In this document: one piece after another, positions 1-64,000 of the stretch | How positions within the stretch are numbered: the stretch's first letter is position 1 | Layout of the letters: every line of letters begins with the position of its first letter | NCBI GenBank assembly: GCA_020435205.1 | Contig: JAGQZY010000003.1 | Span: forward strand, 1,537 to 65,536 | Direction: 5' to 3' | Source: Bdellovibrionales bacterium | Lineage (GTDB): Bacteria > Bdellovibrionota > Bdellovibrionia > Bdellovibrionales > JAGQZY01 | DNA length: 64,000 nucleotides | Notes under the pieces: generated by a model | Databases searched by the model: none | What the model was told of the DNA's origin: nothing | Seen by the model: the letters and a program-made list of their open reading frames with translations, nothing else | Translations under genes and position numbers: made by a program

Positions 1-721
1 CGCCAACGATACCGGCCACATGCGTGCCGTGACCATCCAGATCGTCGGGAAGTTGGCCCACTTCAACAAGGTTTGTTCCATATTGGCCATTGCCATTCCA
101 CATACGATTGATGAGATCGGCGTGATCATAGTCAACACCTGTATCTAAAATAGCAACGACTACTTTTTGATTAATTGCGCTACGAAGAGGATTGGCTTCA
201 TCATAACCAAGGTTTAGCAAATGTAGCTGCTGGGATTTTAATGGATCATTGATGCTAGCGACACTACTCTTTTTGATTGGGCTATTTTCAGCAATTCCTC
301 GGATGCAAATCTCTGCCTCCGCTTCCTGAGAAAGCTGATTCATGTCACTGTCCTTAGGCAGGGTGATGGGAATTGCAGACGTGCTTAAATCTGGGTGGGC
401 AACAGCTAAATCTAAAGGAACACCCAACAAACTTAGTTCACGATCACCGACACACTTTAAATCAACGAGAACTGCGAGTTGAATAGGCTCCGAACTGGCT
501 TTACTAAAACCAGATTGTTGAGCGCTGGAGAGTTGAAGTTTGCCATTTGCAAAAGGACTTTGCGACGGAGCTTGGGCTTTGCAAAAGGTATGATAGTTTA
601 AAGAATCCTTAGCACTAAAGCCTTTGCCGCAATTCTGAAAGGCTAGTGAAGTTATCACCAGTGTTAAAAAAATATATAGCATTGACCATCTTGATAACAA
701 AGAAACTCCCCCAAGCTTCAT
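1..721 (-). CDS. Subtilisin-like (peptidase S8) secreted serine protease, N-terminal part; gene continues off the left edge
   Basis: Absent from the ORF track because there is no stop in the window. My minus-strand translation from the ATG at 719-721 gives MKLGGVSLLSRWSMLYIFLTLVITSLAFQNCGK..., a signal/lipobox-like N-terminus. It then shows the Asp box AILDTGVDYDH (about 122-154) and the His box DGHGTHVAGIVG (1-37), the canonical S8 motifs in the correct order. Confidence 0.8.
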   Translation of the reverse strand, partial: MKLGGVSLLSRWSMLYIFLTLVITSLAFQNCGKGFSAKDSLNYHTFCKAQAPSQSPFANGKLQLSSAQQSGFSKASSEPIQLAVLVDLKCVGDRELSLLGVPLDLAVAHPDLSTSAIPITLPKDSDMNQLSQEAEAEICIRGIAENSPIKKSSVASINDPLKSQQLHLLNLGYDEANPLRSAINQKVVVAILDTGVDYDHADLINRMWNGNGQYGTNLVEVGQLPDDLDGHGTHVAGIVG

Positions 722-934
722 AGTAGAACCCATTGAATTCATTTATAATGATCTCATTTTTTTAGCCAATTTTCCATACCTAGAAGCGAAGTGACCTTTT
801 TTGTTCCTTTGCTGTGTACACAATCTACACAGAAAGGTGCTAGATGTTTCAATATGATACGGGAATTGTCGAAATTTTTTACATGCGTAAAAACGGTCAC
901 AAGCTAATTTGTAGCTAGAGGTTTTTTCTTGCGT

Positions 935-950
935 TGGTACTGGCCTTGCT
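935..950 (+). promoter_or_regulatory. Sigma-54 (RpoN) -24/-12 promoter candidate
   Basis: TGGTAC-tggcc-TTGCT versus consensus TGGCAC-N5-TTGC(A/T): GG and GC are correctly spaced, with one mismatch. It lies about 30 nt upstream of the ATG at 980, which is preceded by the SD AGGAGG (968-973). Confidence 0.6.
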
Positions 951-979
951 CCTCATGTTAATGACTTAGGAGGTTTCAA

Positions 980-2389
980 ATGGAATTTCGCAAGAAATTA
1001 ATAATTAGACGAGGAATCAATTTATTTTTCCTCATAGGCGCGTTGTCGTGGATGGTGAACTGTAACCAGTTTCATACCTTTACGTCCAACGAATCGGATG
1101 CTCACTTATCAACTAACCCTGTTTTCGAAGATCCCGAGGATTCATTCCTTTTAGATGATCAACAAGGTAATCATACGACTCAACAAGTGGACCAAGGTGT
1201 CGTCGACCCTCTCAATCCTGTTGATGAGCCAAAAAGTCCGCCGACAACGACAACTGTGAATCTTCCACCCATTCGTGTTTGTACAGATAACGCTTCTTAT
1301 CAGATTTTGCGCAATGATGGCTCTACCTATACGCACTGTCGCCCCTGTGAAATTTGGGGAACTGAAAGAGATGACAATGGCACCGATCACCGTGTGTGTT
1401 TAGTTGAGCGTTGTGATGGCGAACAAAATCGCTATGTATTTTTGACAGATCTCAGCCGTAGCCGAACTTCTTGCCAACGTTGTGATGTTCTAGATCGTAG
1501 AACTGGCGTATGTACTGTTCGTGTTGAGCCTCCAGTGGTTCAGCCCCCTCGACCAACTCCGGTTGTGCAAAACCCAACCCCTTGTCAAATGGGCTGTGGT
1601 GGCGATGGTGGAGATGGCGGCGGCGATGGCGGCGACGGCGGTGATGGCGATCCTTTGATGATCGATACTGTTGGTGACCGCTATGCGAATGTTGATGAGT
1701 TTGCTTCCCGTTGGGAAGACCCTCGTAGCTACATAAAGCCAGGTGAATTGAATTTATCTTCACCTGAGCAAGGAACAAAATTCAATCTTCTTGGTCACCA
1801 GTCTCAACTTCAGGTTGATAATGGTTTTTACCATATCAATGATGCTGGTAAGAACTTTGAGTACCAAATCAGCTGGATTGATGAAAACAACACCCGTTAT
1901 CGCTTTTTAGCCTTGCCAAATGAAAAAGGTCAAATTCTTGGTATCGACCAACTTTTTGGTGACAATACTTTTGGCCCTGATCCTCAAAAGCCTTTTGCTA
2001 AAGATGGATTTCATGCCTTGATGAAGTTTGACATGAACCAGGACCAATATATCGATAGCAATGATGTAGCGACCGATGGTCAGAAAATTTATGACAAACT
2101 TCGCTTGTGGCACGATTACAACCGTAACGGTAAGGTTCTCGATGCTGCTGAAGCTAAGCGTGAGTTAATCACTTTACAGGAAGCTAAGATTCGCTTTATT
2201 CACTTAAAAGTGAATCACAACTATTACGAGATTGACGATCATGGAAATGAAATCACTTATAAGTCACTTGTGGGTTTCGATTCCGACGGCGGCGATAGTC
2301 TCAGAATGGGAATGGCCTTCGATGTGTGGTTCCAATATCGTAAAGATGAGAATCCAAACGCAAAAATTGAAAGTATACAAAGTAATTAA
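980..2389 (+). CDS. Secreted hypothetical protein: Cys-rich region, (GGD)n linker, C-terminal EF-hand/dockerin-like Ca-binding motif pair
   Basis: 469-aa ORF with a strong SD and a hydrophobic N-terminus (LFFLIGALSWMVNC). It has multiple CxxC-like Cys pairs and GGDGGDGGGDGGDGGDGD. The DxNxDxxID-like loops DMNQDQYIDSNDV and DYNRNGKVLDAAE match the pattern seen in secreted Ca-binding proteins. Confidence 0.75.
   Translation: MEFRKKLIIRRGINLFFLIGALSWMVNCNQFHTFTSNESDAHLSTNPVFEDPEDSFLLDDQQGNHTTQQVDQGVVDPLNPVDEPKSPPTTTTVNLPPIRVCTDNASYQILRNDGSTYTHCRPCEIWGTERDDNGTDHRVCLVERCDGEQNRYVFLTDLSRSRTSCQRCDVLDRRTGVCTVRVEPPVVQPPRPTPVVQNPTPCQMGCGGDGGDGGGDGGDGGDGDPLMIDTVGDRYANVDEFASRWEDPRSYIKPGELNLSSPEQGTKFNLLGHQSQLQVDNGFYHINDAGKNFEYQISWIDENNTRYRFLALPNEKGQILGIDQLFGDNTFGPDPQKPFAKDGFHALMKFDMNQDQYIDSNDVATDGQKIYDKLRLWHDYNRNGKVLDAAEAKRELITLQEAKIRFIHLKVNHNYYEIDDHGNEITYKSLVGFDSDGGDSLRMGMAFDVWFQYRKDENPNAKIESIQSN
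1598..1651 (+). repeat. In-frame GGY-GGY-GAY trinucleotide repeat encoding (GGD)n
   Basis: ggtggcgatggtggagatggcggcggcgatggcggcgacggcggtgatggcgat, read directly from the sequence. Confidence 0.8.
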
Positions 2390-2526
2390 GTTTCTCCGAA
2401 AGGAGATGGATACCCTGTTCTTGCAGAACGTCCATATTTGAAACACTCCCCCCCTAAGACGGTTGTCGAGTATATCGGCAGCCGTCAAATTTTTTCCGGC
2501 CAATTCAAAGCTTTTGACAATAGAGG

Positions 2527-2542
2527 TGGCACCTCGTTTGCT
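2527..2542 (+). promoter_or_regulatory. Sigma-54 (RpoN) -24/-12 promoter candidate with no annotated downstream gene
   Basis: TGGCAC-ctcgt-TTGCT is a full match to TGGCAC-N5-TTGC(A/T). It lies in the 360-nt gap between the 980..2389 gene and the convergent flagellin gene. Confidence 0.6.
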
Positions 2543-2552
2543 CTATTAGAAA

Positions 2553-2750
2553 TGAGTGGGAGAAGGAGTGCGGGTCGGGGGGCCTAAAAATTTTCTTCAA
2601 GAAAGACAAACATGAGGTTGGCGAGTTTGTCTTTCTGCACTTTCCTTTTCAATTTTGCTTTTGTTATCGATCTTAATAGAGTCGTCTGGCTTTATTAATG
2701 ACCCTCTTGTTTCACCGGGGCACCCAATGGTTGGGTGCCCCAAATTTTTT
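2553..2750 (+). ncRNA. Candidate sigma-54-dependent small transcript (sRNA or mRNA of a 28-aa hydrophobic micro-ORF at 2612..2698)
   Basis: It is bracketed by the sigma-54 promoter (TSS expected near 2552-2554) and a strong plus-strand intrinsic terminator (2717-2750). There is an internal 11-bp hairpin, agaaagacaaa (2600-2610) paired with tttgtctttct (2636-2646). No ORF of 60 aa or more is present. Confidence 0.3.
2717..2750 (+). terminator. Rho-independent terminator, plus-strand orientation
   Basis: Perfect 11-bp stem GGGGCACCCAA/TTGGGTGCCCC with loop tgg, followed by aaaTTTTTT. The U-tract exists only on the plus strand and overlaps the flagellin stop codon (2749-2751). Confidence 0.7.
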
Positions 2751-3582
2751 AACCTAATAACTTCAGTGCTAAGTTGGGAATGCTATTGGCTTGACCAAGC
2801 ATAGAAACGCCTGCTTGGAGAAGAATATTCTGTTTTGCAAGCTCTGCTGATTCTTCGGCCACATCGGTATCTCTAATACGGCTATTCGCTGCAGATAAAT
2901 TTTCATGCGTCGTATTAATATTATTAATAGTTGCTACTAGACGATTCTGTAGGGCGCCAAAATTGGCGCGCATGGAGTTCACTTTCACAATCGCCTCGTC
3001 AATCACACCTAGAGACAGTTGTGCACCCTGTTTGCTTGAAATGTTCTCAGCAGCAACACCGAGCGAGGTGAGAGTGGCATTTGCGGCTGTGGAATCAAAA
3101 GCAATACGATCATTAAAAGGATCATTGTGGACGCCGATTTGAAACTCAAGAACCCCGCCGAGGCCACTCAAAAGGGGGGTGCTATTAAACTCAGTGACTT
3201 CTGCCACTCTCTGAATTTCGTTTTTCAATTGTTGGAACTCGACGTTGGTAAAAGTTCTTTCGGTGTTACCCACGGTGTCTGAAGCCGCTTGGATCGATAG
3301 CTCGCGCATGCGAATGAGCATGTTACCAATTTCACCGAGACCACCTTCGGCGACTTGCACCATGGAAATGCCATCGCTCGCGTTTCTGTTCGCCTGCTTT
3401 AAACCTCGTATTTGGGCTCTGAGGTTTTCTGATATGGCGAGGCCAGCAGCATCGTCAGAAGCTTTGTTGATGCGGTATCCAGAACTCAAGCGCTCTAGAG
3501 ATCTCATCATATTGAGGTTCGTATTAAACAACTGTCGCTGTCCATTAATGGAGGGCAAATTGGTTGCTATACGTAATGACAT
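2749..3582 (-). CDS. fliC: Flagellin (short type, 277 aa)
   Basis: MSLRIATNLPSINGQRQL...DDAAGLAISENLRAQIRGL...ANFGALQNRL...AANSRIRDTDVAEE...LLQAGVSMLGQAN are conserved flagellin N- and C-terminal domains. The start is moved to the ATG at 3580-3582; the ORF-track start at 3666 would add 28 aa in front of the export N-terminus. Confidence 0.95.
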   Translation of the reverse strand: MSLRIATNLPSINGQRQLFNTNLNMMRSLERLSSGYRINKASDDAAGLAISENLRAQIRGLKQANRNASDGISMVQVAEGGLGEIGNMLIRMRELSIQAASDTVGNTERTFTNVEFQQLKNEIQRVAEVTEFNSTPLLSGLGGVLEFQIGVHNDPFNDRIAFDSTAANATLTSLGVAAENISSKQGAQLSLGVIDEAIVKVNSMRANFGALQNRLVATINNINTTHENLSAANSRIRDTDVAEESAELAKQNILLQAGVSMLGQANSIPNLALKLLG

Positions 3583-3859
3583 TTCATCATCCCCTTTTTT
3601 GACTGAGGGCTCTTCCTTGAATCTCAAGACAAACTGTTTAGCTTTTTTACCTTCTGTAAAAAGCAAAATATTTTTGACAAATTTTTAATCGGGTCTTGTT
3701 TAGCTTTGATAAAGTCTAGTTTGAAATGTTTTGAGAAATCTATACACCCGTCCAGGTAAAACAGAGGCCAAAGTTATTGGCCCCTGACGAGCAGGTAATC
3801 GAGGTCTTACGGCCCGATTGGTAAAGAGGGGGGTGTTCCTCATTCCTAGAGACCGTTAT

Positions 3860-3889
3860 ACATTCTCCTAAGGGTTATTAGGAGAATGT
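3860..3889 (-). terminator. Stable hairpin overlapping the flagellin stop codon; no U-tract
   Basis: ACATTCTCCT (3860-3869) pairs with AGGAGAATGT (3880-3889), a perfect 10-bp stem extendable by 2 A-T pairs. The stop codon at 3878-3880 lies inside it. No T-run follows on either strand, so termination is uncertain. Confidence 0.3.
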
Positions 3890-4723
3890 ACTGTTCAAGA
3901 GTTGTAAAGAAGCCTTAGCTGTCTGGTTCGCTTGAGCAAGGACAGAAGTTCCAGCTTGAAGCAAGATGTTCTGCTTCGTTAAGTTTGCTGTTTCTTCAGC
4001 TACATCCACATCGCGAATTCGACTATTGGCGGCTGCCATATTCTCTAACGAGATAGCTAAGTTATTAATTGTCGACATCAGTCGGTTTTGCATGGCTCCA
4101 AAATCTGCACGCATCGCAGAGACAGCAACAATGGCTTCGTCAATGGCGGCGAGAGAATTTTGTGCAGAGGCCTTGTCAGACACACTGGTCAAATTCACAC
4201 CGAGTGCTGCACTGTTCGCATCTGCTTTGGAAGCATCAAAACTCAATCGATCAATATTAGGATCGTTTCTTGTTCCGACCTGGAAATCAAGAATCGCACC
4301 TGTACCACTTAATAGGGGAGTTCCGTTAAACTCCGTACTATCAGCAATTCGATCGACTTCATCCAAGAGCTGTTGGTATTCAACATCAAGAAGCTGTCTT
4401 TCAACAGGGCCTATGGTGTCAGAAGCGGCTTGCACACCCAATTCACGAAGTCGGACTAATATATTTGCAATTTCTTGCATTCCGCCTTCTGCGACTTGGA
4501 TCATGGAAACACCATCTTGAGCGTTTCGCCAAGCTACTTTCAACCCACGGATTTGACCGCGTAAGTTTTCAGAAATCGCTAGGCCCGCAGCATCGTCACC
4601 GGCTCTATTGATTCGGTAACCCGAGCTTAGCTTCTCTAAGCTTTTATCGAGAGCAATCTTTGTTCCGTACAAATTTCTTTGTGCGTTTAAAGACGCCGTG
4701 TTTGTGTTAATCCTTAGGCCCAT
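3878..4723 (-). CDS. fliC: Flagellin (short type, 281 aa)
   Basis: MGLRINTNTASLNAQRNL...GDDAAGLAISENLRGQIRGL...DFGAMQNRL...AANSRIRDVDVAEE...LLQAGTSVLAQAN. The SD AAGGAGGAAGT lies directly upstream of the ATG. Confidence 0.95.
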   Translation of the reverse strand: MGLRINTNTASLNAQRNLYGTKIALDKSLEKLSSGYRINRAGDDAAGLAISENLRGQIRGLKVAWRNAQDGVSMIQVAEGGMQEIANILVRLRELGVQAASDTIGPVERQLLDVEYQQLLDEVDRIADSTEFNGTPLLSGTGAILDFQVGTRNDPNIDRLSFDASKADANSAALGVNLTSVSDKASAQNSLAAIDEAIVAVSAMRADFGAMQNRLMSTINNLAISLENMAAANSRIRDVDVAEETANLTKQNILLQAGTSVLAQANQTAKASLQLLNSTFS

Positions 4724-4809
4724 GACTTCCTCCTTGAAAGTATTCGCGCATCATATCCTTTGATGCATGGAGTACCAAATACTCCTAGGGCATTCTTCCT
4801 ACAACCCAT

Positions 4810-4836
4810 TCATCGGCGTCTCGTTATGAGTCTTTA
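4810..4836 (-). promoter_or_regulatory. Sigma-28 (FliA) promoter candidate for the 3878..4723 flagellin
   Basis: The minus strand reads TAAAGACT-N11-GCCGATGA versus consensus TAAAGTTT-N11-GCCGATAA. It lies about 87 nt upstream of the ATG. Confidence 0.7.
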
Positions 4837-5265
4837 GGATTTTTTCTCATTTCTTTACACTTTTAGTCTAAAGTCGATAGTGAAACCGCATTTGTTTTGA
4901 GGAGAGAGAATAAAAAGTCTCAAGTCTGGACCTTAAGGGTTTCTTAATATCAGTGAGGTCGCTGCGATGACCATGATTGAGTCCGTGGGTGCTCCTATTC
5001 TGCCCCCTCTATATATTAATAGTGACTCAAGCTCAGATTTATGAAATTTCTGGTTTGTGGATAAAACTGGGGATTTAGTGTATTTCCTTTAACCCCTTAT
5101 TATTACTAAAGACCTAAGGAACCTACGAAGTGACTTAAGCAGCGAGCGAGACCATAGTCTAGTTTTGCTTTGAAAACACCTTGTCCTCCAGTACAGGCCT
5201 ACAAATCAGTCACTTTCTCTATAATAATAGATGAAGAGAACTTTCCAAGGAATGGAGTCAATCTT

Positions 5266-7179
5266 ATGAAAGCTATATGGTCAGTATTGATGGTAGTCTT
5301 TTTGTCGACCTTATTTTCTTCGCAAGCCTTTGCGGGAAAAGCCACCCGTCGACTAATGAATCATAGTCGCGGCATTGCATCAGTCAGCACAAAGTTTAAA
5401 TTCCGTGTTTCAAAAAAGCAGTGGGCTCAAATGACTCCTACGCAAAAAGTCGAGTATCTGACCATTGTTCGTGATTTGGCTTTGTCCTTAGGAAATGTTT
5501 CTAATAATGGTTTTGCTCAACTTTTGATGCCAGGAACTATGGATCCTTTGAACCAACTGCTATTTCCAACAGCGGATGCGGCCTATAACTTAGGGATCCA
5601 ATGTCCAGGAGATGACTACAACTGCGATACTGCAAAATCCTTTCAGGATGCTAGCCAGATCGTTAGTTGTAGCGGTGGACAAAAACCTTGTGCCACCTAC
5701 TTTGGTCTAACGGCCAGTGGTAAGGCCCTGTGTGCCAGTGGCAATAGCACAGCCAATTGCCCAACGACAGATGCCAGTATTCAAGTTTTAAAAACAAAAA
5801 TGGATGAGTGTAATGCGTCCACTGTAAAATCGGCTTACTGCAGCTCTCTTTTAGCCAACTACAATCAACACGTTAAAGGCCAAGAGGACTTTTGTAGTGC
5901 TTCGGCAAGAGCGAGTAAGTCGTATTGTAAGTTTGCACAAAGTGCCATCACCAAATTAGATCCGTCGAAAACGGCGCCTCCTGAAATTACTGGAGATCGT
6001 GGTACCAATCCTAATGCACAAAGTTGTGAGCGTGCAGTCTCTGAACTTAAATCTCGTGGGCGTATGAAGTACAATAAAGAGTACCTCAAAGCCAGCAAGA
6101 AGCCTGAAATTGAGGCTCAGCTGCGCAAACTTGACGAGGAAATCGTCAGCGAGCGAAATAGACTAAAAACAGCTCCACCTCCTGCTCGAGAAAGTATTTC
6201 TAAAAATATTGCCAAGTTAGAAGCTGATCGCTTGAAGCTATTCCGAACTCTAGACACAATTTTGAAAAGAGAGGCCGCTCGCCCTCGAGCTCAGAAGGTT
6301 AATGAAAAATGGGCTCGCATTCTCTACACTGTCCGTAATGTGTGTCCCAACCACAGTGCCGGTGCTGGTGTGACTATGTCAGATGTCGAAAAGACTTTTG
6401 GAAACTGTCGCCTTCCCGACAAAGACTTTCCCATGGGTGCTCTTGACGAAGCCAATCTGATCAAGCTTCGTGAGCAAGGTGGCGGTATTACCAATGAAAC
6501 CGATATTGGTAAGGTAATGACAAGTATCGGGATAACACCAGCCCAGTTTGACACTATTTTTTGTCAAACACCCAATGTTAGAAAGACGGGTAAAAAGAGC
6601 GAATTTTCTCGTCGTTTTTCAGCAAATCATAAGTATAGAGAAACCATAGAGAAAGGTAAAAAGCTTGGGATTGAAAAAGAGGTGCAAGCCAGTCTTGGTC
6701 AAATGTGGAAGTGTGTAAAAGATGCTAATGCGGAGTTGCGCAACGGCGAGTGGATCCCTGAAAAAGATAGAGATCTCCAAGCTCATGCTTCGAAAGATCA
6801 GTGTGAACCCAGCGCGATCTATAAGCCTCTCAGTGAACTAAAAGGTGCTAATGGTAGCACACCCTTCCTTCTTTTGGATAAAGCCTCAGGGAAATGTCAT
6901 ATTATCTCTGGAAAGCCAGAAGCGGTTAAGCCGAAAGGGGTAAAAGATCCTACTTGGGATGATGATGCCAAAACCGTGGAAACCAAATATAAAATCAAAA
7001 CTCAGGTTTGGAATTCGATCACCAATAAATTCGTGGACTCTGATCCAGTGCTCGAATACACCCGTAGCGAGATTGAGAGCATGGCAAAAGAAAGGCGCTT
7101 TCGCAGCTACAGCTGCCATTTCTCCGAGCTTCCCAAAGGCGATGCTGTGACTCCAGGAGGGGTGGATACGGTCTTCTAG
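5266..7179 (+). CDS. Secreted hypothetical protein, Cys-rich N-terminal half with central coiled-coil/Pro-rich segment
   Basis: The start is moved to the ATG at 5266, giving a classical signal peptide MKAIWSVLMVVFLSTLFSSQAFA. The ORF-track start at 5170 is a TTG with 32 non-signal residues. Many Cys fall between residues about 110 and 230. I recognise no family. Confidence 0.8.
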   Translation: MKAIWSVLMVVFLSTLFSSQAFAGKATRRLMNHSRGIASVSTKFKFRVSKKQWAQMTPTQKVEYLTIVRDLALSLGNVSNNGFAQLLMPGTMDPLNQLLFPTADAAYNLGIQCPGDDYNCDTAKSFQDASQIVSCSGGQKPCATYFGLTASGKALCASGNSTANCPTTDASIQVLKTKMDECNASTVKSAYCSSLLANYNQHVKGQEDFCSASARASKSYCKFAQSAITKLDPSKTAPPEITGDRGTNPNAQSCERAVSELKSRGRMKYNKEYLKASKKPEIEAQLRKLDEEIVSERNRLKTAPPPARESISKNIAKLEADRLKLFRTLDTILKREAARPRAQKVNEKWARILYTVRNVCPNHSAGAGVTMSDVEKTFGNCRLPDKDFPMGALDEANLIKLREQGGGITNETDIGKVMTSIGITPAQFDTIFCQTPNVRKTGKKSEFSRRFSANHKYRETIEKGKKLGIEKEVQASLGQMWKCVKDANAELRNGEWIPEKDRDLQAHASKDQCEPSAIYKPLSELKGANGSTPFLLLDKASGKCHIISGKPEAVKPKGVKDPTWDDDAKTVETKYKIKTQVWNSITNKFVDSDPVLEYTRSEIESMAKERRFRSYSCHFSELPKGDAVTPGGVDTVF

Positions 7180-7198
7180 AAATAGCGAAGACAAACTA

Positions 7199-7230
7199 CA
7201 AAAAAGGCCGCGAACAGCGGCCTTTTTTTT
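7199..7230. terminator. Bidirectional rho-independent terminator between convergent genes
   Basis: cAAAAAA-GGCCGC-gaaca-GCGGCC-TTTTTTTT. The A-tract upstream and T-tract downstream give a U-tract on both strands. Confidence 0.85.
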
Positions 7231-7244
7231 ATAGAATGGAGGGG

Positions 7245-8867
7245 TTAGTACCCTTGCAATCGACCTTTTTCATTGAGAAATCGCTCTTTGCTAATAACAC
7301 TTCTAAAAACATCAGCTGTTGAACTAAAAAGAACGGGTTCCACATCTAACATGTGGTCGGGGCTAGCCTTTTCGAGGCCTCTTTGTAAAGCGGCATTTAA
7401 GCGAGCTTTGTAATCCTTATTGGCTTGAGTTCCTGGGATTCCTTTTTCTCGTTCACGCTTCTCTTGTTGGGCTTTACCGACAATAGCTGGTCCACGGCCG
7501 TCCCCTTGAGCTCCACCGCCGCCTTCGGCGCCATAGAATTGATTGCCACCAATGCCATCGCGAGCGGTTTTGTAGGGCATGCCTCGACTGCCTCCGCGTC
7601 CAGAGTTTTTTGCAGATCCGCCGCCACTACCGCCGCGGCCATTGAAGTTGGGTGCGCCACCGAAGCCGCCAGGATTACCTCCCTGCGGGCGATTGCCCGT
7701 GGGTAGTTTTTTAGGGTCTCCACCGGGGAGCTTTCTTGTATTCGGCAAAATGCTATTGATTCCAGACAAGGCAACGTCGACTCCGGGTTGAAATTCGGCA
7801 TTGTCGCCGCCTCCACCATTGGCTTCATAGCTTGCTGCCTCTAAACCTTTTACATCGGTATCTCCGGCTTGTACGGAGTTATCGAAATTACCGCCGCCGC
7901 CGCCGCCACCACCGCCGCCGCCACCAAACATTTGATTCCCTAAATTGTCAGCCAGGCCTTCTAAGTCGTGGACGCCTTTGTCGTCGGGATCTGTAGTGTC
8001 GTCTTTTTTCTTGTCTCCATCTTTGTCTTTGTCAGCAATTTTATCTTTGTCCTTGTCGGCGTCTTTGTCCTTGTCACCGTCTTTGTCTTTATCCTTGTCT
8101 TTGTCACCATCGCCAATTTTAAAAGGAGGTGCGGGCTCAGCATCTTTTTTTGCAAATGGGTCATCGCCATCGACACCGGCAGCGCTTACTCGGCCCTCAG
8201 CGAGAGCTTCTGCCTTGGCGGCATCCACGACCTTTTGGCAAGCGGTTCCGACCATACGTTTACTCCAGTCCGTTTTTTCATCAAAGAGGTCTTTGCAGTC
8301 GGCATGCTCCATAGTCTTTTTAACGAGGGCACCACAAGTCGCAAGGTTGAATCCTGGCTCGGCGCTCGTTCGCCGTCCGCCCTTTCCAGAGCACTCTTGA
8401 TATTTAAAGGGTCGACAAAAGCGAGAGAAGTGCTCATTGGCAAGGTAAGTTCTCACCATGCAATTGTTACGCATGCCTGAGTCATCTTTATGATCTTTAC
8501 ATACCATGTAAGAGACATCAGCAATTTCATTGCACTTCTTTGAATTAGAGGTCAAACAGGCTTTACCCCAGTCTGCTTTTAGAAATTGTGGATTGCTTGC
8601 AGAATCAAGAACACCCCAAAAATTACATGAGGCTTCGGCTCCTGCGGTGACGCTATCGATTCCCTTTTTGGCAGAGCACCAACTATTGGAGGCAAAGGTT
8701 AAACTGCCAGCCGTGCGTGCTTCATCATCGACATTTTTGTCGCAAATATCCCCGGCGGCATAAGCCATTGTACTCATCAAAATGAGGGCTATGGCCACAG
8801 CAAGGCAAAGTTGGCAGAGCTTTTGATAGTTGTATTTCACGAAGAATTTAAAAAAATCCAGTAGCAA
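7245..8867 (-). CDS. Secreted hypothetical protein: Cys-rich N-domain, (KD)n acidic-basic repeat, poly-Gly, Gly/Arg-rich disordered tail
   Basis: 540-aa ORF with a TTG start at 8867 preceded by aGGGGGGaacaaa, and a signal peptide ending ...MSTMAYA. It contains GDGDKDKDKDKDGDKDKDADKDKDKIADKDKDGDKKKDD, a run of about 12 Gly, and RGG/GGF-type repeats (GRGGSGGGSAKNSGRGGSRG). Confidence 0.8.
   Translation of the reverse strand: MLLDFFKFFVKYNYQKLCQLCLAVAIALILMSTMAYAAGDICDKNVDDEARTAGSLTFASNSWCSAKKGIDSVTAGAEASCNFWGVLDSASNPQFLKADWGKACLTSNSKKCNEIADVSYMVCKDHKDDSGMRNNCMVRTYLANEHFSRFCRPFKYQECSGKGGRRTSAEPGFNLATCGALVKKTMEHADCKDLFDEKTDWSKRMVGTACQKVVDAAKAEALAEGRVSAAGVDGDDPFAKKDAEPAPPFKIGDGDKDKDKDKDGDKDKDADKDKDKIADKDKDGDKKKDDTTDPDDKGVHDLEGLADNLGNQMFGGGGGGGGGGGGNFDNSVQAGDTDVKGLEAASYEANGGGGDNAEFQPGVDVALSGINSILPNTRKLPGGDPKKLPTGNRPQGGNPGGFGGAPNFNGRGGSGGGSAKNSGRGGSRGMPYKTARDGIGGNQFYGAEGGGGAQGDGRGPAIVGKAQQEKREREKGIPGTQANKDYKARLNAALQRGLEKASPDHMLDVEPVLFSSTADVFRSVISKERFLNEKGRLQGY
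7890..7925 (-). repeat. (GGN)12 trinucleotide tract encoding poly-glycine
   Basis: The plus strand reads 12 consecutive NCC triplets (accgccgccgccgccgccaccaccgccgccgccacc). Confidence 0.85.
7975..8115 (-). repeat. Imperfect hexanucleotide repeat (TCTTTG/TCCTTG on the plus strand) encoding (KD)n
   Basis: Repeated gtctttgtc / gtccttgtc units are visible across about 140 nt. The boundaries are approximate. Confidence 0.7.
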
Positions 8868-9042
8868 TTTGTTCCCCCCTGTGAATCACCAGAGGCCTTC
8901 AATAGCCTTAGATCTGCTGATAACATCAGGCTTTCAGTCTAGCACAAGGTCTTTATATATAGAAAAAAACAGAGGATTTGTCTCAAATTGAGACGTTAAG
9001 ATACAAGTTATGTTGTATGAGCCATTTCAAAATTGGAAAGGT

Positions 9043-9537
9043 TTAATCCTTCTTGCGCACAAAGGTGCAAAAGGCAAAAGGGATGGGCTCAAAGCGCTCA
9101 TCCTTATCAGCAATGATAAAATCCGCTTCGAACTCTGGGAATTTAGCATCTCCCTCGAACTCTTTATCGATCATGGTCACATAAAGCTGATCACTCATGG
9201 GTAAGGCCTGTTTATAGATCTCGCCACCACCAATGATAAAAACTTCTTCACCCCAATCCTTAGTTTTGCCTTCACAAAATTTTAAGGCGGCCTCGATGTC
9301 ATTAAAGACAAAAACTCCTTCGGGAACTTTGTAATCTTTTTGGCGAGTGATCACCACATTCAATCTTTTTGGCAAAGGTTTTCCTAAAGACTCGTAGGTT
9401 TTGCGACCCATGACCACAATGCTGTTTTTAGTTTTCTCTCGGAAAAATTTCATGTCTTCGGGGAGATCCCAAGGGAGATTGCCGTCAACACCAATCACTC
9501 GATTTTTAGCCATGGCAGCGATTTGCGAAACGATCAT
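9043..9537 (-). CDS. folA: Dihydrofolate reductase
   Basis: [36 protein letters not shown]...[11 protein letters not shown]...FIIGGGEIY is the classical FolA signature. It overlaps thyA by 4 nt. Confidence 0.93.
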
Positions 9538-10325
9538 ACTGACACCTGAGCTTTAATAGTAGGGTAGGGGTCGTATTCAACCAATTCAAAGTCATCGTAA
9601 GTGAAATCAAAAATGTTTTTAATATCGGGGTTGATTTTCATAATAGGTAAAGGTTTTGGTGTTCTTGAGAGTTGAAGTTTGGCTTGCTCAAGGTGGTTGA
9701 GGTAAAGGTGAGCGTCTCCTAAAGTATGAATAAACTCATGGGCTTTAAGGCCGCACACCTGCGCCACCATCATCGTCAGTAGCGAGTAGCTAGCAATATT
9801 AAAGGGAACCCCTAAAAATACATCCGCACTTCGTTGATAAAGTTGGCAGGAAAGCTTATCGCCAGACACATAAAACTGAAAAAAAGCATGGCAAGGGGGT
9901 AGCGCCATTTTATCCAGTTCCCCAGGATTAAAAGCAATGACAAGGTGTCGTCGTGAGTTCGGATTAGTTTTAATTTGCTCAATTAAGTTGGAAATTTGAT
10001 CAATGCTATCGCCATCAGGAGTTTTCCAAGATCTCCATTGGGCACCATAAACAGGCCCAAGGTTTCCATCTTCATCGGCCCACTCGTCCCATATCCTGAC
10101 CTTGTTATCTTTAAGATATTTAATATTGGTGTCCCCTGATAAAAACCACAAAAGTTCGTGGATCACTGATTTAAGGTGAACTTTTTTAGTGGTTAATAAA
10201 GGAAAGCGATCTAAGGGATAACGCGTTTGGTGTCCAAAAACACTAAGCGTACCTGTTCCCGTGCGATCTGACTTCTCTTCACCCTTTTCTAGGATATGCT
10301 CTAAAAGATTGAGATATGACTTCAA
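9534..10325 (-). CDS. thyA: Thymidylate synthase (ThyA type)
   Basis: [30 protein letters not shown]...[13 protein letters not shown]...DAHLYLNH. I prefer the TTG start at 10325, which has GGGGG 6 nt upstream and gives 263 aa, the canonical length. The ORF-track start at 10424 adds 33 non-homologous residues. Confidence 0.93.
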
Positions 10326-10478
10326 ATGAACCCCCTGACTTAAACTTTCCAATCTATACCACCGGGGTTGGGGCTGGGGCAAGGAGCTTAAGCTGCTGAA
10401 ATAACCAAGGAAAATTAAGGGCACAAAGAATTTTGCCGAGGGGTGACAAAAGGGGATGCGTCAATATATATAGCATCT

Positions 10479-11792
10479 ATGGAAATTCGCGACCCCATCC
10501 ACGGGACCCTTGAAATTTCAAAAGAAGAAACCCGGGTTCTGGACACCCCAGCCTTTCAACGTCTGCGTATGATTAAGCAATTGGGTTTTTCTGAATTCAG
10601 TTTTCCAGGCGCGACCCATTCTCGATACATTCACTCTTTAGGGGTGGCTTATCTTGCAGGTGTTGCCTTTGATTTTATTTTTAAAGAGTACACATTTAGC
10701 TCTGAAGAAAAGCGTCGCAATTATCGTCAAGTCTTGCGCTTGGGGGCTTTGTTGCACGATATTGGCCACGGTCCTTTGAGTCACACCAGCGAAGAGGTGA
10801 TGCCTAAGCTTAAAGAATTGCAGGTGGATGCCTATAAGTTTCGTGTGGCGGCTAACCAAGAAAGCCTCATCCGCGATGAGGATACCAAAGCTAACCATGA
10901 AGATTACACCATTAAGTTTGTTACTGATTCCCATTTGACCAAAGAGCTTAAAGAGGCCTTCGCTGACTTTGATCCCTATCATATCGCCCTTTTGATTGAT
11001 AAATCCCTAGCTGAGCAGGATGATTTTTTTATCGATCAGGGCCTCAATTTCCGTAACATTTTTAGCCAACTGGTTAGCTCTGAAGTGGATGTGGATCGCA
11101 TGGATTACCTGGTTCGTGATGCGTATTTTTGTGGAACCAGCTACGGTAAAGTGGAGCTCAACTGGCTCTTGGGTAACTTTCGCTATCATGTTGTAGATAA
11201 TAATGTGCACTTGGCTCTTGATCATCGCGCGATTTACACCTTTGATGACTTCTTACTTTCTCGTCACCATATGTACCTGAATATATATTTCCATCACAAA
11301 AGCATTATATATGAAGAAATGCTTTACCGTTATTTGACTTCTGAGGATTGCGAGTACAAGTTGCCGGCCAATATCGAGCAATATGTGCGTTTTACTGATT
11401 TCTCTCTCTATGAAAATATGGCTGATTCTAGCAACCCCTGGGCCCAAAGAATTTCCCAGAGACGATCTTTTAAAGTGCTTTTTGAAAACCACATCTCTTC
11501 AGATTCACCACGAACAGAAAAATTGAACCAAGTGCTTAATGAAGCAGGAATTGAAACCATTACCGCGAGCTCAAAAAGCCGTTTATCTAAATATCATGGC
11601 CTACTTCCTGAGGAAGAAACCCCTGAAATTTACGTAGTGGACCCCTATGATCCCCAAGGAAAGCCCATCACTATTGATGCTTGTACGGAGATTTTCTCCA
11701 AATATGAGGGGGCAAGAACCATTGAGCGTCTGTATGTTTCCCCTGAAAACATTGAGATGGCTCGTGCCCTACTTAAAAAGGTGAATTTCTAG
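10479..11792 (+). CDS. HD-domain phosphohydrolase, dGTPase/SAMHD1-like dNTP triphosphohydrolase family
   Basis: MEIRDPIHGTLEIS...FQRLRMIKQLG...THSRYIHSLGV...LLHDIGHGPLSH...DVDRMDYLVRD. The ATG at 10479 is preferred over the GTG at 10443. Confidence 0.8.
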   Translation: MEIRDPIHGTLEISKEETRVLDTPAFQRLRMIKQLGFSEFSFPGATHSRYIHSLGVAYLAGVAFDFIFKEYTFSSEEKRRNYRQVLRLGALLHDIGHGPLSHTSEEVMPKLKELQVDAYKFRVAANQESLIRDEDTKANHEDYTIKFVTDSHLTKELKEAFADFDPYHIALLIDKSLAEQDDFFIDQGLNFRNIFSQLVSSEVDVDRMDYLVRDAYFCGTSYGKVELNWLLGNFRYHVVDNNVHLALDHRAIYTFDDFLLSRHHMYLNIYFHHKSIIYEEMLYRYLTSEDCEYKLPANIEQYVRFTDFSLYENMADSSNPWAQRISQRRSFKVLFENHISSDSPRTEKLNQVLNEAGIETITASSKSRLSKYHGLLPEEETPEIYVVDPYDPQGKPITIDACTEIFSKYEGARTIERLYVSPENIEMARALLKKVNF

Positions 11793-11993
11793 CGCCGCCT
11801 AAGGGGCTTGGCTGCGGCTTTTTGGTCACAACGTTCAAAAAAATGGACAGGGCCTGCCTAATACTCACCATTGGAGAGCCTTATGGGATGTTGTGAGAAA
11901 GTGACAGAATTCCCAATTCGTCCCGTCTAGACACAAAATTCTGTTAAAGTTTGAGATTACGATAAATTTTTTTTCAATTCCCAGCCAAAAGTC

Positions 11994-12021
11994 TAAAGTT
12001 TTTTTCTGATTTCCCCGATCA
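11994..12021 (+). promoter_or_regulatory. Sigma-28 promoter candidate for the 12159 flagellin
   Basis: TAAAGTTT-N12-CCCGATCA versus TAAAGTTT-N11-GCCGATAA. It implies a 5' UTR of roughly 130 nt. Confidence 0.6.
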
Positions 12022-12158
12022 AGGTAGTGAAGGATCGATCCCACATCTTGCCCAAAACATCCCTTCTAAACATTTTAATCAACAGCCAGTAACCACAGGG
12101 AAGTGGTAGCGCACGTCATCGGACTTAAAGGAAGAGAAGGCTGTAAGTAGGAGGTAAT

Positions 12159-12986
12159 ATGAGTCTTCGTATCAATACGAATCTGGCATCTATTAATGCC
12201 CAGAGGAGTCTTTCCAATACAGGTCAAGTGAAGTCGGAAGCTATGCGTGCCTTAGCTTCTGGAAGTCGAATCACACAAGCTGCAGACGACGCTGCAGGTT
12301 TATCGATCTCCGAGAATTTACGTGCAACGGATCGGAGTAATCGCATGGCCAAGCGCAATGCAGAGGATGCTATTTCCTTTATCCAAGTGGGTGAGGGTGG
12401 CCTCAATGAAGTTAACAATATATTAGTCAGAATGAGGGAGCTAGCGACTCAAAGTGCTAGTGATACCATTGGTGACACCGAAAGGGAATTTATTGGACAG
12501 GAAGTGGATCAACTTATGCAGGAAATTGATCGAATTGCTGAGTCCACCAACTTTGGCGATAAAAACCTTCTCAATGGTACCCTCGAAGCCATGGAATTCC
12601 AGGTTGGTACTGATGGAAGCGAGAACAGTATTATTCGCTTCGATTCGAGTCCTGACGCGACGGCGAGCTCTCTCGGAGTGAGTAGCCTTGATATGGATGA
12701 TAAATACAGTGCTCGCGACGCCATGGAAGTGATTGATGAAGCTCTCACCCAAGTTGGAAGCATGCGTTCTAATTTCGGTGCACTTCAGAATCGCCTGGAT
12801 TCCACCATCGCCAACCTTGATGTCTCCCACGAGAGTATGTCAGCCGCAAACTCAAGGATCAGAGATGCGGATATTGCTGCCGAAACCGCAAAGCTCACTT
12901 CAGCTCAGGTGCTGGAGCAGGCTTCTATCGGAATGCTGGCTCAAGCAAATCAATCGACGGCACAAGCTCTTAAACTTGTAGGATGA
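12159..12986 (+). CDS. fliC: Flagellin (short type, 275 aa)
   Basis: MSLRINTNLASINAQRSL...ADDAAGLSISENLRA...SNFGALQNRL...AANSRIRDADIAAE...GMLAQANQS. The SD is GTAGGAGGTAAT. Confidence 0.95.
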   Translation: MSLRINTNLASINAQRSLSNTGQVKSEAMRALASGSRITQAADDAAGLSISENLRATDRSNRMAKRNAEDAISFIQVGEGGLNEVNNILVRMRELATQSASDTIGDTEREFIGQEVDQLMQEIDRIAESTNFGDKNLLNGTLEAMEFQVGTDGSENSIIRFDSSPDATASSLGVSSLDMDDKYSARDAMEVIDEALTQVGSMRSNFGALQNRLDSTIANLDVSHESMSAANSRIRDADIAAETAKLTSAQVLEQASIGMLAQANQSTAQALKLVG

Positions 12987-13012
12987 TCGGTAGCTTATCA
13001 GCTCACACACTG

Positions 13013-13042
13013 AGCCCCAAACTTTTGTTTGGGGCTTTTTCT
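13013..13042 (+). terminator. Rho-independent terminator
   Basis: AGCCCCAAAC-tttt-GTTTGGGGCT followed by TTTTTCT. Confidence 0.85.
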
Positions 13043-13213
13043 GCGTATTGAGTTTAAAAATTCATTTTTTCGCTAAACTTTTTTACAGGACCTCAAAATA
13101 AACAATTTATAAAAAAATCTTTATTTATTTGTAATCCTTAAATTTTTCTCCAATAAAGCCCAATGTCTTAAGACCTCTGTCGTAGAAAAAGCACGACTTT
13201 TTACTAACAAGAC

Positions 13214-13240
13214 TTAAGTTGTTGCAGGACTCGCCGAAGG
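13214..13240 (+). promoter_or_regulatory. Sigma-28 promoter candidate for the 13398 flagellin
   Basis: TTAAGTTG-N11-GCCGAAGG matches the consensus at 6/8 and 5/8 positions. It implies a 5' UTR of roughly 150 nt. Confidence 0.45.
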
Positions 13241-13397
13241 GTGTGGTGTCAATAGTCGGGGGGGCCTAGCACGTTGACGATGATGGTTCATCCATTCCCT
13301 TCGGTTATTAACAGCAGCAATTGGAAACAGCAGGTTTCTTAGAAGCAAGCTTTTTGCTTGTGGATTTTTGCAACCTTGATTTCAAAAGGAGGACAGA

Positions 13398-14231
13398 ATG
13401 GCTTTAAGGATTGCTACAAATATTCCATCCGTTACGGCGCAGAGATCGTTGAATAAAAATCAACGTATGTCGAACCAGGCGATGGCACAAGTTTCGACGG
13501 GGAGTCGAATCACCAAGGCAGCAGATGATGCCGCGGGACTTTCGATCTCTGAAAATCTTAAATCAAACATCCGCAGTTATAAACAAGCGGGTCGAAATGC
13601 TCATGATGGTATTTCATTAGTGCAAGTGGCTGAAGGGGCTCTTGGCGAGGTCAGTAACATTATCACTCGTTTTAGAGAGCTTTCCGTGCAAGCGGCCTCG
13701 GACACTATTGGTGACCAAGAAAGAGGATTCATTCAAAAAGAAGTGGAGCAAATGAAAAGCGAAGTAGAGCGCATTGCTCAATCCACTCAATTTGGTGACA
13801 AAAAACTTCTCAATGGAGAAGGCGATGAGTTTGACTTCCAAGTGGGTATTCACGAGGATGCCGAACTTAATGCAATCACTTTTGATGCAGCCGAGACCGA
13901 CGCAACTTTGAGTACTCTTGGTATTAGCGGTCTTGATATCTCTTCAAAAGGTGGCGCTCAAAGTGCCCTTGAATTGATCGATGAGGCGCAAACAAAGGTA
14001 AACGGCTATCGCGCTAATTTAGGAGCTTTGCAAAACCGACTGACGGTAACGACTGAGAATATTGATAACTCTGTGGAAAACTTGTCAGCCGCAAACTCTC
14101 GGATGCGTGATGCTGATGTCGCTGCGGCAACGGCAGATCTTACTAAAAGTAATATTCTGCTTAACGCAACAACATCTATGCTTTCACAAGCGAACCAAAA
14201 TCCCCAGTTGGCTCTGCGCCTGTTGGGATAA
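13398..14231 (+). CDS. fliC: Flagellin (short type, 277 aa)
   Basis: MALRIATNIPSVTAQRSL...ADDAAGLSISENLKS...ANLGALQNRL...AANSRMRDADVAA...SMLSQANQNP. The SD is AAAGGAGGA. Confidence 0.95.
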   Translation: MALRIATNIPSVTAQRSLNKNQRMSNQAMAQVSTGSRITKAADDAAGLSISENLKSNIRSYKQAGRNAHDGISLVQVAEGALGEVSNIITRFRELSVQAASDTIGDQERGFIQKEVEQMKSEVERIAQSTQFGDKKLLNGEGDEFDFQVGIHEDAELNAITFDAAETDATLSTLGISGLDISSKGGAQSALELIDEAQTKVNGYRANLGALQNRLTVTTENIDNSVENLSAANSRMRDADVAAATADLTKSNILLNATTSMLSQANQNPQLALRLLG

Positions 14232-14260
14232 AAACCCAAACCCCATTCTTCCAACCTTTT

Positions 14261-14288
14261 CCAGGGACCTCAAAGTCCCTGGTTTTTT
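14261..14288 (+). terminator. Rho-independent terminator
   Basis: CCAGGGAC-ctcaaa-GTCCCTGG followed by TTTTTT. Confidence 0.85.
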
Positions 14289-14317
14289 GGTTAGAGCGAT
14301 GGATAATTTTGAGACAC

Positions 14318-14345
14318 TAAAGGTTTAGCAGACCCGCTCCGATAA
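14318..14345 (+). promoter_or_regulatory. Sigma-28 promoter candidate for flaG(-fliD-fliS)
   Basis: TAAAGGTT-N12-TCCGATAA matches at 7/8 and 7/8 positions. The -10 element ends only 5-8 nt before the TTG/ATG at 14351/14354. Confidence 0.65.
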
Positions 14346-14353
14346 GAGAGTTG

Positions 14354-14725
14354 ATGAATATTCGGTCTGTATCCAACCCAGCCCAAGTGCGGGCACAAGA
14401 AAAGGTCCAGGCAGAGCGCCAGACCATTAAGTCGGACACCACTTCCGAGAGAGAGGCCAATGGCCAACAGCTTTTCGGAGATGGAGAAGCCCATCGTCCC
14501 TTGACTGAAGAGGAAATCGAAAGGCTCCTTAAAAAACTAAAGAGTCACCCTGGCATCTCCCAAAACAATTTAAAAGTCGAATTCACTCATGAAAATGGCA
14601 AGCAAGTTGTCTACATAAGGTCCCAGGAAAATGAGACTATTCGCAGATTTGTCGAGGCAGACCTCTTTCACTACCTCTACAAGGAAGACAAAGAGGCTAT
14701 GCATCTCCTAAGCAAAACGGCCTAG
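14354..14725 (+). CDS. flaG: FlaG-family flagellar protein
   Basis: It has the expected size (123-124 aa) and position, between flagellin and fliD. The C-terminal LKVEFTHENGKQVVYIRSQENETIRRFVEADLFHYL matches the FlaG pattern (xVxVxDxxTGEVIRQIPxEE-like). An alternative TTG start lies at 14351. Confidence 0.6.
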   Translation: MNIRSVSNPAQVRAQEKVQAERQTIKSDTTSEREANGQQLFGDGEAHRPLTEEEIERLLKKLKSHPGISQNNLKVEFTHENGKQVVYIRSQENETIRRFVEADLFHYLYKEDKEAMHLLSKTA

Positions 14726-14903
14726 GCTTTCAAATAGTTATCCTATCTGCAATAAAAACCGTCATGTTTGTGACACCTCTTTTTTAGCTCAATGACATTA
14801 AAACCTTAGCTGGCTGGCCTTTTCCTTTGGTCGGTGACATATTTATGACTCACGAAAATCAGCATTTTTAGGTGATAATAAAAGAATATCTATAGGGGGA
14901 ACT

Positions 14904-16283
14904 TTGCCACCAATTCGTTTTGGAGGATTAGCATCAGGATTACCGCCAAACATAGTCGAACAGATTATGGCCAGCGAACGCATCCCTGTGCAAAACATGG
15001 AGGCAAAGAAAACTAATATCAATACAAAGTTTGATCTTGTTACTGATCTTGAAAGCAAAGTTCGAAAAATGCGAGAAGACATTCAAAAACTATTCGGAAC
15101 GAAAGGGTTTCAAGATTATTCTCTCAAAACATCGCGTGAAGGTATTGTCGCTGGCGCTGTAGATCCCGAGCAGGCAGTGACTGGCAATTGGGCTCTTGAG
15201 GTAGTGCGTATGCCTCAAAGTGCTGGGCGTCTCACCAATGGCTTTCCAGACAAGGACCGCACTCAAGTTGGAGTGGGTTACCTCAAGTTTAGCGGCCCTG
15301 ATGGAGATGAGGAAGTCTATATCAACGACGGCAACAACACTTTGCAAGGCATTGCCAACGCGGTGAACCAAGCCAATTTTGGTATTAGAGCTTCGGTGAT
15401 TAAGGATGCTGATCAAGGTGACTACCCTTATAAAATTATTTTTACGAGTGAAAAATATGGCGATGGAAACAATGTTGAGTTCCCTAGGGTTTATCTTCTT
15501 GATGGAGACCATGATTTTTATTTTGATGAAGAAAGAGAAGCCCATAACGGATTGATCAAGGTGAATGGCTTTGAAGTGGAAGTGGATGACAGAAAGTTAA
15601 AAGACTTGATCCCGGGTGTTACTCTTGATCTCTTGAGTGCTGACCCAGGAAAAGAGGTCGTTGTCTCTGTTAACGAAGACTATGAAATCATCAAAGGGAA
15701 AATTGGAGATTTTGTAGGATCCATTAACGCGGTTTTAGGTTTCATTCAGACTCAAAACAAAATGGACCAAAATACAGATACGTCGAAAACATTAGGTGGT
15801 GATTCCATGTTGCGCAGTGTGGAAATGCGCTTGCGCAGCACACTTCAGGGAGGCAACTACAGCTTTGGTCCGGGAATCAATCGCCTGAGTCAGCTGGGTG
15901 TGGAATTCAACAGAAACGGGACCTTAGATTTCAATCAAGAAAAATTTGATAAAGTTTTGCGTTCGAAGCCCCAGGAAGTGATCAGTTTTTTTCGGGGCAA
16001 TGGCGGTCGAGGTGAAGGATTCATTGGTAAAATTCAGGCCACCGTGGACAATTTCTTGCAGAGCACTTTTGGTGTGATTTCAAATCGCAAACGAGGTCTA
16101 CAAAATCAAATTAAGCGAATTGATGAGCGGATTGAGAGCAAGGAGCGTCTGCTCGCGCGTAAAGAGCAAAACTTAAGACAAAAATTTTCAAAATTAGAGG
16201 AGACAATGGGTGCCCTAAAAGCACAAGGGAGTGCTGTCAGTGCAGCTGTTGGTTCTTTAGGTACGGGGATCAGTTTACCATAG
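14904..16283 (+). CDS. fliD: Flagellar filament cap protein FliD (hook-associated protein 2)
   Basis: The N-terminus PPIRFGGLASGLPPNIVEQIMASERIPVQNMEAKK and the C-terminal coiled coil (RIDERIESKERLLARKEQNLRQKFSKLEETMGALK) are typical of FliD. The start is TTG. Confidence 0.9.
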   Translation: MPPIRFGGLASGLPPNIVEQIMASERIPVQNMEAKKTNINTKFDLVTDLESKVRKMREDIQKLFGTKGFQDYSLKTSREGIVAGAVDPEQAVTGNWALEVVRMPQSAGRLTNGFPDKDRTQVGVGYLKFSGPDGDEEVYINDGNNTLQGIANAVNQANFGIRASVIKDADQGDYPYKIIFTSEKYGDGNNVEFPRVYLLDGDHDFYFDEEREAHNGLIKVNGFEVEVDDRKLKDLIPGVTLDLLSADPGKEVVVSVNEDYEIIKGKIGDFVGSINAVLGFIQTQNKMDQNTDTSKTLGGDSMLRSVEMRLRSTLQGGNYSFGPGINRLSQLGVEFNRNGTLDFNQEKFDKVLRSKPQEVISFFRGNGGRGEGFIGKIQATVDNFLQSTFGVISNRKRGLQNQIKRIDERIESKERLLARKEQNLRQKFSKLEETMGALKAQGSAVSAAVGSLGTGISLP

Positions 16284-16300
16284 GGATAAAGGGGATGTGA

Positions 16301-16687
16301 GTGAGCTATAATAAATACAAGCAGACTGCGGTAGAGAGCGCGAATCGAGAAAAGCTGCTCCTCATGCTTTATGAGGGGGCGATTCGTTTTACTAAAAGGG
16401 CAGTGATTGCGACTGAAAATGGAAATATCCCCGAGAGATGTGAAAACATCGGAAAAGCCTATGACATTGTTTTAGAGCTAATGAACACCCTCGACTTTAA
16501 AGTCGGAGGTGAAGTGGCTGAAAATTTGGAGCAGCTCTATATGTTTATTACCGATGAACTGACGAGGGCAAACCTCACAGGAAAATCTGAACACTTACAA
16601 AATGTTCTAAAGATTTTGGAGACTCTTTACGATGGGTGGAAAGAGGCTGTTGAAATATTAAAGAAAAAGGATTCAAAAGGGGCTTAG
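16301..16687 (+). CDS. fliS: Flagellin-specific chaperone FliS
   Basis: YNKYKQTAVESANREKLLLMLYEGAIRFTKRA...AYDIVLELMNTLD...LEQLYMFI. GTG start; 128 aa. Confidence 0.9.
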   Translation: MSYNKYKQTAVESANREKLLLMLYEGAIRFTKRAVIATENGNIPERCENIGKAYDIVLELMNTLDFKVGGEVAENLEQLYMFITDELTRANLTGKSEHLQNVLKILETLYDGWKEAVEILKKKDSKGA

Positions 16688-16695
16688 GGGGAAAT

Positions 16696-17088
16696 ATGGC
16701 AGACATCTTTGAACTACTAAAAGAGAAAAATTATTACCTTGAGCGATTTCTTCAAGAATCAAGGAAAGAAAGACAAAGCTTCAAGGCCAGACGATTTGAT
16801 AATTTAGAGCCTTTGTATAAGAAGAGGGAACAGATTCTGGCTAATATATCGAGTATTGATGTGCGAATTTCAAAAATTTGCGAAGAAGCCAAAGACGAGA
16901 TTCTCAATGGTCCAGGTAAAGATGAAATCAGCAAACTTTTAAAGAAGATTAAGGACAATGTTCGCTACATAATGGAAGAGGATCTAGAGATTATCTCTTG
17001 TATAGAAAATGAAAAGTCCAAGATTATCAAAGAAATTTCACAGACCAAGGAAGGGCGCAGAGTCCTTAGAGGTTATAAAGCGATTTAG
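16696..17088 (+). CDS. Hypothetical helical protein, possibly a FliT/FlgN-like flagellar export chaperone
   Basis: 130 aa, predicted all-helical and charged, immediately after fliS and before the operon terminator. The function is inferred from position only. Confidence 0.35.
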   Translation: MADIFELLKEKNYYLERFLQESRKERQSFKARRFDNLEPLYKKREQILANISSIDVRISKICEEAKDEILNGPGKDEISKLLKKIKDNVRYIMEEDLEIISCIENEKSKIIKEISQTKEGRRVLRGYKAI

Positions 17089-17164
17089 ATTTTAGGGTCA
17101 AAAAAGTGACATTGACCTTAAAATATTGGCGGCTAAGCCCAACCCTTGTCTAGCCATTTTCTAA

Positions 17165-17192
17165 AGCCAGATCCCTATCTGGCTTTTTTTTT
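17165..17192 (+). terminator. Rho-independent terminator ending the flaG-fliD-fliS operon
   Basis: AGCCAGAT-ccct-ATCTGGCT followed by a run of 9 T. Confidence 0.85.
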
Positions 17193-17214
17193 ATAATAAG
17201 AAAATTTTATCGCT

Positions 17215-17230
17215 TGGCACCAAGCTTGCT
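17215..17230 (+). promoter_or_regulatory. Sigma-54 (RpoN) -24/-12 promoter candidate
   Basis: TGGCAC-caagc-TTGCT is a full consensus match. It lies 25-38 nt upstream of the ATGs at 17256 and 17268. Confidence 0.65.
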
Positions 17231-17267
17231 TATTAAAAATACGAAGAACTGATTTATGAGGTGCCCC

Positions 17268-18080
17268 ATGGAAACCAACTTTGAAAGTATTCCTTTAACC
17301 CATACTAATGTCGATAAATTTAGCCAAGATATAATGGGTGAGATGAATTCCTGTATTAATGAAAAACAATTTAGTAAAGCAGCTCAAATTGCTAAAAATA
17401 ACATAGAGAAGATGGCAAAAAACTCGTCTTTTTTAGTCGTTGCCGCTAGAGCCTTTAAAGCGAACCAAGACTATAAGACTGAGGCAGAGTGTCTGCACAT
17501 GTTGGTTTCCATTGATCCTCAGCCTCGCTACCAGATTTTGCTTGCTGAATCCTTGTCGGCACAGGGGGATTTCCCTTCAGCGATCAAGGTTCTGCATCAA
17601 GTCTTGGATGAAACGCAAGGAGCGACAGCCATACTTTTTGAAGTTTATAAAAATATGGGCAACATATATTTAAAGTGCGGAGATATTGAAGCGGCTGAAG
17701 AAAAATACCACAAAGCTAATCGTATCAATCCTAACGATGAAAGTCTTAACATCAACTATGGTGTCCTTGCTATTCAAAAGGGCCTTTACGAAGAAGCTAA
17801 GGAGCGATTTTCTATTGTGGTGTGTGCTAACGGAAAAAATGATCTGGGTTGGGTCGGATTGGCTTTAGTGCACAGAGCCCATGGTGATTTTGATCTGGCG
17901 AGAGCTTGCTTACTACGTGCTCTTGACGAAAACCCATTTAACAAGATGGCGATTATTCATTTCTACCAGTGGTGTAATGAAGAAGACATTGAGCCGAACT
18001 TTGCGATGGCCATGAATTACATGAGTGCTTTCCCTGACGATATTGAAATCCAAAAACTTGTCAAAGGGATGAATAACTAA
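17268..18080 (+). CDS. TPR-repeat protein
   Basis: Repeated A-x3-Y/F-x2-A-x3-P-type 34-aa units, for example GNIYLKCGDIEAAEEKYHKANRINPND and GLALVHRAHGDFDLARACLLRALDENP. The ATG at 17268 has the SD GAGGTG 4 nt upstream; the ORF-track start at 17256 lacks one. Confidence 0.8.
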   Translation: METNFESIPLTHTNVDKFSQDIMGEMNSCINEKQFSKAAQIAKNNIEKMAKNSSFLVVAARAFKANQDYKTEAECLHMLVSIDPQPRYQILLAESLSAQGDFPSAIKVLHQVLDETQGATAILFEVYKNMGNIYLKCGDIEAAEEKYHKANRINPNDESLNINYGVLAIQKGLYEEAKERFSIVVCANGKNDLGWVGLALVHRAHGDFDLARACLLRALDENPFNKMAIIHFYQWCNEEDIEPNFAMAMNYMSAFPDDIEIQKLVKGMNN

Positions 18081-19444
18081 TGGCTGCTCTTATCCCGCAA
18101 GTTCATCTTATTATTTGCATGGACCCGAGGGTTGCGCCAGGCCCAGTTCTTCATGCACTTGACGTCTTGCGAGCCAAAGAATGGCAGACTGAAACAGTTT
18201 TGGTTTGTGATCTGTCCTGGAAAAAGTATATTAGCGCAGAACAATCAGCTCTTTATTTGGATCGCAAACAATTTTTTCACTCTGACTTTGTTGGAACCAA
18301 AAATGAGATAGTCAAGGTGGATGCCTTAGAGGACTTTCTAGCAAAGCTTGATGACTTTGAGATCACCCAGCTCACACAGGTTGGCGAATTGAGTTGGGGG
18401 CGTTGGCTGCAAACTTACTTTGACGAAGAAGAAATCGAGAAGAAAAAGCATATTGAAGTTCGCGTTGGTGATGTCGCTGCGATTGAGGTCGCCAATCAAC
18501 TGGCAGAGGGCTTTAATATCGATCTTGCTGAAATGGTTAAAATTAATACCAAATCAGATACAATCTATATTGATCCCTACGTAGAAGGGGAAGTCAGTAC
18601 AAAGTTTATGCACTGGTTGGATAAAGAAAAAGTGAATCTTCCTGAATGGTGTAATGTCATTTGCAATGAAGAAGATAAGGCTTCCTTTGAAGCGATGGGC
18701 TTAGAGGAAAACCTTATTGTTGAATCCGAAATTGATGCCCACCTATTTAATCAAGGAGTGGTTGTTTTTGATGAAGATTCTCCCTTCGCACAAGCCAGTC
18801 GATCTTTTAATGTCGCTTATTGCAGCTTTTCTGAAATAAAAAATCCTAAGTGCATATATATTCCAGGTGATATTGCTTGCGCTATTGAAGATGACCTTCA
18901 TTGGGTGGAGTTCCTTAATCTTCTTACCTACTGGAAGAAGGGGCGCCTCCGTGAATTGGCATTTCAGTGGAACGAAATGCCAGTTTCTATACAGTTGGTC
19001 GAGGGCTTTGGCTACAGAATGAGCCTCAAAAGCCTCAATGAGTATTCTAGTGACCTTATTATTTGTAAATCCGTGGTGGCTAGTTATACCAGTCACCAGG
19101 GGCCAATCAAAGAGAGGGATGTGATTGAGCTGCATAGGTCACTCATGAAGACGGTGCACAATGACCCCTATCTCATTTCGTTTTCTATCAAGCTCTTAAT
19201 AATGATTGCTGAGCGCATGATTGCTTCAGCGTCCCAGGGGGAGCGTCTTTTTCAAAGGCTCGGCAGCGACTACCATCGGATTGTTGTCGGAGAAGCTCTT
19301 GTTGAAGGAATTATTGAATCAAAGTCAAAAAATTACAAAGAAATCAATATTCATGATTGTTTGAAATCCTTTCATCAATATTTGATGAAATTGGACTATT
19401 ATAATGATCAATTAGATTCTAATACTGCATATAGGGAGTCCTAA
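18080..19444 (+). CDS. Hypothetical cytoplasmic protein (454 aa), no recognised family
   Basis: Long ORF translationally coupled to the TPR gene by a TAATG overlap at 18078-18082. It has no signal peptide or TM segment and no motif I recognise. Confidence 0.7.
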   Translation: MAALIPQVHLIICMDPRVAPGPVLHALDVLRAKEWQTETVLVCDLSWKKYISAEQSALYLDRKQFFHSDFVGTKNEIVKVDALEDFLAKLDDFEITQLTQVGELSWGRWLQTYFDEEEIEKKKHIEVRVGDVAAIEVANQLAEGFNIDLAEMVKINTKSDTIYIDPYVEGEVSTKFMHWLDKEKVNLPEWCNVICNEEDKASFEAMGLEENLIVESEIDAHLFNQGVVVFDEDSPFAQASRSFNVAYCSFSEIKNPKCIYIPGDIACAIEDDLHWVEFLNLLTYWKKGRLRELAFQWNEMPVSIQLVEGFGYRMSLKSLNEYSSDLIICKSVVASYTSHQGPIKERDVIELHRSLMKTVHNDPYLISFSIKLLIMIAERMIASASQGERLFQRLGSDYHRIVVGEALVEGIIESKSKNYKEINIHDCLKSFHQYLMKLDYYNDQLDSNTAYRES

Positions 19445-19447
19445 ATC

Positions 19448-20119
19448 ATGGAAAAAGTTGTTGTTAGCCAACAAACTCATCCGGCATTCTTTCGTCAATG
19501 TAAGAGCTTGGGTCAACTCATTGCTTGCTTAGAAAAGATGGGCGAAAAAGACGACCAGTACATTGTTAAAATCCTTTTGAATGGGCGCAAACTCGACAAT
19601 GACGAAGAACAATTGTTAGAAAGTCTATCTATCAATGAGGTCGATGAACTTGCTGTCCACTTTTCCTCTATAGATGAAATCACGGGAAAAACCATGATTT
19701 CAATCATAGGATCTATCCAGGATATCCAGCTTAATGTTATTAAATTTACTAAAGAGTTTCGTGGTGCCGACCAGATTGATGATGAGAAATTAAAATTTAT
19801 CCTCATCCAGTGCCGAGGTGTTATCGAAGGCTTGGAAGAGATATTTAAAACTCATAGTTCTGGAAAGTTGATGCTCAAGCACTTCTCCTTGTGGGTCGAA
19901 GCCGAAAAGGAGTTGACCAATATCCTGCAGTGCATCTTACAGAGCCGTAGCCTGAATGATGTGGAGTTTATTTCGGATCTACTAGAGTTTGATCTAGTTC
20001 AGGCACTGTCTCTCTGGGAGGAAGTGTTGGAAAAAGAAATGCACGATAGTCCAACCATATCGCAAATTTTTAGTTTGAATAGTCGACTTGATGGCAGCGA
20101 TAATGGGGTGGATGTCTGA
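19448..20119 (+). CDS. Hypothetical cytoplasmic protein (223 aa), no recognised family
   Basis: ORF 3 nt after the previous stop; acidic and helical. Its 3' end overlaps the kinase gene. Confidence 0.7.
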   Translation: MEKVVVSQQTHPAFFRQCKSLGQLIACLEKMGEKDDQYIVKILLNGRKLDNDEEQLLESLSINEVDELAVHFSSIDEITGKTMISIIGSIQDIQLNVIKFTKEFRGADQIDDEKLKFILIQCRGVIEGLEEIFKTHSSGKLMLKHFSLWVEAEKELTNILQCILQSRSLNDVEFISDLLEFDLVQALSLWEEVLEKEMHDSPTISQIFSLNSRLDGSDNGVDV

Positions 20120-22124
20120 TCAAACCTTATCCAACAATGTAGACCAAAAAGATATTTTATGGATCTGTGAAGAGGGGACGTCTGACGATCGCTGCACGAC
20201 CGCAGCGTCCGAGTTTGGACTAGTGAAACAAGCTTGTCGGTGGGCGGACATTGACTCTTTGGTGAGTTTGGACAACTGTAAAATACTGATCTGCAATCTA
20301 GTAAAAGATCACTTTACTGAAGAATTTTCTAAACTTCAAAAGTTGCAGCAACTTTCACCAGCTTCGGTCACCATCGTGCTTTCCCATGGGCTTGATATTG
20401 ATGCCATTAATTTATTGATCAATGAGATGCATGTGTTTGCGATATTGCAGCCCAATGAGAACCTAAGGGTTTTTATTCAGAAGGCTCTAGAGGCTTACAC
20501 GGACAAAAAGCAATATATATCGGCTCTTGGCAAAATAAAGAAGCAAAACCGGCAGCTTGAGGAGCTCAATGAGAATCTAGAATCTCTTGTACATGTCAGG
20601 ACAAAAAAAGAATTTGAGGCCAATCAAAAAGCTCTAGAATCTTTAAAGAGCATGCAAAGTCTTTTAAAATTTATTAAAATAGTCTCGCGGTCCGATACCC
20701 TTGAAGATCTTATGATAGCGGTAAGGGATGATTTTAAAAAGTTTCATGGTTTACGCCCTCCGATTCTTCTTTTTACAGAGAGTCAAAATCGCTTGAGAGT
20801 TTACTATTTTCAAGGGAAGCAGTTGACCAGTCGAAACAACAATCACGATGAAGTGGGAAAGCTTTTTGAAAAAGATAATGCCCCAACAATTCGAGGAGAG
20901 CTTAGCAATTTATTCGGAAGACCCTTTGGTCCTATTGAGGTATCGAACCTCAGTTTTCAATCGGAAGAACTTCAATCGGTGGGTGCCAAAATAATATGTG
21001 AACACTCTTTTGATAGTAAAAATCTCGATGATTTTTTTCAGTTCTCCTTTGAACGTTGGTCCATCATAAATATGGCATTAGAAAATATTCTATTGCAAAA
21101 AAGCTCTAAAGATATCGCTAGGCAGTGGGCTCGGACGTTTAATGAGATGAAAGACCCAATTATTATTATTGACCACCATTACCGGATGACTTTGTCCAAT
21201 GGCAATTTTCATAGGCAACAGGATCAGTTTTGTTATCAAGCCTTTGCCCAGCGCGACAGCCCTTGTTTGGACTGTCCTATTCAGAAAACCTTCGAAAAGG
21301 GGGGGGCTCAATATTCAGATATTCATTGTTTAGGTAAAGTTTTCCGGGTTCATTCCTATCCGATTCGACTTGACGGAGGTGAGCAAGTTTCCCACGCTAT
21401 TAATCAATATGTCGATATTAGTCAGTCCGTCGATTTGCAAAGTCGAGTGATACAGGGTGAAAAAATGGCAGCCATTGGCTTGCTGGCGGGTAATATTGCT
21501 CACGAGCTCAATAACCCCTTAACTGGAATTTATTCCTTAGCGGGTTTGCTCTTAGAGGATATCGAGCAGGGGACAAATACTTATAAAGATTTACAAGAAA
21601 TCCGTGATGCTGCTCACCGCTGCCAAATCATTATTCGCGACCTCCTCGATTTTTCTTCGGTGGGGGCTGATTCAAAAGTTCTAGAAGTGAATGCTAACGA
21701 GGTCATTCGCAAAACCCTTCCTCTTTTAAAAATGTCTATGCGAACCCATAATTGCGATATTCATCTCTCTGAGGATGAAATTCTGATTAGAGTGAATCCT
21801 CAATTGCTTCAACAGGTCATCTTCAACCTTGTTAACAATGCTTGTCAGGCTATGCATGAGGGGGGCAGCTTGAGTGTTTCCTGTGCAAGGAAAGAGGATA
21901 TTTGCCAGATTCGCATTTCTGACACGGGGCCGGGGATTCCTGAAGACCTAAGAGAATTGATCTTTGATCCCTTTTTTACTACTAAAGATGAAGGTAAGGG
22001 AACGGGTTTAGGGCTTAGCATGAGTCGCTCGGTCATTGAAAGGTTTGATGGCCGCTTAAAATTAGTTGAGAAACAAAATCCCGGAGCCGAGTTCCTTATT
22101 GAGTTTCCGGTGGTGAAAAAGTGA
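20088..22124 (+). CDS. Cytoplasmic sensor histidine kinase with receiver-like N-domain, coiled coil and Cys-rich PAS-like domain
   Basis: H-box IAHELNNPLTGIYSL, N-box VNNACQAM, G-boxes DTGPGIPEDL and GTGLGLSMS. No TM segments. Possible starts are TTG 20088 and ATG 20091, 20103 or 20112; the last is coupled to the upstream stop. Confidence 0.9.
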   Translation: MMAAIMGWMSDQTLSNNVDQKDILWICEEGTSDDRCTTAASEFGLVKQACRWADIDSLVSLDNCKILICNLVKDHFTEEFSKLQKLQQLSPASVTIVLSHGLDIDAINLLINEMHVFAILQPNENLRVFIQKALEAYTDKKQYISALGKIKKQNRQLEELNENLESLVHVRTKKEFEANQKALESLKSMQSLLKFIKIVSRSDTLEDLMIAVRDDFKKFHGLRPPILLFTESQNRLRVYYFQGKQLTSRNNNHDEVGKLFEKDNAPTIRGELSNLFGRPFGPIEVSNLSFQSEELQSVGAKIICEHSFDSKNLDDFFQFSFERWSIINMALENILLQKSSKDIARQWARTFNEMKDPIIIIDHHYRMTLSNGNFHRQQDQFCYQAFAQRDSPCLDCPIQKTFEKGGAQYSDIHCLGKVFRVHSYPIRLDGGEQVSHAINQYVDISQSVDLQSRVIQGEKMAAIGLLAGNIAHELNNPLTGIYSLAGLLLEDIEQGTNTYKDLQEIRDAAHRCQIIIRDLLDFSSVGADSKVLEVNANEVIRKTLPLLKMSMRTHNCDIHLSEDEILIRVNPQLLQQVIFNLVNNACQAMHEGGSLSVSCARKEDICQIRISDTGPGIPEDLRELIFDPFFTTKDEGKGTGLGLSMSRSVIERFDGRLKLVEKQNPGAEFLIEFPVVKK

Positions 22125-22486
22125 AAGTATTGATTGTTGATGATGAAAATCTAGTGAGGCTGTCCCTGCAAAGGGCTTTTGAAAAGGCTGGCCATGAAGT
22201 TCAGCTGGCAGAAGACGGTCGGCAAGGTATTGAGCTTTGGCGGAGTTGGCAGCCCGACTGTGTCGTCCTGGATGTGCTCATGCCTGAACACAGCGGACCC
22301 GAGGTCATTCAGGAGGTTCAGCCCTCCGAGAAGGTTGCTATCATATTGATTTCTGCCTTTTCTGGAGAATATCAGGCCGACTCGGTCAAACAATTAGGGG
22401 CGGATCTTTTTATAGCGAAGCCATTTGAAGATATTAAAGACGTGGTCGTTCAAGCTCAAGCTCTTTACCAAGGGAAATCTTCTTGA
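22121..22486 (+). CDS. Single-domain (CheY-like) response regulator
   Basis: MKVLIVDDENLVRLSL...DCVVLDVLMPEHSG...FIAKPF. 121 aa, receiver domain only. A GTGA overlap couples it to the kinase gene. Confidence 0.9.
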   Translation: MKVLIVDDENLVRLSLQRAFEKAGHEVQLAEDGRQGIELWRSWQPDCVVLDVLMPEHSGPEVIQEVQPSEKVAIILISAFSGEYQADSVKQLGADLFIAKPFEDIKDVVVQAQALYQGKSS

Positions 22487-23025
22487 GGGTGATTGGTGGT
22501 AAATATGGTGGCCGAAAGTTGGTTTCTTTTAAGGCGGACAACATTCGTCCCACTACGGACAGAGTTAAAGAAACTATTTTTAACAAATTACAATTTATTA
22601 TTGAAGGCGAACCCGTGTTGGACCTGTTTTCGGGGACGGGAAGCCTAGCCATTGAGGCCTTGTCTCGAGGAGCTAATCGTGTGGATGCTGTTGAATCCCA
22701 TCCGAAGTCTCTTGCTGTCATCGAAAAAAACAAAAGTCTATTTGAGATTGGTGACGAGCTCAAGGTTTATAATATGGACGTCTTTCGCTATCTCAAAAAG
22801 GCAGAAAGTTCTTACCCGATTGTGCTTATTGATCCCCCTTTTACCAAGCGTATAGCTAACGAAGTTCTTGCTGCCCTTGCGGAGTCAAAAGTCCTCGCTG
22901 AGGGCACTGAAGTTTTTATAGAATCCAGTGCCAAAGAAAGTGTGGCTGAGGCCTATGGGCAGCTTGAGCGTAAGCAACATAAAAGTTTTGGGGACAAATT
23001 TTTGTCCCATTACATTTTTGGTTAA
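22483..23025 (+). CDS. rsmD: 16S rRNA (guanine966-N2)-methyltransferase RsmD
   Basis: MRVIGGKYGGRKL...RPTTDRVKETIFN...LDLFSGTGSLAIEALSRGA...VLIDPPF. Confidence 0.85.
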   Translation: MRVIGGKYGGRKLVSFKADNIRPTTDRVKETIFNKLQFIIEGEPVLDLFSGTGSLAIEALSRGANRVDAVESHPKSLAVIEKNKSLFEIGDELKVYNMDVFRYLKKAESSYPIVLIDPPFTKRIANEVLAALAESKVLAEGTEVFIESSAKESVAEAYGQLERKQHKSFGDKFLSHYIFG

Positions 23026-23074
23026 TTTTTGCACCCCAATTTGTTAATCTGGCGCCATCCCTTAGGAGGCCCCA

Positions 23075-24271
23075 ATGTTGTCAAAGCGAATGCAACAACT
23101 GAAACCATCCCCAACTCTTGCCCTGGCTGCAAAGGCAAAAGAGCTGAAATCTCAGGGGAAGGATGTTATTTCACTCACTGTTGGCGAACCCGATTGGCCC
23201 ACATATGGGGCGGCCAAGGAGGCTGGCATCCAAGCGATCCATGAAAATAAAACCACCTACACTCCTGCTGCGGGTATCCCAGAGCTACGCAAGGCTGTCG
23301 CTCAACTCATTGGGAAGCAGCTGGCTATGGAGGTCAGTCCTCAACAAGTCACCATTGGTTCAGGGGCAAAGTTTATAATTTATACTGCATTCACCGCCCT
23401 TTTAGATCCCGGCGACGAAGTGATTGTTCCCTCGCCTTATTGGGTGAGTTATCCGACTATGGTTGAATTGGCAGGTGGAACTCCTAAAATTGTGGAGTGT
23501 GATGCTCAAACCCACTTTAAGCTCAGTGGACCTCTTTTGAAATCGGCCATCACCGAAAAAACAAAAATTCTTCTTTTAAACTCTCCCTCTAATCCAACGG
23601 GGGCTGAGTATTCCCATGCCGAATTGGATGCATTAGCGGAAGTGTTAAAAGAGTATCCGAACCTCTGGATTGTGAGCGATGATATTTACAACCAGCTTTC
23701 TTTCCATCCTGGCGGCTTGAGCCCCCATTTGCTTCACAAGAATCCCGAGCTCAAAGAGCGCTGCATTTCTATTAACGGTATGTCCAAGGCCTATGCCATG
23801 ACAGGTTGGCGGATGGGCTGGGCTGTAGGGCCAGAAGCTGTGATTAAGGCCATGGCCAGTTTTCAAAGCCAAACCACAGGTGCTCCCTGCTCGATCTCCC
23901 AGTGGGCATCTTTGGCAGCCATCACAGAAACGGCTGACGAGGTTAAGGAAAGCTTAGTGGCCCTTCAGGAGCGCCGTGAGCTTTTCATTAAACTCCTTAA
24001 TGGGGTTCCAGGGTTGCAGGTTTTTCCTCCTCAAGGAGCCTTTTATCTTTGGGTTAAAGTTCAAGATTGGTTGGGTAAAACCTACAAGGGAAAAACTCTT
24101 GTCGACTCTAAGCAGTTGTCCCAAATCTTGCTCGAAGATGTCTTGCTTGCCGTTGTGCCAGGGGCGGAGTTCGGGACCGAAGGCTATTTGCGCTTGAGTT
24201 TTGCAGCCAGTCCGGAAGATCTGAAAAGGGCCAGTGAGCGATTAGCTAATTTTCAACAGCAACTCTCTTAA
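23075..24271 (+). CDS. Class I/II pyridoxal-phosphate aminotransferase (aspartate aminotransferase-like)
   Basis: SLTVGEPDWPT...YTPAAGIPELR...NSPSNPTG...NGMSKAYAMTGWRMGW (PLP-binding Lys motif); 398 aa. Confidence 0.9.
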   Translation: MLSKRMQQLKPSPTLALAAKAKELKSQGKDVISLTVGEPDWPTYGAAKEAGIQAIHENKTTYTPAAGIPELRKAVAQLIGKQLAMEVSPQQVTIGSGAKFIIYTAFTALLDPGDEVIVPSPYWVSYPTMVELAGGTPKIVECDAQTHFKLSGPLLKSAITEKTKILLLNSPSNPTGAEYSHAELDALAEVLKEYPNLWIVSDDIYNQLSFHPGGLSPHLLHKNPELKERCISINGMSKAYAMTGWRMGWAVGPEAVIKAMASFQSQTTGAPCSISQWASLAAITETADEVKESLVALQERRELFIKLLNGVPGLQVFPPQGAFYLWVKVQDWLGKTYKGKTLVDSKQLSQILLEDVLLAVVPGAEFGTEGYLRLSFAASPEDLKRASERLANFQQQLS

Positions 24272-24885
24272 ATAAAATCAGAAGGAACACAAACGGGTGG
24301 GGTGCTGACCCCAGCCTTTGCCATCCTAATTTTCCAGCCAAGGCTTCGTTCTACAGGGTTGCATCTTGTGGGAGTGAGCAAAAAATGCAAAGCCTTGTCG
24401 GCATCCAAAGCGACTTTATTATGATCAAAATATCCCTGCAGAAGTTCAGTGATTTTTTTATCTTTTGCACAGGTAAAAAATAAAGGGGTTGTAATGAGAA
24501 TTCTTTTAAATTTGGGTAAAATGGTTTTGAACCTCACCCTTCCTTTTTGAAAAGCCTCAAAAATCACAGCGTCAGAGGGGTTCTTTTTTTGTTTTTCAGA
24601 AATTTCAATTGTATCGATGATATTAGCCATGGCCACTCCCCATCGACTTAAGTACTGCTCTTTTTCGACCCTAAACTTCATTTTCTTAGGGGGATTATGA
24701 GGTTCGAAAACCAACTGGAGAATTTGCCAAAAATGGTTCCGCTTGTCGTGGTAGTAAAAAGCTTCTGGGTCTTTATTCAAACCATCGACGTCACGAGCGC
24801 TCACCGAAGCCATTGTGCCCAGAATCACCATTTGCGTTTGGGAAGTTGGGGTAAAGGTAGAAAGATTGTCTTGCGAGAGTGCCAT
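24268..24885 (-). CDS. Uracil-DNA glycosylase superfamily protein (Mug / hypoxanthine-DNA-glycosylase-like), tentative
   Basis: MVILGTMASVSARD...FYYHDKRNHFWQIL resembles the UDG-superfamily motifs (G-x-x-P-S ... HP-x-N-R-FW). This is a motif-level call only. Confidence 0.4.
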   Translation of the reverse strand: MALSQDNLSTFTPTSQTQMVILGTMASVSARDVDGLNKDPEAFYYHDKRNHFWQILQLVFEPHNPPKKMKFRVEKEQYLSRWGVAMANIIDTIEISEKQKKNPSDAVIFEAFQKGRVRFKTILPKFKRILITTPLFFTCAKDKKITELLQGYFDHNKVALDADKALHFLLTPTRCNPVERSLGWKIRMAKAGVSTPPVCVPSDFI

Positions 24886-24996
24886 ATCCTAGACCTAAGT
24901 TAACAGTGAAGGGACCTCTTAACCAAAGTCTCAGTCTGTAGACATGACGCATCATAAGTCGTAAAATAATAACTGAACGGCTTTCAAGGATGAAAT

Positions 24997-25644
24997 GTGG
25001 GTATTTGGTTTTTAATACAAATTGCGGTGAATATCTTTTTCCTCATTGGTTTAAGTATGTGTTTGGTGAAAATCTTCAAAGATAAAGAGGATGACCCTCG
25101 TTTGAGCCAAGGTTTGCGACTGTTGCAAAGTAAAATTGCTATCCTTGAAGATCTCTCTGATCATACTGAGAACCAGGTCAAACAATTGATGGCTCTCCTC
25201 GACAAAAAACTACAGGAGGTCCGTAAAGCCATGAGTTCGGTGAACCAGCATATTTGCGAAGTGGATCGGTCCATCGCCAAGAGTCAAAAAATGGCCGAGA
25301 AAATTGCCAATGAAATTCCCCATCAGCAGATTGTCGAAAAAAATCTGGAAAATAAATATATAAAGGCAGCACAAATGGCTCATCAGGGGAGTGGTGTTGA
25401 TGAAATCGTACAAAGCCTTGGGCTACCCCGCGGAGAAGTGGAGTTGATTACAAAAATAAACCGTAAGAAGTTTGTTTATGAAAAGTCGGCACCATCCTCT
25501 GTCTCAGAAGAGCTTTTCGAAAAAAGTATGGCCTTACCAGATATTCAAACCTCGAGTATGGAGCGCACGTATCTCAACTTTCATGAGGCGGTCCAAGAGC
25601 ATAAAGACAAAGACTCTGGGTTTGAGGCTGTTAAGCTAGGATAA
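24997..25644 (+). CDS. Membrane-anchored coiled-coil protein with a DUF2802-like C-terminal helix-turn-helix motif
   Basis: N-terminal TM segment (IWFLIQIAVNIFFLIGLSMCLV), then a coiled coil. The segment AAQMAHQGSGVDEIVQSLGLPRGEVELITKINR resembles the flagellar-locus-associated DUF2802 motif. GTG start. Confidence 0.45.
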   Translation: MGIWFLIQIAVNIFFLIGLSMCLVKIFKDKEDDPRLSQGLRLLQSKIAILEDLSDHTENQVKQLMALLDKKLQEVRKAMSSVNQHICEVDRSIAKSQKMAEKIANEIPHQQIVEKNLENKYIKAAQMAHQGSGVDEIVQSLGLPRGEVELITKINRKKFVYEKSAPSSVSEELFEKSMALPDIQTSSMERTYLNFHEAVQEHKDKDSGFEAVKLG

Positions 25645-25648
25645 ATCC

Positions 25649-25879
25649 ATGCTCAAACTTGGTGACCAGGTCTCAGCAAAACTCATTGAAAAAGTGGATA
25701 CTCACCACTGGATTGTGAGCTTTGAAGGAGACCTTCTGCAGGTCCGCAATGCCACTACGTTCACTTTTGAGGCGGGTAAGATTGTGAGCTTACAAGTTGT
25801 GTCCGAAAGGCCCTTGCAGTTTAAAATCATAGGCCTAGCATCCAATAAAAGTTTTCGCGGATTGAATGTGCGAGTGTAA
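25649..25879 (+). CDS. Small hypothetical protein (76 aa)
   Basis: ORF 4 nt after the previous gene, predicted beta-rich. I recognise no family. Confidence 0.5.
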   Translation: MLKLGDQVSAKLIEKVDTHHWIVSFEGDLLQVRNATTFTFEAGKIVSLQVVSERPLQFKIIGLASNKSFRGLNVRV

Positions 25880-26425
25880 CTACTTAGCACTCTCGTGGAC
25901 AAAGCGAGTGGTGTAATACTTGACAAGATAGTCGGTTTTGATGGGCTGGTTATTATAGGTCCAGTTGAGATCACCAAAAGGTCCCCATTTCGCAATCAAA
26001 AACTCTTCTTCGGCGGCCATGGGAGTAAAAGCTGGGTTAATCCCGGTTGCGCGATGGAACTTCATAGAAACAGTTCCAGGTTGTTTCATGGAAAAGATCA
26101 GCTTACAGCCATTACGGAAAAGCATAGAGTCGGCCTGGGTTTGGGAAATACTATAAACTTTAATTCGTCCTAGCGGTGAACCTTTGAGTTGATTAAAGGC
26201 AGTGGTTGCATCCACAAACTCACGCTTGAGGGCAATGAGAAATAGCAAGGTTTCATTGAGCAAATGTTTCTCTGGTTCAAATCCAGTGGTGATGGAAATC
26301 ATGCCAGACTCTTCCATGTCTTGCTCGGCGCGAACCAAATCCTTTATCCACGTCAATTTATCCATAAATCCTCCAGCGACGCCCTGCCGCATATTTGATA
26401 GTATCGAATCAGGGATTGAAGTCAA
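25880..26425 (-). CDS. Hypothetical cytoplasmic protein (181 aa) co-transcribed with the 964-aa peptidase-barrel gene
   Basis: ORF starting 4 nt after the stop of the upstream gene. It has no signal peptide and no recognised family. Confidence 0.65.
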   Translation of the reverse strand: MTSIPDSILSNMRQGVAGGFMDKLTWIKDLVRAEQDMEESGMISITTGFEPEKHLLNETLLFLIALKREFVDATTAFNQLKGSPLGRIKVYSISQTQADSMLFRNGCKLIFSMKQPGTVSMKFHRATGINPAFTPMAAEEEFLIAKWGPFGDLNWTYNNQPIKTDYLVKYYTTRFVHESAK

Positions 26426-26429
26426 GATT

Positions 26430-29324
26430 TCACAGTCTTACGTTGAAAAAAGTGGTGAAACCACCGTAAGCATCGAGATTTTCACCATAATAAAGACCCA
26501 GCGTGAGAGTGACGGGGACGTGGAAACCCACTGTGGTATTGGTGTGTAGCTCCAGCCCGTAGCCATAAAACCAGGTGTTGAAATCGTTCACCACCGAAGA
26601 TTGCAGGGCTTTATTGCTGTAAATGCCGTCGAAAGTGGTGGCGTCAAAGACAAAATTTCCCTGAAGGTTTTTGATAAAAAGCGGAGGGGCAGTCCAGCCG
26701 CGAAAAATACTAAACAATGGAAAGCGATACTCTAGATTCGTGTTCGCAAGATTGTTTCCAACAAAAACCCCGGTGGGGTAGCCACGCTGTAAATAGGTGG
26801 TGTTGGTCAGCTGCGGATTTTGAAAAGGTCCCGCCAAAGTGGAGGTGGCAAAAAAGCGGTTTTTCAATTGAGGGGCGTAAACCCCATTAATTCCCCAGTA
26901 TAAAGCGTGGCGCTTGGGTAAGAAGAATGACCAAAAACTGCCGATATGGGCTGAAGTTTCTCCATAATCAATATTGCCAAAATCAGCGAGATAATGGCGG
27001 TGACCCAATTCAAATTTCCAACCATCCTCGGGTGAAATCTGATAGGCCTTTTGTTGAAAGTTAGAAAAGCCTAATTTGAGTTGGGGGCCTTGGCGAATAA
27101 AAATAAATCGCGAGTAACTGAGGGCACTGTAGTTCCAACGAAAAAGAAGTTGCCAGCGGCGATCGCTGGGCGGGCGCCATCCGGCCACACCAGAAACGTT
27201 AGTGAAATGAAGGTTTTCGCGAGTGTTGTAGAAGTAAGAATAAAAATCACCAACCCCCAGGCCCAAAGAGACGGGGAGAGATTGGTTAAGATAATTGAAA
27301 GAGGCCCCTGCTTTTTTTGTTAAGGTGTCCCATTGACCAACCAAACCGTAGGAGTTTTTACCAAGAGGATCACCGGCTGAAGTTTGCGCCTGATAGATGG
27401 TTCCGCCATCGACGATGTATAAAAAAGGAATCCAATGGTTGGGGTATAAATATCTCCACGGAGAAAAGCTTTCGGCTTTGTATTTATTGTTGTGGGTAGC
27501 AGAGGGCGCTGGGATTCCAATTTGCCATTGATCTCGGGCAGCTTTTGCTACTTTATCGGAAGTATAATCCACCACAGCGGGGACTTGTGGCGGTCGGTCG
27601 GGTAGACTTTCCCATTGCGCACCCTTCAGGCGTCGAAGCCTGGGGCCGCTGGCTTCATACTCTTGATAGTAGAGGTCATCGATGAGTGGGTCCAATTCTC
27701 CCTGGTGAACTCGGGTTTTACTATTGGTGATGGCTTTGTATTTAATTTTTTTACCGCTGACGTTTTCGGCAAGATAAAGGTTTTCAATACCGCTGGCACT
27801 GGATGAAAACAAAAGCCCTAAGTGACTCCAGCGTACAAAGTGCACGGGGATCTCATCAAAAAAAGTCTCCATCTCTTTTTGCTTTATAAAAAAGCGGGCA
27901 ATATGGGGTTGTCCACCCGAGTTTTGCTTGACCATAAGCAGAGTGTTGTTCACCGGGCAAGTCAGATAGCTAATATTATCGCCAATTTTACCGCGATATA
28001 GGCTGCGGCCTATTTTCTTTTTCCAATCCCATTCAATGATTTCTTTGGTGCCGGGGACATTTTTCAAAAAGTAGAGAAAATGGCCATCCGGAGAAAAACA
28101 AGGATGGTGAGCGCGTTCTCCCTTCGTCACCCGCTCGCTCTTATTGGTTTTTAAATCATAATAATAGAGGTCAAAGAAGCGATAATAATAGTCCCAAGTA
28201 TCAAGTTTTTCGTAAACGAATCCCGTCGCAGCTGGGTGCCAGGTGAGGGTTTGTGAACCAGCCCCTTTAACAACTCTTTTCGCCTCATAAGCCGTGAAAG
28301 GGGACTTAGGATGGCGTGGGCGAATATAAATATCGCCTTGCCCATACTTGCTATCGGAAATGTAAGCCAACCAAGTGCCATCAGGGCTAATGCTCGGAAA
28401 GCTTTGCACGTCCTCTTTTTTAGGAAGGGGTTGCCCCTCGAGGTGAGATGTGGCCTCAACGATATCGATTTGCTCCTGGGTTTTTTGTTTCCAAAAATCA
28501 TAGGCGCGCTGGAGTTGGGCTTGGTAGCCGCGTCCAATGTGTTGCTCCGGTACGGCATTCAACAAATAGGGGATGCGTCGGGAGTGGCTTTGATTAAAGC
28601 GGTACATCATATCTTTGCCGCCATCACGATATATACTATCCCATAAAATGCCGCCGAAAAGATAGGCACGAGAGGCTCCTAGCCAGTCTAGATGGTAGTC
28701 ATTCAGTTGAGAGAGTGGGTACTTTTTCCATTGGTCTTCGAGGGTTAAGCTTCTCGCCATGCCCTCAAGGTGTTGAGATTTTAAGCGTCCACCATTTTCA
28801 GAAAAGTAGGATTCAGTAAAAACGGCAAGACCTTCAGTGTACCAACGCGGCAACATCATGTTGGGTTTTGCCACCGAACCAAAAATCCATGCTGTCGGAG
28901 AGATCCATCCATGGACAGGTTCCATATTAAGGATATGAGTGTACTCATGCACGAGCAGTTCAAAACTGGAATCGTCAAAATCACCAATAGATGAAGACGG
29001 GTTTGGCAAAACCGGCCACAGCACAATAAAAGGATGGGGAACCACACGTGCGGAACCATTAGCAAGGTCGGAAGGATCGGTAATAATGAAGGTGACCTTG
29101 CGTGAACCCTCACGAAACAGGGATAGAACAAGGGGGTAGGCTTTTTTAAATTGTTCAATGTAGTGTTCGACCAACTCTTGATGATTAGCGTCAAAGAGCC
29201 AAATCGCATTGTCGGTTTCGATCTGCTTCCACTCGATACGAGGGTCGCTCTGTGCTTGCGAAGTCCAAGGCAGCAAAGCCATGCAGAGAAATATAAAAAT
29301 AGAAACAAAAACTTTTTTCATCAT
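26430..29324 (-). CDS. Secreted multidomain protein: HExxH metallopeptidase-like N-domain, PD40/TolB-like beta-propeller repeats, C-terminal beta-barrel-like region
   Basis: Signal peptide MMKKVFVSIFIFLCMALLPWTSQAQS and the zinc motif LLVHEYTHILN. PD40-type repeats include SISPDGTWLAYISDSKYGQGDIYI and CFSPDGHFLYFLKNVPGTKEII. The last roughly 370 aa are rich in alternating aromatic/Gly strands, typical of OM barrels. Confidence 0.75.
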   Translation of the reverse strand: MMKKVFVSIFIFLCMALLPWTSQAQSDPRIEWKQIETDNAIWLFDANHQELVEHYIEQFKKAYPLVLSLFREGSRKVTFIITDPSDLANGSARVVPHPFIVLWPVLPNPSSSIGDFDDSSFELLVHEYTHILNMEPVHGWISPTAWIFGSVAKPNMMLPRWYTEGLAVFTESYFSENGGRLKSQHLEGMARSLTLEDQWKKYPLSQLNDYHLDWLGASRAYLFGGILWDSIYRDGGKDMMYRFNQSHSRRIPYLLNAVPEQHIGRGYQAQLQRAYDFWKQKTQEQIDIVEATSHLEGQPLPKKEDVQSFPSISPDGTWLAYISDSKYGQGDIYIRPRHPKSPFTAYEAKRVVKGAGSQTLTWHPAATGFVYEKLDTWDYYYRFFDLYYYDLKTNKSERVTKGERAHHPCFSPDGHFLYFLKNVPGTKEIIEWDWKKKIGRSLYRGKIGDNISYLTCPVNNTLLMVKQNSGGQPHIARFFIKQKEMETFFDEIPVHFVRWSHLGLLFSSSASGIENLYLAENVSGKKIKYKAITNSKTRVHQGELDPLIDDLYYQEYEASGPRLRRLKGAQWESLPDRPPQVPAVVDYTSDKVAKAARDQWQIGIPAPSATHNNKYKAESFSPWRYLYPNHWIPFLYIVDGGTIYQAQTSAGDPLGKNSYGLVGQWDTLTKKAGASFNYLNQSLPVSLGLGVGDFYSYFYNTRENLHFTNVSGVAGWRPPSDRRWQLLFRWNYSALSYSRFIFIRQGPQLKLGFSNFQQKAYQISPEDGWKFELGHRHYLADFGNIDYGETSAHIGSFWSFFLPKRHALYWGINGVYAPQLKNRFFATSTLAGPFQNPQLTNTTYLQRGYPTGVFVGNNLANTNLEYRFPLFSIFRGWTAPPLFIKNLQGNFVFDATTFDGIYSNKALQSSVVNDFNTWFYGYGLELHTNTTVGFHVPVTLTLGLYYGENLDAYGGFTTFFNVRL

Positions 29325-29372
29325 GTGTGTTTTTTTTAGTGCGAACCTTTTGGAGTTCAGTACTATAAGAGT

Positions 29373-29400
29373 TTGACATCATTTAATGAGATTTTAAAAT
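29373..29400 (+). promoter_or_regulatory. Sigma-70-type promoter candidate for pal
   Basis: TTGACA-N16-TAAAAT, with the SD AAGGAG at 29412-29417 and the ATG at 29424. Confidence 0.55.
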
Positions 29401-29423
29401 AGATTCAGACAAAGGAGTGCGAA

Positions 29424-29915
29424 ATGTGGCGTAAAATCATTTTAGCATTAACAGCAATGACTTTCGTGGTCGCCTGTTCATCAAAGAAAAAAGACGGAGA
29501 AATGGATGCCATCGAAGTGGATGGTGGAGTGACAGAAAAGCCTCTAGGCTTTGATTCCATGGGATCAGACAGTGGAAATATTCCCGGTTTGTCCACAGTT
29601 CATTTCGAATACGATCAGTTCAGCTTGAGCCCTGAGGCCCGAAACATTCTTGCACAAAATGCTGAGTGGTTACGCGGTAACGGAAACGTAAACCTTCAAA
29701 TCGAAGGCCATTGCGACTCTCGTGGATCTATTGAGTATAACTTGACCCTCGGTGAGCGTCGGGCCAATGCTGTGAAAGCTTATCTGGTAAGCCTTGGTAT
29801 TGGTGAGAATCGCCTGTCTGTACTGAGTTATGGTGAGGAAAAACCCCTCAATACGGGTGATAATGAGGCCGCTCATGCAGCTAACCGTCGGGCTAATTTC
29901 GTACCCGTTCAGTAG
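29424..29915 (+). CDS. pal: Peptidoglycan-associated lipoprotein Pal (OmpA family)
   Basis: Lipobox FVVAC. The OmpA-like domain reads VHFEYDQFSLSPEA...LQIEGHCDSRGSIEYNLTLGERRANAVKAYL...LSYGEEKP. Confidence 0.9.
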   Translation: MWRKIILALTAMTFVVACSSKKKDGEMDAIEVDGGVTEKPLGFDSMGSDSGNIPGLSTVHFEYDQFSLSPEARNILAQNAEWLRGNGNVNLQIEGHCDSRGSIEYNLTLGERRANAVKAYLVSLGIGENRLSVLSYGEEKPLNTGDNEAAHAANRRANFVPVQ

Positions 29916-29918
29916 ATC

Positions 29919-30263
29919 ATGATTAACCTTATTGGCTTAATGAGGTTCTTATTTCAGAGGGGGCACTGGGTTCTGTGCCCTCTTTTTGTATTGATTTCAG
30001 GCTGTGTAAACCCTGGGGTTTCCCAGGATGAGTACAACCTTGCCCGGGCCGCTTTTAAAGCCGCTCAGGAGGGTGAAGCGAAGCGTTATGCCCCTAAAAT
30101 ATTTTATAAGGCCCAGGGCTTGTATCGGCGTGGGGAAAGGGCCTATTCTGAGCGCTATTATGACGAGGCTAGCGAGCATTTTAAGAAATCCCGCTACTAC
30201 TTTGAAAAAGCTGAGGCTTTGTCGCGACTCAAACTCTTTAAACAAGGAGAGATGGCTCCATGA
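29919..30263 (+). CDS. Small lipoprotein, DUF4398-like helical protein
   Basis: Lipobox LISGC. The segment A-x3-A...KRYAPKIFYKAQGLYRRGERAY...EASEHFKKSRYYFEKAEA matches the DUF4398 pattern often found next to OmpA-family genes. Confidence 0.55.
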   Translation: MINLIGLMRFLFQRGHWVLCPLFVLISGCVNPGVSQDEYNLARAAFKAAQEGEAKRYAPKIFYKAQGLYRRGERAYSERYYDEASEHFKKSRYYFEKAEALSRLKLFKQGEMAP

Positions 30264-30940
30264 AACCCTTATTGTTATTTGCCGTATGTTTATCTTTGGT
30301 GGGTTGTTTAAAAACACGAGCCGAACTGCAAGGCAGTTCTGGAAGCTCCATGCGCACGGATTCGTCGGGTCGTTATGTGACGGGAAACATGGACCAGCAA
30401 CAGCGGGCCCAAATTGACAGCCGATTTTTTGAAATTGACCGAGATTTTCGTCAACTTTACGGAAAAATTGAAAGTCTGGAAAAGCAAGTGGCTGATCTTT
30501 CTGCTAAAAATGCTCAACCTCTGGAGCCAGCGACTGCTGGGGCGACGGCCACACCGGACAAGGTTAAAGATTTAGAAAAACGCATGAGCACCCTTGAAGA
30601 GGCCATTATTGCTTTGGACAAAAAGGTATCTGGCGGTGCGGCCAGCAAAAATGAAAAAACGAGTTTTCAACCTAAGCAACAGCCTAAGGGACTATACTCG
30701 GTTGCCGAGAGCCTTTATGGCCAAGGCAAATACGAAGAGGCGATCCAAGCCTATGAAAAATATCGTAAAAGATATCCTCGCGGTAAAAAGTATGCGGAAG
30801 CCACTTTAAAAATGGGGATGTGTTTTCAGCGCTTGAAAATGCCTATGGATGCAAAAGCTTTTTATAACGAAGTGATTCAACGCTATCCAAAATCGCAGAC
30901 GGCTAAGGCTGCCCAGACTAACATTAAGAGTATCCAGTAG
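30260..30940 (+). CDS. cpoB: Tol-Pal system protein CpoB/YbgF (coiled coil + TPR)
   Basis: N-terminal coiled coil (FRQLYGKIESLEKQVADL) and C-terminal TPR (LYGQGKYEEAIQAYEKYRKRYPRGKKYAEATLKMGMCFQRL...AKAFYNEVIQRYPKSQTAKAA). It is positioned after pal. Confidence 0.8.
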   Translation: MKPLLLFAVCLSLVGCLKTRAELQGSSGSSMRTDSSGRYVTGNMDQQQRAQIDSRFFEIDRDFRQLYGKIESLEKQVADLSAKNAQPLEPATAGATATPDKVKDLEKRMSTLEEAIIALDKKVSGGAASKNEKTSFQPKQQPKGLYSVAESLYGQGKYEEAIQAYEKYRKRYPRGKKYAEATLKMGMCFQRLKMPMDAKAFYNEVIQRYPKSQTAKAAQTNIKSIQ

Positions 30941-30941
30941 A

Positions 30942-31964
30942 GTGAAAAACATTTTAGCCATTGAAACGAGTTGTGACGACACATCGGTTGCTATCGTTAA
31001 TAGTAAAGCCGAAGTGATTCTATGTTTGACTGCTAGCCAAGACCTTGTGCATGAGCCCTTCGGCGGTATTGTCCCTGAAATTGCCAGTCGCAATCACACC
31101 AAGCACCTTCTTCCACTGGTGGAAAAAGCTATGGATACTTCTGGCCTATCCTGGAAAGACATTTCAGGGATTGCTGTGACCAATCGACCAGGCCTTGTAG
31201 GATCACTCATTGTTGGATTGGTAACGGCAAAAACCTTAGCCTTGGCCTATGAAATCCCATTTATTGGAGTTCATCATATCGAAGGGCACATCATGGCTCC
31301 TTTTTTGCGGGACGATGAATATAAGGGGCCTGATTTTTTTAAAGACCCCTTTTTAGCTTTGGTCGTAAGCGGTGGGCACACTCAACTCTATGAAGTGAAT
31401 GGTTTTGGTCATTATCAAGTGCTTGGCCAAACCATGGATGATGCCGCTGGCGAAGCCTTTGATAAGTTTGCAAAGATGATGGGGCTTGGATATCCCGGTG
31501 GTGTCCAGGTGGATAGGTTAGCCAAGAGTGGAAATATTAAGGCCTTTAGTTTTCCAAGGCCTTTATTGAATGAGGATCATTTTAATTTTAGTTTTTCTGG
31601 TCTTAAATCGGCGGCGCAAAGACAATTGGAAAAGTTGCCACAAGATAAAGACGAACCTCTGGTCGCCGATCTTTGTGCTAGCTACCAGCAGGCCATAGTC
31701 GATGTCCTTTGTGGAAAATTGGTTAAAGCGAGTTTTGACAAAGGCATTAAGAATGTCATCGTGAGTGGAGGGGTGAGTGCAAACTCGAGCCTACGGAATC
31801 ATTTGCAGGCAGAAGCTGAAAAAAATGGATGGCAGTTAGCTATACCCCCCTTGCGATTCTGTACGGACAATGCCGCTATGATTGCCTTAGCGGGCCATTT
31901 TCGTTTGCAGCAAGGTGACCAGTCCAGTCAAGAGTTAGCTCCTCAGGCGCGAGCCGAGTTATGA
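30942..31964 (+). CDS. tsaD: tRNA N6-adenosine threonylcarbamoyltransferase TsaD
   Basis: ILAIETSCDDTSVAIV...GIVPEIASRNH...GVHHIEGHI...VVSGGHTQL...VSGGVSAN. GTG start. Confidence 0.93.
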   Translation: MKNILAIETSCDDTSVAIVNSKAEVILCLTASQDLVHEPFGGIVPEIASRNHTKHLLPLVEKAMDTSGLSWKDISGIAVTNRPGLVGSLIVGLVTAKTLALAYEIPFIGVHHIEGHIMAPFLRDDEYKGPDFFKDPFLALVVSGGHTQLYEVNGFGHYQVLGQTMDDAAGEAFDKFAKMMGLGYPGGVQVDRLAKSGNIKAFSFPRPLLNEDHFNFSFSGLKSAAQRQLEKLPQDKDEPLVADLCASYQQAIVDVLCGKLVKASFDKGIKNVIVSGGVSANSSLRNHLQAEAEKNGWQLAIPPLRFCTDNAAMIALAGHFRLQQGDQSSQELAPQARAEL

Positions 31965-32803
31965 GCGAGAGTCTTCGCCAAAAAATTGAAAAACGGATGC
32001 AGGAGCTTGGTATTGCAGCTAAACGCTCCCTTGGGCAAAACTTTTTAGTGAGCGATAACACTGTCGACAGAATCATTGCCGCCGCCGAACCGAGACGATT
32101 CCAGCAAGTTGTGGAGATCGGTCCGGGACTTGGTTCATTGACCGACTTGTTAAAAGAGCAAAATCAATCCCTGAAACTTTATGAATTGGACCGCAATTTT
32201 TGTGAGTACTGGCGTGAGCAAGGCCTGCAGGTCATAGAAGGCGATGTCCTTAAAACCAATTGGTCGGATTTTGCGTGGGGTGATGGTGGTTCACTTTTGG
32301 TGAGCAATCTTCCCTATCAAATCTCCTCACGTCTTGTGGTTGATCTTTCAATCCGTCAGCCCACCTTTGATCGCATGGTGCTCATGTTCCAAAAAGAAGT
32401 GGGAAAGCGAATCATGGCGAAACCCTCGAGCGAGGATTATGGGCTGCTCACCGTTATTGCTCAGGCTTTCTGGGAGGTCGACTTAGTTCTTGAAGCCGGA
32501 GCGGTCGACTTTTTCCCCCGTCCCAATGTGGCCAGCCGCGTACTGAAGTTTGACTACCATGCGCTTGATGATCGATTAGCCACCCCGCACTTTTTAAAGT
32601 TTGTAAAAGCTGGTTTTGAAAATCGAAGAAAAAAACTCAATCGCAAGCTGGAAAGCCTATTTAGCAAGGCAGAGGTAGCGGAGGCCTACTCGCGGCTTAG
32701 TCTTAAAGAGGATATCCGCGTAGAAGCCCTTTCTGTGGAGCAAATCAAGGATCTCTATCTTATTTTGTCAAAAACACTTGAACCCTCAGCAAAGAATCAT
32801 TAA
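31961..32803 (+). CDS. rsmA: 16S rRNA (adenine1518/1519-N6)-dimethyltransferase RsmA/KsgA
   Basis: KRSLGQNFL...VVEIGPGLGSLT...SNLPYQISS. Confidence 0.93.
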   Translation: MSESLRQKIEKRMQELGIAAKRSLGQNFLVSDNTVDRIIAAAEPRRFQQVVEIGPGLGSLTDLLKEQNQSLKLYELDRNFCEYWREQGLQVIEGDVLKTNWSDFAWGDGGSLLVSNLPYQISSRLVVDLSIRQPTFDRMVLMFQKEVGKRIMAKPSSEDYGLLTVIAQAFWEVDLVLEAGAVDFFPRPNVASRVLKFDYHALDDRLATPHFLKFVKAGFENRRKKLNRKLESLFSKAEVAEAYSRLSLKEDIRVEALSVEQIKDLYLILSKTLEPSAKNH

Positions 32804-32814
32804 GGGTTTGAGTT

Positions 32815-33267
32815 ATGGGAATAAAGATCATTGTCGACAATAAAAAAGCTCGGTTCGATTATGAAATTATCGAAAAATATGAAGCTGGTTTAGTGCTCAC
32901 CGGTAGTGAGGTGAAAAGCATTCGTGCGGGTAATGTGAACCTAAAGGATTCCTATATTGCCTTTCGCAATGGTGAAGCTTTTTTGCAAAATGCCCATATC
33001 AGTGAGTACCAGTCCAGTAGTTACAATAATCATGAGCCCGAGCGTCTACGAAAGCTTCTATTACATAAAGAGGAGCTTGATAAAATCATGGGGCGTGTCC
33101 AAGAAAAGAGTCTGAGTTGTGTGCCCCTTAAGCTCTATTTTAAAGGGGGCCGAATCAAGGTGGAAATTGGCCTTGGTCGAGGTAAAAAGATGCATGACAA
33201 GCGCCAGAGCATCAAACAGAAGGATGCTAAGCGAGAATTGGCCAAAACGCTAAAGCGCTCTCGATGA
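32815..33267 (+). CDS. smpB: SsrA-binding protein SmpB
   Basis: NKKARFDYEIIEKYEAGLVLTGSEVKSIR...NAHISEY...ERLRKLLLHK; 150 aa. Confidence 0.93.
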   Translation: MGIKIIVDNKKARFDYEIIEKYEAGLVLTGSEVKSIRAGNVNLKDSYIAFRNGEAFLQNAHISEYQSSSYNNHEPERLRKLLLHKEELDKIMGRVQEKSLSCVPLKLYFKGGRIKVEIGLGRGKKMHDKRQSIKQKDAKRELAKTLKRSR

Positions 33268-33299
33268 ACTCTTGTCACTGAAGCCCATTTTGCTACAAT

Positions 33300-34070
33300 A
33301 TGTCTATGGTCTTTCTCAAAATCGTCATCGTTTTTTTGATAGCATTCCCGACTTACCTTCTTGCTGCAGAATCTTCCCCATCGAACCAAGCTCCTGAACT
33401 TCCAGACCAGGAATTGAGTTTAAAAAAAGATCGAGCGGAATTAGATGAGCTTCGCAAAGATATCCCTGAGGATATAAAACGAGAGAATGATGATTTAGCT
33501 TATATCTTGAAGCTTATGGAAAACCCGAAGGCTAAGCCCAATCAGATTCGACAAAAATTCGATAAAACCATTCGTGACTTGCGCAAAAAAAAGCAGAAAG
33601 AATCTCGTCGCTTGCGAAATGACTTCACCAAAAAAGAGAAAAAAGCTCGCAAAGAGTTTTTAAAGAAGCAAAAAGAGCAGCGAACGGACTTTTTAAAAGA
33701 AAAGAAGGACAAAGACGAGCGCAAAGAGTTTTTTGAAGAGGAAAAGTCTAAATCCAAAGACTATTTTGCAGATGAAAGGGAGCGGCGCAAAGACTTTGAA
33801 TCTCAGGTGCGCGCACAGCAAAAGGAATTTGATGCCTTCGTCCGCGATAAAAGAAAAGAGTTCGATGACCTTTTCAGGGAATTCAAGAAGCGGCAAGAAG
33901 AGATAAAGAAGGCAGAAAAAGAAAAGAAAAAGCGGCAATACCAGAGTCAATTCCCACCCAAGCGCGATCAGCTTTCTGAGGAAAATAAAAAATACCTCGA
34001 GGAGTTCAAGAAAATTCCAAGAGGTCAGGGTGTGCCCCTGCAGCCCCCTCAGGAAAACGATGGAAAGTAA
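33300..34070 (+). CDS. Exported/anchored Lys-Glu-rich low-complexity helical protein
   Basis: Hydrophobic N-terminus (VFLKIVIVFLIAFPTYLLAA) followed by about 200 aa of K/E/R-rich repeats (KKEKKARKEFLKKQKEQRTDFLKEKKDKDERKEFFEEEK...). Confidence 0.7.
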   Translation: MSMVFLKIVIVFLIAFPTYLLAAESSPSNQAPELPDQELSLKKDRAELDELRKDIPEDIKRENDDLAYILKLMENPKAKPNQIRQKFDKTIRDLRKKKQKESRRLRNDFTKKEKKARKEFLKKQKEQRTDFLKEKKDKDERKEFFEEEKSKSKDYFADERERRKDFESQVRAQQKEFDAFVRDKRKEFDDLFREFKKRQEEIKKAEKEKKKRQYQSQFPPKRDQLSEENKKYLEEFKKIPRGQGVPLQPPQENDGK

Positions 34071-35090
34071 ATGCTATTGTTAAAACCTGCACGAAATATG
34101 CGGTTGGCAGTAATTGCCAGCTTATTATTCTCGCCGACAGTCTACGCAGAGAATGGAGCGAGACTTCGTGATTTACGTTCCGGGGCCCTCCTTGCTTTAG
34201 GAGTTAATTTGACCGATTTTGCATGGCGCTGTCCTCAGATTATCAATTGTGGTCACGGTGTGAGAGACACTGCGGGTTGTGCAACTCAAGTGCAAAGTTT
34301 TGCAAATGCGTTTCAGGCGGGAGGTTCAGGGAACTACCTAGAAGATGAGATGAAAAAGCTGGCCAATGATAGGAGTGCTCATCGTCTGCTCCGCAATATT
34401 CTTAGGCTAACAAAGCAAGACAAAGAGTTTAACTTATGGAATATCGCTTATCAGGGGTTTGGCAGGGATAAAGAAAAAGCCATGAGATTTCTTGCTACTT
34501 ATTTTATGCAAGAAAACTCAGATTCACCACACCTTTCAAAAGAAATGAATGCTCTAAAGAGTGAGGCGTTCTCCCTTCTCGTACCAAAAATAAGAGAAGG
34601 AAAAATTCAAGCTTATCCACCAGGAGTGGAGTCAAAAGATGCCACATTCTATCACTTTTATATTCCTGCTGTTATGGCATCTAATATGCGCAAGCAAGGA
34701 ATCCATGACCGGTATGCCAGTGCTATTCCAATTGCTTTTAATGAAGCCTACGAGTATGTATTTTTTCAAGGGAGGAGTTTGTTCCGAAAGATGAAAGGTA
34801 AGCCTAGCATGGGAGAAATGTCTTACTCTGACATTTATTCAGGTTATGCTGGAGTTCAATTTGCTTTATCAAAGGACACAGAGTCTTTTAGTGGGCCGAG
34901 TTCCTCAAAATGGCTTCCTGATTATAGAAAAAGAGGGGCTGCAGCAATTTCAGACTATCTTAAAAAGGGGCTGGGTGGAGAGCAGGCTTTTTGCAACGAT
35001 GAGGTTCCCTATGAGCGACCTGCAGGTGTTGACATAAAACGAGAAGACGTTCTTAGGGTTTATCCAGAGCCTGTTGGGACTTCGAATTGA
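34071..35090 (+). CDS. Secreted hypothetical protein (339 aa)
   Basis: The ATG directly abuts the previous stop. It has a signal peptide (MRLAVIASLLFSPTVYA) and no recognised family. Confidence 0.7.
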   Translation: MLLLKPARNMRLAVIASLLFSPTVYAENGARLRDLRSGALLALGVNLTDFAWRCPQIINCGHGVRDTAGCATQVQSFANAFQAGGSGNYLEDEMKKLANDRSAHRLLRNILRLTKQDKEFNLWNIAYQGFGRDKEKAMRFLATYFMQENSDSPHLSKEMNALKSEAFSLLVPKIREGKIQAYPPGVESKDATFYHFYIPAVMASNMRKQGIHDRYASAIPIAFNEAYEYVFFQGRSLFRKMKGKPSMGEMSYSDIYSGYAGVQFALSKDTESFSGPSSSKWLPDYRKRGAAAISDYLKKGLGGEQAFCNDEVPYERPAGVDIKREDVLRVYPEPVGTSN

Positions 35091-36157
35091 TGTGTAAAAT
35101 AATTTCAGTTTTTATTTTAACAAACTTATTGTGGGCTCAGACAACCAATGTAAAGGAAATTTCTACCTACAAAGCTCTCTCCCAAGAGCCGCCAGCGAAA
35201 TACCAGCTGGCAGAGAACTATGAAATGCTCTCTTGCCGCATCGGTAAAATTTTAAATCCATCGGGTCGCGAACACAATGTTCAGCAGCAAAGGCGAGGAT
35301 ACCAAAAAAACATTCGATCCATCAAAAAGTGGTCTGATAAGCTGGATATGGGTTTTGAATATAAGAATTGGCTGATGAATAAGATAGGCAGTCTCACTAC
35401 CAGCAGCAAAGATTTTTTTGTTTCCGATGCTTTGGTTATGAATGGTGACTCAGCAAAAAATGGAAATTTCCTTCATGCTTTAAAAAGTTATAAGGCAGAG
35501 GAATTTTCAAAAAATAAGAAGAAAGATTTTATCAATGATAAAGATCTCTATAATAAAGTGAAAGCTCATCAAGGATCTAAAGGTCGCAATTTTGATTCCA
35601 GTGCTTACTCTCAAATCGAAGATAAAAATATGGCGGCTTTTTTTAAACATCTTCACAGTATGGAAGCGTTGGCCTCACCCCTTGCTGAGTGGATTATTCA
35701 GCAACCCAAGCACTCAATTTCACCAGTTAGGCTTTTAGAAAAAGCCTCCAATATTTACGGAGACCCTTGGGTTGGACTAGGAGTGATTGGCTGGATTACC
35801 GCCTGGACAGTCAACAGTGAAGGGATTCCTAGAAGTCGGGGCGCAGTACTCGCCTCTCGCATGGCCCCTATATACAAGCAACCCAATCAAGATCACGCCG
35901 GTGCTTTATACCACTATTGGGGATACCTCACTCGCATTCTTTTAAATCCTCTTGATTATGGAAGACTCTCTTTTGTGAGTTTTGGTTACGAAATGGTTTA
36001 TCAAAACGACCCTCAAGACTACTATGCTGATTACTGGGGGATGAGATCGGCCATTCTTGCCAATTACATCATGACCAATCATGCCGGAAAAAGTTGTGAT
36101 GTACTGGTGCCTCAGACAAACAACGAAGAGTTAGAAAGTGACAAAAGTGTTCACTAA
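35090..36157 (+). CDS. Secreted hypothetical protein (about 355 aa), possible distant paralog of the preceding gene
   Basis: TGATG overlap with the upstream stop. It has a signal peptide (MCKIISVFILTNLLWA). The shared motif pattern is FYHFY...NEAYEY in the upstream protein and LYHYWG...GYEMVY here. Confidence 0.7.
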   Translation: MCKIISVFILTNLLWAQTTNVKEISTYKALSQEPPAKYQLAENYEMLSCRIGKILNPSGREHNVQQQRRGYQKNIRSIKKWSDKLDMGFEYKNWLMNKIGSLTTSSKDFFVSDALVMNGDSAKNGNFLHALKSYKAEEFSKNKKKDFINDKDLYNKVKAHQGSKGRNFDSSAYSQIEDKNMAAFFKHLHSMEALASPLAEWIIQQPKHSISPVRLLEKASNIYGDPWVGLGVIGWITAWTVNSEGIPRSRGAVLASRMAPIYKQPNQDHAGALYHYWGYLTRILLNPLDYGRLSFVSFGYEMVYQNDPQDYYADYWGMRSAILANYIMTNHAGKSCDVLVPQTNNEELESDKSVH

Positions 36158-36176
36158 AAGTAAACACAATTGCTGA

Positions 36177-36830
36177 TTATTGAACAAAAAAGCTATTTCT
36201 TGTTGGCGCGAAGGTATCGCCTGGAGCTAACAAATTGAAGAAACTAATCCCAAAATCAATTTGTATTTTAAACCATATAATTTGCTCATTGAGCTTAATA
36301 TTTTGATTTTGGGTTGTGAGCTCTGTGGTTAGAATTTGCGAGTATCCAAGTACAACCGACGTGACTGGGCTCAGCGGGAGAGCCAAGCCGGCCTGCCACT
36401 GGGTGGGATTATAATCATATTCGAAGAGTTCATTCACTGTGCCAGCCTTGAGATGCTTTCCTCGCATGAACTGGTAATCGATTCCAGCAAACAGATAGGA
36501 GTAGTTAAACCTTACGCCTGTTCCCAAACCATTAAACTGACCCCATTCTGCAAGAGCCGCTGTGCTCGCATTGTTCGTTAAAGAGGTGTAGCGATAGGAT
36601 AGGTCAAAATCAATAGAGAAAAGCCCCGAATTGAGCAGTGGAAATAGAACATCGCCCTGTACAGCAACACCACTATATTTAGCATTTAAAGAACCCGTGG
36701 CAATGGTCAAACTAGGATAACCAACAGAGATTTCCATACCCACACCCTTTTGTGTGGAGGCCCAGCTTGATGAACAAAACAAGAGAAGAATAGAGAGAAA
36801 GAATAATCTATTCACTGGAGATATCCCCAA
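36177..36830 (-). CDS. Small outer-membrane beta-barrel protein (OmpW/porin-like)
   Basis: Signal peptide (FFLSILLLFCSSSWA) and alternating hydrophobic/aromatic beta-strand pattern with Gly-rich turns. The start is TTG 36830 or GTG 36815, and either overlaps the upstream gene end. Confidence 0.6.
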   Translation of the reverse strand: MGISPVNRLFFLSILLLFCSSSWASTQKGVGMEISVGYPSLTIATGSLNAKYSGVAVQGDVLFPLLNSGLFSIDFDLSYRYTSLTNNASTAALAEWGQFNGLGTGVRFNYSYLFAGIDYQFMRGKHLKAGTVNELFEYDYNPTQWQAGLALPLSPVTSVVLGYSQILTTELTTQNQNIKLNEQIIWFKIQIDFGISFFNLLAPGDTFAPTRNSFFVQ

Positions 36831-37791
36831 TGATCACCATGTCAGCGATATTCAGGCTGTAGACATCACGGATAAATGGTTCTGTACCAACTCTTTCTCC
36901 GGTCGTTGTGATTCGTTCAATGCTGTCCGTTGCTGAGGATGCTACTAATAGATCTCCATTGGGAAGCTCGACAATACCAGTAGGATCGTTGATGATTGAA
37001 GTGTCAGTATCCCAAACGATAACCGGATTAGAGCCATCGGGATCAGCTCGATACACGCGGTCGTCGCCTTGGGTAGTTACGTAAAGGTAACCATCAGAAT
37101 GCAAAAGGATTCCATAGGGATTATTGCCAAAACTGACGTGACTAACACAAGTGGCTGTAGAGGTGCTGATGTCGTAGGTCAAAATTTCATCAGCTCCACC
37201 AGCATTGGCAACCACAAGCTGGCCGCTAGCATTAACGAGCATTCCACGAGGTGAGTTCAATGTGCAGGCGCCAGTATTGGTATCGATAAGATCGCTTCCG
37301 AGCCGAATACCGCTGGCATCAAAAACTTCAATGCGATTATTTTCGGTGGCATAGACATTACCATTGGTACCAATGGCAAGATCGTATATTGTGCCGCTAA
37401 ACTGTGCTGAGCCATGGAATAGGGTTTTGCTTCCATCTAAGTTAATTTGGTAAATGGAATCCGTTGTGTCTAAACTCATGTAAACATTTTCTGAGTCTAG
37501 AGCAACGAGTCCTCTGGGGGTCGCTGTTTCGGCGCGAAAGTTACCACCCCTAATGAATTCCCCGTCGGTAGTATAAAAGGCAAATCCACGGTGGTTTCCG
37601 TCAGAACCAGCAATAACTAAATAGGGGATACTTGTGCTCGTCTCTGAAGCCAGGCTCAGGACATCACCTTGTTCTTTTCCACATGAAATAAACAGCAGGG
37701 AAAAAGCTACGAATAGCGATATGTGGACGGGCATCTTCATACGTATCATATCGGTATATTTTCTTGAAAATTTAAGATCAAAATAAGACAT
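36808..37791 (-). CDS. NHL-repeat / six-bladed beta-propeller lipoprotein
   Basis: Lipobox LLFISC after MKMPVHISLFVAF; internal starts at 37749, 37740 or 37734 are possible. Repeated motifs such as PRGLVALDSENVYMS, IYDLAIGTNGNVYAT, PRGMLVNASGQLVVAN, PYGILLHSDGYLYVT and PTGIVELPNGDLLVAS are typical NHL blades. Confidence 0.75.
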   Translation of the reverse strand: MSYFDLKFSRKYTDMIRMKMPVHISLFVAFSLLFISCGKEQGDVLSLASETSTSIPYLVIAGSDGNHRGFAFYTTDGEFIRGGNFRAETATPRGLVALDSENVYMSLDTTDSIYQINLDGSKTLFHGSAQFSGTIYDLAIGTNGNVYATENNRIEVFDASGIRLGSDLIDTNTGACTLNSPRGMLVNASGQLVVANAGGADEILTYDISTSTATCVSHVSFGNNPYGILLHSDGYLYVTTQGDDRVYRADPDGSNPVIVWDTDTSIINDPTGIVELPNGDLLVASSATDSIERITTTGERVGTEPFIRDVYSLNIADMVIIGDISSE

Positions 37792-37926
37792 CTATACCTT
37801 AGCCCATGAGAAGTTGTCGAAGGCGGCGCCCGTCTTGAGTCTAGGGGATTGGTGGGGGGGCAATAAAATGTGTATCAATCTAGGAATTACTAATACTTAG
37901 CCCACTTTTGACCGATATGTTTGTTG

Positions 37927-40917
37927 ATGTTGGCAAAGCTAAAGTACCTATTCATAATTGGAACTCTTTCGCTCTCTTTCTCCGGCTGTAAGCAGGGGAG
38001 TGATGCTTTTGATTTGCTGGGCAGTAGTGACACGACCTCGGTTGAGGATTTAGAAATTACGAGTCGAATTCCCGATCAAGCTTTAATCACGCTCAAGATC
38101 GGCGAATCTCAGCAATTTGCTGTCACCGCTTTGGCTCCGGCTCCACGAACCGTTTCTTATTCTTGGAAGCTAGATGGTTCAGCCTCTGGCGCCGGTCAAG
38201 TTTTTACCTTTACTGCAACAGCTGGGTTGGTGGGCGAGCACAGCTTGAAAGCTATTGTCACCGATGGCGAATCAGTCAAAGAAAACGAGTGGACGATTGT
38301 GGTCAATGCACCACCAGTGATTACGGCAATTTCAACGGGCACTCAAAAAGTCGCGGTGGGATCCACCATTAATATTTCAGCTTCTGCCACAGACCCAAAT
38401 GGTGACACCTTAACCTACAGTTGGGTGGTGGATGGAGCCACCAGTGCCTTTCTCACGGGGACAACAGGGACAGGAAGTTTTACCGGTGACTCTTCTTTAG
38501 TTGGTGCTCGAACCATTACTCTCACTGTGAGTGATGGGATTGAGAGCGTGTCCACTTCGTGGAGTGCTGAAGTGAATTATTTTCCTCAAGCTTGCAACAC
38601 TTTAGCGCAAGGAGAAATTTGTACATATAGTGGTGGACCTCACAAAGGAACAGGTTATCCTGTGACCAATACAACCTTTCCACTCCGTTTTCGACCTTTC
38701 AGTCATGTGCAAGATGCGCTAGGAAATATTTTTATTTCTGACCTCGATAGTAATGTCATTTGGTATTGGAATAAGACAGCAGCTCCAGTGAGTCGAATTG
38801 GGCAAACCATTCCAGCAGGAGTCATCCAAATTGTTGCTGGGACTGGTGAAGCAGCAAGTGGTGGATCTGGCATCCCAGCTCTGCAGTCAGCTCTAAATAG
38901 CCCTCGAGGGCTGTGGTACAATGACGTCACCGGGACTCTTTACGTTGCAGAGTATAGTGGTCACGCCGTGAAATACATCGATAACACGGGGACAGTATTT
39001 GTGGGAATGGGCGGAGGAACTAGCCATGTTGATGGCAACACAGCCTACAATCACGATTGCAATAACCCTGTCCATCTTGCCCATTACAATAACAATTTGT
39101 ATGTCACTTGTTATGCCCATCATCGGGTGAAAAGATGGGATCTGGCGACCGATTTAGGCTATATTGCCGGTGGTGATGGAGGCAATGATATTGCCGGGGA
39201 AAACACCAATCCAACCACTTCAGGAATTGGCAACCCTTATGGACTTTACGTCGATGCCAATGGAATTTATGTGGGTAGTTACTCTCAGCACGTGGTGAGA
39301 TTCATCAACCACAGTGGTGCTCCTTACACATTTTGGAGCGGAAACCCCGATCAAGTGATCGTTGCCAATGGCATGATTGCCTCCATTATTGGTGACGGAG
39401 GAACTTCAGAGCCAGGTTTGGCCATGAATCCCCTGAGCGAATCCTTAGGGCGACCGGTGACGATCACAGTCCGTAATGGCAATGAAATCTTTGTCGGCGG
39501 TCAGCAGCGGGATGATATTGTTCTCGTTAATAATTCAGGAGCTGGTGTGACTATTGATGGAATCACTGTGAATCCTGGCCTTCTCTCTCGCATCAACAAT
39601 TCTGCGGGTGGCTATAATGGAGATATCAATATTAGTAATGCTCGAGTAGACGACCCTTACCAATTGTCGGTGGATATTTTGGACAATAATAAACTGATAT
39701 TGTCCGATTATAATAACTATCGATTACGTGAGCTGGATTTTACCTCTGGAAGATTTTCCAACTTAGCTGGAACAGGCCGAGGAGAGTTGGGATTTTATGG
39801 AGATGTAGAGCTGCCCACCCAAGAGCACCTTTTTAATTATCCCACAGGGATTTTATTTGATGACACCACTCGCACTCTCTTTTTTGCAGACCAAAATAAC
39901 CATCGATTGCGCCAGACGGATGCTTACGGGAGAACCTCAACAGCATTGTGCCGAGGCGCGGGTGATCCTACTATTGATAATGATTTTCCATCCAATGCAC
40001 TTTGCAGAACTAATATTAATAGCAATAACTCAATGAACAACAGTTTTGATATTTGGTCAGATGGCTCTTTAGCCGTCCTCAATAGTTATGGTCACAATGT
40101 TAGAATTTGGAACCGCAGTGGGGCGGATCAAACCTATTTGGGCTCATTCATTCAAAATGACCGAGTCACCACTGTGGCTGGTGATTGGGTCGCTGGCGCT
40201 GGTAATGGCCCTGATGGACCGGCTTTGAACACTCAGTATCAATATCCCAATAGTGTTAAATTTTTCAATAATGCTGGCAATATGGAGCTTTGGATTCTCG
40301 ACACTATGAACCATTGTTTAAGAATGGTCGATAGTGCTGGTAATAGCACGACAATGTTGGGCCTTTGCGGGACTTCTGGAGATCCGGGACCGAGTGCCGC
40401 TGCGGCTGCGGCTCGTTTTAATAGGCCGCGGGGTTTGCTCATTGATGGAAGCGGAAATATTTATATTTCTGATTATAACAACGACACCATCTGGTTCTGG
40501 AATCGTGGAGGAAGCCCCGTCACAATTGGGACTGTCACCATTAACCCTAATGATGTTGCAAAAGTAGCTTGCTTGTCGGGATCGTCGGGGAGTAGTGCGG
40601 AAAACGTATTTGCAACAACCGCTCGATGTAATGAGCCTGCAGGGCTTGCAATGAGTGGTAACAACCTGTGTTTTGCGCAAAGAAACCGCCATAACGTGCG
40701 TTGTATAGACATCACGACAGGACTAATCAGTACTGTTGCGGGAAGGGTCGAGGCGGCTCCTCGTTCAGGGTCTCTTTTTGACTATTCTCAGGAAGGTGTG
40801 GCAGCAACATCAGCCACTCTTTCCTATCCTGCGGCAATCGCCTTTGACGCCAACGGAGATTTATATATTTCTGATACCTACAATCATGTTATTCGAAAAG
40901 TGAAACTCAGTCCTTAG
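37927..40917 (+). CDS. Large lipoprotein with Ig-like (PKD/Big-type) repeats followed by many NHL/beta-propeller repeats
   Basis: Start at the ATG 37927 gives MLAKLKYLFIIGTLSLSFSGC (lipobox). There are two similar roughly 90-aa Ig-like units (YSWKLDGSASGAG...HSLKAIVTDGE and YSWVVDGATSAFL...RTITLTVSDGI). These are followed by numerous NHL-like blades (PRGLWYNDVTGTLYVAEY, PYGLYVDANGIYVGSY, PTGILFDDTTRTLFFADQNNHRLR, PRGLLIDGSGNIYISDYNNDTIW, PAAIAFDANGDLYISDTYNHVIRKV). Confidence 0.8.
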   Translation: MLAKLKYLFIIGTLSLSFSGCKQGSDAFDLLGSSDTTSVEDLEITSRIPDQALITLKIGESQQFAVTALAPAPRTVSYSWKLDGSASGAGQVFTFTATAGLVGEHSLKAIVTDGESVKENEWTIVVNAPPVITAISTGTQKVAVGSTINISASATDPNGDTLTYSWVVDGATSAFLTGTTGTGSFTGDSSLVGARTITLTVSDGIESVSTSWSAEVNYFPQACNTLAQGEICTYSGGPHKGTGYPVTNTTFPLRFRPFSHVQDALGNIFISDLDSNVIWYWNKTAAPVSRIGQTIPAGVIQIVAGTGEAASGGSGIPALQSALNSPRGLWYNDVTGTLYVAEYSGHAVKYIDNTGTVFVGMGGGTSHVDGNTAYNHDCNNPVHLAHYNNNLYVTCYAHHRVKRWDLATDLGYIAGGDGGNDIAGENTNPTTSGIGNPYGLYVDANGIYVGSYSQHVVRFINHSGAPYTFWSGNPDQVIVANGMIASIIGDGGTSEPGLAMNPLSESLGRPVTITVRNGNEIFVGGQQRDDIVLVNNSGAGVTIDGITVNPGLLSRINNSAGGYNGDINISNARVDDPYQLSVDILDNNKLILSDYNNYRLRELDFTSGRFSNLAGTGRGELGFYGDVELPTQEHLFNYPTGILFDDTTRTLFFADQNNHRLRQTDAYGRTSTALCRGAGDPTIDNDFPSNALCRTNINSNNSMNNSFDIWSDGSLAVLNSYGHNVRIWNRSGADQTYLGSFIQNDRVTTVAGDWVAGAGNGPDGPALNTQYQYPNSVKFFNNAGNMELWILDTMNHCLRMVDSAGNSTTMLGLCGTSGDPGPSAAAAAARFNRPRGLLIDGSGNIYISDYNNDTIWFWNRGGSPVTIGTVTINPNDVAKVACLSGSSGSSAENVFATTARCNEPAGLAMSGNNLCFAQRNRHNVRCIDITTGLISTVAGRVEAAPRSGSLFDYSQEGVAATSATLSYPAAIAFDANGDLYISDTYNHVIRKVKLSP

Positions 40918-41468
40918 AATTCGATGCCAAGACCGATAAGCATATTCATTTGCTTGGCCAGTGCATCACCATTGCCGTAAAGATAGTCATATCGAAACTC
41001 TGCATTCAAAAAGACATCTCTACTCAGTGAATAGTCGACTCCAAGGCTCATACCAGGCCCCAAATAGCTTGAGGATAGGGCTAAATTAAAAATTCTTTGG
41101 CGAAAAGACAAGCCAATATAGGGGCGCCATTTTTCTTGGATAATTATAGAGGCTTTTCCAGATTCAATATCTATGGTTCCGGCACTGGTGAAGGGAAAGT
41201 ATTTTCCGCCAAAATCAAAACCATAGCCTGAGCTGCCAGTGTAGATATCACTCATGAGGACATTGATCCCGAAAACACCCTGGAACTTTGGCGACACCGC
41301 ATAGGCGATCTCAACAGAGTAGGCGCCAAAGCCACTGCTTGACTCCGAATTGGACCGAACATTTTCGGTTTGGAAACTCCAACTTCCTCCTTTGATGGCC
41401 ACTTGTCCAACAGAGGCAGAGCTGGAAACTCCGAAAAATAAAACCAAAGTGCTAAGCGCTAGCTTCAT
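40914..41468 (-). CDS. Small outer-membrane beta-barrel protein
   Basis: Start at the ATG 41468 gives the signal peptide MKLALSTLVLFFGVSSSASV. It shows a beta-strand alternation pattern and a C-terminal ...IGLGIEF ending in Phe, the classic OMP beta-signal. It is the last gene of the mot operon. Confidence 0.65.
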   Translation of the reverse strand: MKLALSTLVLFFGVSSSASVGQVAIKGGSWSFQTENVRSNSESSSGFGAYSVEIAYAVSPKFQGVFGINVLMSDIYTGSSGYGFDFGGKYFPFTSAGTIDIESGKASIIIQEKWRPYIGLSFRQRIFNLALSSSYLGPGMSLGVDYSLSRDVFLNAEFRYDYLYGNGDALAKQMNMLIGLGIEF

Positions 41469-43146
41469 TGGCCATTTCTCCACTGGTTGCAGTCCTTTTC
41501 TCAACATAGGCTTTACAAAGACTCATGATCTTTCGTTTGGTGCCGACGAGAGCTTCTATAGGTGTTGGGTGTACATCCTGTTGCTTTCGATACTGTTTAA
41601 GAAGGAATTTCTGCCTTTGCGTCATAAGGTTCTCAATTTTCGTAGTCTCTTCTTGGTCACAGTGAGTAAATACAAGCGCCCATTCATCGATAGAAATATC
41701 AAGGCTCAAATTTTGTAGCACGTTCTCTTCCGATTGAAAGACTTGGTAGAAGGGAAAGCGACTTTGCTTGACCCGATGTGTATCTGGCAAAACGCGATAA
41801 ACTTCCCGTTCATCTTTGGTTACAGCCGTATCAAGGTATTGGATAAGATCGTGTTCAGCGAAGTACTCTTCCACGGTATCTGCACTCTGCAGAGGTTTCA
41901 GTTCAATAGCTTCATCAATAAGTTTTTTAACATTCTTAACCTCAGAACGAGTTGTAGCCTGTTTTGCTCCGAGTAGCTCAGCCCATTGGCCGGGATAAAG
42001 GTACTTGCTGACTTTGATCATAAGGTCTCTGGGAAGAAGTCTAAGAATTGGGGCGGCTTCATCAAATTTTTTATTTTTTAAAAGTTGCCCAAACATTTTA
42101 TGATCAAGACGAGAAAGAACAAGCTCAAGTTCTCTATTTTCTGGATGAGTATGGCTATTTTCCTCTTTTTCAGAGAGTTCTATTCTTAACTTTATATGCA
42201 AAATCGCATCCATAATTTTTGCTGAATTTTGATTCAATTGAGAGGGTTCGGTAATAGCTGTATACCACCACTGCCCCCTTCCATAACGAAAAAGGCTTTT
42301 TACAACAGGGGGAGGAAGCTCCTTAAAAATAGATCCCATTGCATGAGGATACTTATACCCTAGATCTTCAATGGCACGGATCAGTACACCGTTGGGGTTT
42401 TCAAAGACCTGAAGGCAGTCTGAAATCTGACTTTTTATTGAGGCCATTTGTGAGTCCGATAAAACCGGACCGGGTGTTGATATTGAGTCCATAAAGGTTT
42501 GTGGCATCTTGTTAGCAGCTACAGCTGGGTTGGCGGCAAAGGTTTCAGTGGACTTTCCGATATCGGCGAGGGGGCCAGCAATGCCTTTCACCAGGGTTCG
42601 GATTCCATTTTGAAAAGCTATGAAAAACAAGAAAAAACCAAAGAGAAGCAAACCAGCACCAATACCCAAGAAAAGCTTTTTTTGTCGGCTGGTCGTTGTT
42701 GAACCCCAAGATTTTTCGGAAATCTCAACGCGATCATGAATGGGGGACAGCTTTAGGTACTGATAAATCTGATCCCTAAACTGATCTTTTTCAGCCTCCG
42801 CCATATCGCTATCGATATCAATCTTGACGTAGACACTTTTAAGATATCCTAATAGGGTGCCTAGTGACAGATCTTTTCGACTCCAAAAATTGACCTGATC
42901 TTCAGAAACTGAATCCAGATAGGGGAGACTGATTGCGCCGCGATCTGCGCTGTCAGCCAAGCGACGTTCTGGCTGACTGCCATCTGTTTCCACCTTAACG
43001 TAGACTGTAAAAGGCTTTTCTGGGAATCGAGTTTTGATAAAATCTGTTGCCTTTTTAGAGTAGTAGTCCTCGATTTCAACAATTCTTGAGGCATAGCCAT
43101 TGGATGAAAAGAGAATAAGACTGATTAAAATGAGTACATACTTCAT
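41452..43146 (-). CDS. Bitopic/two-pass membrane protein: N-terminal signal or TM, about 135-aa periplasmic domain, TM (about aa 157-178), about 385-aa cytoplasmic domain with FliG-like features
   Basis: MKYVLILISLILFSSNGYA; TM segment KKLFLGIGAGLLLFGFFLFFIAF. An internal repeat reads ELPPPVVKSLFRYGRGQW and LLPRDLMIKVSKYLYPGQW. The C-terminal RFPFYQVF...IENLMTQRQKFLLKQY aligns without gaps to the E. coli FliG MFLFENLV...FLRNMSQRAADILRDD region. The alignment is mine, by eye. Confidence 0.7.
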   Translation of the reverse strand: MKYVLILISLILFSSNGYASRIVEIEDYYSKKATDFIKTRFPEKPFTVYVKVETDGSQPERRLADSADRGAISLPYLDSVSEDQVNFWSRKDLSLGTLLGYLKSVYVKIDIDSDMAEAEKDQFRDQIYQYLKLSPIHDRVEISEKSWGSTTTSRQKKLFLGIGAGLLLFGFFLFFIAFQNGIRTLVKGIAGPLADIGKSTETFAANPAVAANKMPQTFMDSISTPGPVLSDSQMASIKSQISDCLQVFENPNGVLIRAIEDLGYKYPHAMGSIFKELPPPVVKSLFRYGRGQWWYTAITEPSQLNQNSAKIMDAILHIKLRIELSEKEENSHTHPENRELELVLSRLDHKMFGQLLKNKKFDEAAPILRLLPRDLMIKVSKYLYPGQWAELLGAKQATTRSEVKNVKKLIDEAIELKPLQSADTVEEYFAEHDLIQYLDTAVTKDEREVYRVLPDTHRVKQSRFPFYQVFQSEENVLQNLSLDISIDEWALVFTHCDQEETTKIENLMTQRQKFLLKQYRKQQDVHPTPIEALVGTKRKIMSLCKAYVEKRTATSGEMANEASA

Positions 43147-44156
43147 GGCCTTGTCCTTCTATGTTTTAAATTATGTTGGTTCACAACTTTTTCCGCCTGC
43201 TCTTGGGAATAACCCTTTTTTTGTAGCTCAGAGGCCACAGAGCGATCCACAATCTTTTGTAGCAACTCAATATGATTAAGCCGTTCATTGATATTTTGAG
43301 TGATAGCCTTGCTATTAAAAAATGCTTTCATTTTAGCAGAATCAATAACCTCTTTTACCGACTCTACGATTTCGTTGAGATCGCTAAGATGCATCCTATT
43401 TGAGCTTTTCGCAATCGTTGCTGAGGAAACCTCTTCGAAAGGTTTTGCACTTGCATCGATTTCTTCACGACTATCATTTTTAATTTCGCTCGCAGGAACG
43501 GGCTCAATAATAATATCAATTTTTCTTTGCAAGCTAGCCAGATCCCTATCAAAATTTTGATTTTCTTTTGGGGATTCGCCGTAACCAGCGATTCTCAGAT
43601 TTTTCAATTCAATTCCCTGATTATGCAGGAAACGGACAGCCGATATAGAGCGAAAGGCGGAGAGCTCTAAATTATCACTATACTTCCTCTTGGCGCGTAT
43701 AGGCTTTTCATCAGTGTAACCTCTAACCACTAGGCGGAATGCGCCAATATGCTTGGCAATAGCGCGTGAAAAGTCAGAAAGAGCATCTTCGCCTTCTTGG
43801 GTAAGAATATGATTCCCAGAATTGAAGAAGCTCACTCCGGGAAACTCAACCAAAATTCTCTCACCTTTTATATTTGCCTGAATTTTATAGGCACTTTTTG
43901 TATCACTGCTATAAAGAGGGGAGGCGACTTCGCCATGATTACTGAGTTCTGCAGATGGCTTTGTGGGATTCACTTGAGAGACAAAGTATTGGTCCAAGTC
44001 TTTCTTTATGAGATTTAAATTGAAAACTTGTGGCTTAATGTTGAAAAACAAAATAAAGAATCCCAATAGTAAGGTGATCATATCGCCGTAGCTAATGGCC
44101 CAGTTGTTTTCGGCATCTTCAGAACTAAATGGGGCGCGGAGCTTATTTAATTCCAT
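43143..44156 (-). CDS. motB: MotB-family stator protein (OmpA-like peptidoglycan-binding C-domain plus a C-terminal extension of about 100 aa)
   Basis: NNWAISYGDMITLLLGFFILFF is the TM segment with the conserved proton-binding Asp. The OmpA-like region reads FFNSGNHILTQEGEDAL...VVRGYTDEKP...DNLELSAFRSISAVRFL...IAGYGES. Confidence 0.85.
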   Translation of the reverse strand: MELNKLRAPFSSEDAENNWAISYGDMITLLLGFFILFFNIKPQVFNLNLIKKDLDQYFVSQVNPTKPSAELSNHGEVASPLYSSDTKSAYKIQANIKGERILVEFPGVSFFNSGNHILTQEGEDALSDFSRAIAKHIGAFRLVVRGYTDEKPIRAKRKYSDNLELSAFRSISAVRFLHNQGIELKNLRIAGYGESPKENQNFDRDLASLQRKIDIIIEPVPASEIKNDSREEIDASAKPFEEVSSATIAKSSNRMHLSDLNEIVESVKEVIDSAKMKAFFNSKAITQNINERLNHIELLQKIVDRSVASELQKKGYSQEQAEKVVNQHNLKHRRTRP

Positions 44157-44158
44157 GG

Positions 44159-44950
44159 CTAAGCGCTTTCGTTGTAGTGAATTCCGAGTATGTCAATTCT
44201 TTGTTTTGGATCTAGATAAGAGTTGAGCATTTCTTGAACGGTTAGAGCTGATTTCTGATCATGGATCATTAAAAGTCCCTCTAGCAAAAGTTCACGAAAC
44301 ACCTTTTGGTCCTCAGCCTTTTGTAAAAAATGTTCAGAAATAGGCGCTAAAACAAAATTCGAAAACCCAAGGCCATAGAGGGTAGCTGTTAGAGCTAAGG
44401 CCATGTTGAGACCAATTTGTGCGGCGTCGGCACCAGCTCCGACAGATCTCATTAAATTGACTAGACCTAAAACAGTTCCAACCAGACCAAATGCAGGAGG
44501 ATATTTAGCCAGCCTCCGAAAGAGAGTAACAATTTCTTCTTCTCGTTGACGAGCTCTGTAGATTCGTTCTGTTAGAATACTTTTAAACTCTTGTCTTTCT
44601 AGGCCTAATAAAAGCAATTCGATTCCCTCTTTTAGAAAAGGATCAATTTTTTTGTTGTTTAAAAGTGGTCGAACGCTTGCTTTTGAAGCTCCTTCTTGTG
44701 ATGAGGCGCGCACTAATACGTCAATAGATTCAATAGTGTTGGGCCTTCCTGATTTGAGCATAGCAAATGGAGCAAAAAATAATTTTTTCAAATATAAAGG
44801 AGGGAATGAAATCACTGTGGTCGCTAAGGTTCCTCCGAGAACAATGAGCAAGGCCACCTCATCAAAGTAAAAATCTATACTGACGCCCAATATATTTCTG
44901 ACGGTGTACAGAATTCCTAGAATGAGGGTAAATCCGATGAGGTTGTACAC
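44159..44950 (-). CDS. motA: MotA/PomA-family stator protein
   Basis: 263 aa with four TM segments. YPPAFGLVGTVLGLVNLM and ALALTATLYGLGFSNFVLAPI are typical of the MotA/TolQ/ExbB channel family. The size and cytoplasmic loop fit MotA. GTG start overlapping the upstream stop (TAGTG). Confidence 0.85.
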   Translation of the reverse strand: MYNLIGFTLILGILYTVRNILGVSIDFYFDEVALLIVLGGTLATTVISFPPLYLKKLFFAPFAMLKSGRPNTIESIDVLVRASSQEGASKASVRPLLNNKKIDPFLKEGIELLLLGLERQEFKSILTERIYRARQREEEIVTLFRRLAKYPPAFGLVGTVLGLVNLMRSVGAGADAAQIGLNMALALTATLYGLGFSNFVLAPISEHFLQKAEDQKVFRELLLEGLLMIHDQKSALTVQEMLNSYLDPKQRIDILGIHYNESA

Positions 44951-45561
44951 TAGCGATCACTCCTAGGTATTCCGGATTCGATTTTGTTGACCAAATTTTG
45001 AACTTCGATATTGTCAGGGTCGAATTCCAAGGCCTTATAATATGCAGCTAAGGCATCTTGGTGTCTCTGTTGCAGGTAATAGGCATTACCTAAGAGGCTC
45101 CAGCCGACAGCAAAAGATGGGTACTCGCTAACGAGGTTTTGGGCCAAGGATTGGGCTGAGTCATAATTTCTTTTATATAGGTTGGACTGGATACTAGCTA
45201 CCATTCGGCTGACTTTTTCAATTTTGACATTTTCGATCCCACCATTGGCGCTTGCGATCCCTCGGCCCCCTTCGTTCCCATCGAGTTGAGCAAAAATTTG
45301 CGCGTGGGTTGAGAGGGTTCGCTTTTCAAGTATGACTGAGTAAGGCTCAAACCCCGTTTTTTTAATAACAAGATGAACATTTGACCCTTCAATTTGTGAT
45401 ACTGGAATATTAAGTGGGGTCTCGCCAAGCTTCTTAAGGCGCTTGTCGGCTTGGCTGTAGACTTCCGCACCCTGTGGTTGCGAATCCACTTGAACCGTCA
45501 TACTGCTACAGCCGTAGATCAGTATTGGGATGAAAATAATAATTAGGCGAATCCTTGCCAT
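44950..45561 (-). CDS. Lipoprotein with PEGA-like beta-domain and C-terminal TPR repeats
   Basis: Lipobox LIYGC. The PEGA-like region is VQVDSQPQGAEVYSQ...LGETPLNIPV...VHLVIKKTGFEPYSVIL. The TPR region is AVGWSLLGNAYYLQQRHQDALAAYYKALEFDPDN. Confidence 0.7.
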   Translation of the reverse strand: MARIRLIIIFIPILIYGCSSMTVQVDSQPQGAEVYSQADKRLKKLGETPLNIPVSQIEGSNVHLVIKKTGFEPYSVILEKRTLSTHAQIFAQLDGNEGGRGIASANGGIENVKIEKVSRMVASIQSNLYKRNYDSAQSLAQNLVSEYPSFAVGWSLLGNAYYLQQRHQDALAAYYKALEFDPDNIEVQNLVNKIESGIPRSDR

Positions 45562-45591
45562 AACTGGTACTCTCCCTGTTTCTCAATGGAC

Positions 45592-45617
45592 ATATCGGAA
45601 TGATACAGAAAAATTAA
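45592..45617 (-). promoter_or_regulatory. Sigma-28-like promoter candidate for the lipoprotein-motAB operon
   Basis: The minus strand reads TTAATTTT-N10-TCCGATAT versus TAAAGTTT-N11-GCCGATAA (or TAAA-N15-GCCGATAT). It lies about 30 nt upstream of the ATG at 45561, whose SD is GGGAGAG. Confidence 0.4.
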
Positions 45618-45670
45618 ACTGGACCTAGACCTAAAAAATTGTAGCCAAGTATCCAGGGACTACTTTGGTC

Positions 45671-46411
45671 TTACTTGAATAGGTTTTCTAGGTCTTTTTG
45701 TGTCATAGGTCGGTAATCTCCAGGCTTAAGACCCGCTAACTTGAGACTGCCAATTGAGACCCGCTTGAGTTTAACAACGCTAAAGCCAATCTTTTCAAAC
45801 ATCTTTTTCACTTGTCGGTTTTTGCCCTCAGTGATCGTGATTTCAATCCAAGCTTTTTTGTCAGAGCCTCGACTGCTCAGCTTTTTGACTTTCAATGCCT
45901 TCACTTTACCGCCCACAATAGAAACACCTTTAGTCAGCTTTTGTAGTTTTTCGTCATTTGGGATGCCATCAAGTTTGGCATGATAGGTCTTTGGCACTTT
46001 TGATGAAGGATGAGCAATTTCATTGGCAAAATCACCATCGTTTGTCATGAGCAGTAAGCCTTCCGTGTCCCAATCTAAACGTCCAACCGGAAAGATTCTC
46101 TTTTTTACTTTTTTAAAATAATCCAGGACCACCGGTCGACCTTGCGGATCCGCCGTTGAAGTCACTACATTCTTAGGTTTGTTAAACACAAAGTAAACCA
46201 ACTGGGGCTTGGCCATGACTAGCTTCCCTTTAACCTTCACTTTGTCTTTATCAGGGTCAATCTTTACGCCGAGCTCATAGACCGTACGTCCATTCACTTG
46301 CACTAAGCCCTCATCAATCATTTCATCAGCTTTGCGGCGACTGGCTATCCCGTGATCGGCTAAATACTTATTCAAGCGAATGAGGTTAGTTTGTTCTACT
46401 GTTTTGGCCAT
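45671..46411 (-). CDS. Pseudouridine synthase, RsuA/RluB family (S4 domain + catalytic domain)
   Basis: S4 domain RLNKYLADHGIASRRKADEMIDEGLVQVNG and catalytic motif FPVGRLDWDTEGLLLMTNDGDFAN. Confidence 0.88.
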   Translation of the reverse strand: MAKTVEQTNLIRLNKYLADHGIASRRKADEMIDEGLVQVNGRTVYELGVKIDPDKDKVKVKGKLVMAKPQLVYFVFNKPKNVVTSTADPQGRPVVLDYFKKVKKRIFPVGRLDWDTEGLLLMTNDGDFANEIAHPSSKVPKTYHAKLDGIPNDEKLQKLTKGVSIVGGKVKALKVKKLSSRGSDKKAWIEITITEGKNRQVKKMFEKIGFSVVKLKRVSIGSLKLAGLKPGDYRPMTQKDLENLFK

Positions 46412-46415
46412 AGTC

Positions 46416-47339
46416 CTAGAGTCCGATTTCGTTCTCTAGCTGGTCTATCAGGACTTGGATCATATTGTCATTTGTAAAAATGTTATCCAGAGCGGATTTC
46501 CCGCGGTCATAGGCGGCTTGGGCAAAAGATTGGGCTTCGGGGTGGCGCAAGCGAATAAGCTCCACCGCTTTTTCCATAGCATCGATGAGCTCTTGGTAAG
46601 TGGGATCCGATTTGCGGTCGATAAAATATTGTTCAATATGCTTCAATGGGTAGAAAATCGCTGGGTATTGATTGATATTTCCATCCAGTTCCAGCTGTTT
46701 TTGAAAAACAAAGCCACGCACCACTAATCCTTTGGCACGGGTACCATCACTGTAAAAGCGCGCGGTGGTATTTGGCGCGACTTGGATATGATGGATCACC
46801 CCTCGTTTGAGTTCAAAATCGGGCGTGTAATGCAGTTGCAGATCCGTGCATAAAGGTTCAATCTCGCCATTGCGAATGAGCATATTCGCCGTGTTTTGCA
46901 CAACTTGCAATTCGCCATCGGGTTTTTGGATCACAACTAAAAAGTTCTTATCTTTAGTGAGTATCACTCGTTTACGACAATCACTACTGAAATGCTTATC
47001 CACCCACTTTTCAAGAATAGTCACAGTGTCTAAGCTATTCTTGATGGGAACCACTTGCCAGCGATCGGGAAAGCTAAAATCTTTTAAGCTCCAGTTGAGC
47101 ATGTAGGTTTCGTTATAGTGCTGAAGCATATACTGCAGTTCTTGGCTAAGGGCTGAAGCATGATCCTGCCAGTGTTTAAAGCTTAAGGCTCTTCTGCAAA
47201 AATTCTCAATAACCGAAGCCGTGAGCGGCGTGTCTGTATCGCAGTGATGGATCAAATAGTGGTACAAACATAGACGCGTGGCATCTTTGTTGGGCTGGAA
47301 CTGGAGAATATGTCTTGCAAGATGGGTGGTTGTATTCAT
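46416..47339 (-). CDS. Hypothetical cytoplasmic protein (307 aa), no recognised family
   Basis: Long ORF 4 nt upstream of the pseudouridine synthase gene. I recognise no motifs. Confidence 0.65.
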   Translation of the reverse strand: MNTTTHLARHILQFQPNKDATRLCLYHYLIHHCDTDTPLTASVIENFCRRALSFKHWQDHASALSQELQYMLQHYNETYMLNWSLKDFSFPDRWQVVPIKNSLDTVTILEKWVDKHFSSDCRKRVILTKDKNFLVVIQKPDGELQVVQNTANMLIRNGEIEPLCTDLQLHYTPDFELKRGVIHHIQVAPNTTARFYSDGTRAKGLVVRGFVFQKQLELDGNINQYPAIFYPLKHIEQYFIDRKSDPTYQELIDAMEKAVELIRLRHPEAQSFAQAAYDRGKSALDNIFTNDNMIQVLIDQLENEIGL

Positions 47340-47406
47340 AACCTGTTAAAAGAATAGGTGGAATTCCTGGTTCCGTCCACAAAAATGTCTGTATTGAAGG
47401 AGACTT

Positions 47407-47901
47407 GTGAGCCGAAGACTCAATCCTCAGTTATTTGAAGACAAGACCCCGACCTCAGCCGAGGTAGAGATCCCCTATTCTGCGGTGGCCAACCGACGGC
47501 TTGAGGAGCAAATGAAGGGCATGAGAAAGTCCATCTCCCACCTAGAAAGCTTGGTGGAGGTGCTGCAGAGCCAGATGGCCCAGTTCATCACTACCAGTGA
47601 CAAGCGTACCGAGGCCTTTTCGAAAGCCATTTCCGAGCTGGAAAGATCCAGCCATAATCAGGACCTTGAGCTAGCTCGCAAGACCCGCCATCTGCAGGAG
47701 CAGCTGGCCGAGCGCCGGTCTGTGGATGCGAAAACCGAAGCTATGGTGGATCGCTTCAACATGAATTTGCAGCAGTTTGAAAACAAGCTAATGACTTTGC
47801 AAAAAGTGCTATCGGAAAAAGAGATGACCTTGATGTCCTATCGCCGAGTCATCGAACAAATCGTCGACGAAGTCGAAAAACTTAAAGCGTCCCGTTACTA
47901 G
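47407..47901 (+). CDS. Coiled-coil protein (164 aa)
   Basis: GTG start. Heptad-rich sequence (SISHLESLVEVLQSQMAQF..., LQQFENKLMTLQKVLSEKEMTL...). The 3' end overlaps the convergent dsbD gene by 20 nt. Confidence 0.6.
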   Translation: MSRRLNPQLFEDKTPTSAEVEIPYSAVANRRLEEQMKGMRKSISHLESLVEVLQSQMAQFITTSDKRTEAFSKAISELERSSHNQDLELARKTRHLQEQLAERRSVDAKTEAMVDRFNMNLQQFENKLMTLQKVLSEKEMTLMSYRRVIEQIVDEVEKLKASRY

Positions 47902-49465
47902 GTTTTTTTGTCGCCTGATTCATACGTTCAATGAATTCGGGGGCCTCTTCAAATCCAGTTAAGATGAGGTCATCTCGGATGAGGCCATCTGAGCCGATAA
48001 AAATCATGGTGGGCAGACCGTAGACCTTATACTTCACTTGCCAATCTTTGAGTTCCGGAAAAGGGCTGGTCGCATCCACTTTCAACATCACAAACTGTCG
48101 GCTTTTGTTGATCACACTTTGATCGCTAAAAGTGAACTGATCCATTTCCACGCAGGAGACGCACCAGTCGGCATAAAAATCAATGATCACGGGCCTTCCC
48201 GCGGCTTTGGCTTCAATCACTTTTTGTGGATCGAATTTGATCCATTTGACCCCCGCACTTTCCTCGGCTGGAGCCGAGACGAGATAGGGCTTTGCGAGCG
48301 GCCAAACGTAGTAGGCGGAAAGAGCAAACAAGCAGATCGCAAGAATCACCTTTACGCGATTCATCCACATTCCAGAGCGTGGGATTTTATTGGCGAGGTG
48401 GCTAAAAGTTCCCAGAATTAAAAACAAAAGGCCGAAACCCATTGCAAAAGTAAAGAGGAGGAGGAAGCCAAGCACACTATCTTGGGATTGGGCAATATAT
48501 GCCAAGACTCCCACCAGAACGGGACCCACGCAGGGGCTAGCAATCACGCCCGCAAGGAGGCCAGAGACAAAGGCTCCTAGCGGACTCTTTTTTACATTCA
48601 CGGCGCCGAAGCGATTGCGAATGGAGGCGGGTGCTTGAATTTCAAAAAGACCAAGTAGACTCAGCCCCATGATAAAAAAGACAAGGCTCATACTGATGAT
48701 GACAGCGGGATGACGAATGAGCGAGCCAAACAACTGCCCAGTTTGTGCGGCGATGACCCCGAGTAAGGCGTAGGTGAGACCAATTCCCACGACGTAGCTA
48801 AGGCTCATCACAAAGGACTGCAAGTGGGTCCTTTCTTTTTCCGTGCCCAAAACCGCTAAAGTGATGGGAATAAGCGGATAAACACAAGGTGTAAGAGAGG
48901 TCAAAAAGCCAAAAAAGAAAATTAATAAAAAAGCGTAGGATAAGTTGCCCTCAATTTGTTTTTGTATAAAAGAGGAAGAAGTTTTGTCCTCTTCTTTTTT
49001 GGCAGCGCCACCAATGTCAGTATTGATTTCTAGTTTTAAAATTCTGGGTGTCAGACAAATTTTATCTGTACAGGCAATGTAAGTTAGATCAGCAAAAACT
49101 TCTGTTGCCGGTCCTTCAAACAATTCGTTGAGTTGAAGCTGGGCCTTCAAAGTGGCTTTTCCTCGCACCCCGGTTTTCTTCTTCTTGCTAATCTTGTCTT
49201 CAAACTCCACTAAAGGCTCAACAAAAACTTCACCCACTTCGATTCCGGTAGGCTGTGTAATCACCAACTTAAATTTGTCACCATAGGCGGAGAACCCATC
49301 TTGCAAGTTCATTTCCACCTGCATTTCCATCCAAGGGTGATCGCTTTCAGGGTTCTGAATTTTAATGAAGCCGTGCCCAGAAAGAGGGTTCAAGTTAGCT
49401 AACTCAGCATTGGTGAAGCCGCTACAGAGGAGGAAAATAAGGGGCAAAAGATATAAGCGCAACAT
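47882..49465 (-). CDS. dsbD: Thiol:disulfide interchange protein DsbD (N-domain, CcdA-type membrane core, C-terminal thioredoxin)
   Basis: LTSLTPCVYPLIPITL and VIASPCVGPVLVG are the two membrane Cys motifs; the thioredoxin motif is FYADWCVSCVEMD. Start at the ATG 49465 gives the signal peptide MLRLYLLPLIFLLCSGFTNA; the ORF-track start at 49540 adds 25 aa. Confidence 0.9.
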   Translation of the reverse strand: MLRLYLLPLIFLLCSGFTNAELANLNPLSGHGFIKIQNPESDHPWMEMQVEMNLQDGFSAYGDKFKLVITQPTGIEVGEVFVEPLVEFEDKISKKKKTGVRGKATLKAQLQLNELFEGPATEVFADLTYIACTDKICLTPRILKLEINTDIGGAAKKEEDKTSSSFIQKQIEGNLSYAFLLIFFFGFLTSLTPCVYPLIPITLAVLGTEKERTHLQSFVMSLSYVVGIGLTYALLGVIAAQTGQLFGSLIRHPAVIISMSLVFFIMGLSLLGLFEIQAPASIRNRFGAVNVKKSPLGAFVSGLLAGVIASPCVGPVLVGVLAYIAQSQDSVLGFLLLFTFAMGFGLLFLILGTFSHLANKIPRSGMWMNRVKVILAICLFALSAYYVWPLAKPYLVSAPAEESAGVKWIKFDPQKVIEAKAAGRPVIIDFYADWCVSCVEMDQFTFSDQSVINKSRQFVMLKVDATSPFPELKDWQVKYKVYGLPTMIFIGSDGLIRDDLILTGFEEAPEFIERMNQATKKPSNGTL

Positions 49466-49545
49466 GGATCTATCATATACAATCCAGCCCCTGGTTTCAA
49501 TGAAATGCTTGGAATTATGGGTGGGATGAGATAGGACCATAGCTT

Positions 49546-50385
49546 ATGAAAGACCAATCTGTAATGCCAGTAAACTGGATGGATCATCCTATCGTCGCTA
49601 TCGATACAGAAACCAGTGGGCAATACCCTTTTCGGGATGACCTCTGTGAAATCGCAGCGGTGAAAACTGTTGGCGGTCAGGTTGTGGACACTTACCAGTC
49701 TCTGGTTAAGCCCCGCCATAAAATGAGTGATTTTATCATTAGCATCCATGGCATCACTAATGAGATGGTCAAAGAGGCTCCCAAAATTGATGAAGTCCTA
49801 CAAGATTTTATTAGCTTCATTGGTGATGGCGTCTGCGTGGGGCATCACTCGCCCTTTGATTTGGGTTTTTTATCCTACGACCTTGAAAAGCAAAAAATTT
49901 CACTTCCTGATGCTCCCGTATTTTGTAGCAGCCTGGTGTCTCGCAACGTGATCAAAGGAACCGCTAACCATAAATTGCAAACATTAGTCGAGCATCTTGG
50001 GATTGATGGTGGTCAAGCTCACCGAGCTCTTGATGATGCTAAAGCTTGTGCTGAAGTTTTGTTTCATTGTCTGCGCGATAAAGAAGTGAATACATTTGAG
50101 GAGGCTTTTTCACTACAAGGAAGTCCTCTTTGGTGGCAGGATTTTTCTATCGCCGGCAAGATGTTGCAGAGTCAGGTATGGAAAACTCTGGTAGAAGCCA
50201 TCGAGTCCGGTAAAGATCTAGAAATTATCTATAATGGTGGCTCGCAAAAGGGAAAAAAGAGGCAAGTTAAACCTATCTCAGTAGTTATTACACCCAGTGG
50301 TGATTTCTTGGTGGCCTCAGATGGTGGTGAAGAGCCCAAACGATTCTATATGCAAAAGTTAATGGAAGCAGAGATGTTGCTCTAA
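49546..50385 (+). CDS. DnaQ/epsilon-like DEDDh 3'-5' exonuclease with a WYL-like C-terminal domain
   Basis: Exo I VAIDTETSG, Exo II VGHHSPFDLGFL, Exo III HRALDDAKA. The C-terminal DLEIIYNGGSQKGKKRQVKPISVVITPSGDFLVASDGGEEPKRFYMQKL matches the WYL-domain pattern (Y...R.V.P......yL.a......R.F). Confidence 0.75.
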   Translation: MKDQSVMPVNWMDHPIVAIDTETSGQYPFRDDLCEIAAVKTVGGQVVDTYQSLVKPRHKMSDFIISIHGITNEMVKEAPKIDEVLQDFISFIGDGVCVGHHSPFDLGFLSYDLEKQKISLPDAPVFCSSLVSRNVIKGTANHKLQTLVEHLGIDGGQAHRALDDAKACAEVLFHCLRDKEVNTFEEAFSLQGSPLWWQDFSIAGKMLQSQVWKTLVEAIESGKDLEIIYNGGSQKGKKRQVKPISVVITPSGDFLVASDGGEEPKRFYMQKLMEAEMLL

Positions 50386-51347
50386 CAGCCAATCTGCTCG
50401 TTGGTGTCCCTTTGAGCATCATCGGCTAGCCCTTCGGGCAAGATGGGGATGACCTGGCTTTGGTCATTAATTTGTAATTCGGTCCTAATTAACTCGGCAA
50501 TGTCCTCAAGTTGAAGGAATTCATCACCTTTGCGTAGCTTGAGGGCGTGGGATTTCCCTTGAATATAATCATTGATGAAGCGCTCAAAAGCATAAACGGG
50601 TCCAACGATGCGGTGACTTAACTTTTTACCAACCATAAAGAGAAAGGCGGAAAAGGCCATACTAAAAGAAGTAAAGGTCACTAAAAAGGGAATCAAAAAT
50701 TGGTCGAGAAGCTTTTTATTATTCCCAATAAGATCAATAACCACAAATCGTAAAAAGGTGTAAGAGAAAACTCCGGAGATCAAAGAGAAACCTAGGCCAC
50801 AGGTAACGAGGATATAGCAGTAGCGTAACTGGAATTTGGGGTCGACCCAAGCGTCTTTGCGAAGATTATCTTTGGGCCAAAGTTTTTCACGGTCGCGAAG
50901 CATAGCGTAGCCCATGGTGAAATACCCTAACCACTGTAAGGCGTCTGCAACATTGAAAACTCCTGTTGCCATTTTTTCGTTGCCGATGATTAAGAAATCA
51001 ACAACATGGCCCCAGACAATTCGATCGATCACATTGCCAAGAATGCCGCCGATTAAAATAGACATTCCCACCCGTAGAGTCATTGAGCGAGTCGGTAGTA
51101 AGTACTGAAAAATAATAAAAGAGAAAAATAAAAAAGCGCCACCCGTTGATAAAGATACAATTCTGAGCACGGGGGGAAGCTCAGAAAATAAACCCAGCAT
51201 TGCCCCCTTGTTGTAATGAAGGCTCAGGTGAAATATTTCCCAGTGCCATCGAGGGCTAAACTCTAAAATCACATATTTAGATATTTGATCTGCAGCAATC
51301 ACACCGAATAGGGAGGTAAGTACCCAAAACCAATCTCGCTTCTTCAT
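50382..51347 (-). CDS. lspA: Lipoprotein signal peptidase (LspA) fused to a C-terminal 2-TM + HAMP-like module
   Basis: The N-terminal half is VIAADQISKY...HYNKGAMLGLF...GGILGNVIDRIVWGHVVDFL...VFNVADALQ, the peptidase A8 motifs. The protein is 321 aa against about 160 aa for a typical LspA. The extra half has two hydrophobic helices, then SHRIVGPVYAFERFINDYIQGKSHALKLRKGDEFLQLEDIAELI (HAMP-like). Confidence 0.8.
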   Translation of the reverse strand: MKKRDWFWVLTSLFGVIAADQISKYVILEFSPRWHWEIFHLSLHYNKGAMLGLFSELPPVLRIVSLSTGGAFLFFSFIIFQYLLPTRSMTLRVGMSILIGGILGNVIDRIVWGHVVDFLIIGNEKMATGVFNVADALQWLGYFTMGYAMLRDREKLWPKDNLRKDAWVDPKFQLRYCYILVTCGLGFSLISGVFSYTFLRFVVIDLIGNNKKLLDQFLIPFLVTFTSFSMAFSAFLFMVGKKLSHRIVGPVYAFERFINDYIQGKSHALKLRKGDEFLQLEDIAELIRTELQINDQSQVIPILPEGLADDAQRDTNEQIGC

Positions 51348-51356
51348 ACCTTTATT

Positions 51357-52262
51357 TTAATGGTCGAAGTTCAAACCGACAACTGTCTGATTGCGGCCTC
51401 GTCTTTTAGCTTGATAGAGGGATTGGTCAGCACTAATGATGAGTTCATCCACAGAGTCAGCGTGTTGCGGATAAGAAGCAATTCCCAGACTTATGCTCAG
51501 GGGATAGTTATTAAAAGAGCAGTTGAGAACATGATTTCTCATTCTTTCGGCCACCATCAAAGCCTCTTCAGAGGTCGTGTTTGGGAGAATCACTGCAAAC
51601 TCTTCGCCCCCGTATCTGGATATAGAATCGCCTTCGGGGCAATTGTTTTTGAGTTCTTCAGCCACTTGGGCAAGGAGTTTATCTCCCTCAGGATGGCCAA
51701 AACGATCATTGAATTTTTTGAAATGATCAATATCGATCATGATTAATGAAAGGGCCCTTTTTTTGTCTTTATGCCTATCAAACTCAATACGAATTCTTTC
51801 TTGAAAAAAACGATGATTAGTCAATTGAGTGACGGGGTCCGTAATTGCTAGCTTCTGCAAGCGTTGGGACTCCATTAAGCTTTTGTGAAACTTATAAGCC
51901 TCAACCACTTGAATCAAAAGTTGATCGTTTTCCCAGGGCTTCATAATGAACTTATGAACTTTCGCTGTATTAATAGCATCTTCCATACTCTTTAAATCAA
52001 TTTGTCCACTGAGAAGGACTCGGCCACAGCTAGGCACCGCCTTTTCTACTTTGGACAAAAATTCAACACCATTTTCCGTGCCTAGGATATGGTCGCTAAT
52101 AACAACAGAGATATCGGGGTTTTGTTCAAGGATTGCAAAGGCATCAATTGTGTCCGTGGCTAAGAGAACTTCAAAGCGGCGGCGCAAGGTTCGCTCAAGA
52201 GATTCTAGAATTCCTAGCTCGTCGTCAACACATAGAATTTTAGGTAAATTATTTTCCATCAT
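51357..52262 (-). CDS. Response regulator with GGDEF diguanylate cyclase output (REC-GGDEF)
   Basis: REC domain ILCVDDELGILESL...VVISDHILG...FIMKPW. GGDEF domain DPVTQLTNHRFF...IMIDIDHFKKFNDRFGHPEGD...RYGGEEFAVIL. There is no RxxD I-site 5 residues upstream of GGEEF. Confidence 0.9.
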   Translation of the reverse strand: MMENNLPKILCVDDELGILESLERTLRRRFEVLLATDTIDAFAILEQNPDISVVISDHILGTENGVEFLSKVEKAVPSCGRVLLSGQIDLKSMEDAINTAKVHKFIMKPWENDQLLIQVVEAYKFHKSLMESQRLQKLAITDPVTQLTNHRFFQERIRIEFDRHKDKKRALSLIMIDIDHFKKFNDRFGHPEGDKLLAQVAEELKNNCPEGDSISRYGGEEFAVILPNTTSEEALMVAERMRNHVLNCSFNNYPLSISLGIASYPQHADSVDELIISADQSLYQAKRRGRNQTVVGLNFDH

Positions 52263-53769
52263 CTTCTTTGTATGCTGTTGCTAAAGAGCGAAAGTCACCA
52301 CTTACTGGTAGACTATAATTTTTGACTCTTTTGTGCACAATGGCAACTTGTTTTTCATACCATAGAGGGTCTGTTGGTAAATCTTTATAGGCGATTTCCT
52401 GGATTTTCTTATAAAGCTTCTTTCTTTTTTCAAAATTAGACTCTCGGTAAGCGGCCTCGACGAGTTGGTCAAACTGAGGATTGGAATAATAGCCCCGATT
52501 TCTTCCCGGAGGGGTCATTTTACTATGGAGAGAGATTCGGTAAATGTCTGGATCCTGGACTCCCACCCATTTCATAATGGCCATTTGAAACTTTCCAGTT
52601 CGTACATCTTCATAGTAGGTACCCCATTCATAGCTCTGTTGCTCAAGAGAAAGCCCTGCTTTCCTCAATTGATGAGCGATGATTTTGCCGTGCTCGATGG
52701 CTTCCATTTGGTTTGAAGTTTTTAAAACGACTTTTGCACTCCGAAGTTTAGAAAATACCTCTGAAATCTCTGTGCTCGTCATGTTTTCACTACGCAAGTT
52801 GTGGTCAAAAAACGGACTGACTGGGCTAATGATCGAAGTGGCTGGGTCAGCGAGTTCCTCAAGGGAATACTTAATAATATCGCGACGGTGGATGGCGCTA
52901 TGAATGGCTCTGCGAACTTTGACATCTTTGAAGATAGGGTCTTTTAAATTAAATAAAAGGTAGGTCGTCGATAGCCCAGGTTCAATGATCACATCAAATT
53001 GATCGGACCTTTTAAAAACCTTCACTTTTGAGTAAGGAATATCGCCCTGGACGATATCAATCTGTCCCTTATAAACTTTTTGGAAACGGGTATTTGAGTC
53101 CTTAATGATTTTAAAAAGTATATTTTTGCTCTGAGACTTGCTGCCAAAATAATTTTCATAGCGAGTCAGGTAAATGTTGTTAGGTTCTTGCTTAGAGAAA
53201 CGAAAAACTCCAGTGCCAATGGGGGCTTTATAAAAATCTTTTCCTGCCGCTTCGGTGATTTTTTTAGAGAGGAGCTTTACGACAGATAAATCCTTTAAAA
53301 AAGGTGCCGCAAATTCTTTAAGATAGAGCCTGACAAAGTACTTGCCTTCGCCATACTCGGCTTCCACCCGATCAATGACAGAAAGAATGGGAGCAAATGG
53401 AGATGATGGCTTTTGATATTCAGAAAATGAATACAAGATATCATCTTTAGTCAACGGATCCCCATTATGAAAAGCCAAGCCTGGGCGAAGCTGAAAGGTA
53501 TACACCCGTTGATCGTAGGACCAGGACTCAGCCGCATCGGCTATCGGCTCGAGGTTAGGGCCACTTTTGACAAGTGACGAAAAGATGAGGCTGCCTATGC
53601 GCTGTCCGTTTGCATCTGTGGCGTAACGGGGGTCTAGGGTTTTTGGCAGTGAAGCTAGACCCACGACCAGAGTGTCCGCTGGTGGGGGTTGATGCCACTT
53701 GCAGTGAGAGGTGAGGAGGAGGGCTGCAATGCAAAATACGCGTAGAATTGAAGACGCCATCTCAAACAT
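52249..53769 (-). CDS. ABC-type substrate-binding protein, family 5 (peptide/nickel type), orphan
   Basis: Signal peptide, then LVVGLASLPKTLDPRYATDANGQRIGSLIFSSLVK...WSYDQRVYTFQLRPGLAFHNGDPLT, typical of SBP_bac_5. No permease or ATPase gene is adjacent. It overlaps the REC-GGDEF gene by 14 nt. Confidence 0.8.
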   Translation of the reverse strand: MFEMASSILRVFCIAALLLTSHCKWHQPPPADTLVVGLASLPKTLDPRYATDANGQRIGSLIFSSLVKSGPNLEPIADAAESWSYDQRVYTFQLRPGLAFHNGDPLTKDDILYSFSEYQKPSSPFAPILSVIDRVEAEYGEGKYFVRLYLKEFAAPFLKDLSVVKLLSKKITEAAGKDFYKAPIGTGVFRFSKQEPNNIYLTRYENYFGSKSQSKNILFKIIKDSNTRFQKVYKGQIDIVQGDIPYSKVKVFKRSDQFDVIIEPGLSTTYLLFNLKDPIFKDVKVRRAIHSAIHRRDIIKYSLEELADPATSIISPVSPFFDHNLRSENMTSTEISEVFSKLRSAKVVLKTSNQMEAIEHGKIIAHQLRKAGLSLEQQSYEWGTYYEDVRTGKFQMAIMKWVGVQDPDIYRISLHSKMTPPGRNRGYYSNPQFDQLVEAAYRESNFEKRKKLYKKIQEIAYKDLPTDPLWYEKQVAIVHKRVKNYSLPVSGDFRSLATAYKEDDGK

Positions 53770-53824
53770 CTTACAGAGTGCATTGTGGGCTGTCTAAACC
53801 TTTTTATCGGTGTATCTTAGGTCA

Positions 53825-55234
53825 ATGAGACAAATCCTACCTATTATTTTATTGTTATTCGCGGTCCCCGGAAAAAGCGCCACCTTCAAGCAGCAGGCTG
53901 ATGAAGTGGTCTCCAAAGTCATTGCCGAAAGCGGCATTGATAAGAAGCACTTTGGTATTTGGGTGATGCAAAAAGATGAAGCTTCCATCCTCAATGGGGA
54001 TCAACTCTTTGTACCTGCTTCCTTATCGAAAATGCCCACAGCCCTCGCCTTTTTAAATCACTTTAAGATGGATCAATACTTCAATACCTGGGTATACAAA
54101 ACAGGAAAGATTGAGGATGGTGTCCTAAAGGGCGATTTGTACTTAAAGGGCGGCGGCGACCCTAGTTTTGTTAATGAATCCATGTGGATGATGATCAATA
54201 AGCTCAAACGCTCGGACATAAAAAAAATTGAGGGCCAACTGTATGTCGATGAAAGCTATTTTGATAACGATTACTACTCAGAGGGCCGCCAAAAGCGCAG
54301 AGTGGATCGAGCTTATGATGCTCCTGTCGGAGCTCTTTCCTTCAACTGGAATACAATATCAATTTATGTTCGGCCGGGATTGCGTGCTGGGCAGGCGGCG
54401 AGAGTTTACTTAGACCCTCCTGTCCCTTTTGTGAAGGTAGTCAACTCTGCTAAGACTGGATCTGACTTAAAAAGCTCCTTAAAAGTTGAGCGCACCAGCA
54501 AAAATGGTGAAATGCAAATTCGCGTGACGGGGACGATTTCACAAAAAGAGGAAGAAAAGGCATTCTATAAAAGTATTGAAAACCCAGCTCTTTGGACTGG
54601 AATGAATTTTAAGTATTTCCTTAATGAGTTTGGTATTGAATACAAAGGCGACATTAAAAAAGCTGTTGCCCCCAAGGAAGCCGATGTTCTTGTCGAGTAC
54701 AAGAGTTGGGATATGGGGCGCATTGTGAAAGCCATGTCTAAGTTTTCCAACAATTTTGTCGCTGAGATGCTCACCAAACACTTAGGTAAAAAGGAAGGAA
54801 TTCCAGCGAGTATTGATGACGGATTGGATGAAATTAATAAATTCCTTGCTCAAAAAGGTTGGAAGGCTAAAGAATTTAGCTTCGTCAATCCTTCGGGGTT
54901 TACCCACAATAATAAGATACGAGCCAGTCAACTGGGTGAGCTTCTCTATCACTCTCTTGAAGATTTTAATTTTTCCCCAGAGTTTTTGGCAGCCCTTCCC
55001 ATCAGTGGAACAGACGGGACTTTAAAAAAGCGGATGACTCAAGTCATGAAAGGCCGAGTGCGGGCCAAGACGGGCTATTTAACGGGAGTGGTGAGCTTGG
55101 GGGGGTACTTACAATCGCGCACCGGCAATCGCCCGATCACCTTTGTCTTCTTTTATAATGGGCCTTACAAGCACGACTGGGAAGTGCGCGCCCTGTTTGA
55201 TAAAATCCTCTGGCGTCTATACCAGAAGTCTTAG
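53825..55234 (+). CDS. dacB: D-alanyl-D-alanine carboxypeptidase/endopeptidase, PBP4 (peptidase S13)
   Basis: SxxK motif PASLSKMPT, SxN motif KFSNNFVAEML, KTG motif RAKTGYLTG, plus DLYLKGGGDPSF. Start at the ATG 53825 gives the signal peptide MRQILPIILLLFAVPGKSA. Confidence 0.88.
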   Translation: MRQILPIILLLFAVPGKSATFKQQADEVVSKVIAESGIDKKHFGIWVMQKDEASILNGDQLFVPASLSKMPTALAFLNHFKMDQYFNTWVYKTGKIEDGVLKGDLYLKGGGDPSFVNESMWMMINKLKRSDIKKIEGQLYVDESYFDNDYYSEGRQKRRVDRAYDAPVGALSFNWNTISIYVRPGLRAGQAARVYLDPPVPFVKVVNSAKTGSDLKSSLKVERTSKNGEMQIRVTGTISQKEEEKAFYKSIENPALWTGMNFKYFLNEFGIEYKGDIKKAVAPKEADVLVEYKSWDMGRIVKAMSKFSNNFVAEMLTKHLGKKEGIPASIDDGLDEINKFLAQKGWKAKEFSFVNPSGFTHNNKIRASQLGELLYHSLEDFNFSPEFLAALPISGTDGTLKKRMTQVMKGRVRAKTGYLTGVVSLGGYLQSRTGNRPITFVFFYNGPYKHDWEVRALFDKILWRLYQKS

Positions 55235-55761
55235 TTGAAATCCTGTGCCTGAGCCACGTAGGGGAGGTTGCGGTAATAGCCCTGGTAGTCTAGGCCGTAA
55301 CCAACCACAAAGCGGTTGTCGATTTCAAAACCAACATGGTCAATGGTGCAATCGGTTTTTAAGGCCGCAGGTTTCAGGAGTAAAGAGGTGGTCACCAGTT
55401 GTTTTGGCATACGCGCCATGATCATTTTTTTTAAAAAATTCATAGTAAGGCCTGTGTCGACGATGTCTTCAATCAACACAACGTTTTTTCCTTCCAGCGG
55501 AGTGGTGAGATCTAACGTGACTTTCACTTCACCCGAAGATTGGGTTTGGCCGTTGTAGCTAGAAACTCCGATAAACTCGCACTGAATGTCCAGGTCGATC
55601 GCGCGAACCAGATCTGCGTAATACATGAAAGAACCCTTAAGAATACAAATCGCCGTCACTTCTTCACCGGAAAACTGATCAGTGATTTTTTGACCGATTT
55701 CTTGAATCTTAGCTGTGACCTTTTCTTCGGAGATCAATTCAGACAAATTCAATGGCATCAT
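55231..55761 (-). CDS. hpt: Hypoxanthine(-guanine) phosphoribosyltransferase
   Basis: PRPP motif VVLIEDIVDTGLTM, plus ILKGSFMYYADL and VVGYGLDY. Start at the ATG 55761 has the SD AAGGAG 7 nt upstream; the ORF-track start at 55779 contains that SD. Confidence 0.92.
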   Translation of the reverse strand: MMPLNLSELISEEKVTAKIQEIGQKITDQFSGEEVTAICILKGSFMYYADLVRAIDLDIQCEFIGVSSYNGQTQSSGEVKVTLDLTTPLEGKNVVLIEDIVDTGLTMNFLKKMIMARMPKQLVTTSLLLKPAALKTDCTIDHVGFEIDNRFVVGYGLDYQGYYRNLPYVAQAQDFN

Positions 55762-55815
55762 GACAGGGCTCCTTTCCATGGGAATTCAGGCAGCCTACCA
55801 CAAGTTTTTTGAAAA

Positions 55816-56607
55816 TTACACGAAGGAATTGTTAATTAACTCGCCGACGCCACCCGCACCCGGGACGATGTATTGCTGCTCATTCAGGCCCTTTTCTTGG
55901 TCCCAAAGGCTTCCTGGCGGTTGTTTTAAGGCTTCACTGGTCGAAAAACCTCGATCAAGGCGAGCGGCATAGACCTGGATGTCAGGATGAGTTTCGCAGA
56001 CTTTGCGTATAAACTCTGGGGTGATAATCAAATGCACCGAGATAAAGCGCTTGGCTGTCCCTTCCACCTTTTTTTTGTAGTGGTTTACCACTTCACAAAG
56101 GGAGTTGCCGGTCGCCCCCATGGGGTCGGGCAGAAACACTAAGGCATTCTCAATGTCGCCACCAATTTTTGAACTGGATAAACTGGTGTGAGTCACCTGA
56201 TCCCTTTCGTCAGTCACTCGAGAGGCAAAAACATGGTCCTGGCGAACGCCGATAGGGTTGGTGAAGTGATTGATCATGTCAAAAATCACTTGGCTAGGAA
56301 CCATCCCGGCTCTAGCCACGTCCACACAAACAGCTTTCTGTTGATCGTCAAAAACCTTGCCTTTGTATTTTTGCTCGGGATGCATGGCGGTCATGCGAGT
56401 GGCGCATTCAGTTTCGATCATAGGCCATTCATTGTTAAGCACCTGAATTAAAAGTTCACGATAAGCCTGAGAAAGCAAAGAGTTAAAATGGGGTTGAATG
56501 GTTTTGGCTTGGGAGATCTTAGTCAGTAAGGTGTTGAGATAACCATTGTTTAAAATATGAATGTTCTTTGGATAATTGTGTTCAACTTCACTGAGTTGGA
56601 AAGCCAT
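55816..56607 (-). CDS. Uracil phosphoribosyltransferase-family protein (divergent, longer than canonical Upp)
   Basis: VARAGM, FLPDPMGATGNS (compare DPMLATGGS) and QQYIVPGAGGVGE (compare YIIPGLGDAGD). 263 aa against about 208 for canonical Upp, with an N-terminal extension and an insertion before the C-terminal motif. Confidence 0.7.
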   Translation of the reverse strand: MAFQLSEVEHNYPKNIHILNNGYLNTLLTKISQAKTIQPHFNSLLSQAYRELLIQVLNNEWPMIETECATRMTAMHPEQKYKGKVFDDQQKAVCVDVARAGMVPSQVIFDMINHFTNPIGVRQDHVFASRVTDERDQVTHTSLSSSKIGGDIENALVFLPDPMGATGNSLCEVVNHYKKKVEGTAKRFISVHLIITPEFIRKVCETHPDIQVYAARLDRGFSTSEALKQPPGSLWDQEKGLNEQQYIVPGAGGVGELINNSFV

Positions 56608-56637
56608 GATCCCCTCCTGGACAAAGAAGATCTAACC

Positions 56638-57579
56638 CTATTTGAGTTCAAGCACAAGCACCAGGTCGCTAAAGTCCTCACTGAAGGCCTCACTATTGAG
56701 AGCGGCCAAGGAGCTGCTACTGTCAAAAAAGGCCCTTTCTTCTTCGCTAAATCCCTGGTCTTTGGCGACAAAGCGGCTGACCATCAGATAGCTTTTGCGC
56801 GGAACGCTGATCTCTAGGCTGATGGGGTCAGTGGGATCTCCACCAATTTTCAGCTCATTCCAAATTCTAAGTTCAATAGTGAAACTATTGGGGTCATTGT
56901 TATTGTAGACCATGACTTCAAAATAAAATCCTAAGTTTTGCCCAGTGTCGGGGTTTCGTTCCCCACTAAACAATAGTTTTGGCTTATTAAACTGGAAGGA
57001 TTTACTCATGCTATCCACCGAAGTCCAAGATCTTCCGCCGCTTTTCAAAAGCTTTTTGAAATCGTTTTTGTCAATGGTGGCGACACCATCGTCCACCCGT
57101 TGGCCATTGGCAAATGCCGCCTCGATTTGGTCGCGACGAACTAAAAAAAGCTTGGCGCGCACACTTTGTTCGAGAGTGGCTTGAGTTTCTTTTTCGTTGG
57201 CTCCATTCGCTTTTGCGGCTTCTGGTTTAGGAGGTGGCGCAAAGCTTTGTGTTTGCGCTTCCGTAGGTTGTTGAGCGGCTCTGGCTTTTACTTGGCGCGG
57301 ACTGGGTTCTGCGGAACGTTGTCGTTGCGGGCGGGGGCTGGCTGTGGGCAGTTCATTCCAGCGCGGATCTTTGCTTTGTTTTTGACTGTTGAAATTATCC
57401 CAAAGCACAACACCGAGAATCACAACAAAGAGAACGCCCAATTGAAACATCCAATTGAAAACGATTTTTTTCCAAGCTGGTTTTTTAGGTGGCACCCAAG
57501 TTTCCATGTTGACGCCACAGTTAGCGCAGTACTGGTCCTTGGGTTGCAGGAAATTACATTTTGGGCAGTTAACCATCAT
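56638..57579 (-). CDS. Zinc-ribbon membrane protein with Pro/Gln-rich linker and an extracytoplasmic C-domain
   Basis: MMVNCPKCNFLQPKDQYCANCGVNM (CxxC...CxxC zinc ribbon). TM segment WMFQLGVLFVVILGVVLW, then a Pro/Gln/Ala-rich segment and a roughly 190-aa C-domain with no recognised family. Confidence 0.7.
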   Translation of the reverse strand: MMVNCPKCNFLQPKDQYCANCGVNMETWVPPKKPAWKKIVFNWMFQLGVLFVVILGVVLWDNFNSQKQSKDPRWNELPTASPRPQRQRSAEPSPRQVKARAAQQPTEAQTQSFAPPPKPEAAKANGANEKETQATLEQSVRAKLFLVRRDQIEAAFANGQRVDDGVATIDKNDFKKLLKSGGRSWTSVDSMSKSFQFNKPKLLFSGERNPDTGQNLGFYFEVMVYNNNDPNSFTIELRIWNELKIGGDPTDPISLEISVPRKSYLMVSRFVAKDQGFSEEERAFFDSSSSLAALNSEAFSEDFSDLVLVLELK

Positions 57580-57651
57580 GATGTTAGACCTGGTTGATCA
57601 GACTCAAGTCTAACATAGCGAGACTGAGACCTGGCCCCTTTTCTCGAAAAT

Positions 57652-57680
57652 TTGACGCAATGAGGCAAATGGAATAAAGT
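57652..57680 (+). promoter_or_regulatory. Sigma-70-type promoter candidate of the mraZ (dcw) operon
   Basis: TTGACG-N17-TAAAGT. The -10 element overlaps the first MraZ box. Confidence 0.5.
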
Positions 57681-57723
57681 GGAGAAAAGTGGGGAAAAGT
57701 GGAACCAAAGTGGTTCGAAGTGG
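57676..57723 (+). promoter_or_regulatory. Array of five direct AAAGTGG repeats (MraZ-box operator)
   Basis: AAAGTGG at 57676, 57686, 57696 and 57707, and GAAGTGG at 57717, with spacings of 10, 10, 11 and 10 nt. The array lies immediately upstream of mraZ. The GTGG-type direct repeat with helical periodicity matches published MraZ operators. Confidence 0.75.
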
Positions 57724-57751
57724 AGATCCCCCGCAAACCTAGGATGGGTGA

Positions 57752-58219
57752 GTGGAACAAGAACTAAGAGGGCGCTTTCAGATAAAGCTCGATGGCAAAG
57801 GACGATTGGGTCTGCCGTCTGCTCTTCATCAAGGTTCCGAGAACTCGTCTTTCGTCATAACCAATAGCCAATACCAGGGAAGTCGTTGTCTGGACGTTTA
57901 TCGTGCCGACGAATGGGAAGCTCTCGAAGCTCGCATTGCGCAGATGTCATCTCTAAAAAGAGAGGTCCAGGCCTTTCAACGTTTTTATATCGCTGGTGGG
58001 CAAGCCGTGAATGGAGATTCTCAAGGCCGTTTACTTATTCCCAAGAGCTTACGCGAGTACGCAGGACTCGAAGACCAAATCGTCCTTGTTGGAATGGGCA
58101 AGAAACTGGAAATCTGGAATCTCACTGAATGGCAGAAGATATTTGACAACTTGGCAACACAGTTTGAAGACACCCTCAACGTGATTGCTAGCCTCGATAT
58201 GGGAGCCGGACATGCATAG
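57752..58219 (+). CDS. mraZ: Transcriptional regulator MraZ
   Basis: LRGRFQIKLDGKGRLGLPSAL and a second half GDSQGRLLIPKSLREYAGL form the duplicated SpoVT/AbrB-like DxxGR motifs. GTG start with the SD AGGA 7 nt upstream. Confidence 0.9.
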   Translation: MEQELRGRFQIKLDGKGRLGLPSALHQGSENSSFVITNSQYQGSRCLDVYRADEWEALEARIAQMSSLKREVQAFQRFYIAGGQAVNGDSQGRLLIPKSLREYAGLEDQIVLVGMGKKLEIWNLTEWQKIFDNLATQFEDTLNVIASLDMGAGHA

Positions 58220-59162
58220 TCAAAATCATTATCCCGTTATGTTGAATGAAGTTATGGATATGTTTGCGCAAGCAGACATTGAAAACCCAAGTCACAATTA
58301 TCTCGATGGAACTTTTGGCCGAGGCGGGCATGCGCGTGCTTTGATCGATCGTTTCCCTGAGTTGAGTCTTTATGCCTTGGACAAAGACAAAGAGGCCATT
58401 GAGCATGGAAAAGAACAATTTGCTCAGCGGGCAAAAAATAAAAAGTTTTTTATAGAACAAGCCAGTTTCGCAAGTCTCGATAAAGTAATCGAAGATAAAC
58501 ACTGGCCAGCAAAGTATGACATGATCCTCTTGGACCTTGGTGTCAGCTCCCCCCAGCTTGACCAAGGGTCCAGAGGATTCAGTTTTTATCATCAAGGTCC
58601 TCTTGATATGCGCATGGATCAAAGAGCTCCCCTTACTGCCGAAGAAATTATTAATTATTGGAGTGAAGAAGAGTTGGTAGATATTTTTCGCGATTATGGT
58701 GAAGTGTTCCGCCCATATAATGTGGTGAAGTCCATCATTCGCGAGCGAAAAAAGGGATCCATCTCTTCAACGTCTGATCTTTCTGGTCTTATTGAAAGAT
58801 CCGTCGGTTGGAAAAAGAAGGGCAAGCACCCCGCGACTCAGTACTTCATGGCCTTACGTCTGGTTGTGAATCGTGAGCTCGAGGATTTAAAAGAGGGTTT
58901 ACAAGCATTGATGAAGCGCTTGGTTCCTGGTGGTCGTTTGGTGGTTATCACTTTCCATTCCCTGGAAGATCGTATTGTGAAGCAGGTATTTAAAACCTCT
59001 GAGTATGGAAAGCCAGTCAACAAGAAGGTGATTAAGCCTACCCGCGAGGAAGAGCTTGAAAATAAGCGTTCGCGGAGCGCGAAACTTCGCGCCTTTGAAA
59101 GAATTATTGAACAGTCTTTAAAGCAAGAATTTGATAAACGACATGGAGGTCGTCATGAGTAA
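58212..59162 (+). CDS. rsmH: 16S rRNA (cytosine1402-N4)-methyltransferase RsmH (MraW)
   Basis: HYPVMLNEV...YLDGTFGRGGHA...LLDLGVSSPQLD...RGFSF...ITFHSLEDRIVK. The ATG at 58212 is preferred; it overlaps mraZ by 8 nt. Confidence 0.93.
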   Translation: MHSQNHYPVMLNEVMDMFAQADIENPSHNYLDGTFGRGGHARALIDRFPELSLYALDKDKEAIEHGKEQFAQRAKNKKFFIEQASFASLDKVIEDKHWPAKYDMILLDLGVSSPQLDQGSRGFSFYHQGPLDMRMDQRAPLTAEEIINYWSEEELVDIFRDYGEVFRPYNVVKSIIRERKKGSISSTSDLSGLIERSVGWKKKGKHPATQYFMALRLVVNRELEDLKEGLQALMKRLVPGGRLVVITFHSLEDRIVKQVFKTSEYGKPVNKKVIKPTREEELENKRSRSAKLRAFERIIEQSLKQEFDKRHGGRHE

Positions 59163-59454
59163 AAAGCAAGTCAAAACCCTAAAACCCTTTCTTAGTATTG
59201 TTATTTTGATGAGTTTTTTGTTTGTCTTTGCCTTCATCAAGATGGAAAATCGTCGTATGGGTTACAGTTTTTTGAAGTTAGCTAAAAAAGAAAAGCAACT
59301 GCGTAACCTCAAGCGGGACAAGCGTGTAAAATTGGCGCAAATGATGGACCCAGATCGGGTTCGCGTTTTAGCCACTCGACGTCTCCCGATGAAAAAAGCA
59401 AGCGACGGCCAAATAATACAAATGACCGGGGATGGAATTGCCGTCATCCAGTAG
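59155..59454 (+). CDS. ftsL: Cell division protein FtsL-like (small bitopic membrane protein)
   Basis: 99 aa with a single TM segment (LKPFLSIVILMSFLFVFAFI) followed by a short coiled coil. It lies between rsmH and ftsI. The ATG at 59155 overlaps the rsmH stop. Confidence 0.7.
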   Translation: MSKKQVKTLKPFLSIVILMSFLFVFAFIKMENRRMGYSFLKLAKKEKQLRNLKRDKRVKLAQMMDPDRVRVLATRRLPMKKASDGQIIQMTGDGIAVIQ

Positions 59455-61419
59455 GTGATGAAGAACCATAGAATTATAATTGTCTTTTTTTTCATAGTTG
59501 GGTTGTGGGGGGCGATGCTTGTACGCGGAGCCTACCTACAACTTTTGCCCAATCCCAAGCTCGAAAAAATCAAAACTCGCCAGTTTAGTAAAATTGTTCA
59601 GCTCTCATCCCGTCGCGGTGATATTCTTGATCGTAGTGGCCAAGAGATGGCCATCTCTGTCACGACCTATTCTCTGTTTGCTGACCCAAAAATTATTAAA
59701 GATCCTTACTCCACCGCAAAAAGACTCTCACGTTTTTTTGATATTCCTTTTAAAAGTATATATAGCAAAATCAAAAATAAAAAGCGGCGCTTCGTCTGGA
59801 TTCAGCGCCGCCTTGATGAAAAAACCTATAAAAAAATTCAAAAGTGGGATATTCGTGGTCTGGCTTTCAAAGAAGAGTTTTCCCGCGTTTATCCCCATAC
59901 CCAACTGGCCGCTCATACTTTGGGTTTTGTTGGCAATGAACAGCAGGGCTTGAGTGGACTTGAGCGCGAGTACCAATCGGTATTGAGTGGTGACGGAAAA
60001 CGCATTCATGTACAGCGGGATGCGCGCGGACGGCCGTTGGTTGAAGATGGTCACATTTTTGCGCAAACACCCGAAGGCTCGGATATCTATTTAACTATCG
60101 ATAAAGAACTCCAGTTTTGGGTAGAAAAGGAGCTGAGACAGGCTGTTGAAAAACATCAAGCCAAGGCCGCTTGGGCTGTTGTTTTAAATCCGGAAAATTC
60201 TGAGATTCTGTCAATGGCTTCCTATCCCGTCTTTGACGCCAACAAAGGCGCCAGGTCCAAGGGATCAAAAATGCGCAACAAAGTCATCCACGATGTTTAC
60301 GAAGTGGGCAGTGTGATGAAGGCTTTTACTATTGCTGGAGCTCTTAAACACAATGTGGTCGAACCCAATACAAAAATTAATACTGAAAATGGTGTTTTCC
60401 GCATCGGCAAAAGAAAGATAACCGAGGCGGATAGCAAGCACAATTTTAAAGAACTGACCGTCAGCGAAGTTTTATCTTATTCCTCTAATGTGGGGACCTC
60501 AAAAATCGCTCTGCTGATGACGGACTCCGTTCTTTATCAAACTTTGCAAGAGTTTGGTTTTACCGAAAAGACGGGCGTTGATCTCAGTGGTGAGGGTAAA
60601 GGTCTTTTATCCAAACCCCCTTGGCGTGATCATTTGACGGCTAATATTTCCTTTGGTCAGGGTGTTGCGGTGACAGCTTTACAGCTGGCCAATGCTTATG
60701 CCGCAATTGCCAACGGGGGAGTCCTTCATCAACCGTATTTAATTAAAGAGATTCGTGACATTGATAAGGGTGAAGTGATCAGAACGGAAAAAAAGGCAAT
60801 TCGTCGCGTTCTTAGCGAGGGCAATGCTAAACTCATGAAGATGATGCTTTCTCAGGTGGTGGCAGAAGGTGGTTCTGGCTACACAGCTCGAATTGACGGC
60901 TTTCCTGTAGCTGGTAAAACCGGAACCGCGCAAAGAGTGAACCCTGACGGCAGAGGTTACTTAAAGGGCGCTTATATATCTAATTTTGTCGGTTTTGTTC
61001 CAGCTAATGATCCCCAATATGTCATTTATGTGGCGATCGACACCCCTAAAAATGGATATTACGCCACCACCGTGGCAGCCCCTGTCTTTCGCAATATTGC
61101 TCACTTTGCTCTACGCAAACAAGGCGCGACTCCTGTCTATATGAGTGATGGCAATATTATCAAATCCAGTCGTGAGACTGCAGAACCTAAAGATATCGCT
61201 GTAAAAAAAGTGAACTTGAATACTTGGAAGGCAGTAGCTGAACCTCTGCAAAAAGTTCCTAGCTTAAAAGGCCTTACCCTTAGTGAAGTGTTGCGAACCT
61301 TACATGGCCAAGATGTGGATTTGCATATTCAGGGGCGTGGTAAGGTGGCAAAAAGTCAGCCGGGAGCTGGGGAGCTTTTAGGCAAAAATCGCAAGCTCAA
61401 GCTTCGTCTCAGCGAATAA
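59455..61419 (+). CDS. ftsI: Peptidoglycan D,D-transpeptidase FtsI (class B PBP) with a C-terminal PASTA-like domain
   Basis: N-terminal TM segment. SxxK motif GSVMKAF, SxN motif SYSSNVG, KTGT motif AGKTGTAQ. The C-terminal VPSLKGLTLSEVLRTLHGQDVDLHIQGRGKVAKSQP is PASTA-like. Start is GTG 59455 or ATG 59458. Confidence 0.9.
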   Translation: MMKNHRIIIVFFFIVGLWGAMLVRGAYLQLLPNPKLEKIKTRQFSKIVQLSSRRGDILDRSGQEMAISVTTYSLFADPKIIKDPYSTAKRLSRFFDIPFKSIYSKIKNKKRRFVWIQRRLDEKTYKKIQKWDIRGLAFKEEFSRVYPHTQLAAHTLGFVGNEQQGLSGLEREYQSVLSGDGKRIHVQRDARGRPLVEDGHIFAQTPEGSDIYLTIDKELQFWVEKELRQAVEKHQAKAAWAVVLNPENSEILSMASYPVFDANKGARSKGSKMRNKVIHDVYEVGSVMKAFTIAGALKHNVVEPNTKINTENGVFRIGKRKITEADSKHNFKELTVSEVLSYSSNVGTSKIALLMTDSVLYQTLQEFGFTEKTGVDLSGEGKGLLSKPPWRDHLTANISFGQGVAVTALQLANAYAAIANGGVLHQPYLIKEIRDIDKGEVIRTEKKAIRRVLSEGNAKLMKMMLSQVVAEGGSGYTARIDGFPVAGKTGTAQRVNPDGRGYLKGAYISNFVGFVPANDPQYVIYVAIDTPKNGYYATTVAAPVFRNIAHFALRKQGATPVYMSDGNIIKSSRETAEPKDIAVKKVNLNTWKAVAEPLQKVPSLKGLTLSEVLRTLHGQDVDLHIQGRGKVAKSQPGAGELLGKNRKLKLRLSE

Positions 61420-61531
61420 CCAATCATGAAATTTACTTATACACACCATAGCGATCTTTTATGATGATCTCGCAACCCCTTATTATTACTTGCTTGTAAA
61501 AGATTCTGAAAGCCCCCTCCAATTTATTCCC

Positions 61532-61561
61532 TTGACCAAGGTCCGTGTTTTTTGGTTATTT
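61532..61561 (+). promoter_or_regulatory. Sigma-70-type promoter candidate for the 61606 lipoprotein gene
   Basis: TTGACC-N18-TTATTT. It would place the TSS downstream of the ORF-track start at 61552, which supports the TTG at 61606. Confidence 0.3.
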
Positions 61562-61605
61562 ATCGCCTGCGCGTGAAACAAAGCGTCAACATATTGGGGG
61601 GTCAA

Positions 61606-63798
61606 TTGTTTAAAGCAGTAAAGCGTTTATCGCTTGTCTTTTTTATCGCATCCTATGTTTTGTCATGTACCGAAGCGCCTCAGAAGCCTCCGGGATCTAA
61701 CGAGGTTCCACCGTCTCCAGAAGTGAAGCTTCAAAGCTACAAGTCATACACTTACTTCCAGGAGAAACTCAAAACTGATCCAGACGTGTTCTCTCGTCCT
61801 GGGGAGTTGACTGGGGTGGGTTCTGCTGAGCAAGAAAAGCTCAAGCAAGAAAACCTACGCAAGCCCATCGTTTATGGTGTAGGTGCTGCCGGTATTACTA
61901 TGGATACCACTTTTGCGGACTCTGCAACTTTACTTACGCCTCCCTGGCGTGGCCCTTTTGATAACGGTCTGACATTTTACAACGAGCAAGTTGTCGTGTT
62001 CTGGAAGGATGAGGGCGATCGTAAGCCACAAATGATCATTCCATTAAAAGGTTACCTTGGAACCATGGAAGCCGGTAAGTTTGGTGCCCTTGATTTCCAA
62101 ACTAAGTTTTTATCTTACAAGGGTGACCAGCCTGAAGAGGGTGCGGCCCGTTTGATTCGCGAACTTTATCTCGAACTTGAGCAAGTGTCTGATACTTCTT
62201 ATAACTGCCTTGAAACCAGCCGCTGTCGTTTGATTTATGGTACAGCCAACCAGGCCAATATGGTGCTAGTGTTGCCTGGAGCGGTTTTCTTGCTAGCTAA
62301 GGAGGAGTTTCAACTCGCCGAAATCCGCATCATTCGTGACGTGGATCCCGGCATGCTCGCCAACAACATTGATTTGTTGAGTGGTGAAGTGTTGGTTCCT
62401 GGTGAGCTTCCTTTTCAGTTGGGGCAATCCTATGAAACTGTATTTGGCCGCATCAATGCGAGCCCAGTGAAGTCCACCCCTGAAGTTTACGTACGCACCG
62501 ATTTCATCGGGTATTCTTGGAATGGTTTTTGGTATTCATTTCATAGAACAAATTATGAAAACAATGTGGTGAAAGCTGAGCCAAGTGACATCACAAAGGT
62601 TCTTGAGCTGGGCACAGAGTTCCCCGCTTACCTAACTATCGGTGGTCAGCGCATCCTTATGACCCAAGGCGAGGGAACGGTTTCATTTAAACTAGAAATT
62701 AATCCTGATCCCAACACAGCTGATATTGATAATCTTCCCATCAGTGCGACAGAAATTGAGAGTAAGTTGAAAATGAACACTCCAGTGTTTCAACAAAACT
62801 CTATGGCTTTCGTTGAAAACTTCACGGCGTTCCTCGAGAATCATCTCAAATCTAACTTTGATGTGGTTCAAAACCGCGTGACTGGCTTCCAAAATGAAGC
62901 CAAGGCCCACAAAGAAATCACGGCTGTGATCACTGCCTTCAATAAAAATAGCCTCACTGGCGTAGGAATTATTTTCCAAGTGAACGAAGAGCAAGAAAAA
63001 ATGGGTTTCCTCAATGTTTCCTTGATTAACAACGAGGTTGAGCCCTTCAATCAACTCACTCTTCCGGCCTCTTTAGGTAATGTTGAGCGAGTCGCTGTTG
63101 AGCAGCCTGTGCTGAACAAATTTACAGGCCAGCCTGTGATTGATCCTGCGACTGGTCAAGCTGTGACCGAGATGAAAAAGTCCCCAGTGTTCACTGAACT
63201 TGCTGGTGTGGAACTGAACAGTCTTATCCGTTTGACTGAAATCGATGCCCTTGGCCGTAAAGAAGCCACGGCAGAGTACTTGAATCCTGATGGTAGCTCA
63301 GTGGGAGCAGGCATTAAAGCTCGCGTTCCTTATGAAGAGCAAAGCGTATTTGAAGTTCCTGAAGACAATCGCCCTCGTTCTCGTGACCAAGGTTTTATCA
63401 CCGTGGGCCTACGAGGCACAGTGCTTGGCTTGACTGTGATTGGCCAGGATAGCCAAGGCACTCTCGCTCGTGTGGTGAGCGTGAGCACAAACAATGTCTA
63501 TGGAACTGTAACTGACCTTTGTGGCCTCGGCAGCGACCTGGAGCTGAAGTTGGCCATGAAATCCAGCGATGTCTTAAATGATATTATCAAAGCTATCGAT
63601 TCTAAAAAAGTTTTGGACAAGAAATATAGCTGTGACTACTTCAAAGTAATGAATAATGGTGCCTTGGGCCTTATCAAAGAAATTTACTTCCCAAGCCAAC
63701 GTTTGAAATTGCAGTTTAGCAACAAAACCTTAGCTGCAGTGACGATTTACCTACCACTCAATGAGGTTGACACTACCATCCCGGGGGGGAACCAATGA
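61606..63798 (+). CDS. Large lipoprotein (about 730 aa), no recognised family
   Basis: The TTG at 61606 is preceded by GGGGGG 5 nt upstream and gives (M)FKAVKRLSLVFFIASYVLSC (lipobox). It is a long uninterrupted ORF with no motif I recognise. Confidence 0.7.
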   Translation: MFKAVKRLSLVFFIASYVLSCTEAPQKPPGSNEVPPSPEVKLQSYKSYTYFQEKLKTDPDVFSRPGELTGVGSAEQEKLKQENLRKPIVYGVGAAGITMDTTFADSATLLTPPWRGPFDNGLTFYNEQVVVFWKDEGDRKPQMIIPLKGYLGTMEAGKFGALDFQTKFLSYKGDQPEEGAARLIRELYLELEQVSDTSYNCLETSRCRLIYGTANQANMVLVLPGAVFLLAKEEFQLAEIRIIRDVDPGMLANNIDLLSGEVLVPGELPFQLGQSYETVFGRINASPVKSTPEVYVRTDFIGYSWNGFWYSFHRTNYENNVVKAEPSDITKVLELGTEFPAYLTIGGQRILMTQGEGTVSFKLEINPDPNTADIDNLPISATEIESKLKMNTPVFQQNSMAFVENFTAFLENHLKSNFDVVQNRVTGFQNEAKAHKEITAVITAFNKNSLTGVGIIFQVNEEQEKMGFLNVSLINNEVEPFNQLTLPASLGNVERVAVEQPVLNKFTGQPVIDPATGQAVTEMKKSPVFTELAGVELNSLIRLTEIDALGRKEATAEYLNPDGSSVGAGIKARVPYEEQSVFEVPEDNRPRSRDQGFITVGLRGTVLGLTVIGQDSQGTLARVVSVSTNNVYGTVTDLCGLGSDLELKLAMKSSDVLNDIIKAIDSKKVLDKKYSCDYFKVMNNGALGLIKEIYFPSQRLKLQFSNKTLAAVTIYLPLNEVDTTIPGGNQ

Positions 63799-64000
63799 TG
63801 AAGAGACTATTAATCGCTCTAGCGGCTTTGAGTTTATTTGCTGGTTGCGCCAAAAACCGCGACGTCGAACTCGTGCGTGATGGTGACAAGCAAAACGTAT
63901 TACCCAAGACTGCCTTTATTGGTGCCAACGAAGATGGATCTCGTGGGATTTGGTTAACCAAAATGACAATCATCGACACATCGGACGCCCCTGCCGGGAC
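63795..64000 (+). CDS. Lipoprotein, N-terminal part; gene continues off the right edge
   Basis: Absent from the ORF track. My translation from the ATG at 63795, which has an ATGA overlap with the upstream stop, gives MMKRLLIALAALSLFAGCAKNRDVELVRDGDKQNVLPKTAFIGANEDGSRGIWLTKMTIIDTSDAPAG, with lipobox LFAGC. Confidence 0.65.
   Translation, partial: MMKRLLIALAALSLFAGCAKNRDVELVRDGDKQNVLPKTAFIGANEDGSRGIWLTKMTIIDTSDAPAG

Follow-up and report, generated by a model that had tools for sequence, protein, structure and literature searches.

To our knowledge, no role of FliG other than as the flagellar rotor has been described, nor any of flagellar-type MotAB other than as the stator of the flagellum. 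FliG is a soluble protein that is bound non-covalently to the C-terminus of FliF and is encoded in a flagellar operon; FliF contains the ring-building-motif (RBM) domains RBM1 and RBM2 and forms a homo-oligomeric ring of approximately 33-34 subunits. Within FliG_M, the EHPQR motif is responsible for FliM binding; the charged residues of the E. coli FliG torque helix are K264, R281, D288, D289, and R297, and the cytoplasmic charges of E. coli MotA that contact FliG are R90 and E98. Other ion-driven systems, including Tol-Pal, ExbBD-TonB, AglRQS-Glt, GldLM, and ZorAB, have A and B subunits of the Tol/Exb/Gld/Zor type, and we know of no case among Tol-Pal, ExbBD-TonB, AglRQS-Glt, GldLM/T9SS, and ZorAB in which a FliG-like cytoplasmic partner is used. 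FliF and FliG can also occur as a single polypeptide, as Chlamydiaceae have a natural FliF-FliG(M) fusion (Bergeron 2016, PMC4768692). The chlamydial fusion (approximately 330 aa) consists of RBM2 and a second RBM, a transmembrane (TM) helix, and a FliG_M-like domain only; it lacks FliG_C as well as a MotAB partner, and its function is believed to be linked to the injectisome (PMC4768692). Engineered Salmonella and Vibrio FliF-FliG fusions assemble rings (e.g., PDB 8z4d/8z4g).

We analyzed a locus of a Bdellovibrionales bacterium in which the gene for a 564-aa protein adjoins genes for MotA and MotB; the window, i.e., the whole stretch of DNA that was analyzed, comprises 64,000 nucleotides, and the features of the locus are collected in Table 1. 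A first-pass annotation had described the 564-aa protein as a minimal FliF/FliG-style fusion with a hydrophobic N-terminus, an exported domain, one strong TM segment, and a cytoplasmic part. The open reading frame exists as described, the quoted motifs are present at their assigned positions (aa 276, 370, 464, 477, 503, and 545), and the topology pattern held across a family of 141 homologues. Specifically, the N-terminal hydrophobic segment, which ends in ...NGYA/SR in the 564-aa protein, is found in 137 of the 141 homologues and is directly followed by invariant R21, E24, and E26; the TM segment, which AlphaFold places inside a long predicted helix (aa 153-203), is found in all 141, with a second TM segment in only 2. 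The K+R values on the two sides of the TM segment (2.5 vs 2.7) are such that the positive-inside rule gives no information on orientation. We conclude that the N-terminus of the 564-aa protein is exported, that a single segment spans the inner membrane, and that a FliG homologue lies on the cytoplasmic side. On balance, we further consider it probable that this protein is the torque-receiving (rotor-like) partner of the adjoining MotA/MotB, and that together they represent a motor module outside the flagellum that derives from, or is related to, the rotor-stator pair of flagella.

Table 1. Features of the locus, with positions in the window; aa positions refer to the 564-aa FliG-like protein.
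Feature	Position	Strand	Characteristics or evidence
998-aa lipoprotein, lipobox FSGC, Ig/PKD/cadherin-like and NHL beta-propeller repeats	37921..40917	+	Pfam NHL E=2e-18, Big_9/PKD
Small outer-membrane beta-barrel, ~185 aa	40914..41507	-	Pfam OMP_b-brl E=1e-4, signal peptide, C-terminal ...GIEF
FliG-like protein (signal peptide / RBM-like domain / TM / FliG-like)	41452..43146	-	564 aa
FliG_C-like domain (ARM_C and helix bundle), aa 406-555	41482..41931	-	Pfam, PDB profile match, hhalign, Foldseek
Torque-helix equivalent KIENLMTQRQKFLLKQYRKQQD, aa 503-524	41575..41640	-	Alignment with FliG
Two ARM-like helical domains, aa 231-405	41932..42456	-	hhalign, Pfam MgtE_N, AlphaFold
Single TM helix, aa 158-180	42607..42675	-	Kyte-Doolittle up to 2.57
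Predicted exported RBM-like domain, aa 20-150	42697..43089	-	AlphaFold models
N-terminal signal peptide or signal anchor, aa 1-19	43090..43146	-	Hydrophobicity profile
MotB, stator B subunit	43143..44156	-	Pfam MotB_plug E=3e-8, OmpA E=7e-10; PDB MotB E=9e-12
MotA, flagellar-type stator A subunit, 263 aa, C-terminus ...ESA	44159..44950	-	Pfam MotA_ExbB E=3e-21
203-aa lipoprotein, gene 1 of cassette, lipobox IYGC	44950..45561	-	Pfam TPR_1 E=7e-10, PEGA E=3e-4

The similarity to FliG that had been proposed by eye was recovered both by Pfam, with matches to FliG_C and MgtE_N, and by profile-profile comparison. The 564-aa protein alone matched Pfam FliG_C (PF01706) with E=0.0014 and 19.4 bits, which does not reach the gathering score of 23.3, and matched MgtE_N with E=0.06. 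Among its relatives, FliG_C matched 11 of 14 close family members and 49 of 87 broader family members (best E=1.5e-10), and MgtE_N matched 20 of these 87 (best E=3.6e-7). Among PDB entries, the profile of the 141-sequence family matched FliG_C of T. maritima (E=5e-5); when the 141-homologue profile was aligned by hhalign with a FliG profile of 12 sequences, E was 9e-10, with a probability of 96% over 280 collinear columns, as compared to E=0.37 for the reversed-profile control. This alignment pairs aa 253-554 with FliG residues 34-322, leaving the first ~33 residues of FliG_N without a counterpart, and within it aa 253-405 are aligned to FliG residues 34-174. Overall, aa 231-405, which include repeated LP...G-x-W motifs (W294 and P385-G386-W388), match the later part of FliG_N (from residue 34) plus FliG_M/MgtE_N. 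When aligned alone, aa 335-405 matched FliG 107-174 with E=0.003 and aa 460-555 matched FliG with E=8e-9.

Structure prediction pointed to the same family. The AlphaFold model of the cytoplasmic domain is an all-helical ARM-like array, as the first-pass annotation had anticipated, with pLDDT mostly >90 (~85-94 for aa 231-405), and its top PDB matches in Foldseek were full-length FliG (3hjl, 345 columns, probability 0.99) and C-ring FliG chains. The FliG_C-like domain matched 1qc7_B (TM-score 0.79, rmsd 3.6 Å) and 8ucs_H, a FliG_C bound to MotAB (TM-score 0.74). A chance likeness of helical repeats, in which case the 564-aa protein would be an unrelated membrane protein, could be argued from the sub-threshold single-sequence FliG_C match as well as from an internal repeat and a FliF match that are both not significant (see below), but is contradicted by the E-values for the family against FliG_C, PDB FliG, and, relative to its reversed control, the FliG profile, and also by FliG structures being the top Foldseek matches; this reading is thus extremely improbable, and we consider it refuted for practical purposes. 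With regard to the internal repeat, the register of the duplication that had been read between aa 276-293 and aa 370-388 was recovered, but an E of 0.05 versus 0.12 for the reversed control is not significant. A demonstrable sequence duplication was hence rejected on these E-values, and the two segments are best read as two ARM-like repeats.

The by-eye alignment with the torque-helix region of E. coli FliG, which covers aa 464-551 (DNA positions 41494-41757), was reproduced by hhalign in its register and its residue pairs (F464/F234, R511/R281, Q518-Y519/D288-D289, and K545/R313); its description as ungapped was slightly wrong, because hhalign needs one 2-residue gap after aa 522. A hinge, R463-x-P465-F466-Y467, is located at the MFXF position, and R463, P465, and F466 are nearly invariant in the family. 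At position 511, the counterpart of R281, 140 of the 141 homologues have K or R. At position 518 (D288), 81 of the 141 (57%) have E and the 564-aa protein has Q, and position 519 (D289) is variable among the 141 and is Y in the 564-aa protein; equivalents of K264 and R297 are not conserved in the FliG-like family, in which the C-terminal Ala-Ala is conserved. Finally, the EHPQR motif of FliG_M was not found in this family, where the aligned columns are variable and read KKFD in the 564-aa protein, which is therefore probably not a FliM binder.

While the FliG half of the proposed FliF/FliG-style fusion was upheld, the FliF-style half is moderately backed, by an RBM-type fold but not by significant sequence support. 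AlphaFold predicts an alpha-beta-beta-alpha-beta topology for the N-domain (alpha 21-40, beta 46-53, beta 104-111, alpha 117-130, and beta 139-144; core pLDDT 80-93), with aa 56-94 forming an insertion that carries a conserved LPY...W88. The predicted fold is of the RBM type, with beta1 and beta2 separated by the insertion, and has moderate support. In Foldseek, the highest TM-scores for the N-domain were obtained with FliF RBM3/S-ring chains (TMq 0.55-0.56, probability 0.99), and local superposition on FliF RBM3 gave an rmsd of 1.9 Å over 50-58 columns; all E-values were at least 0.007, OsmC and tautomerase folds scored about as well, and SpoIIIAF also appeared. An hhalign comparison showed aa 21-244 to be collinear with FliF 234-550 at a level that is not significant, and the periplasmic domain, collinear with FliF 234-430, reached E=0.035-0.08 as compared to 0.064 for a negative control, which is likewise not significant. 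Pfam YscJ_FliF and YscJ_FliF_C gave no match at E<=1 for the 564-aa protein, nor were they among the 25 families listed, of 58, for 87 members. Because there was no YscJ_FliF match and hhalign performed at the level of the negative control, we do not class the N-domain as FliF. The 564-aa protein has only one exported domain (~130-135 aa), and RBM1 and RBM2 are not present.

Identification of the adjoining genes as MotA and MotB was confirmed by Pfam and PDB matches. The best PDB matches of MotA were flagellar MotA/PomA (E=1e-27 to 2e-16) and there were no ExbB/TolQ structures among its PDB matches; TolQ/ExbB models scored only 1e-3, and NCBIfam PomA/MotP-like scores were all under the equivalog cut-offs. 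MotB combines a TM Asp (WAISYGDMITLLL) and a plug region with an OmpA-like domain for peptidoglycan binding, and it ends in an extension of ~110 aa that is not conserved; the WAISYGDM motif with the channel Asp is conserved in the 7 loci compared, and the MotB gene overlaps the gene for the 564-aa protein by 4 nt (ATGA). The stator of this cassette is thus of the flagellar type rather than the Tol/Exb type, with Asp, plug, and OmpA domain kept. By contrast, the R90 and E98 charges of flagellar MotA are not conserved in the cassette MotAs. In the clade that includes the locus of the 564-aa protein, the E98 equivalent is L, M, or S, and conservation of a basic residue around R90 is only partial; the major clade of the cassette has a hypervariable MotA loop. 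As R90 and E98 are not kept and D288/D289 are replaced by Q-Y, any interface between MotA and the FliG-like protein differs from the flagellar one. Among 22 MotA/partner pairs, no pattern of charge co-variation between the MotA R90/E98 region and the torque helix was found, the MotA loop being too variable.

The three genes are part of a six-gene cassette that encodes a PEGA/TPR lipoprotein, MotA, MotB, the FliG-like protein, an outer-membrane beta-barrel, and a giant Ig/NHL or FN3 lipoprotein, and this six-gene set is conserved across Bdellovibrionota. The 203-aa lipoprotein, with a PEGA-like N-domain and C-terminal TPR repeats, is encoded in every locus reaching that far, and its lipobox Cys is present in the 7 loci compared. 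MotB is immediately upstream of the FliG-like gene in 29 of 30 informative loci, with family members down to ~20% identity; locus L047, where the match is at a contig end and overlaps an over-extended ORF of the giant NHL gene, seems to be without MotAB directly upstream. The beta-barrel gene, the likely true start of which is Met14 at 41468, overlapping the 3' end of the FliG-like gene, is immediately 3' of that gene in all 22 loci extending that far, with overlapping stop/start codons in most. The FliG-like protein and MotAB are co-transcribed, with overlapping stop and start codons; a promoter/terminator scan of the operon yielded counts at the level of shuffled sequence and was uninformative. 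The 998-aa lipoprotein, which also has PDB teneurin/NHL matches, is transcribed convergently to the cassette; homologues with 27-66% identity adjoin the cassette in most loci, in varying position and strand, and Oligoflexus-like loci have a 1937-aa FN3/He_PIG/LamG lipoprotein in its place. Named cassette loci belong to Bdellovibrionota in all cases. A genome scan identified FliG-like homologues in Bdellovibrionales, Bdellovibrionia, and Pseudobdellovibrionaceae MAGs, and a search with a member of the major clade (P0038) yielded one named match, Oligoflexus sp., while a second word-indexed homologue search, with the 141-sequence alignment, added nothing to the 15 proteins already known from it; the alignment for the metagenome scan was narrower than the broad family alignment. 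Zorya or another defense system was rejected as an identity for the cassette, as PADLOC gave only generic MotB/ZorB similarity, with no ZorA, ZorC, or ZorD and no match for MotA, the FliG-like protein, or neighboring genes.

The source genome is flagellated, with four flagellins, FliD, and a DUF2802 protein in the window (flagellins and FliD ~25 kb from the cassette), and Bdellovibrio is reported to use several MotAB pairs on one flagellum (Morehouse et al. 2011). Together with the flagellar type of the stator, this would suit a role for the 564-aa protein as an accessory of the true flagellar motor. As a FliG_C decoy, parking site, or clutch tethered to the membrane, it would sequester or regulate one of the several stator sets of a flagellated Bdellovibrio-like cell. 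However, the FliG-like gene always occurs with its own MotAB, lipoprotein, outer-membrane barrel, and giant surface lipoprotein, and no flagellar genes were found in the flanks of other cassette loci (7-10 kb where the contig reaches); moreover, the cassette MotA lacks the R90/E98 equivalents needed for canonical FliG, and a decoy needs neither FliG N/M domains nor a conserved periplasmic domain, which makes an accessory role quite improbable.

If the 564-aa protein is indeed a rotor-like partner of MotAB, MotA5B2, fixed to peptidoglycan, would turn on ion flow, and its cytoplasmic domain would push the FliG_C-like domain of the 564-aa protein, which would probably oligomerize through its RBM-like periplasmic domain and ARM stacking to form a small ring. 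In such a ring, a single polypeptide would serve as "MS ring plus FliG ring," without RBM1/RBM2, export gate, rod, or FliM/FliN switch; in the model, the N-domain insertion is at the same place as the collar of FliF RBM3/SpoIIIAG, which, together with the rings assembled by engineered FliF-FliG fusions, makes a ring plausible. Motion of the ring would be handed on, within the periplasm, to the small outer-membrane barrel, the PEGA/TPR lipoprotein, and the giant Ig/NHL lipoprotein at the surface. As output, an adhesin on the cell surface might be moved or tensioned, which would serve gliding or the contact with prey or surfaces. Points that weigh against the rotor-like reading are the MotA contact residues that are not conserved, the non-significant sequence relationship of the N-domain to FliF, locus L047, and a periplasmic domain (~135 aa) too small to extend to the outer membrane by itself. 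We infer ring formation, rotation, and output, the last purely from the gene neighborhood. A non-rotary force transducer similar to Tol-Pal/TonB, in which no ring forms and single copies of the 564-aa protein are pushed by MotAB via the FliG_C-like domain, thereby energizing an outer-envelope process such as handling or display of the giant lipoprotein, would account for a cassette make-up that parallels Tol-Pal (stator pair, single-pass inner-membrane protein, beta-propeller, outer-membrane and TPR proteins), for the weak tol_pal_ybgF match of the 203-aa PEGA/TPR lipoprotein, and for a MotA without the flagellar R90/E98 charges. It is nevertheless unlikely, as MotA and MotB are flagellar-type and peptidoglycan-anchored, with weak TolQ/ExbB scores and no Tol/Exb structure matched, as TolA and TonB couple via a TM helix and not via a cytoplasmic FliG domain, and as a whole FliG (N/M/C) plus an RBM-type domain is hard to explain without oligomerization. 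The rotor-like reading in its fullest form would give Bdellovibrionota a second, flagellum-independent rotary motor, with a one-polypeptide FliF-RBM3-like plus FliG ring and its own MotA5B2, without export apparatus, rod, or switch, and coupled via the TPR lipoprotein and outer-membrane barrel to the giant Ig/NHL lipoprotein as a new adhesin-driving (gliding or prey-contact) machine; we put this forward tentatively, as a possibility rather than an expectation.

The first-pass annotation had regarded the architecture as not previously described, which is true only in part. A fusion as such is known from Chlamydiaceae (FliF-FliG(M), PMC4768692), and engineered FliF-FliG fusions form rings, but the literature searched on FliG-like and FliG-domain proteins outside flagella yielded no fusion that includes FliG_C and is encoded with its own MotAB in a cassette of non-flagellar genes, and a paper on MotAB evolution (PMC12505986) describes no such FliG-like partner. 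The motor module proposed here would be the first use of the flagellar torque-generating pair outside the flagellum. If the 564-aa protein is a rotor, it would provide a far simpler system (~3 proteins) for the study of stator-rotor coupling, possibly a new machine for motility or adhesion in predatory bacteria, and a concrete test case for how a stator-rotor core and the type III export apparatus are related in flagellar evolution; a second rotary motor, if true, would present a minimal stator-rotor core in a living organism and would bear on how the flagellar motor might function, or originate, in the absence of the type III export machine. Even if the 564-aa protein is no rotor, it would represent a new way of coupling a 5:2 motor to its partner, with a cytoplasmic FliG_C domain taking the place of a TM helix.

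With Tol-Pal (TolQRA), ExbBD-TonB, AglRQS-Glt gliding, GldLM/T9SS, and ZorAB, the cassette shares an A5B2-type ion-driven unit combined with envelope-spanning partners for a non-swimming task; its composition is similar to that of Tol-Pal, and its giant surface protein recalls adhesin-moving gliding systems. What distinguishes the cassette from these motors is its flagellar-type MotA/MotB pair, with plug and OmpA domain. With FliG, the 564-aa protein shares collinearity (34-322), an ARM-like M domain, the FliG_C fold, the torque helix, a basic residue at R281, a hinge at the MFXF position, and a gene beside flagellar-type MotAB. Unlike FliG, it is anchored covalently in the membrane behind an exported domain, with a signal peptide and TM helix, has no EHPQR motif, does not keep the D288/D289, K264, and R297 charges, has a conserved C-terminal Ala-Ala, and is not encoded in a flagellar operon. 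The order of parts is that of FliF, i.e., a predicted exported RBM-type domain with a beta1-beta2 insertion, then a TM helix, then a segment in the cytoplasm that leads on to FliG; the "collar" insertion, however, has ~40 aa rather than the ~110 aa of FliF, RBM1/RBM2 are lacking, and the N-terminal segment resembles not TM1 but a signal peptide that can be cleaved. As a precedent, the chlamydial FliF-FliG fusion comes closest, since there, too, one or more exported domains of the RBM type, a TM helix, and a cytoplasmic FliG-like domain are united in one polypeptide; from its published description (PMC4768692), the 564-aa protein is set apart by its FliG_C domain and its dedicated stator.

The cytoplasmic part of the 564-aa protein is a homologue of FliG, and an inner-membrane anchor joins it to an exported domain that we term ring-building-motif (RBM)-like. 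Pfam evidence from this one sequence is marginal; FliG_C was matched at aa 458-548 with E=0.0014 and 19.4 bits, i.e., under the gathering score of 23.3, and MgtE_N at aa 342-405 with E=0.06. Among relatives, FliG_C matched 11 of 14 in a close set and 49 of 87 in a broader one (best E=1.5e-10), and MgtE_N matched 20 of these 87 (best E=3.6e-7). A profile built from 141 full-length homologues and searched against the PDB identified T. maritima FliG_C at E=5e-5, followed by other FliG chains. Alignment of the family by hhalign with a 12-sequence FliG profile (E. coli plus eleven fliG loci from megaplasmids or chromids) gave a probability of 96% and E=9e-10; across the 280 columns aligned, aa 253-554 follow E. 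coli FliG 34-322 collinearly. Controls with the reversed family profile and with FliF gave E=0.37 and E=0.68, respectively, and a likeness to FliG that arose by chance is essentially excluded. Single segments also matched FliG (aa 460-555 only, E=8e-9; aa 335-405 with FliG 107-174, ARM_M, E=0.003). In an AlphaFold model of the full protein (mean pLDDT 76; aa 225-555 mostly >90), the cytoplasmic part is all-helical, and the top PDB matches were full-length A. aeolicus FliG (345 columns, probability 0.99), Salmonella C-ring FliG chains, and FliG-MC crystal structures; on its own, FliG_C superposed with a TM-score of 0.79 and an rmsd of 3.6 Å (1qc7_B), and FliG_C bound to MotAB (8ucs) with a TM-score of 0.74. 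The register that the first-pass annotation had proposed by eye for the E. coli torque-helix region was reproduced (F464/F234, R511/R281, Q518-Y519/D288-D289, and K545/R313), but one 2-residue gap is needed where it had seen none. For the internal duplication that had been proposed, aa 276-293 versus 370-388, the register was likewise recovered, with E=0.05 as compared to 0.12 for a reversed control; the pair is better described as two ARM-like repeats.

A Kyte-Doolittle scan placed a hydrophobic N-terminus at aa 1-19, ending NGYA/SR, and a single strong TM segment at aa 158-180; the motifs quoted in the first-pass annotation were all found at their positions. The N-terminal segment is present in 137 of the 141 members and the TM segment in all of them, with a second one in only 2. 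Since the positive-inside rule did not discriminate between the sides of the TM segment in this family, it is the N-terminal export signal that supports the topology. Fifteen relatives (31-51% identity), the named ones all labelled "Bdellovibrionales bacterium", came from a word-indexed search. An exhaustive profile search yielded 209 representative clusters, 155 of which had E<1e-30; nearly all contain proteins of 550-600 aa matched along their full length. The 141 full-length members, the most distant of which show 17-20% identity to the window protein, split into two main clades (104 and 27 representatives), with the window protein in the smaller one. Named sources are MAGs of Bdellovibrionales, Bdellovibrionia, and Pseudobdellovibrionaceae as well as one Oligoflexus sp.; clusters are metagenome-derived and small (mostly 1-2 member sequences, at most 10).

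Features of FliG are kept selectively. Across the 141 members, R463-x-P465-F466-(Y/F) at the position of the MFXF hinge is nearly invariant, the R281 equivalent is K or R in 140, and the D288 equivalent is E in 81 (Q in the window protein); the equivalents of D289, K264, and R297 show no conservation, and the FliM-binding EHPQR motif is absent from the family columns aligned to FliG. The protein differs from FliG in EHPQR, most torque charges, solubility, and operon context. Plain annotation as FliG is not warranted; the protein belongs to a distinct family that carries FliG domains.

The exported domain was modelled by AlphaFold both within the full protein and as aa 19-152 with a 47-sequence alignment, and the two models agree on alpha (21-40), beta (46-53), a low-confidence insertion (56-94), beta (104-111), alpha (117-130), and beta (139-144). 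This alpha-beta-beta-alpha-beta order is the topology of a ring-building motif with an insertion between beta1 and beta2, the place where the collar of FliF RBM3 sits; the SpoIIIAG collar likewise lies between beta1 and beta2. Foldseek with the isolated domain gave no match with E<1e-3; the highest TM-scores (0.55-0.56, probability 0.99) belonged to FliF RBM3/S-ring chains, which also gave local matches of 50-58 columns with an rmsd of 1.9 Å, and SpoIIIAF, OsmC, and tautomerase folds were also matched. When the whole family was aligned by hhalign with an 8-sequence FliF profile, aa 21-244 were collinear with FliF 234-550 (E=0.0027), spanning RBM3a, RBM3b, TM2, and the C-tail and skipping the collar. 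The periplasmic domain alone gave E=0.035-0.08 against FliF, no better than the negative control (0.064), and no member examined matched Pfam YscJ_FliF among the 25 of 58 families listed for the 87 broad members. Because the modelled fold agrees but the sequence match is no better than the control and YscJ_FliF is not matched, we refer to the domain as RBM-like rather than FliF, and treat homology to FliF RBM3 as a plausible hypothesis.

The gene adjoins, and is translationally linked to, the genes for a flagellar-type, peptidoglycan-anchored, presumably ion-conducting stator, in a module tightly conserved with three outer-envelope proteins (table). In the window, stop and start codons of the operon genes overlap or abut throughout. 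The listed start of the barrel gene is probably too early, as homologues start at the residue corresponding to Met14 (41468); even from there, the barrel gene shares 17 nt with the 3' end of the FliG-like gene.

Cassette genes and other features of the window
Feature	Position	Strand	Remarks
PEGA/TPR lipoprotein	44950-45561	-	cassette gene
MotA	44159-44950	-	MotA_ExbB; upstream of FliG-like gene
MotB	43143-44156	-	MotB_plug + OmpA; upstream of FliG-like gene
FliG-like protein	41452-43146	-	ORF, 564 aa
Small OM beta-barrel	40914-41468/41507	-	cassette gene; ~185 aa
Giant lipoprotein	37921-40917	+	cassette companion; Ig/PKD + NHL repeats
Four flagellins, FliD, DUF2802 protein	2749-3666(-), 3878-4723(-), 12159-12986(+), 13398-14231(+), 14904-16283(+), 24997-25644(+)		
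NHL/Vgb-lyase-like lipoprotein (327 aa), 217-aa protein	36177-37791	-	beside giant NHL gene
307-aa protein	46416-47339	-	no Pfam or NCBIfam match
Response-regulator/GGDEF diguanylate cyclase, orphan histidine kinase	51357-52262(-), 20088-22124(+)		

The gene set recurs at the other loci examined (twelve distinct ones from look-ups and a genome scan, with members down to 20-25% identity, and nineteen more from metagenome contigs). MotB lies directly upstream of the FliG-like gene at 29 of 30 informative loci, and the barrel directly downstream at 22 of 22. The exception for MotAB (L047, 110-7309) is a partial family match at a contig end that overlaps the over-extended ORF of an adjoining divergent 2360-aa NHL giant, and may reflect a rearrangement of the cassette or a fault of assembly. 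The giant protein differs in position and strand between loci; at two Oligoflexus-like loci (L026, 1241-7054; L027, 948-6761) a 1937-aa FN3/He_PIG/Laminin_G_3 lipoprotein replaces it and stands at the head of the cassette, which suggests that the large surface protein is an exchangeable "cargo". Beside the giant gene in the window lie genes for a second, smaller NHL/Vgb-lyase-like lipoprotein (327 aa, lipobox ISC), a homologue of which (65% identity) also adjoins the cassette at another locus (L009), and for a 217-aa protein that has a signal peptide but matched nothing in Pfam. An RluB-like pseudouridine synthase gene precedes the cassette, and the gene for the 307-aa protein, immediately upstream of it, is not kept beside the cassette in other loci.

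With four flagellins and FliD at 2.7-16.3 kb (and a DUF2802 protein, presumably flagellum-associated), the organism is flagellated and the cassette is therefore an addition. It lies ~25 kb from the filament genes, and the flanks retrieved for other loci (7-10 kb, contig ends permitting) contain no flagellar genes. A rival explanation would make the module a flagellar stator accessory or decoy. The nearest solved relatives of MotA are flagellar MotA/PomA (E=1e-27 to 2e-16), and MotB retains the channel Asp (WAISYGDM), the plug, and the OmpA-like domain; as all NCBIfam scores fall under equivalog cut-offs, we consider this stator a divergent paralogue. Cassette MotAs do not keep the charges through which flagellar MotA touches FliG (in the window's clade, L, M, or S stands at the E98 position; in the major clade, the loop is hypervariable), and MotA has a conserved stretch, ERIYRxRQR(D/E)EE. 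PADLOC found no Zorya components. MotB lengths vary from 221 to 411 aa between loci, and the window MotB carries a charged, helical-looking extension of ~110 aa past the OmpA-like domain (aa ~225-337, 43143-43480). MotA (44159-44167; ESA/EAS/EAA/NAA/AAA) and the FliG-like protein (41455-41463; x-A-A, with the last Ala in 92% of the 141 members) share a conserved small-residue C-terminal tail, also found at L001-L043 (other loci carrying family members) and absent from MotB, lipoprotein, and barrel; this tail looks like a ClpXP degron of the ssrA kind or like a docking motif common to both proteins.

Another rival is a non-rotary transducer of the Tol-Pal type. The make-up of the cassette parallels TolQ/R/A/B/Pal/CpoB, with a stator pair, a single-pass inner membrane protein, a beta-propeller protein, an OM protein, and a TPR protein, and the TPR lipoprotein weakly matches tol_pal_ybgF (E=0.016); searches of the PDB with MotA matched no ExbB or TolQ structure. 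In the mechanism that we favour, MotA would push the FliG_C-like domain and, because the stator is fixed to peptidoglycan, the partner would have to move to perform useful work. ARM_M and ARM_C are the units through which FliG polymerises. The simplest arrangement would be a ring, for which the support consists of the RBM-type fold, the retained ARM_M/ARM_C units, and engineered FliF-FliG fusions that assemble rings (PDB 8z4d/8z4g). What the protein and its MotA lack (RBM1/2, the first ~33 residues of FliG_N, EHPQR, and the flagellar charge pairs) would fit a motor without export apparatus, rod, or switch. Its output is a guess from neighbouring genes; the TPR lipoprotein may serve as a periplasmic scaffold, as PflA/PflB or CpoB do, and the barrel and giant Ig/NHL lipoprotein may represent a driven or anchored surface element. 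The bolder reading, a new rotary machine, we consider rather improbable.

Full-text literature searches turned up neither such a protein nor such a cassette. In a 2025 survey of MotAB relatives (PMC12505986), the flagellar-type clade (FIT) is described as the group of flagellar stators and FliG is named only as the flagellar rotor contact. The closest known proteins are FliG, the C-terminal half of FliF, the FliF-FliG(M) fusion known from chlamydiae (PMC4768692), and the engineered FliF-FliG fusions, and we rate the FliG-like/MotAB pair as belonging with the flagellar rotor-stator pair, as a variant of it.
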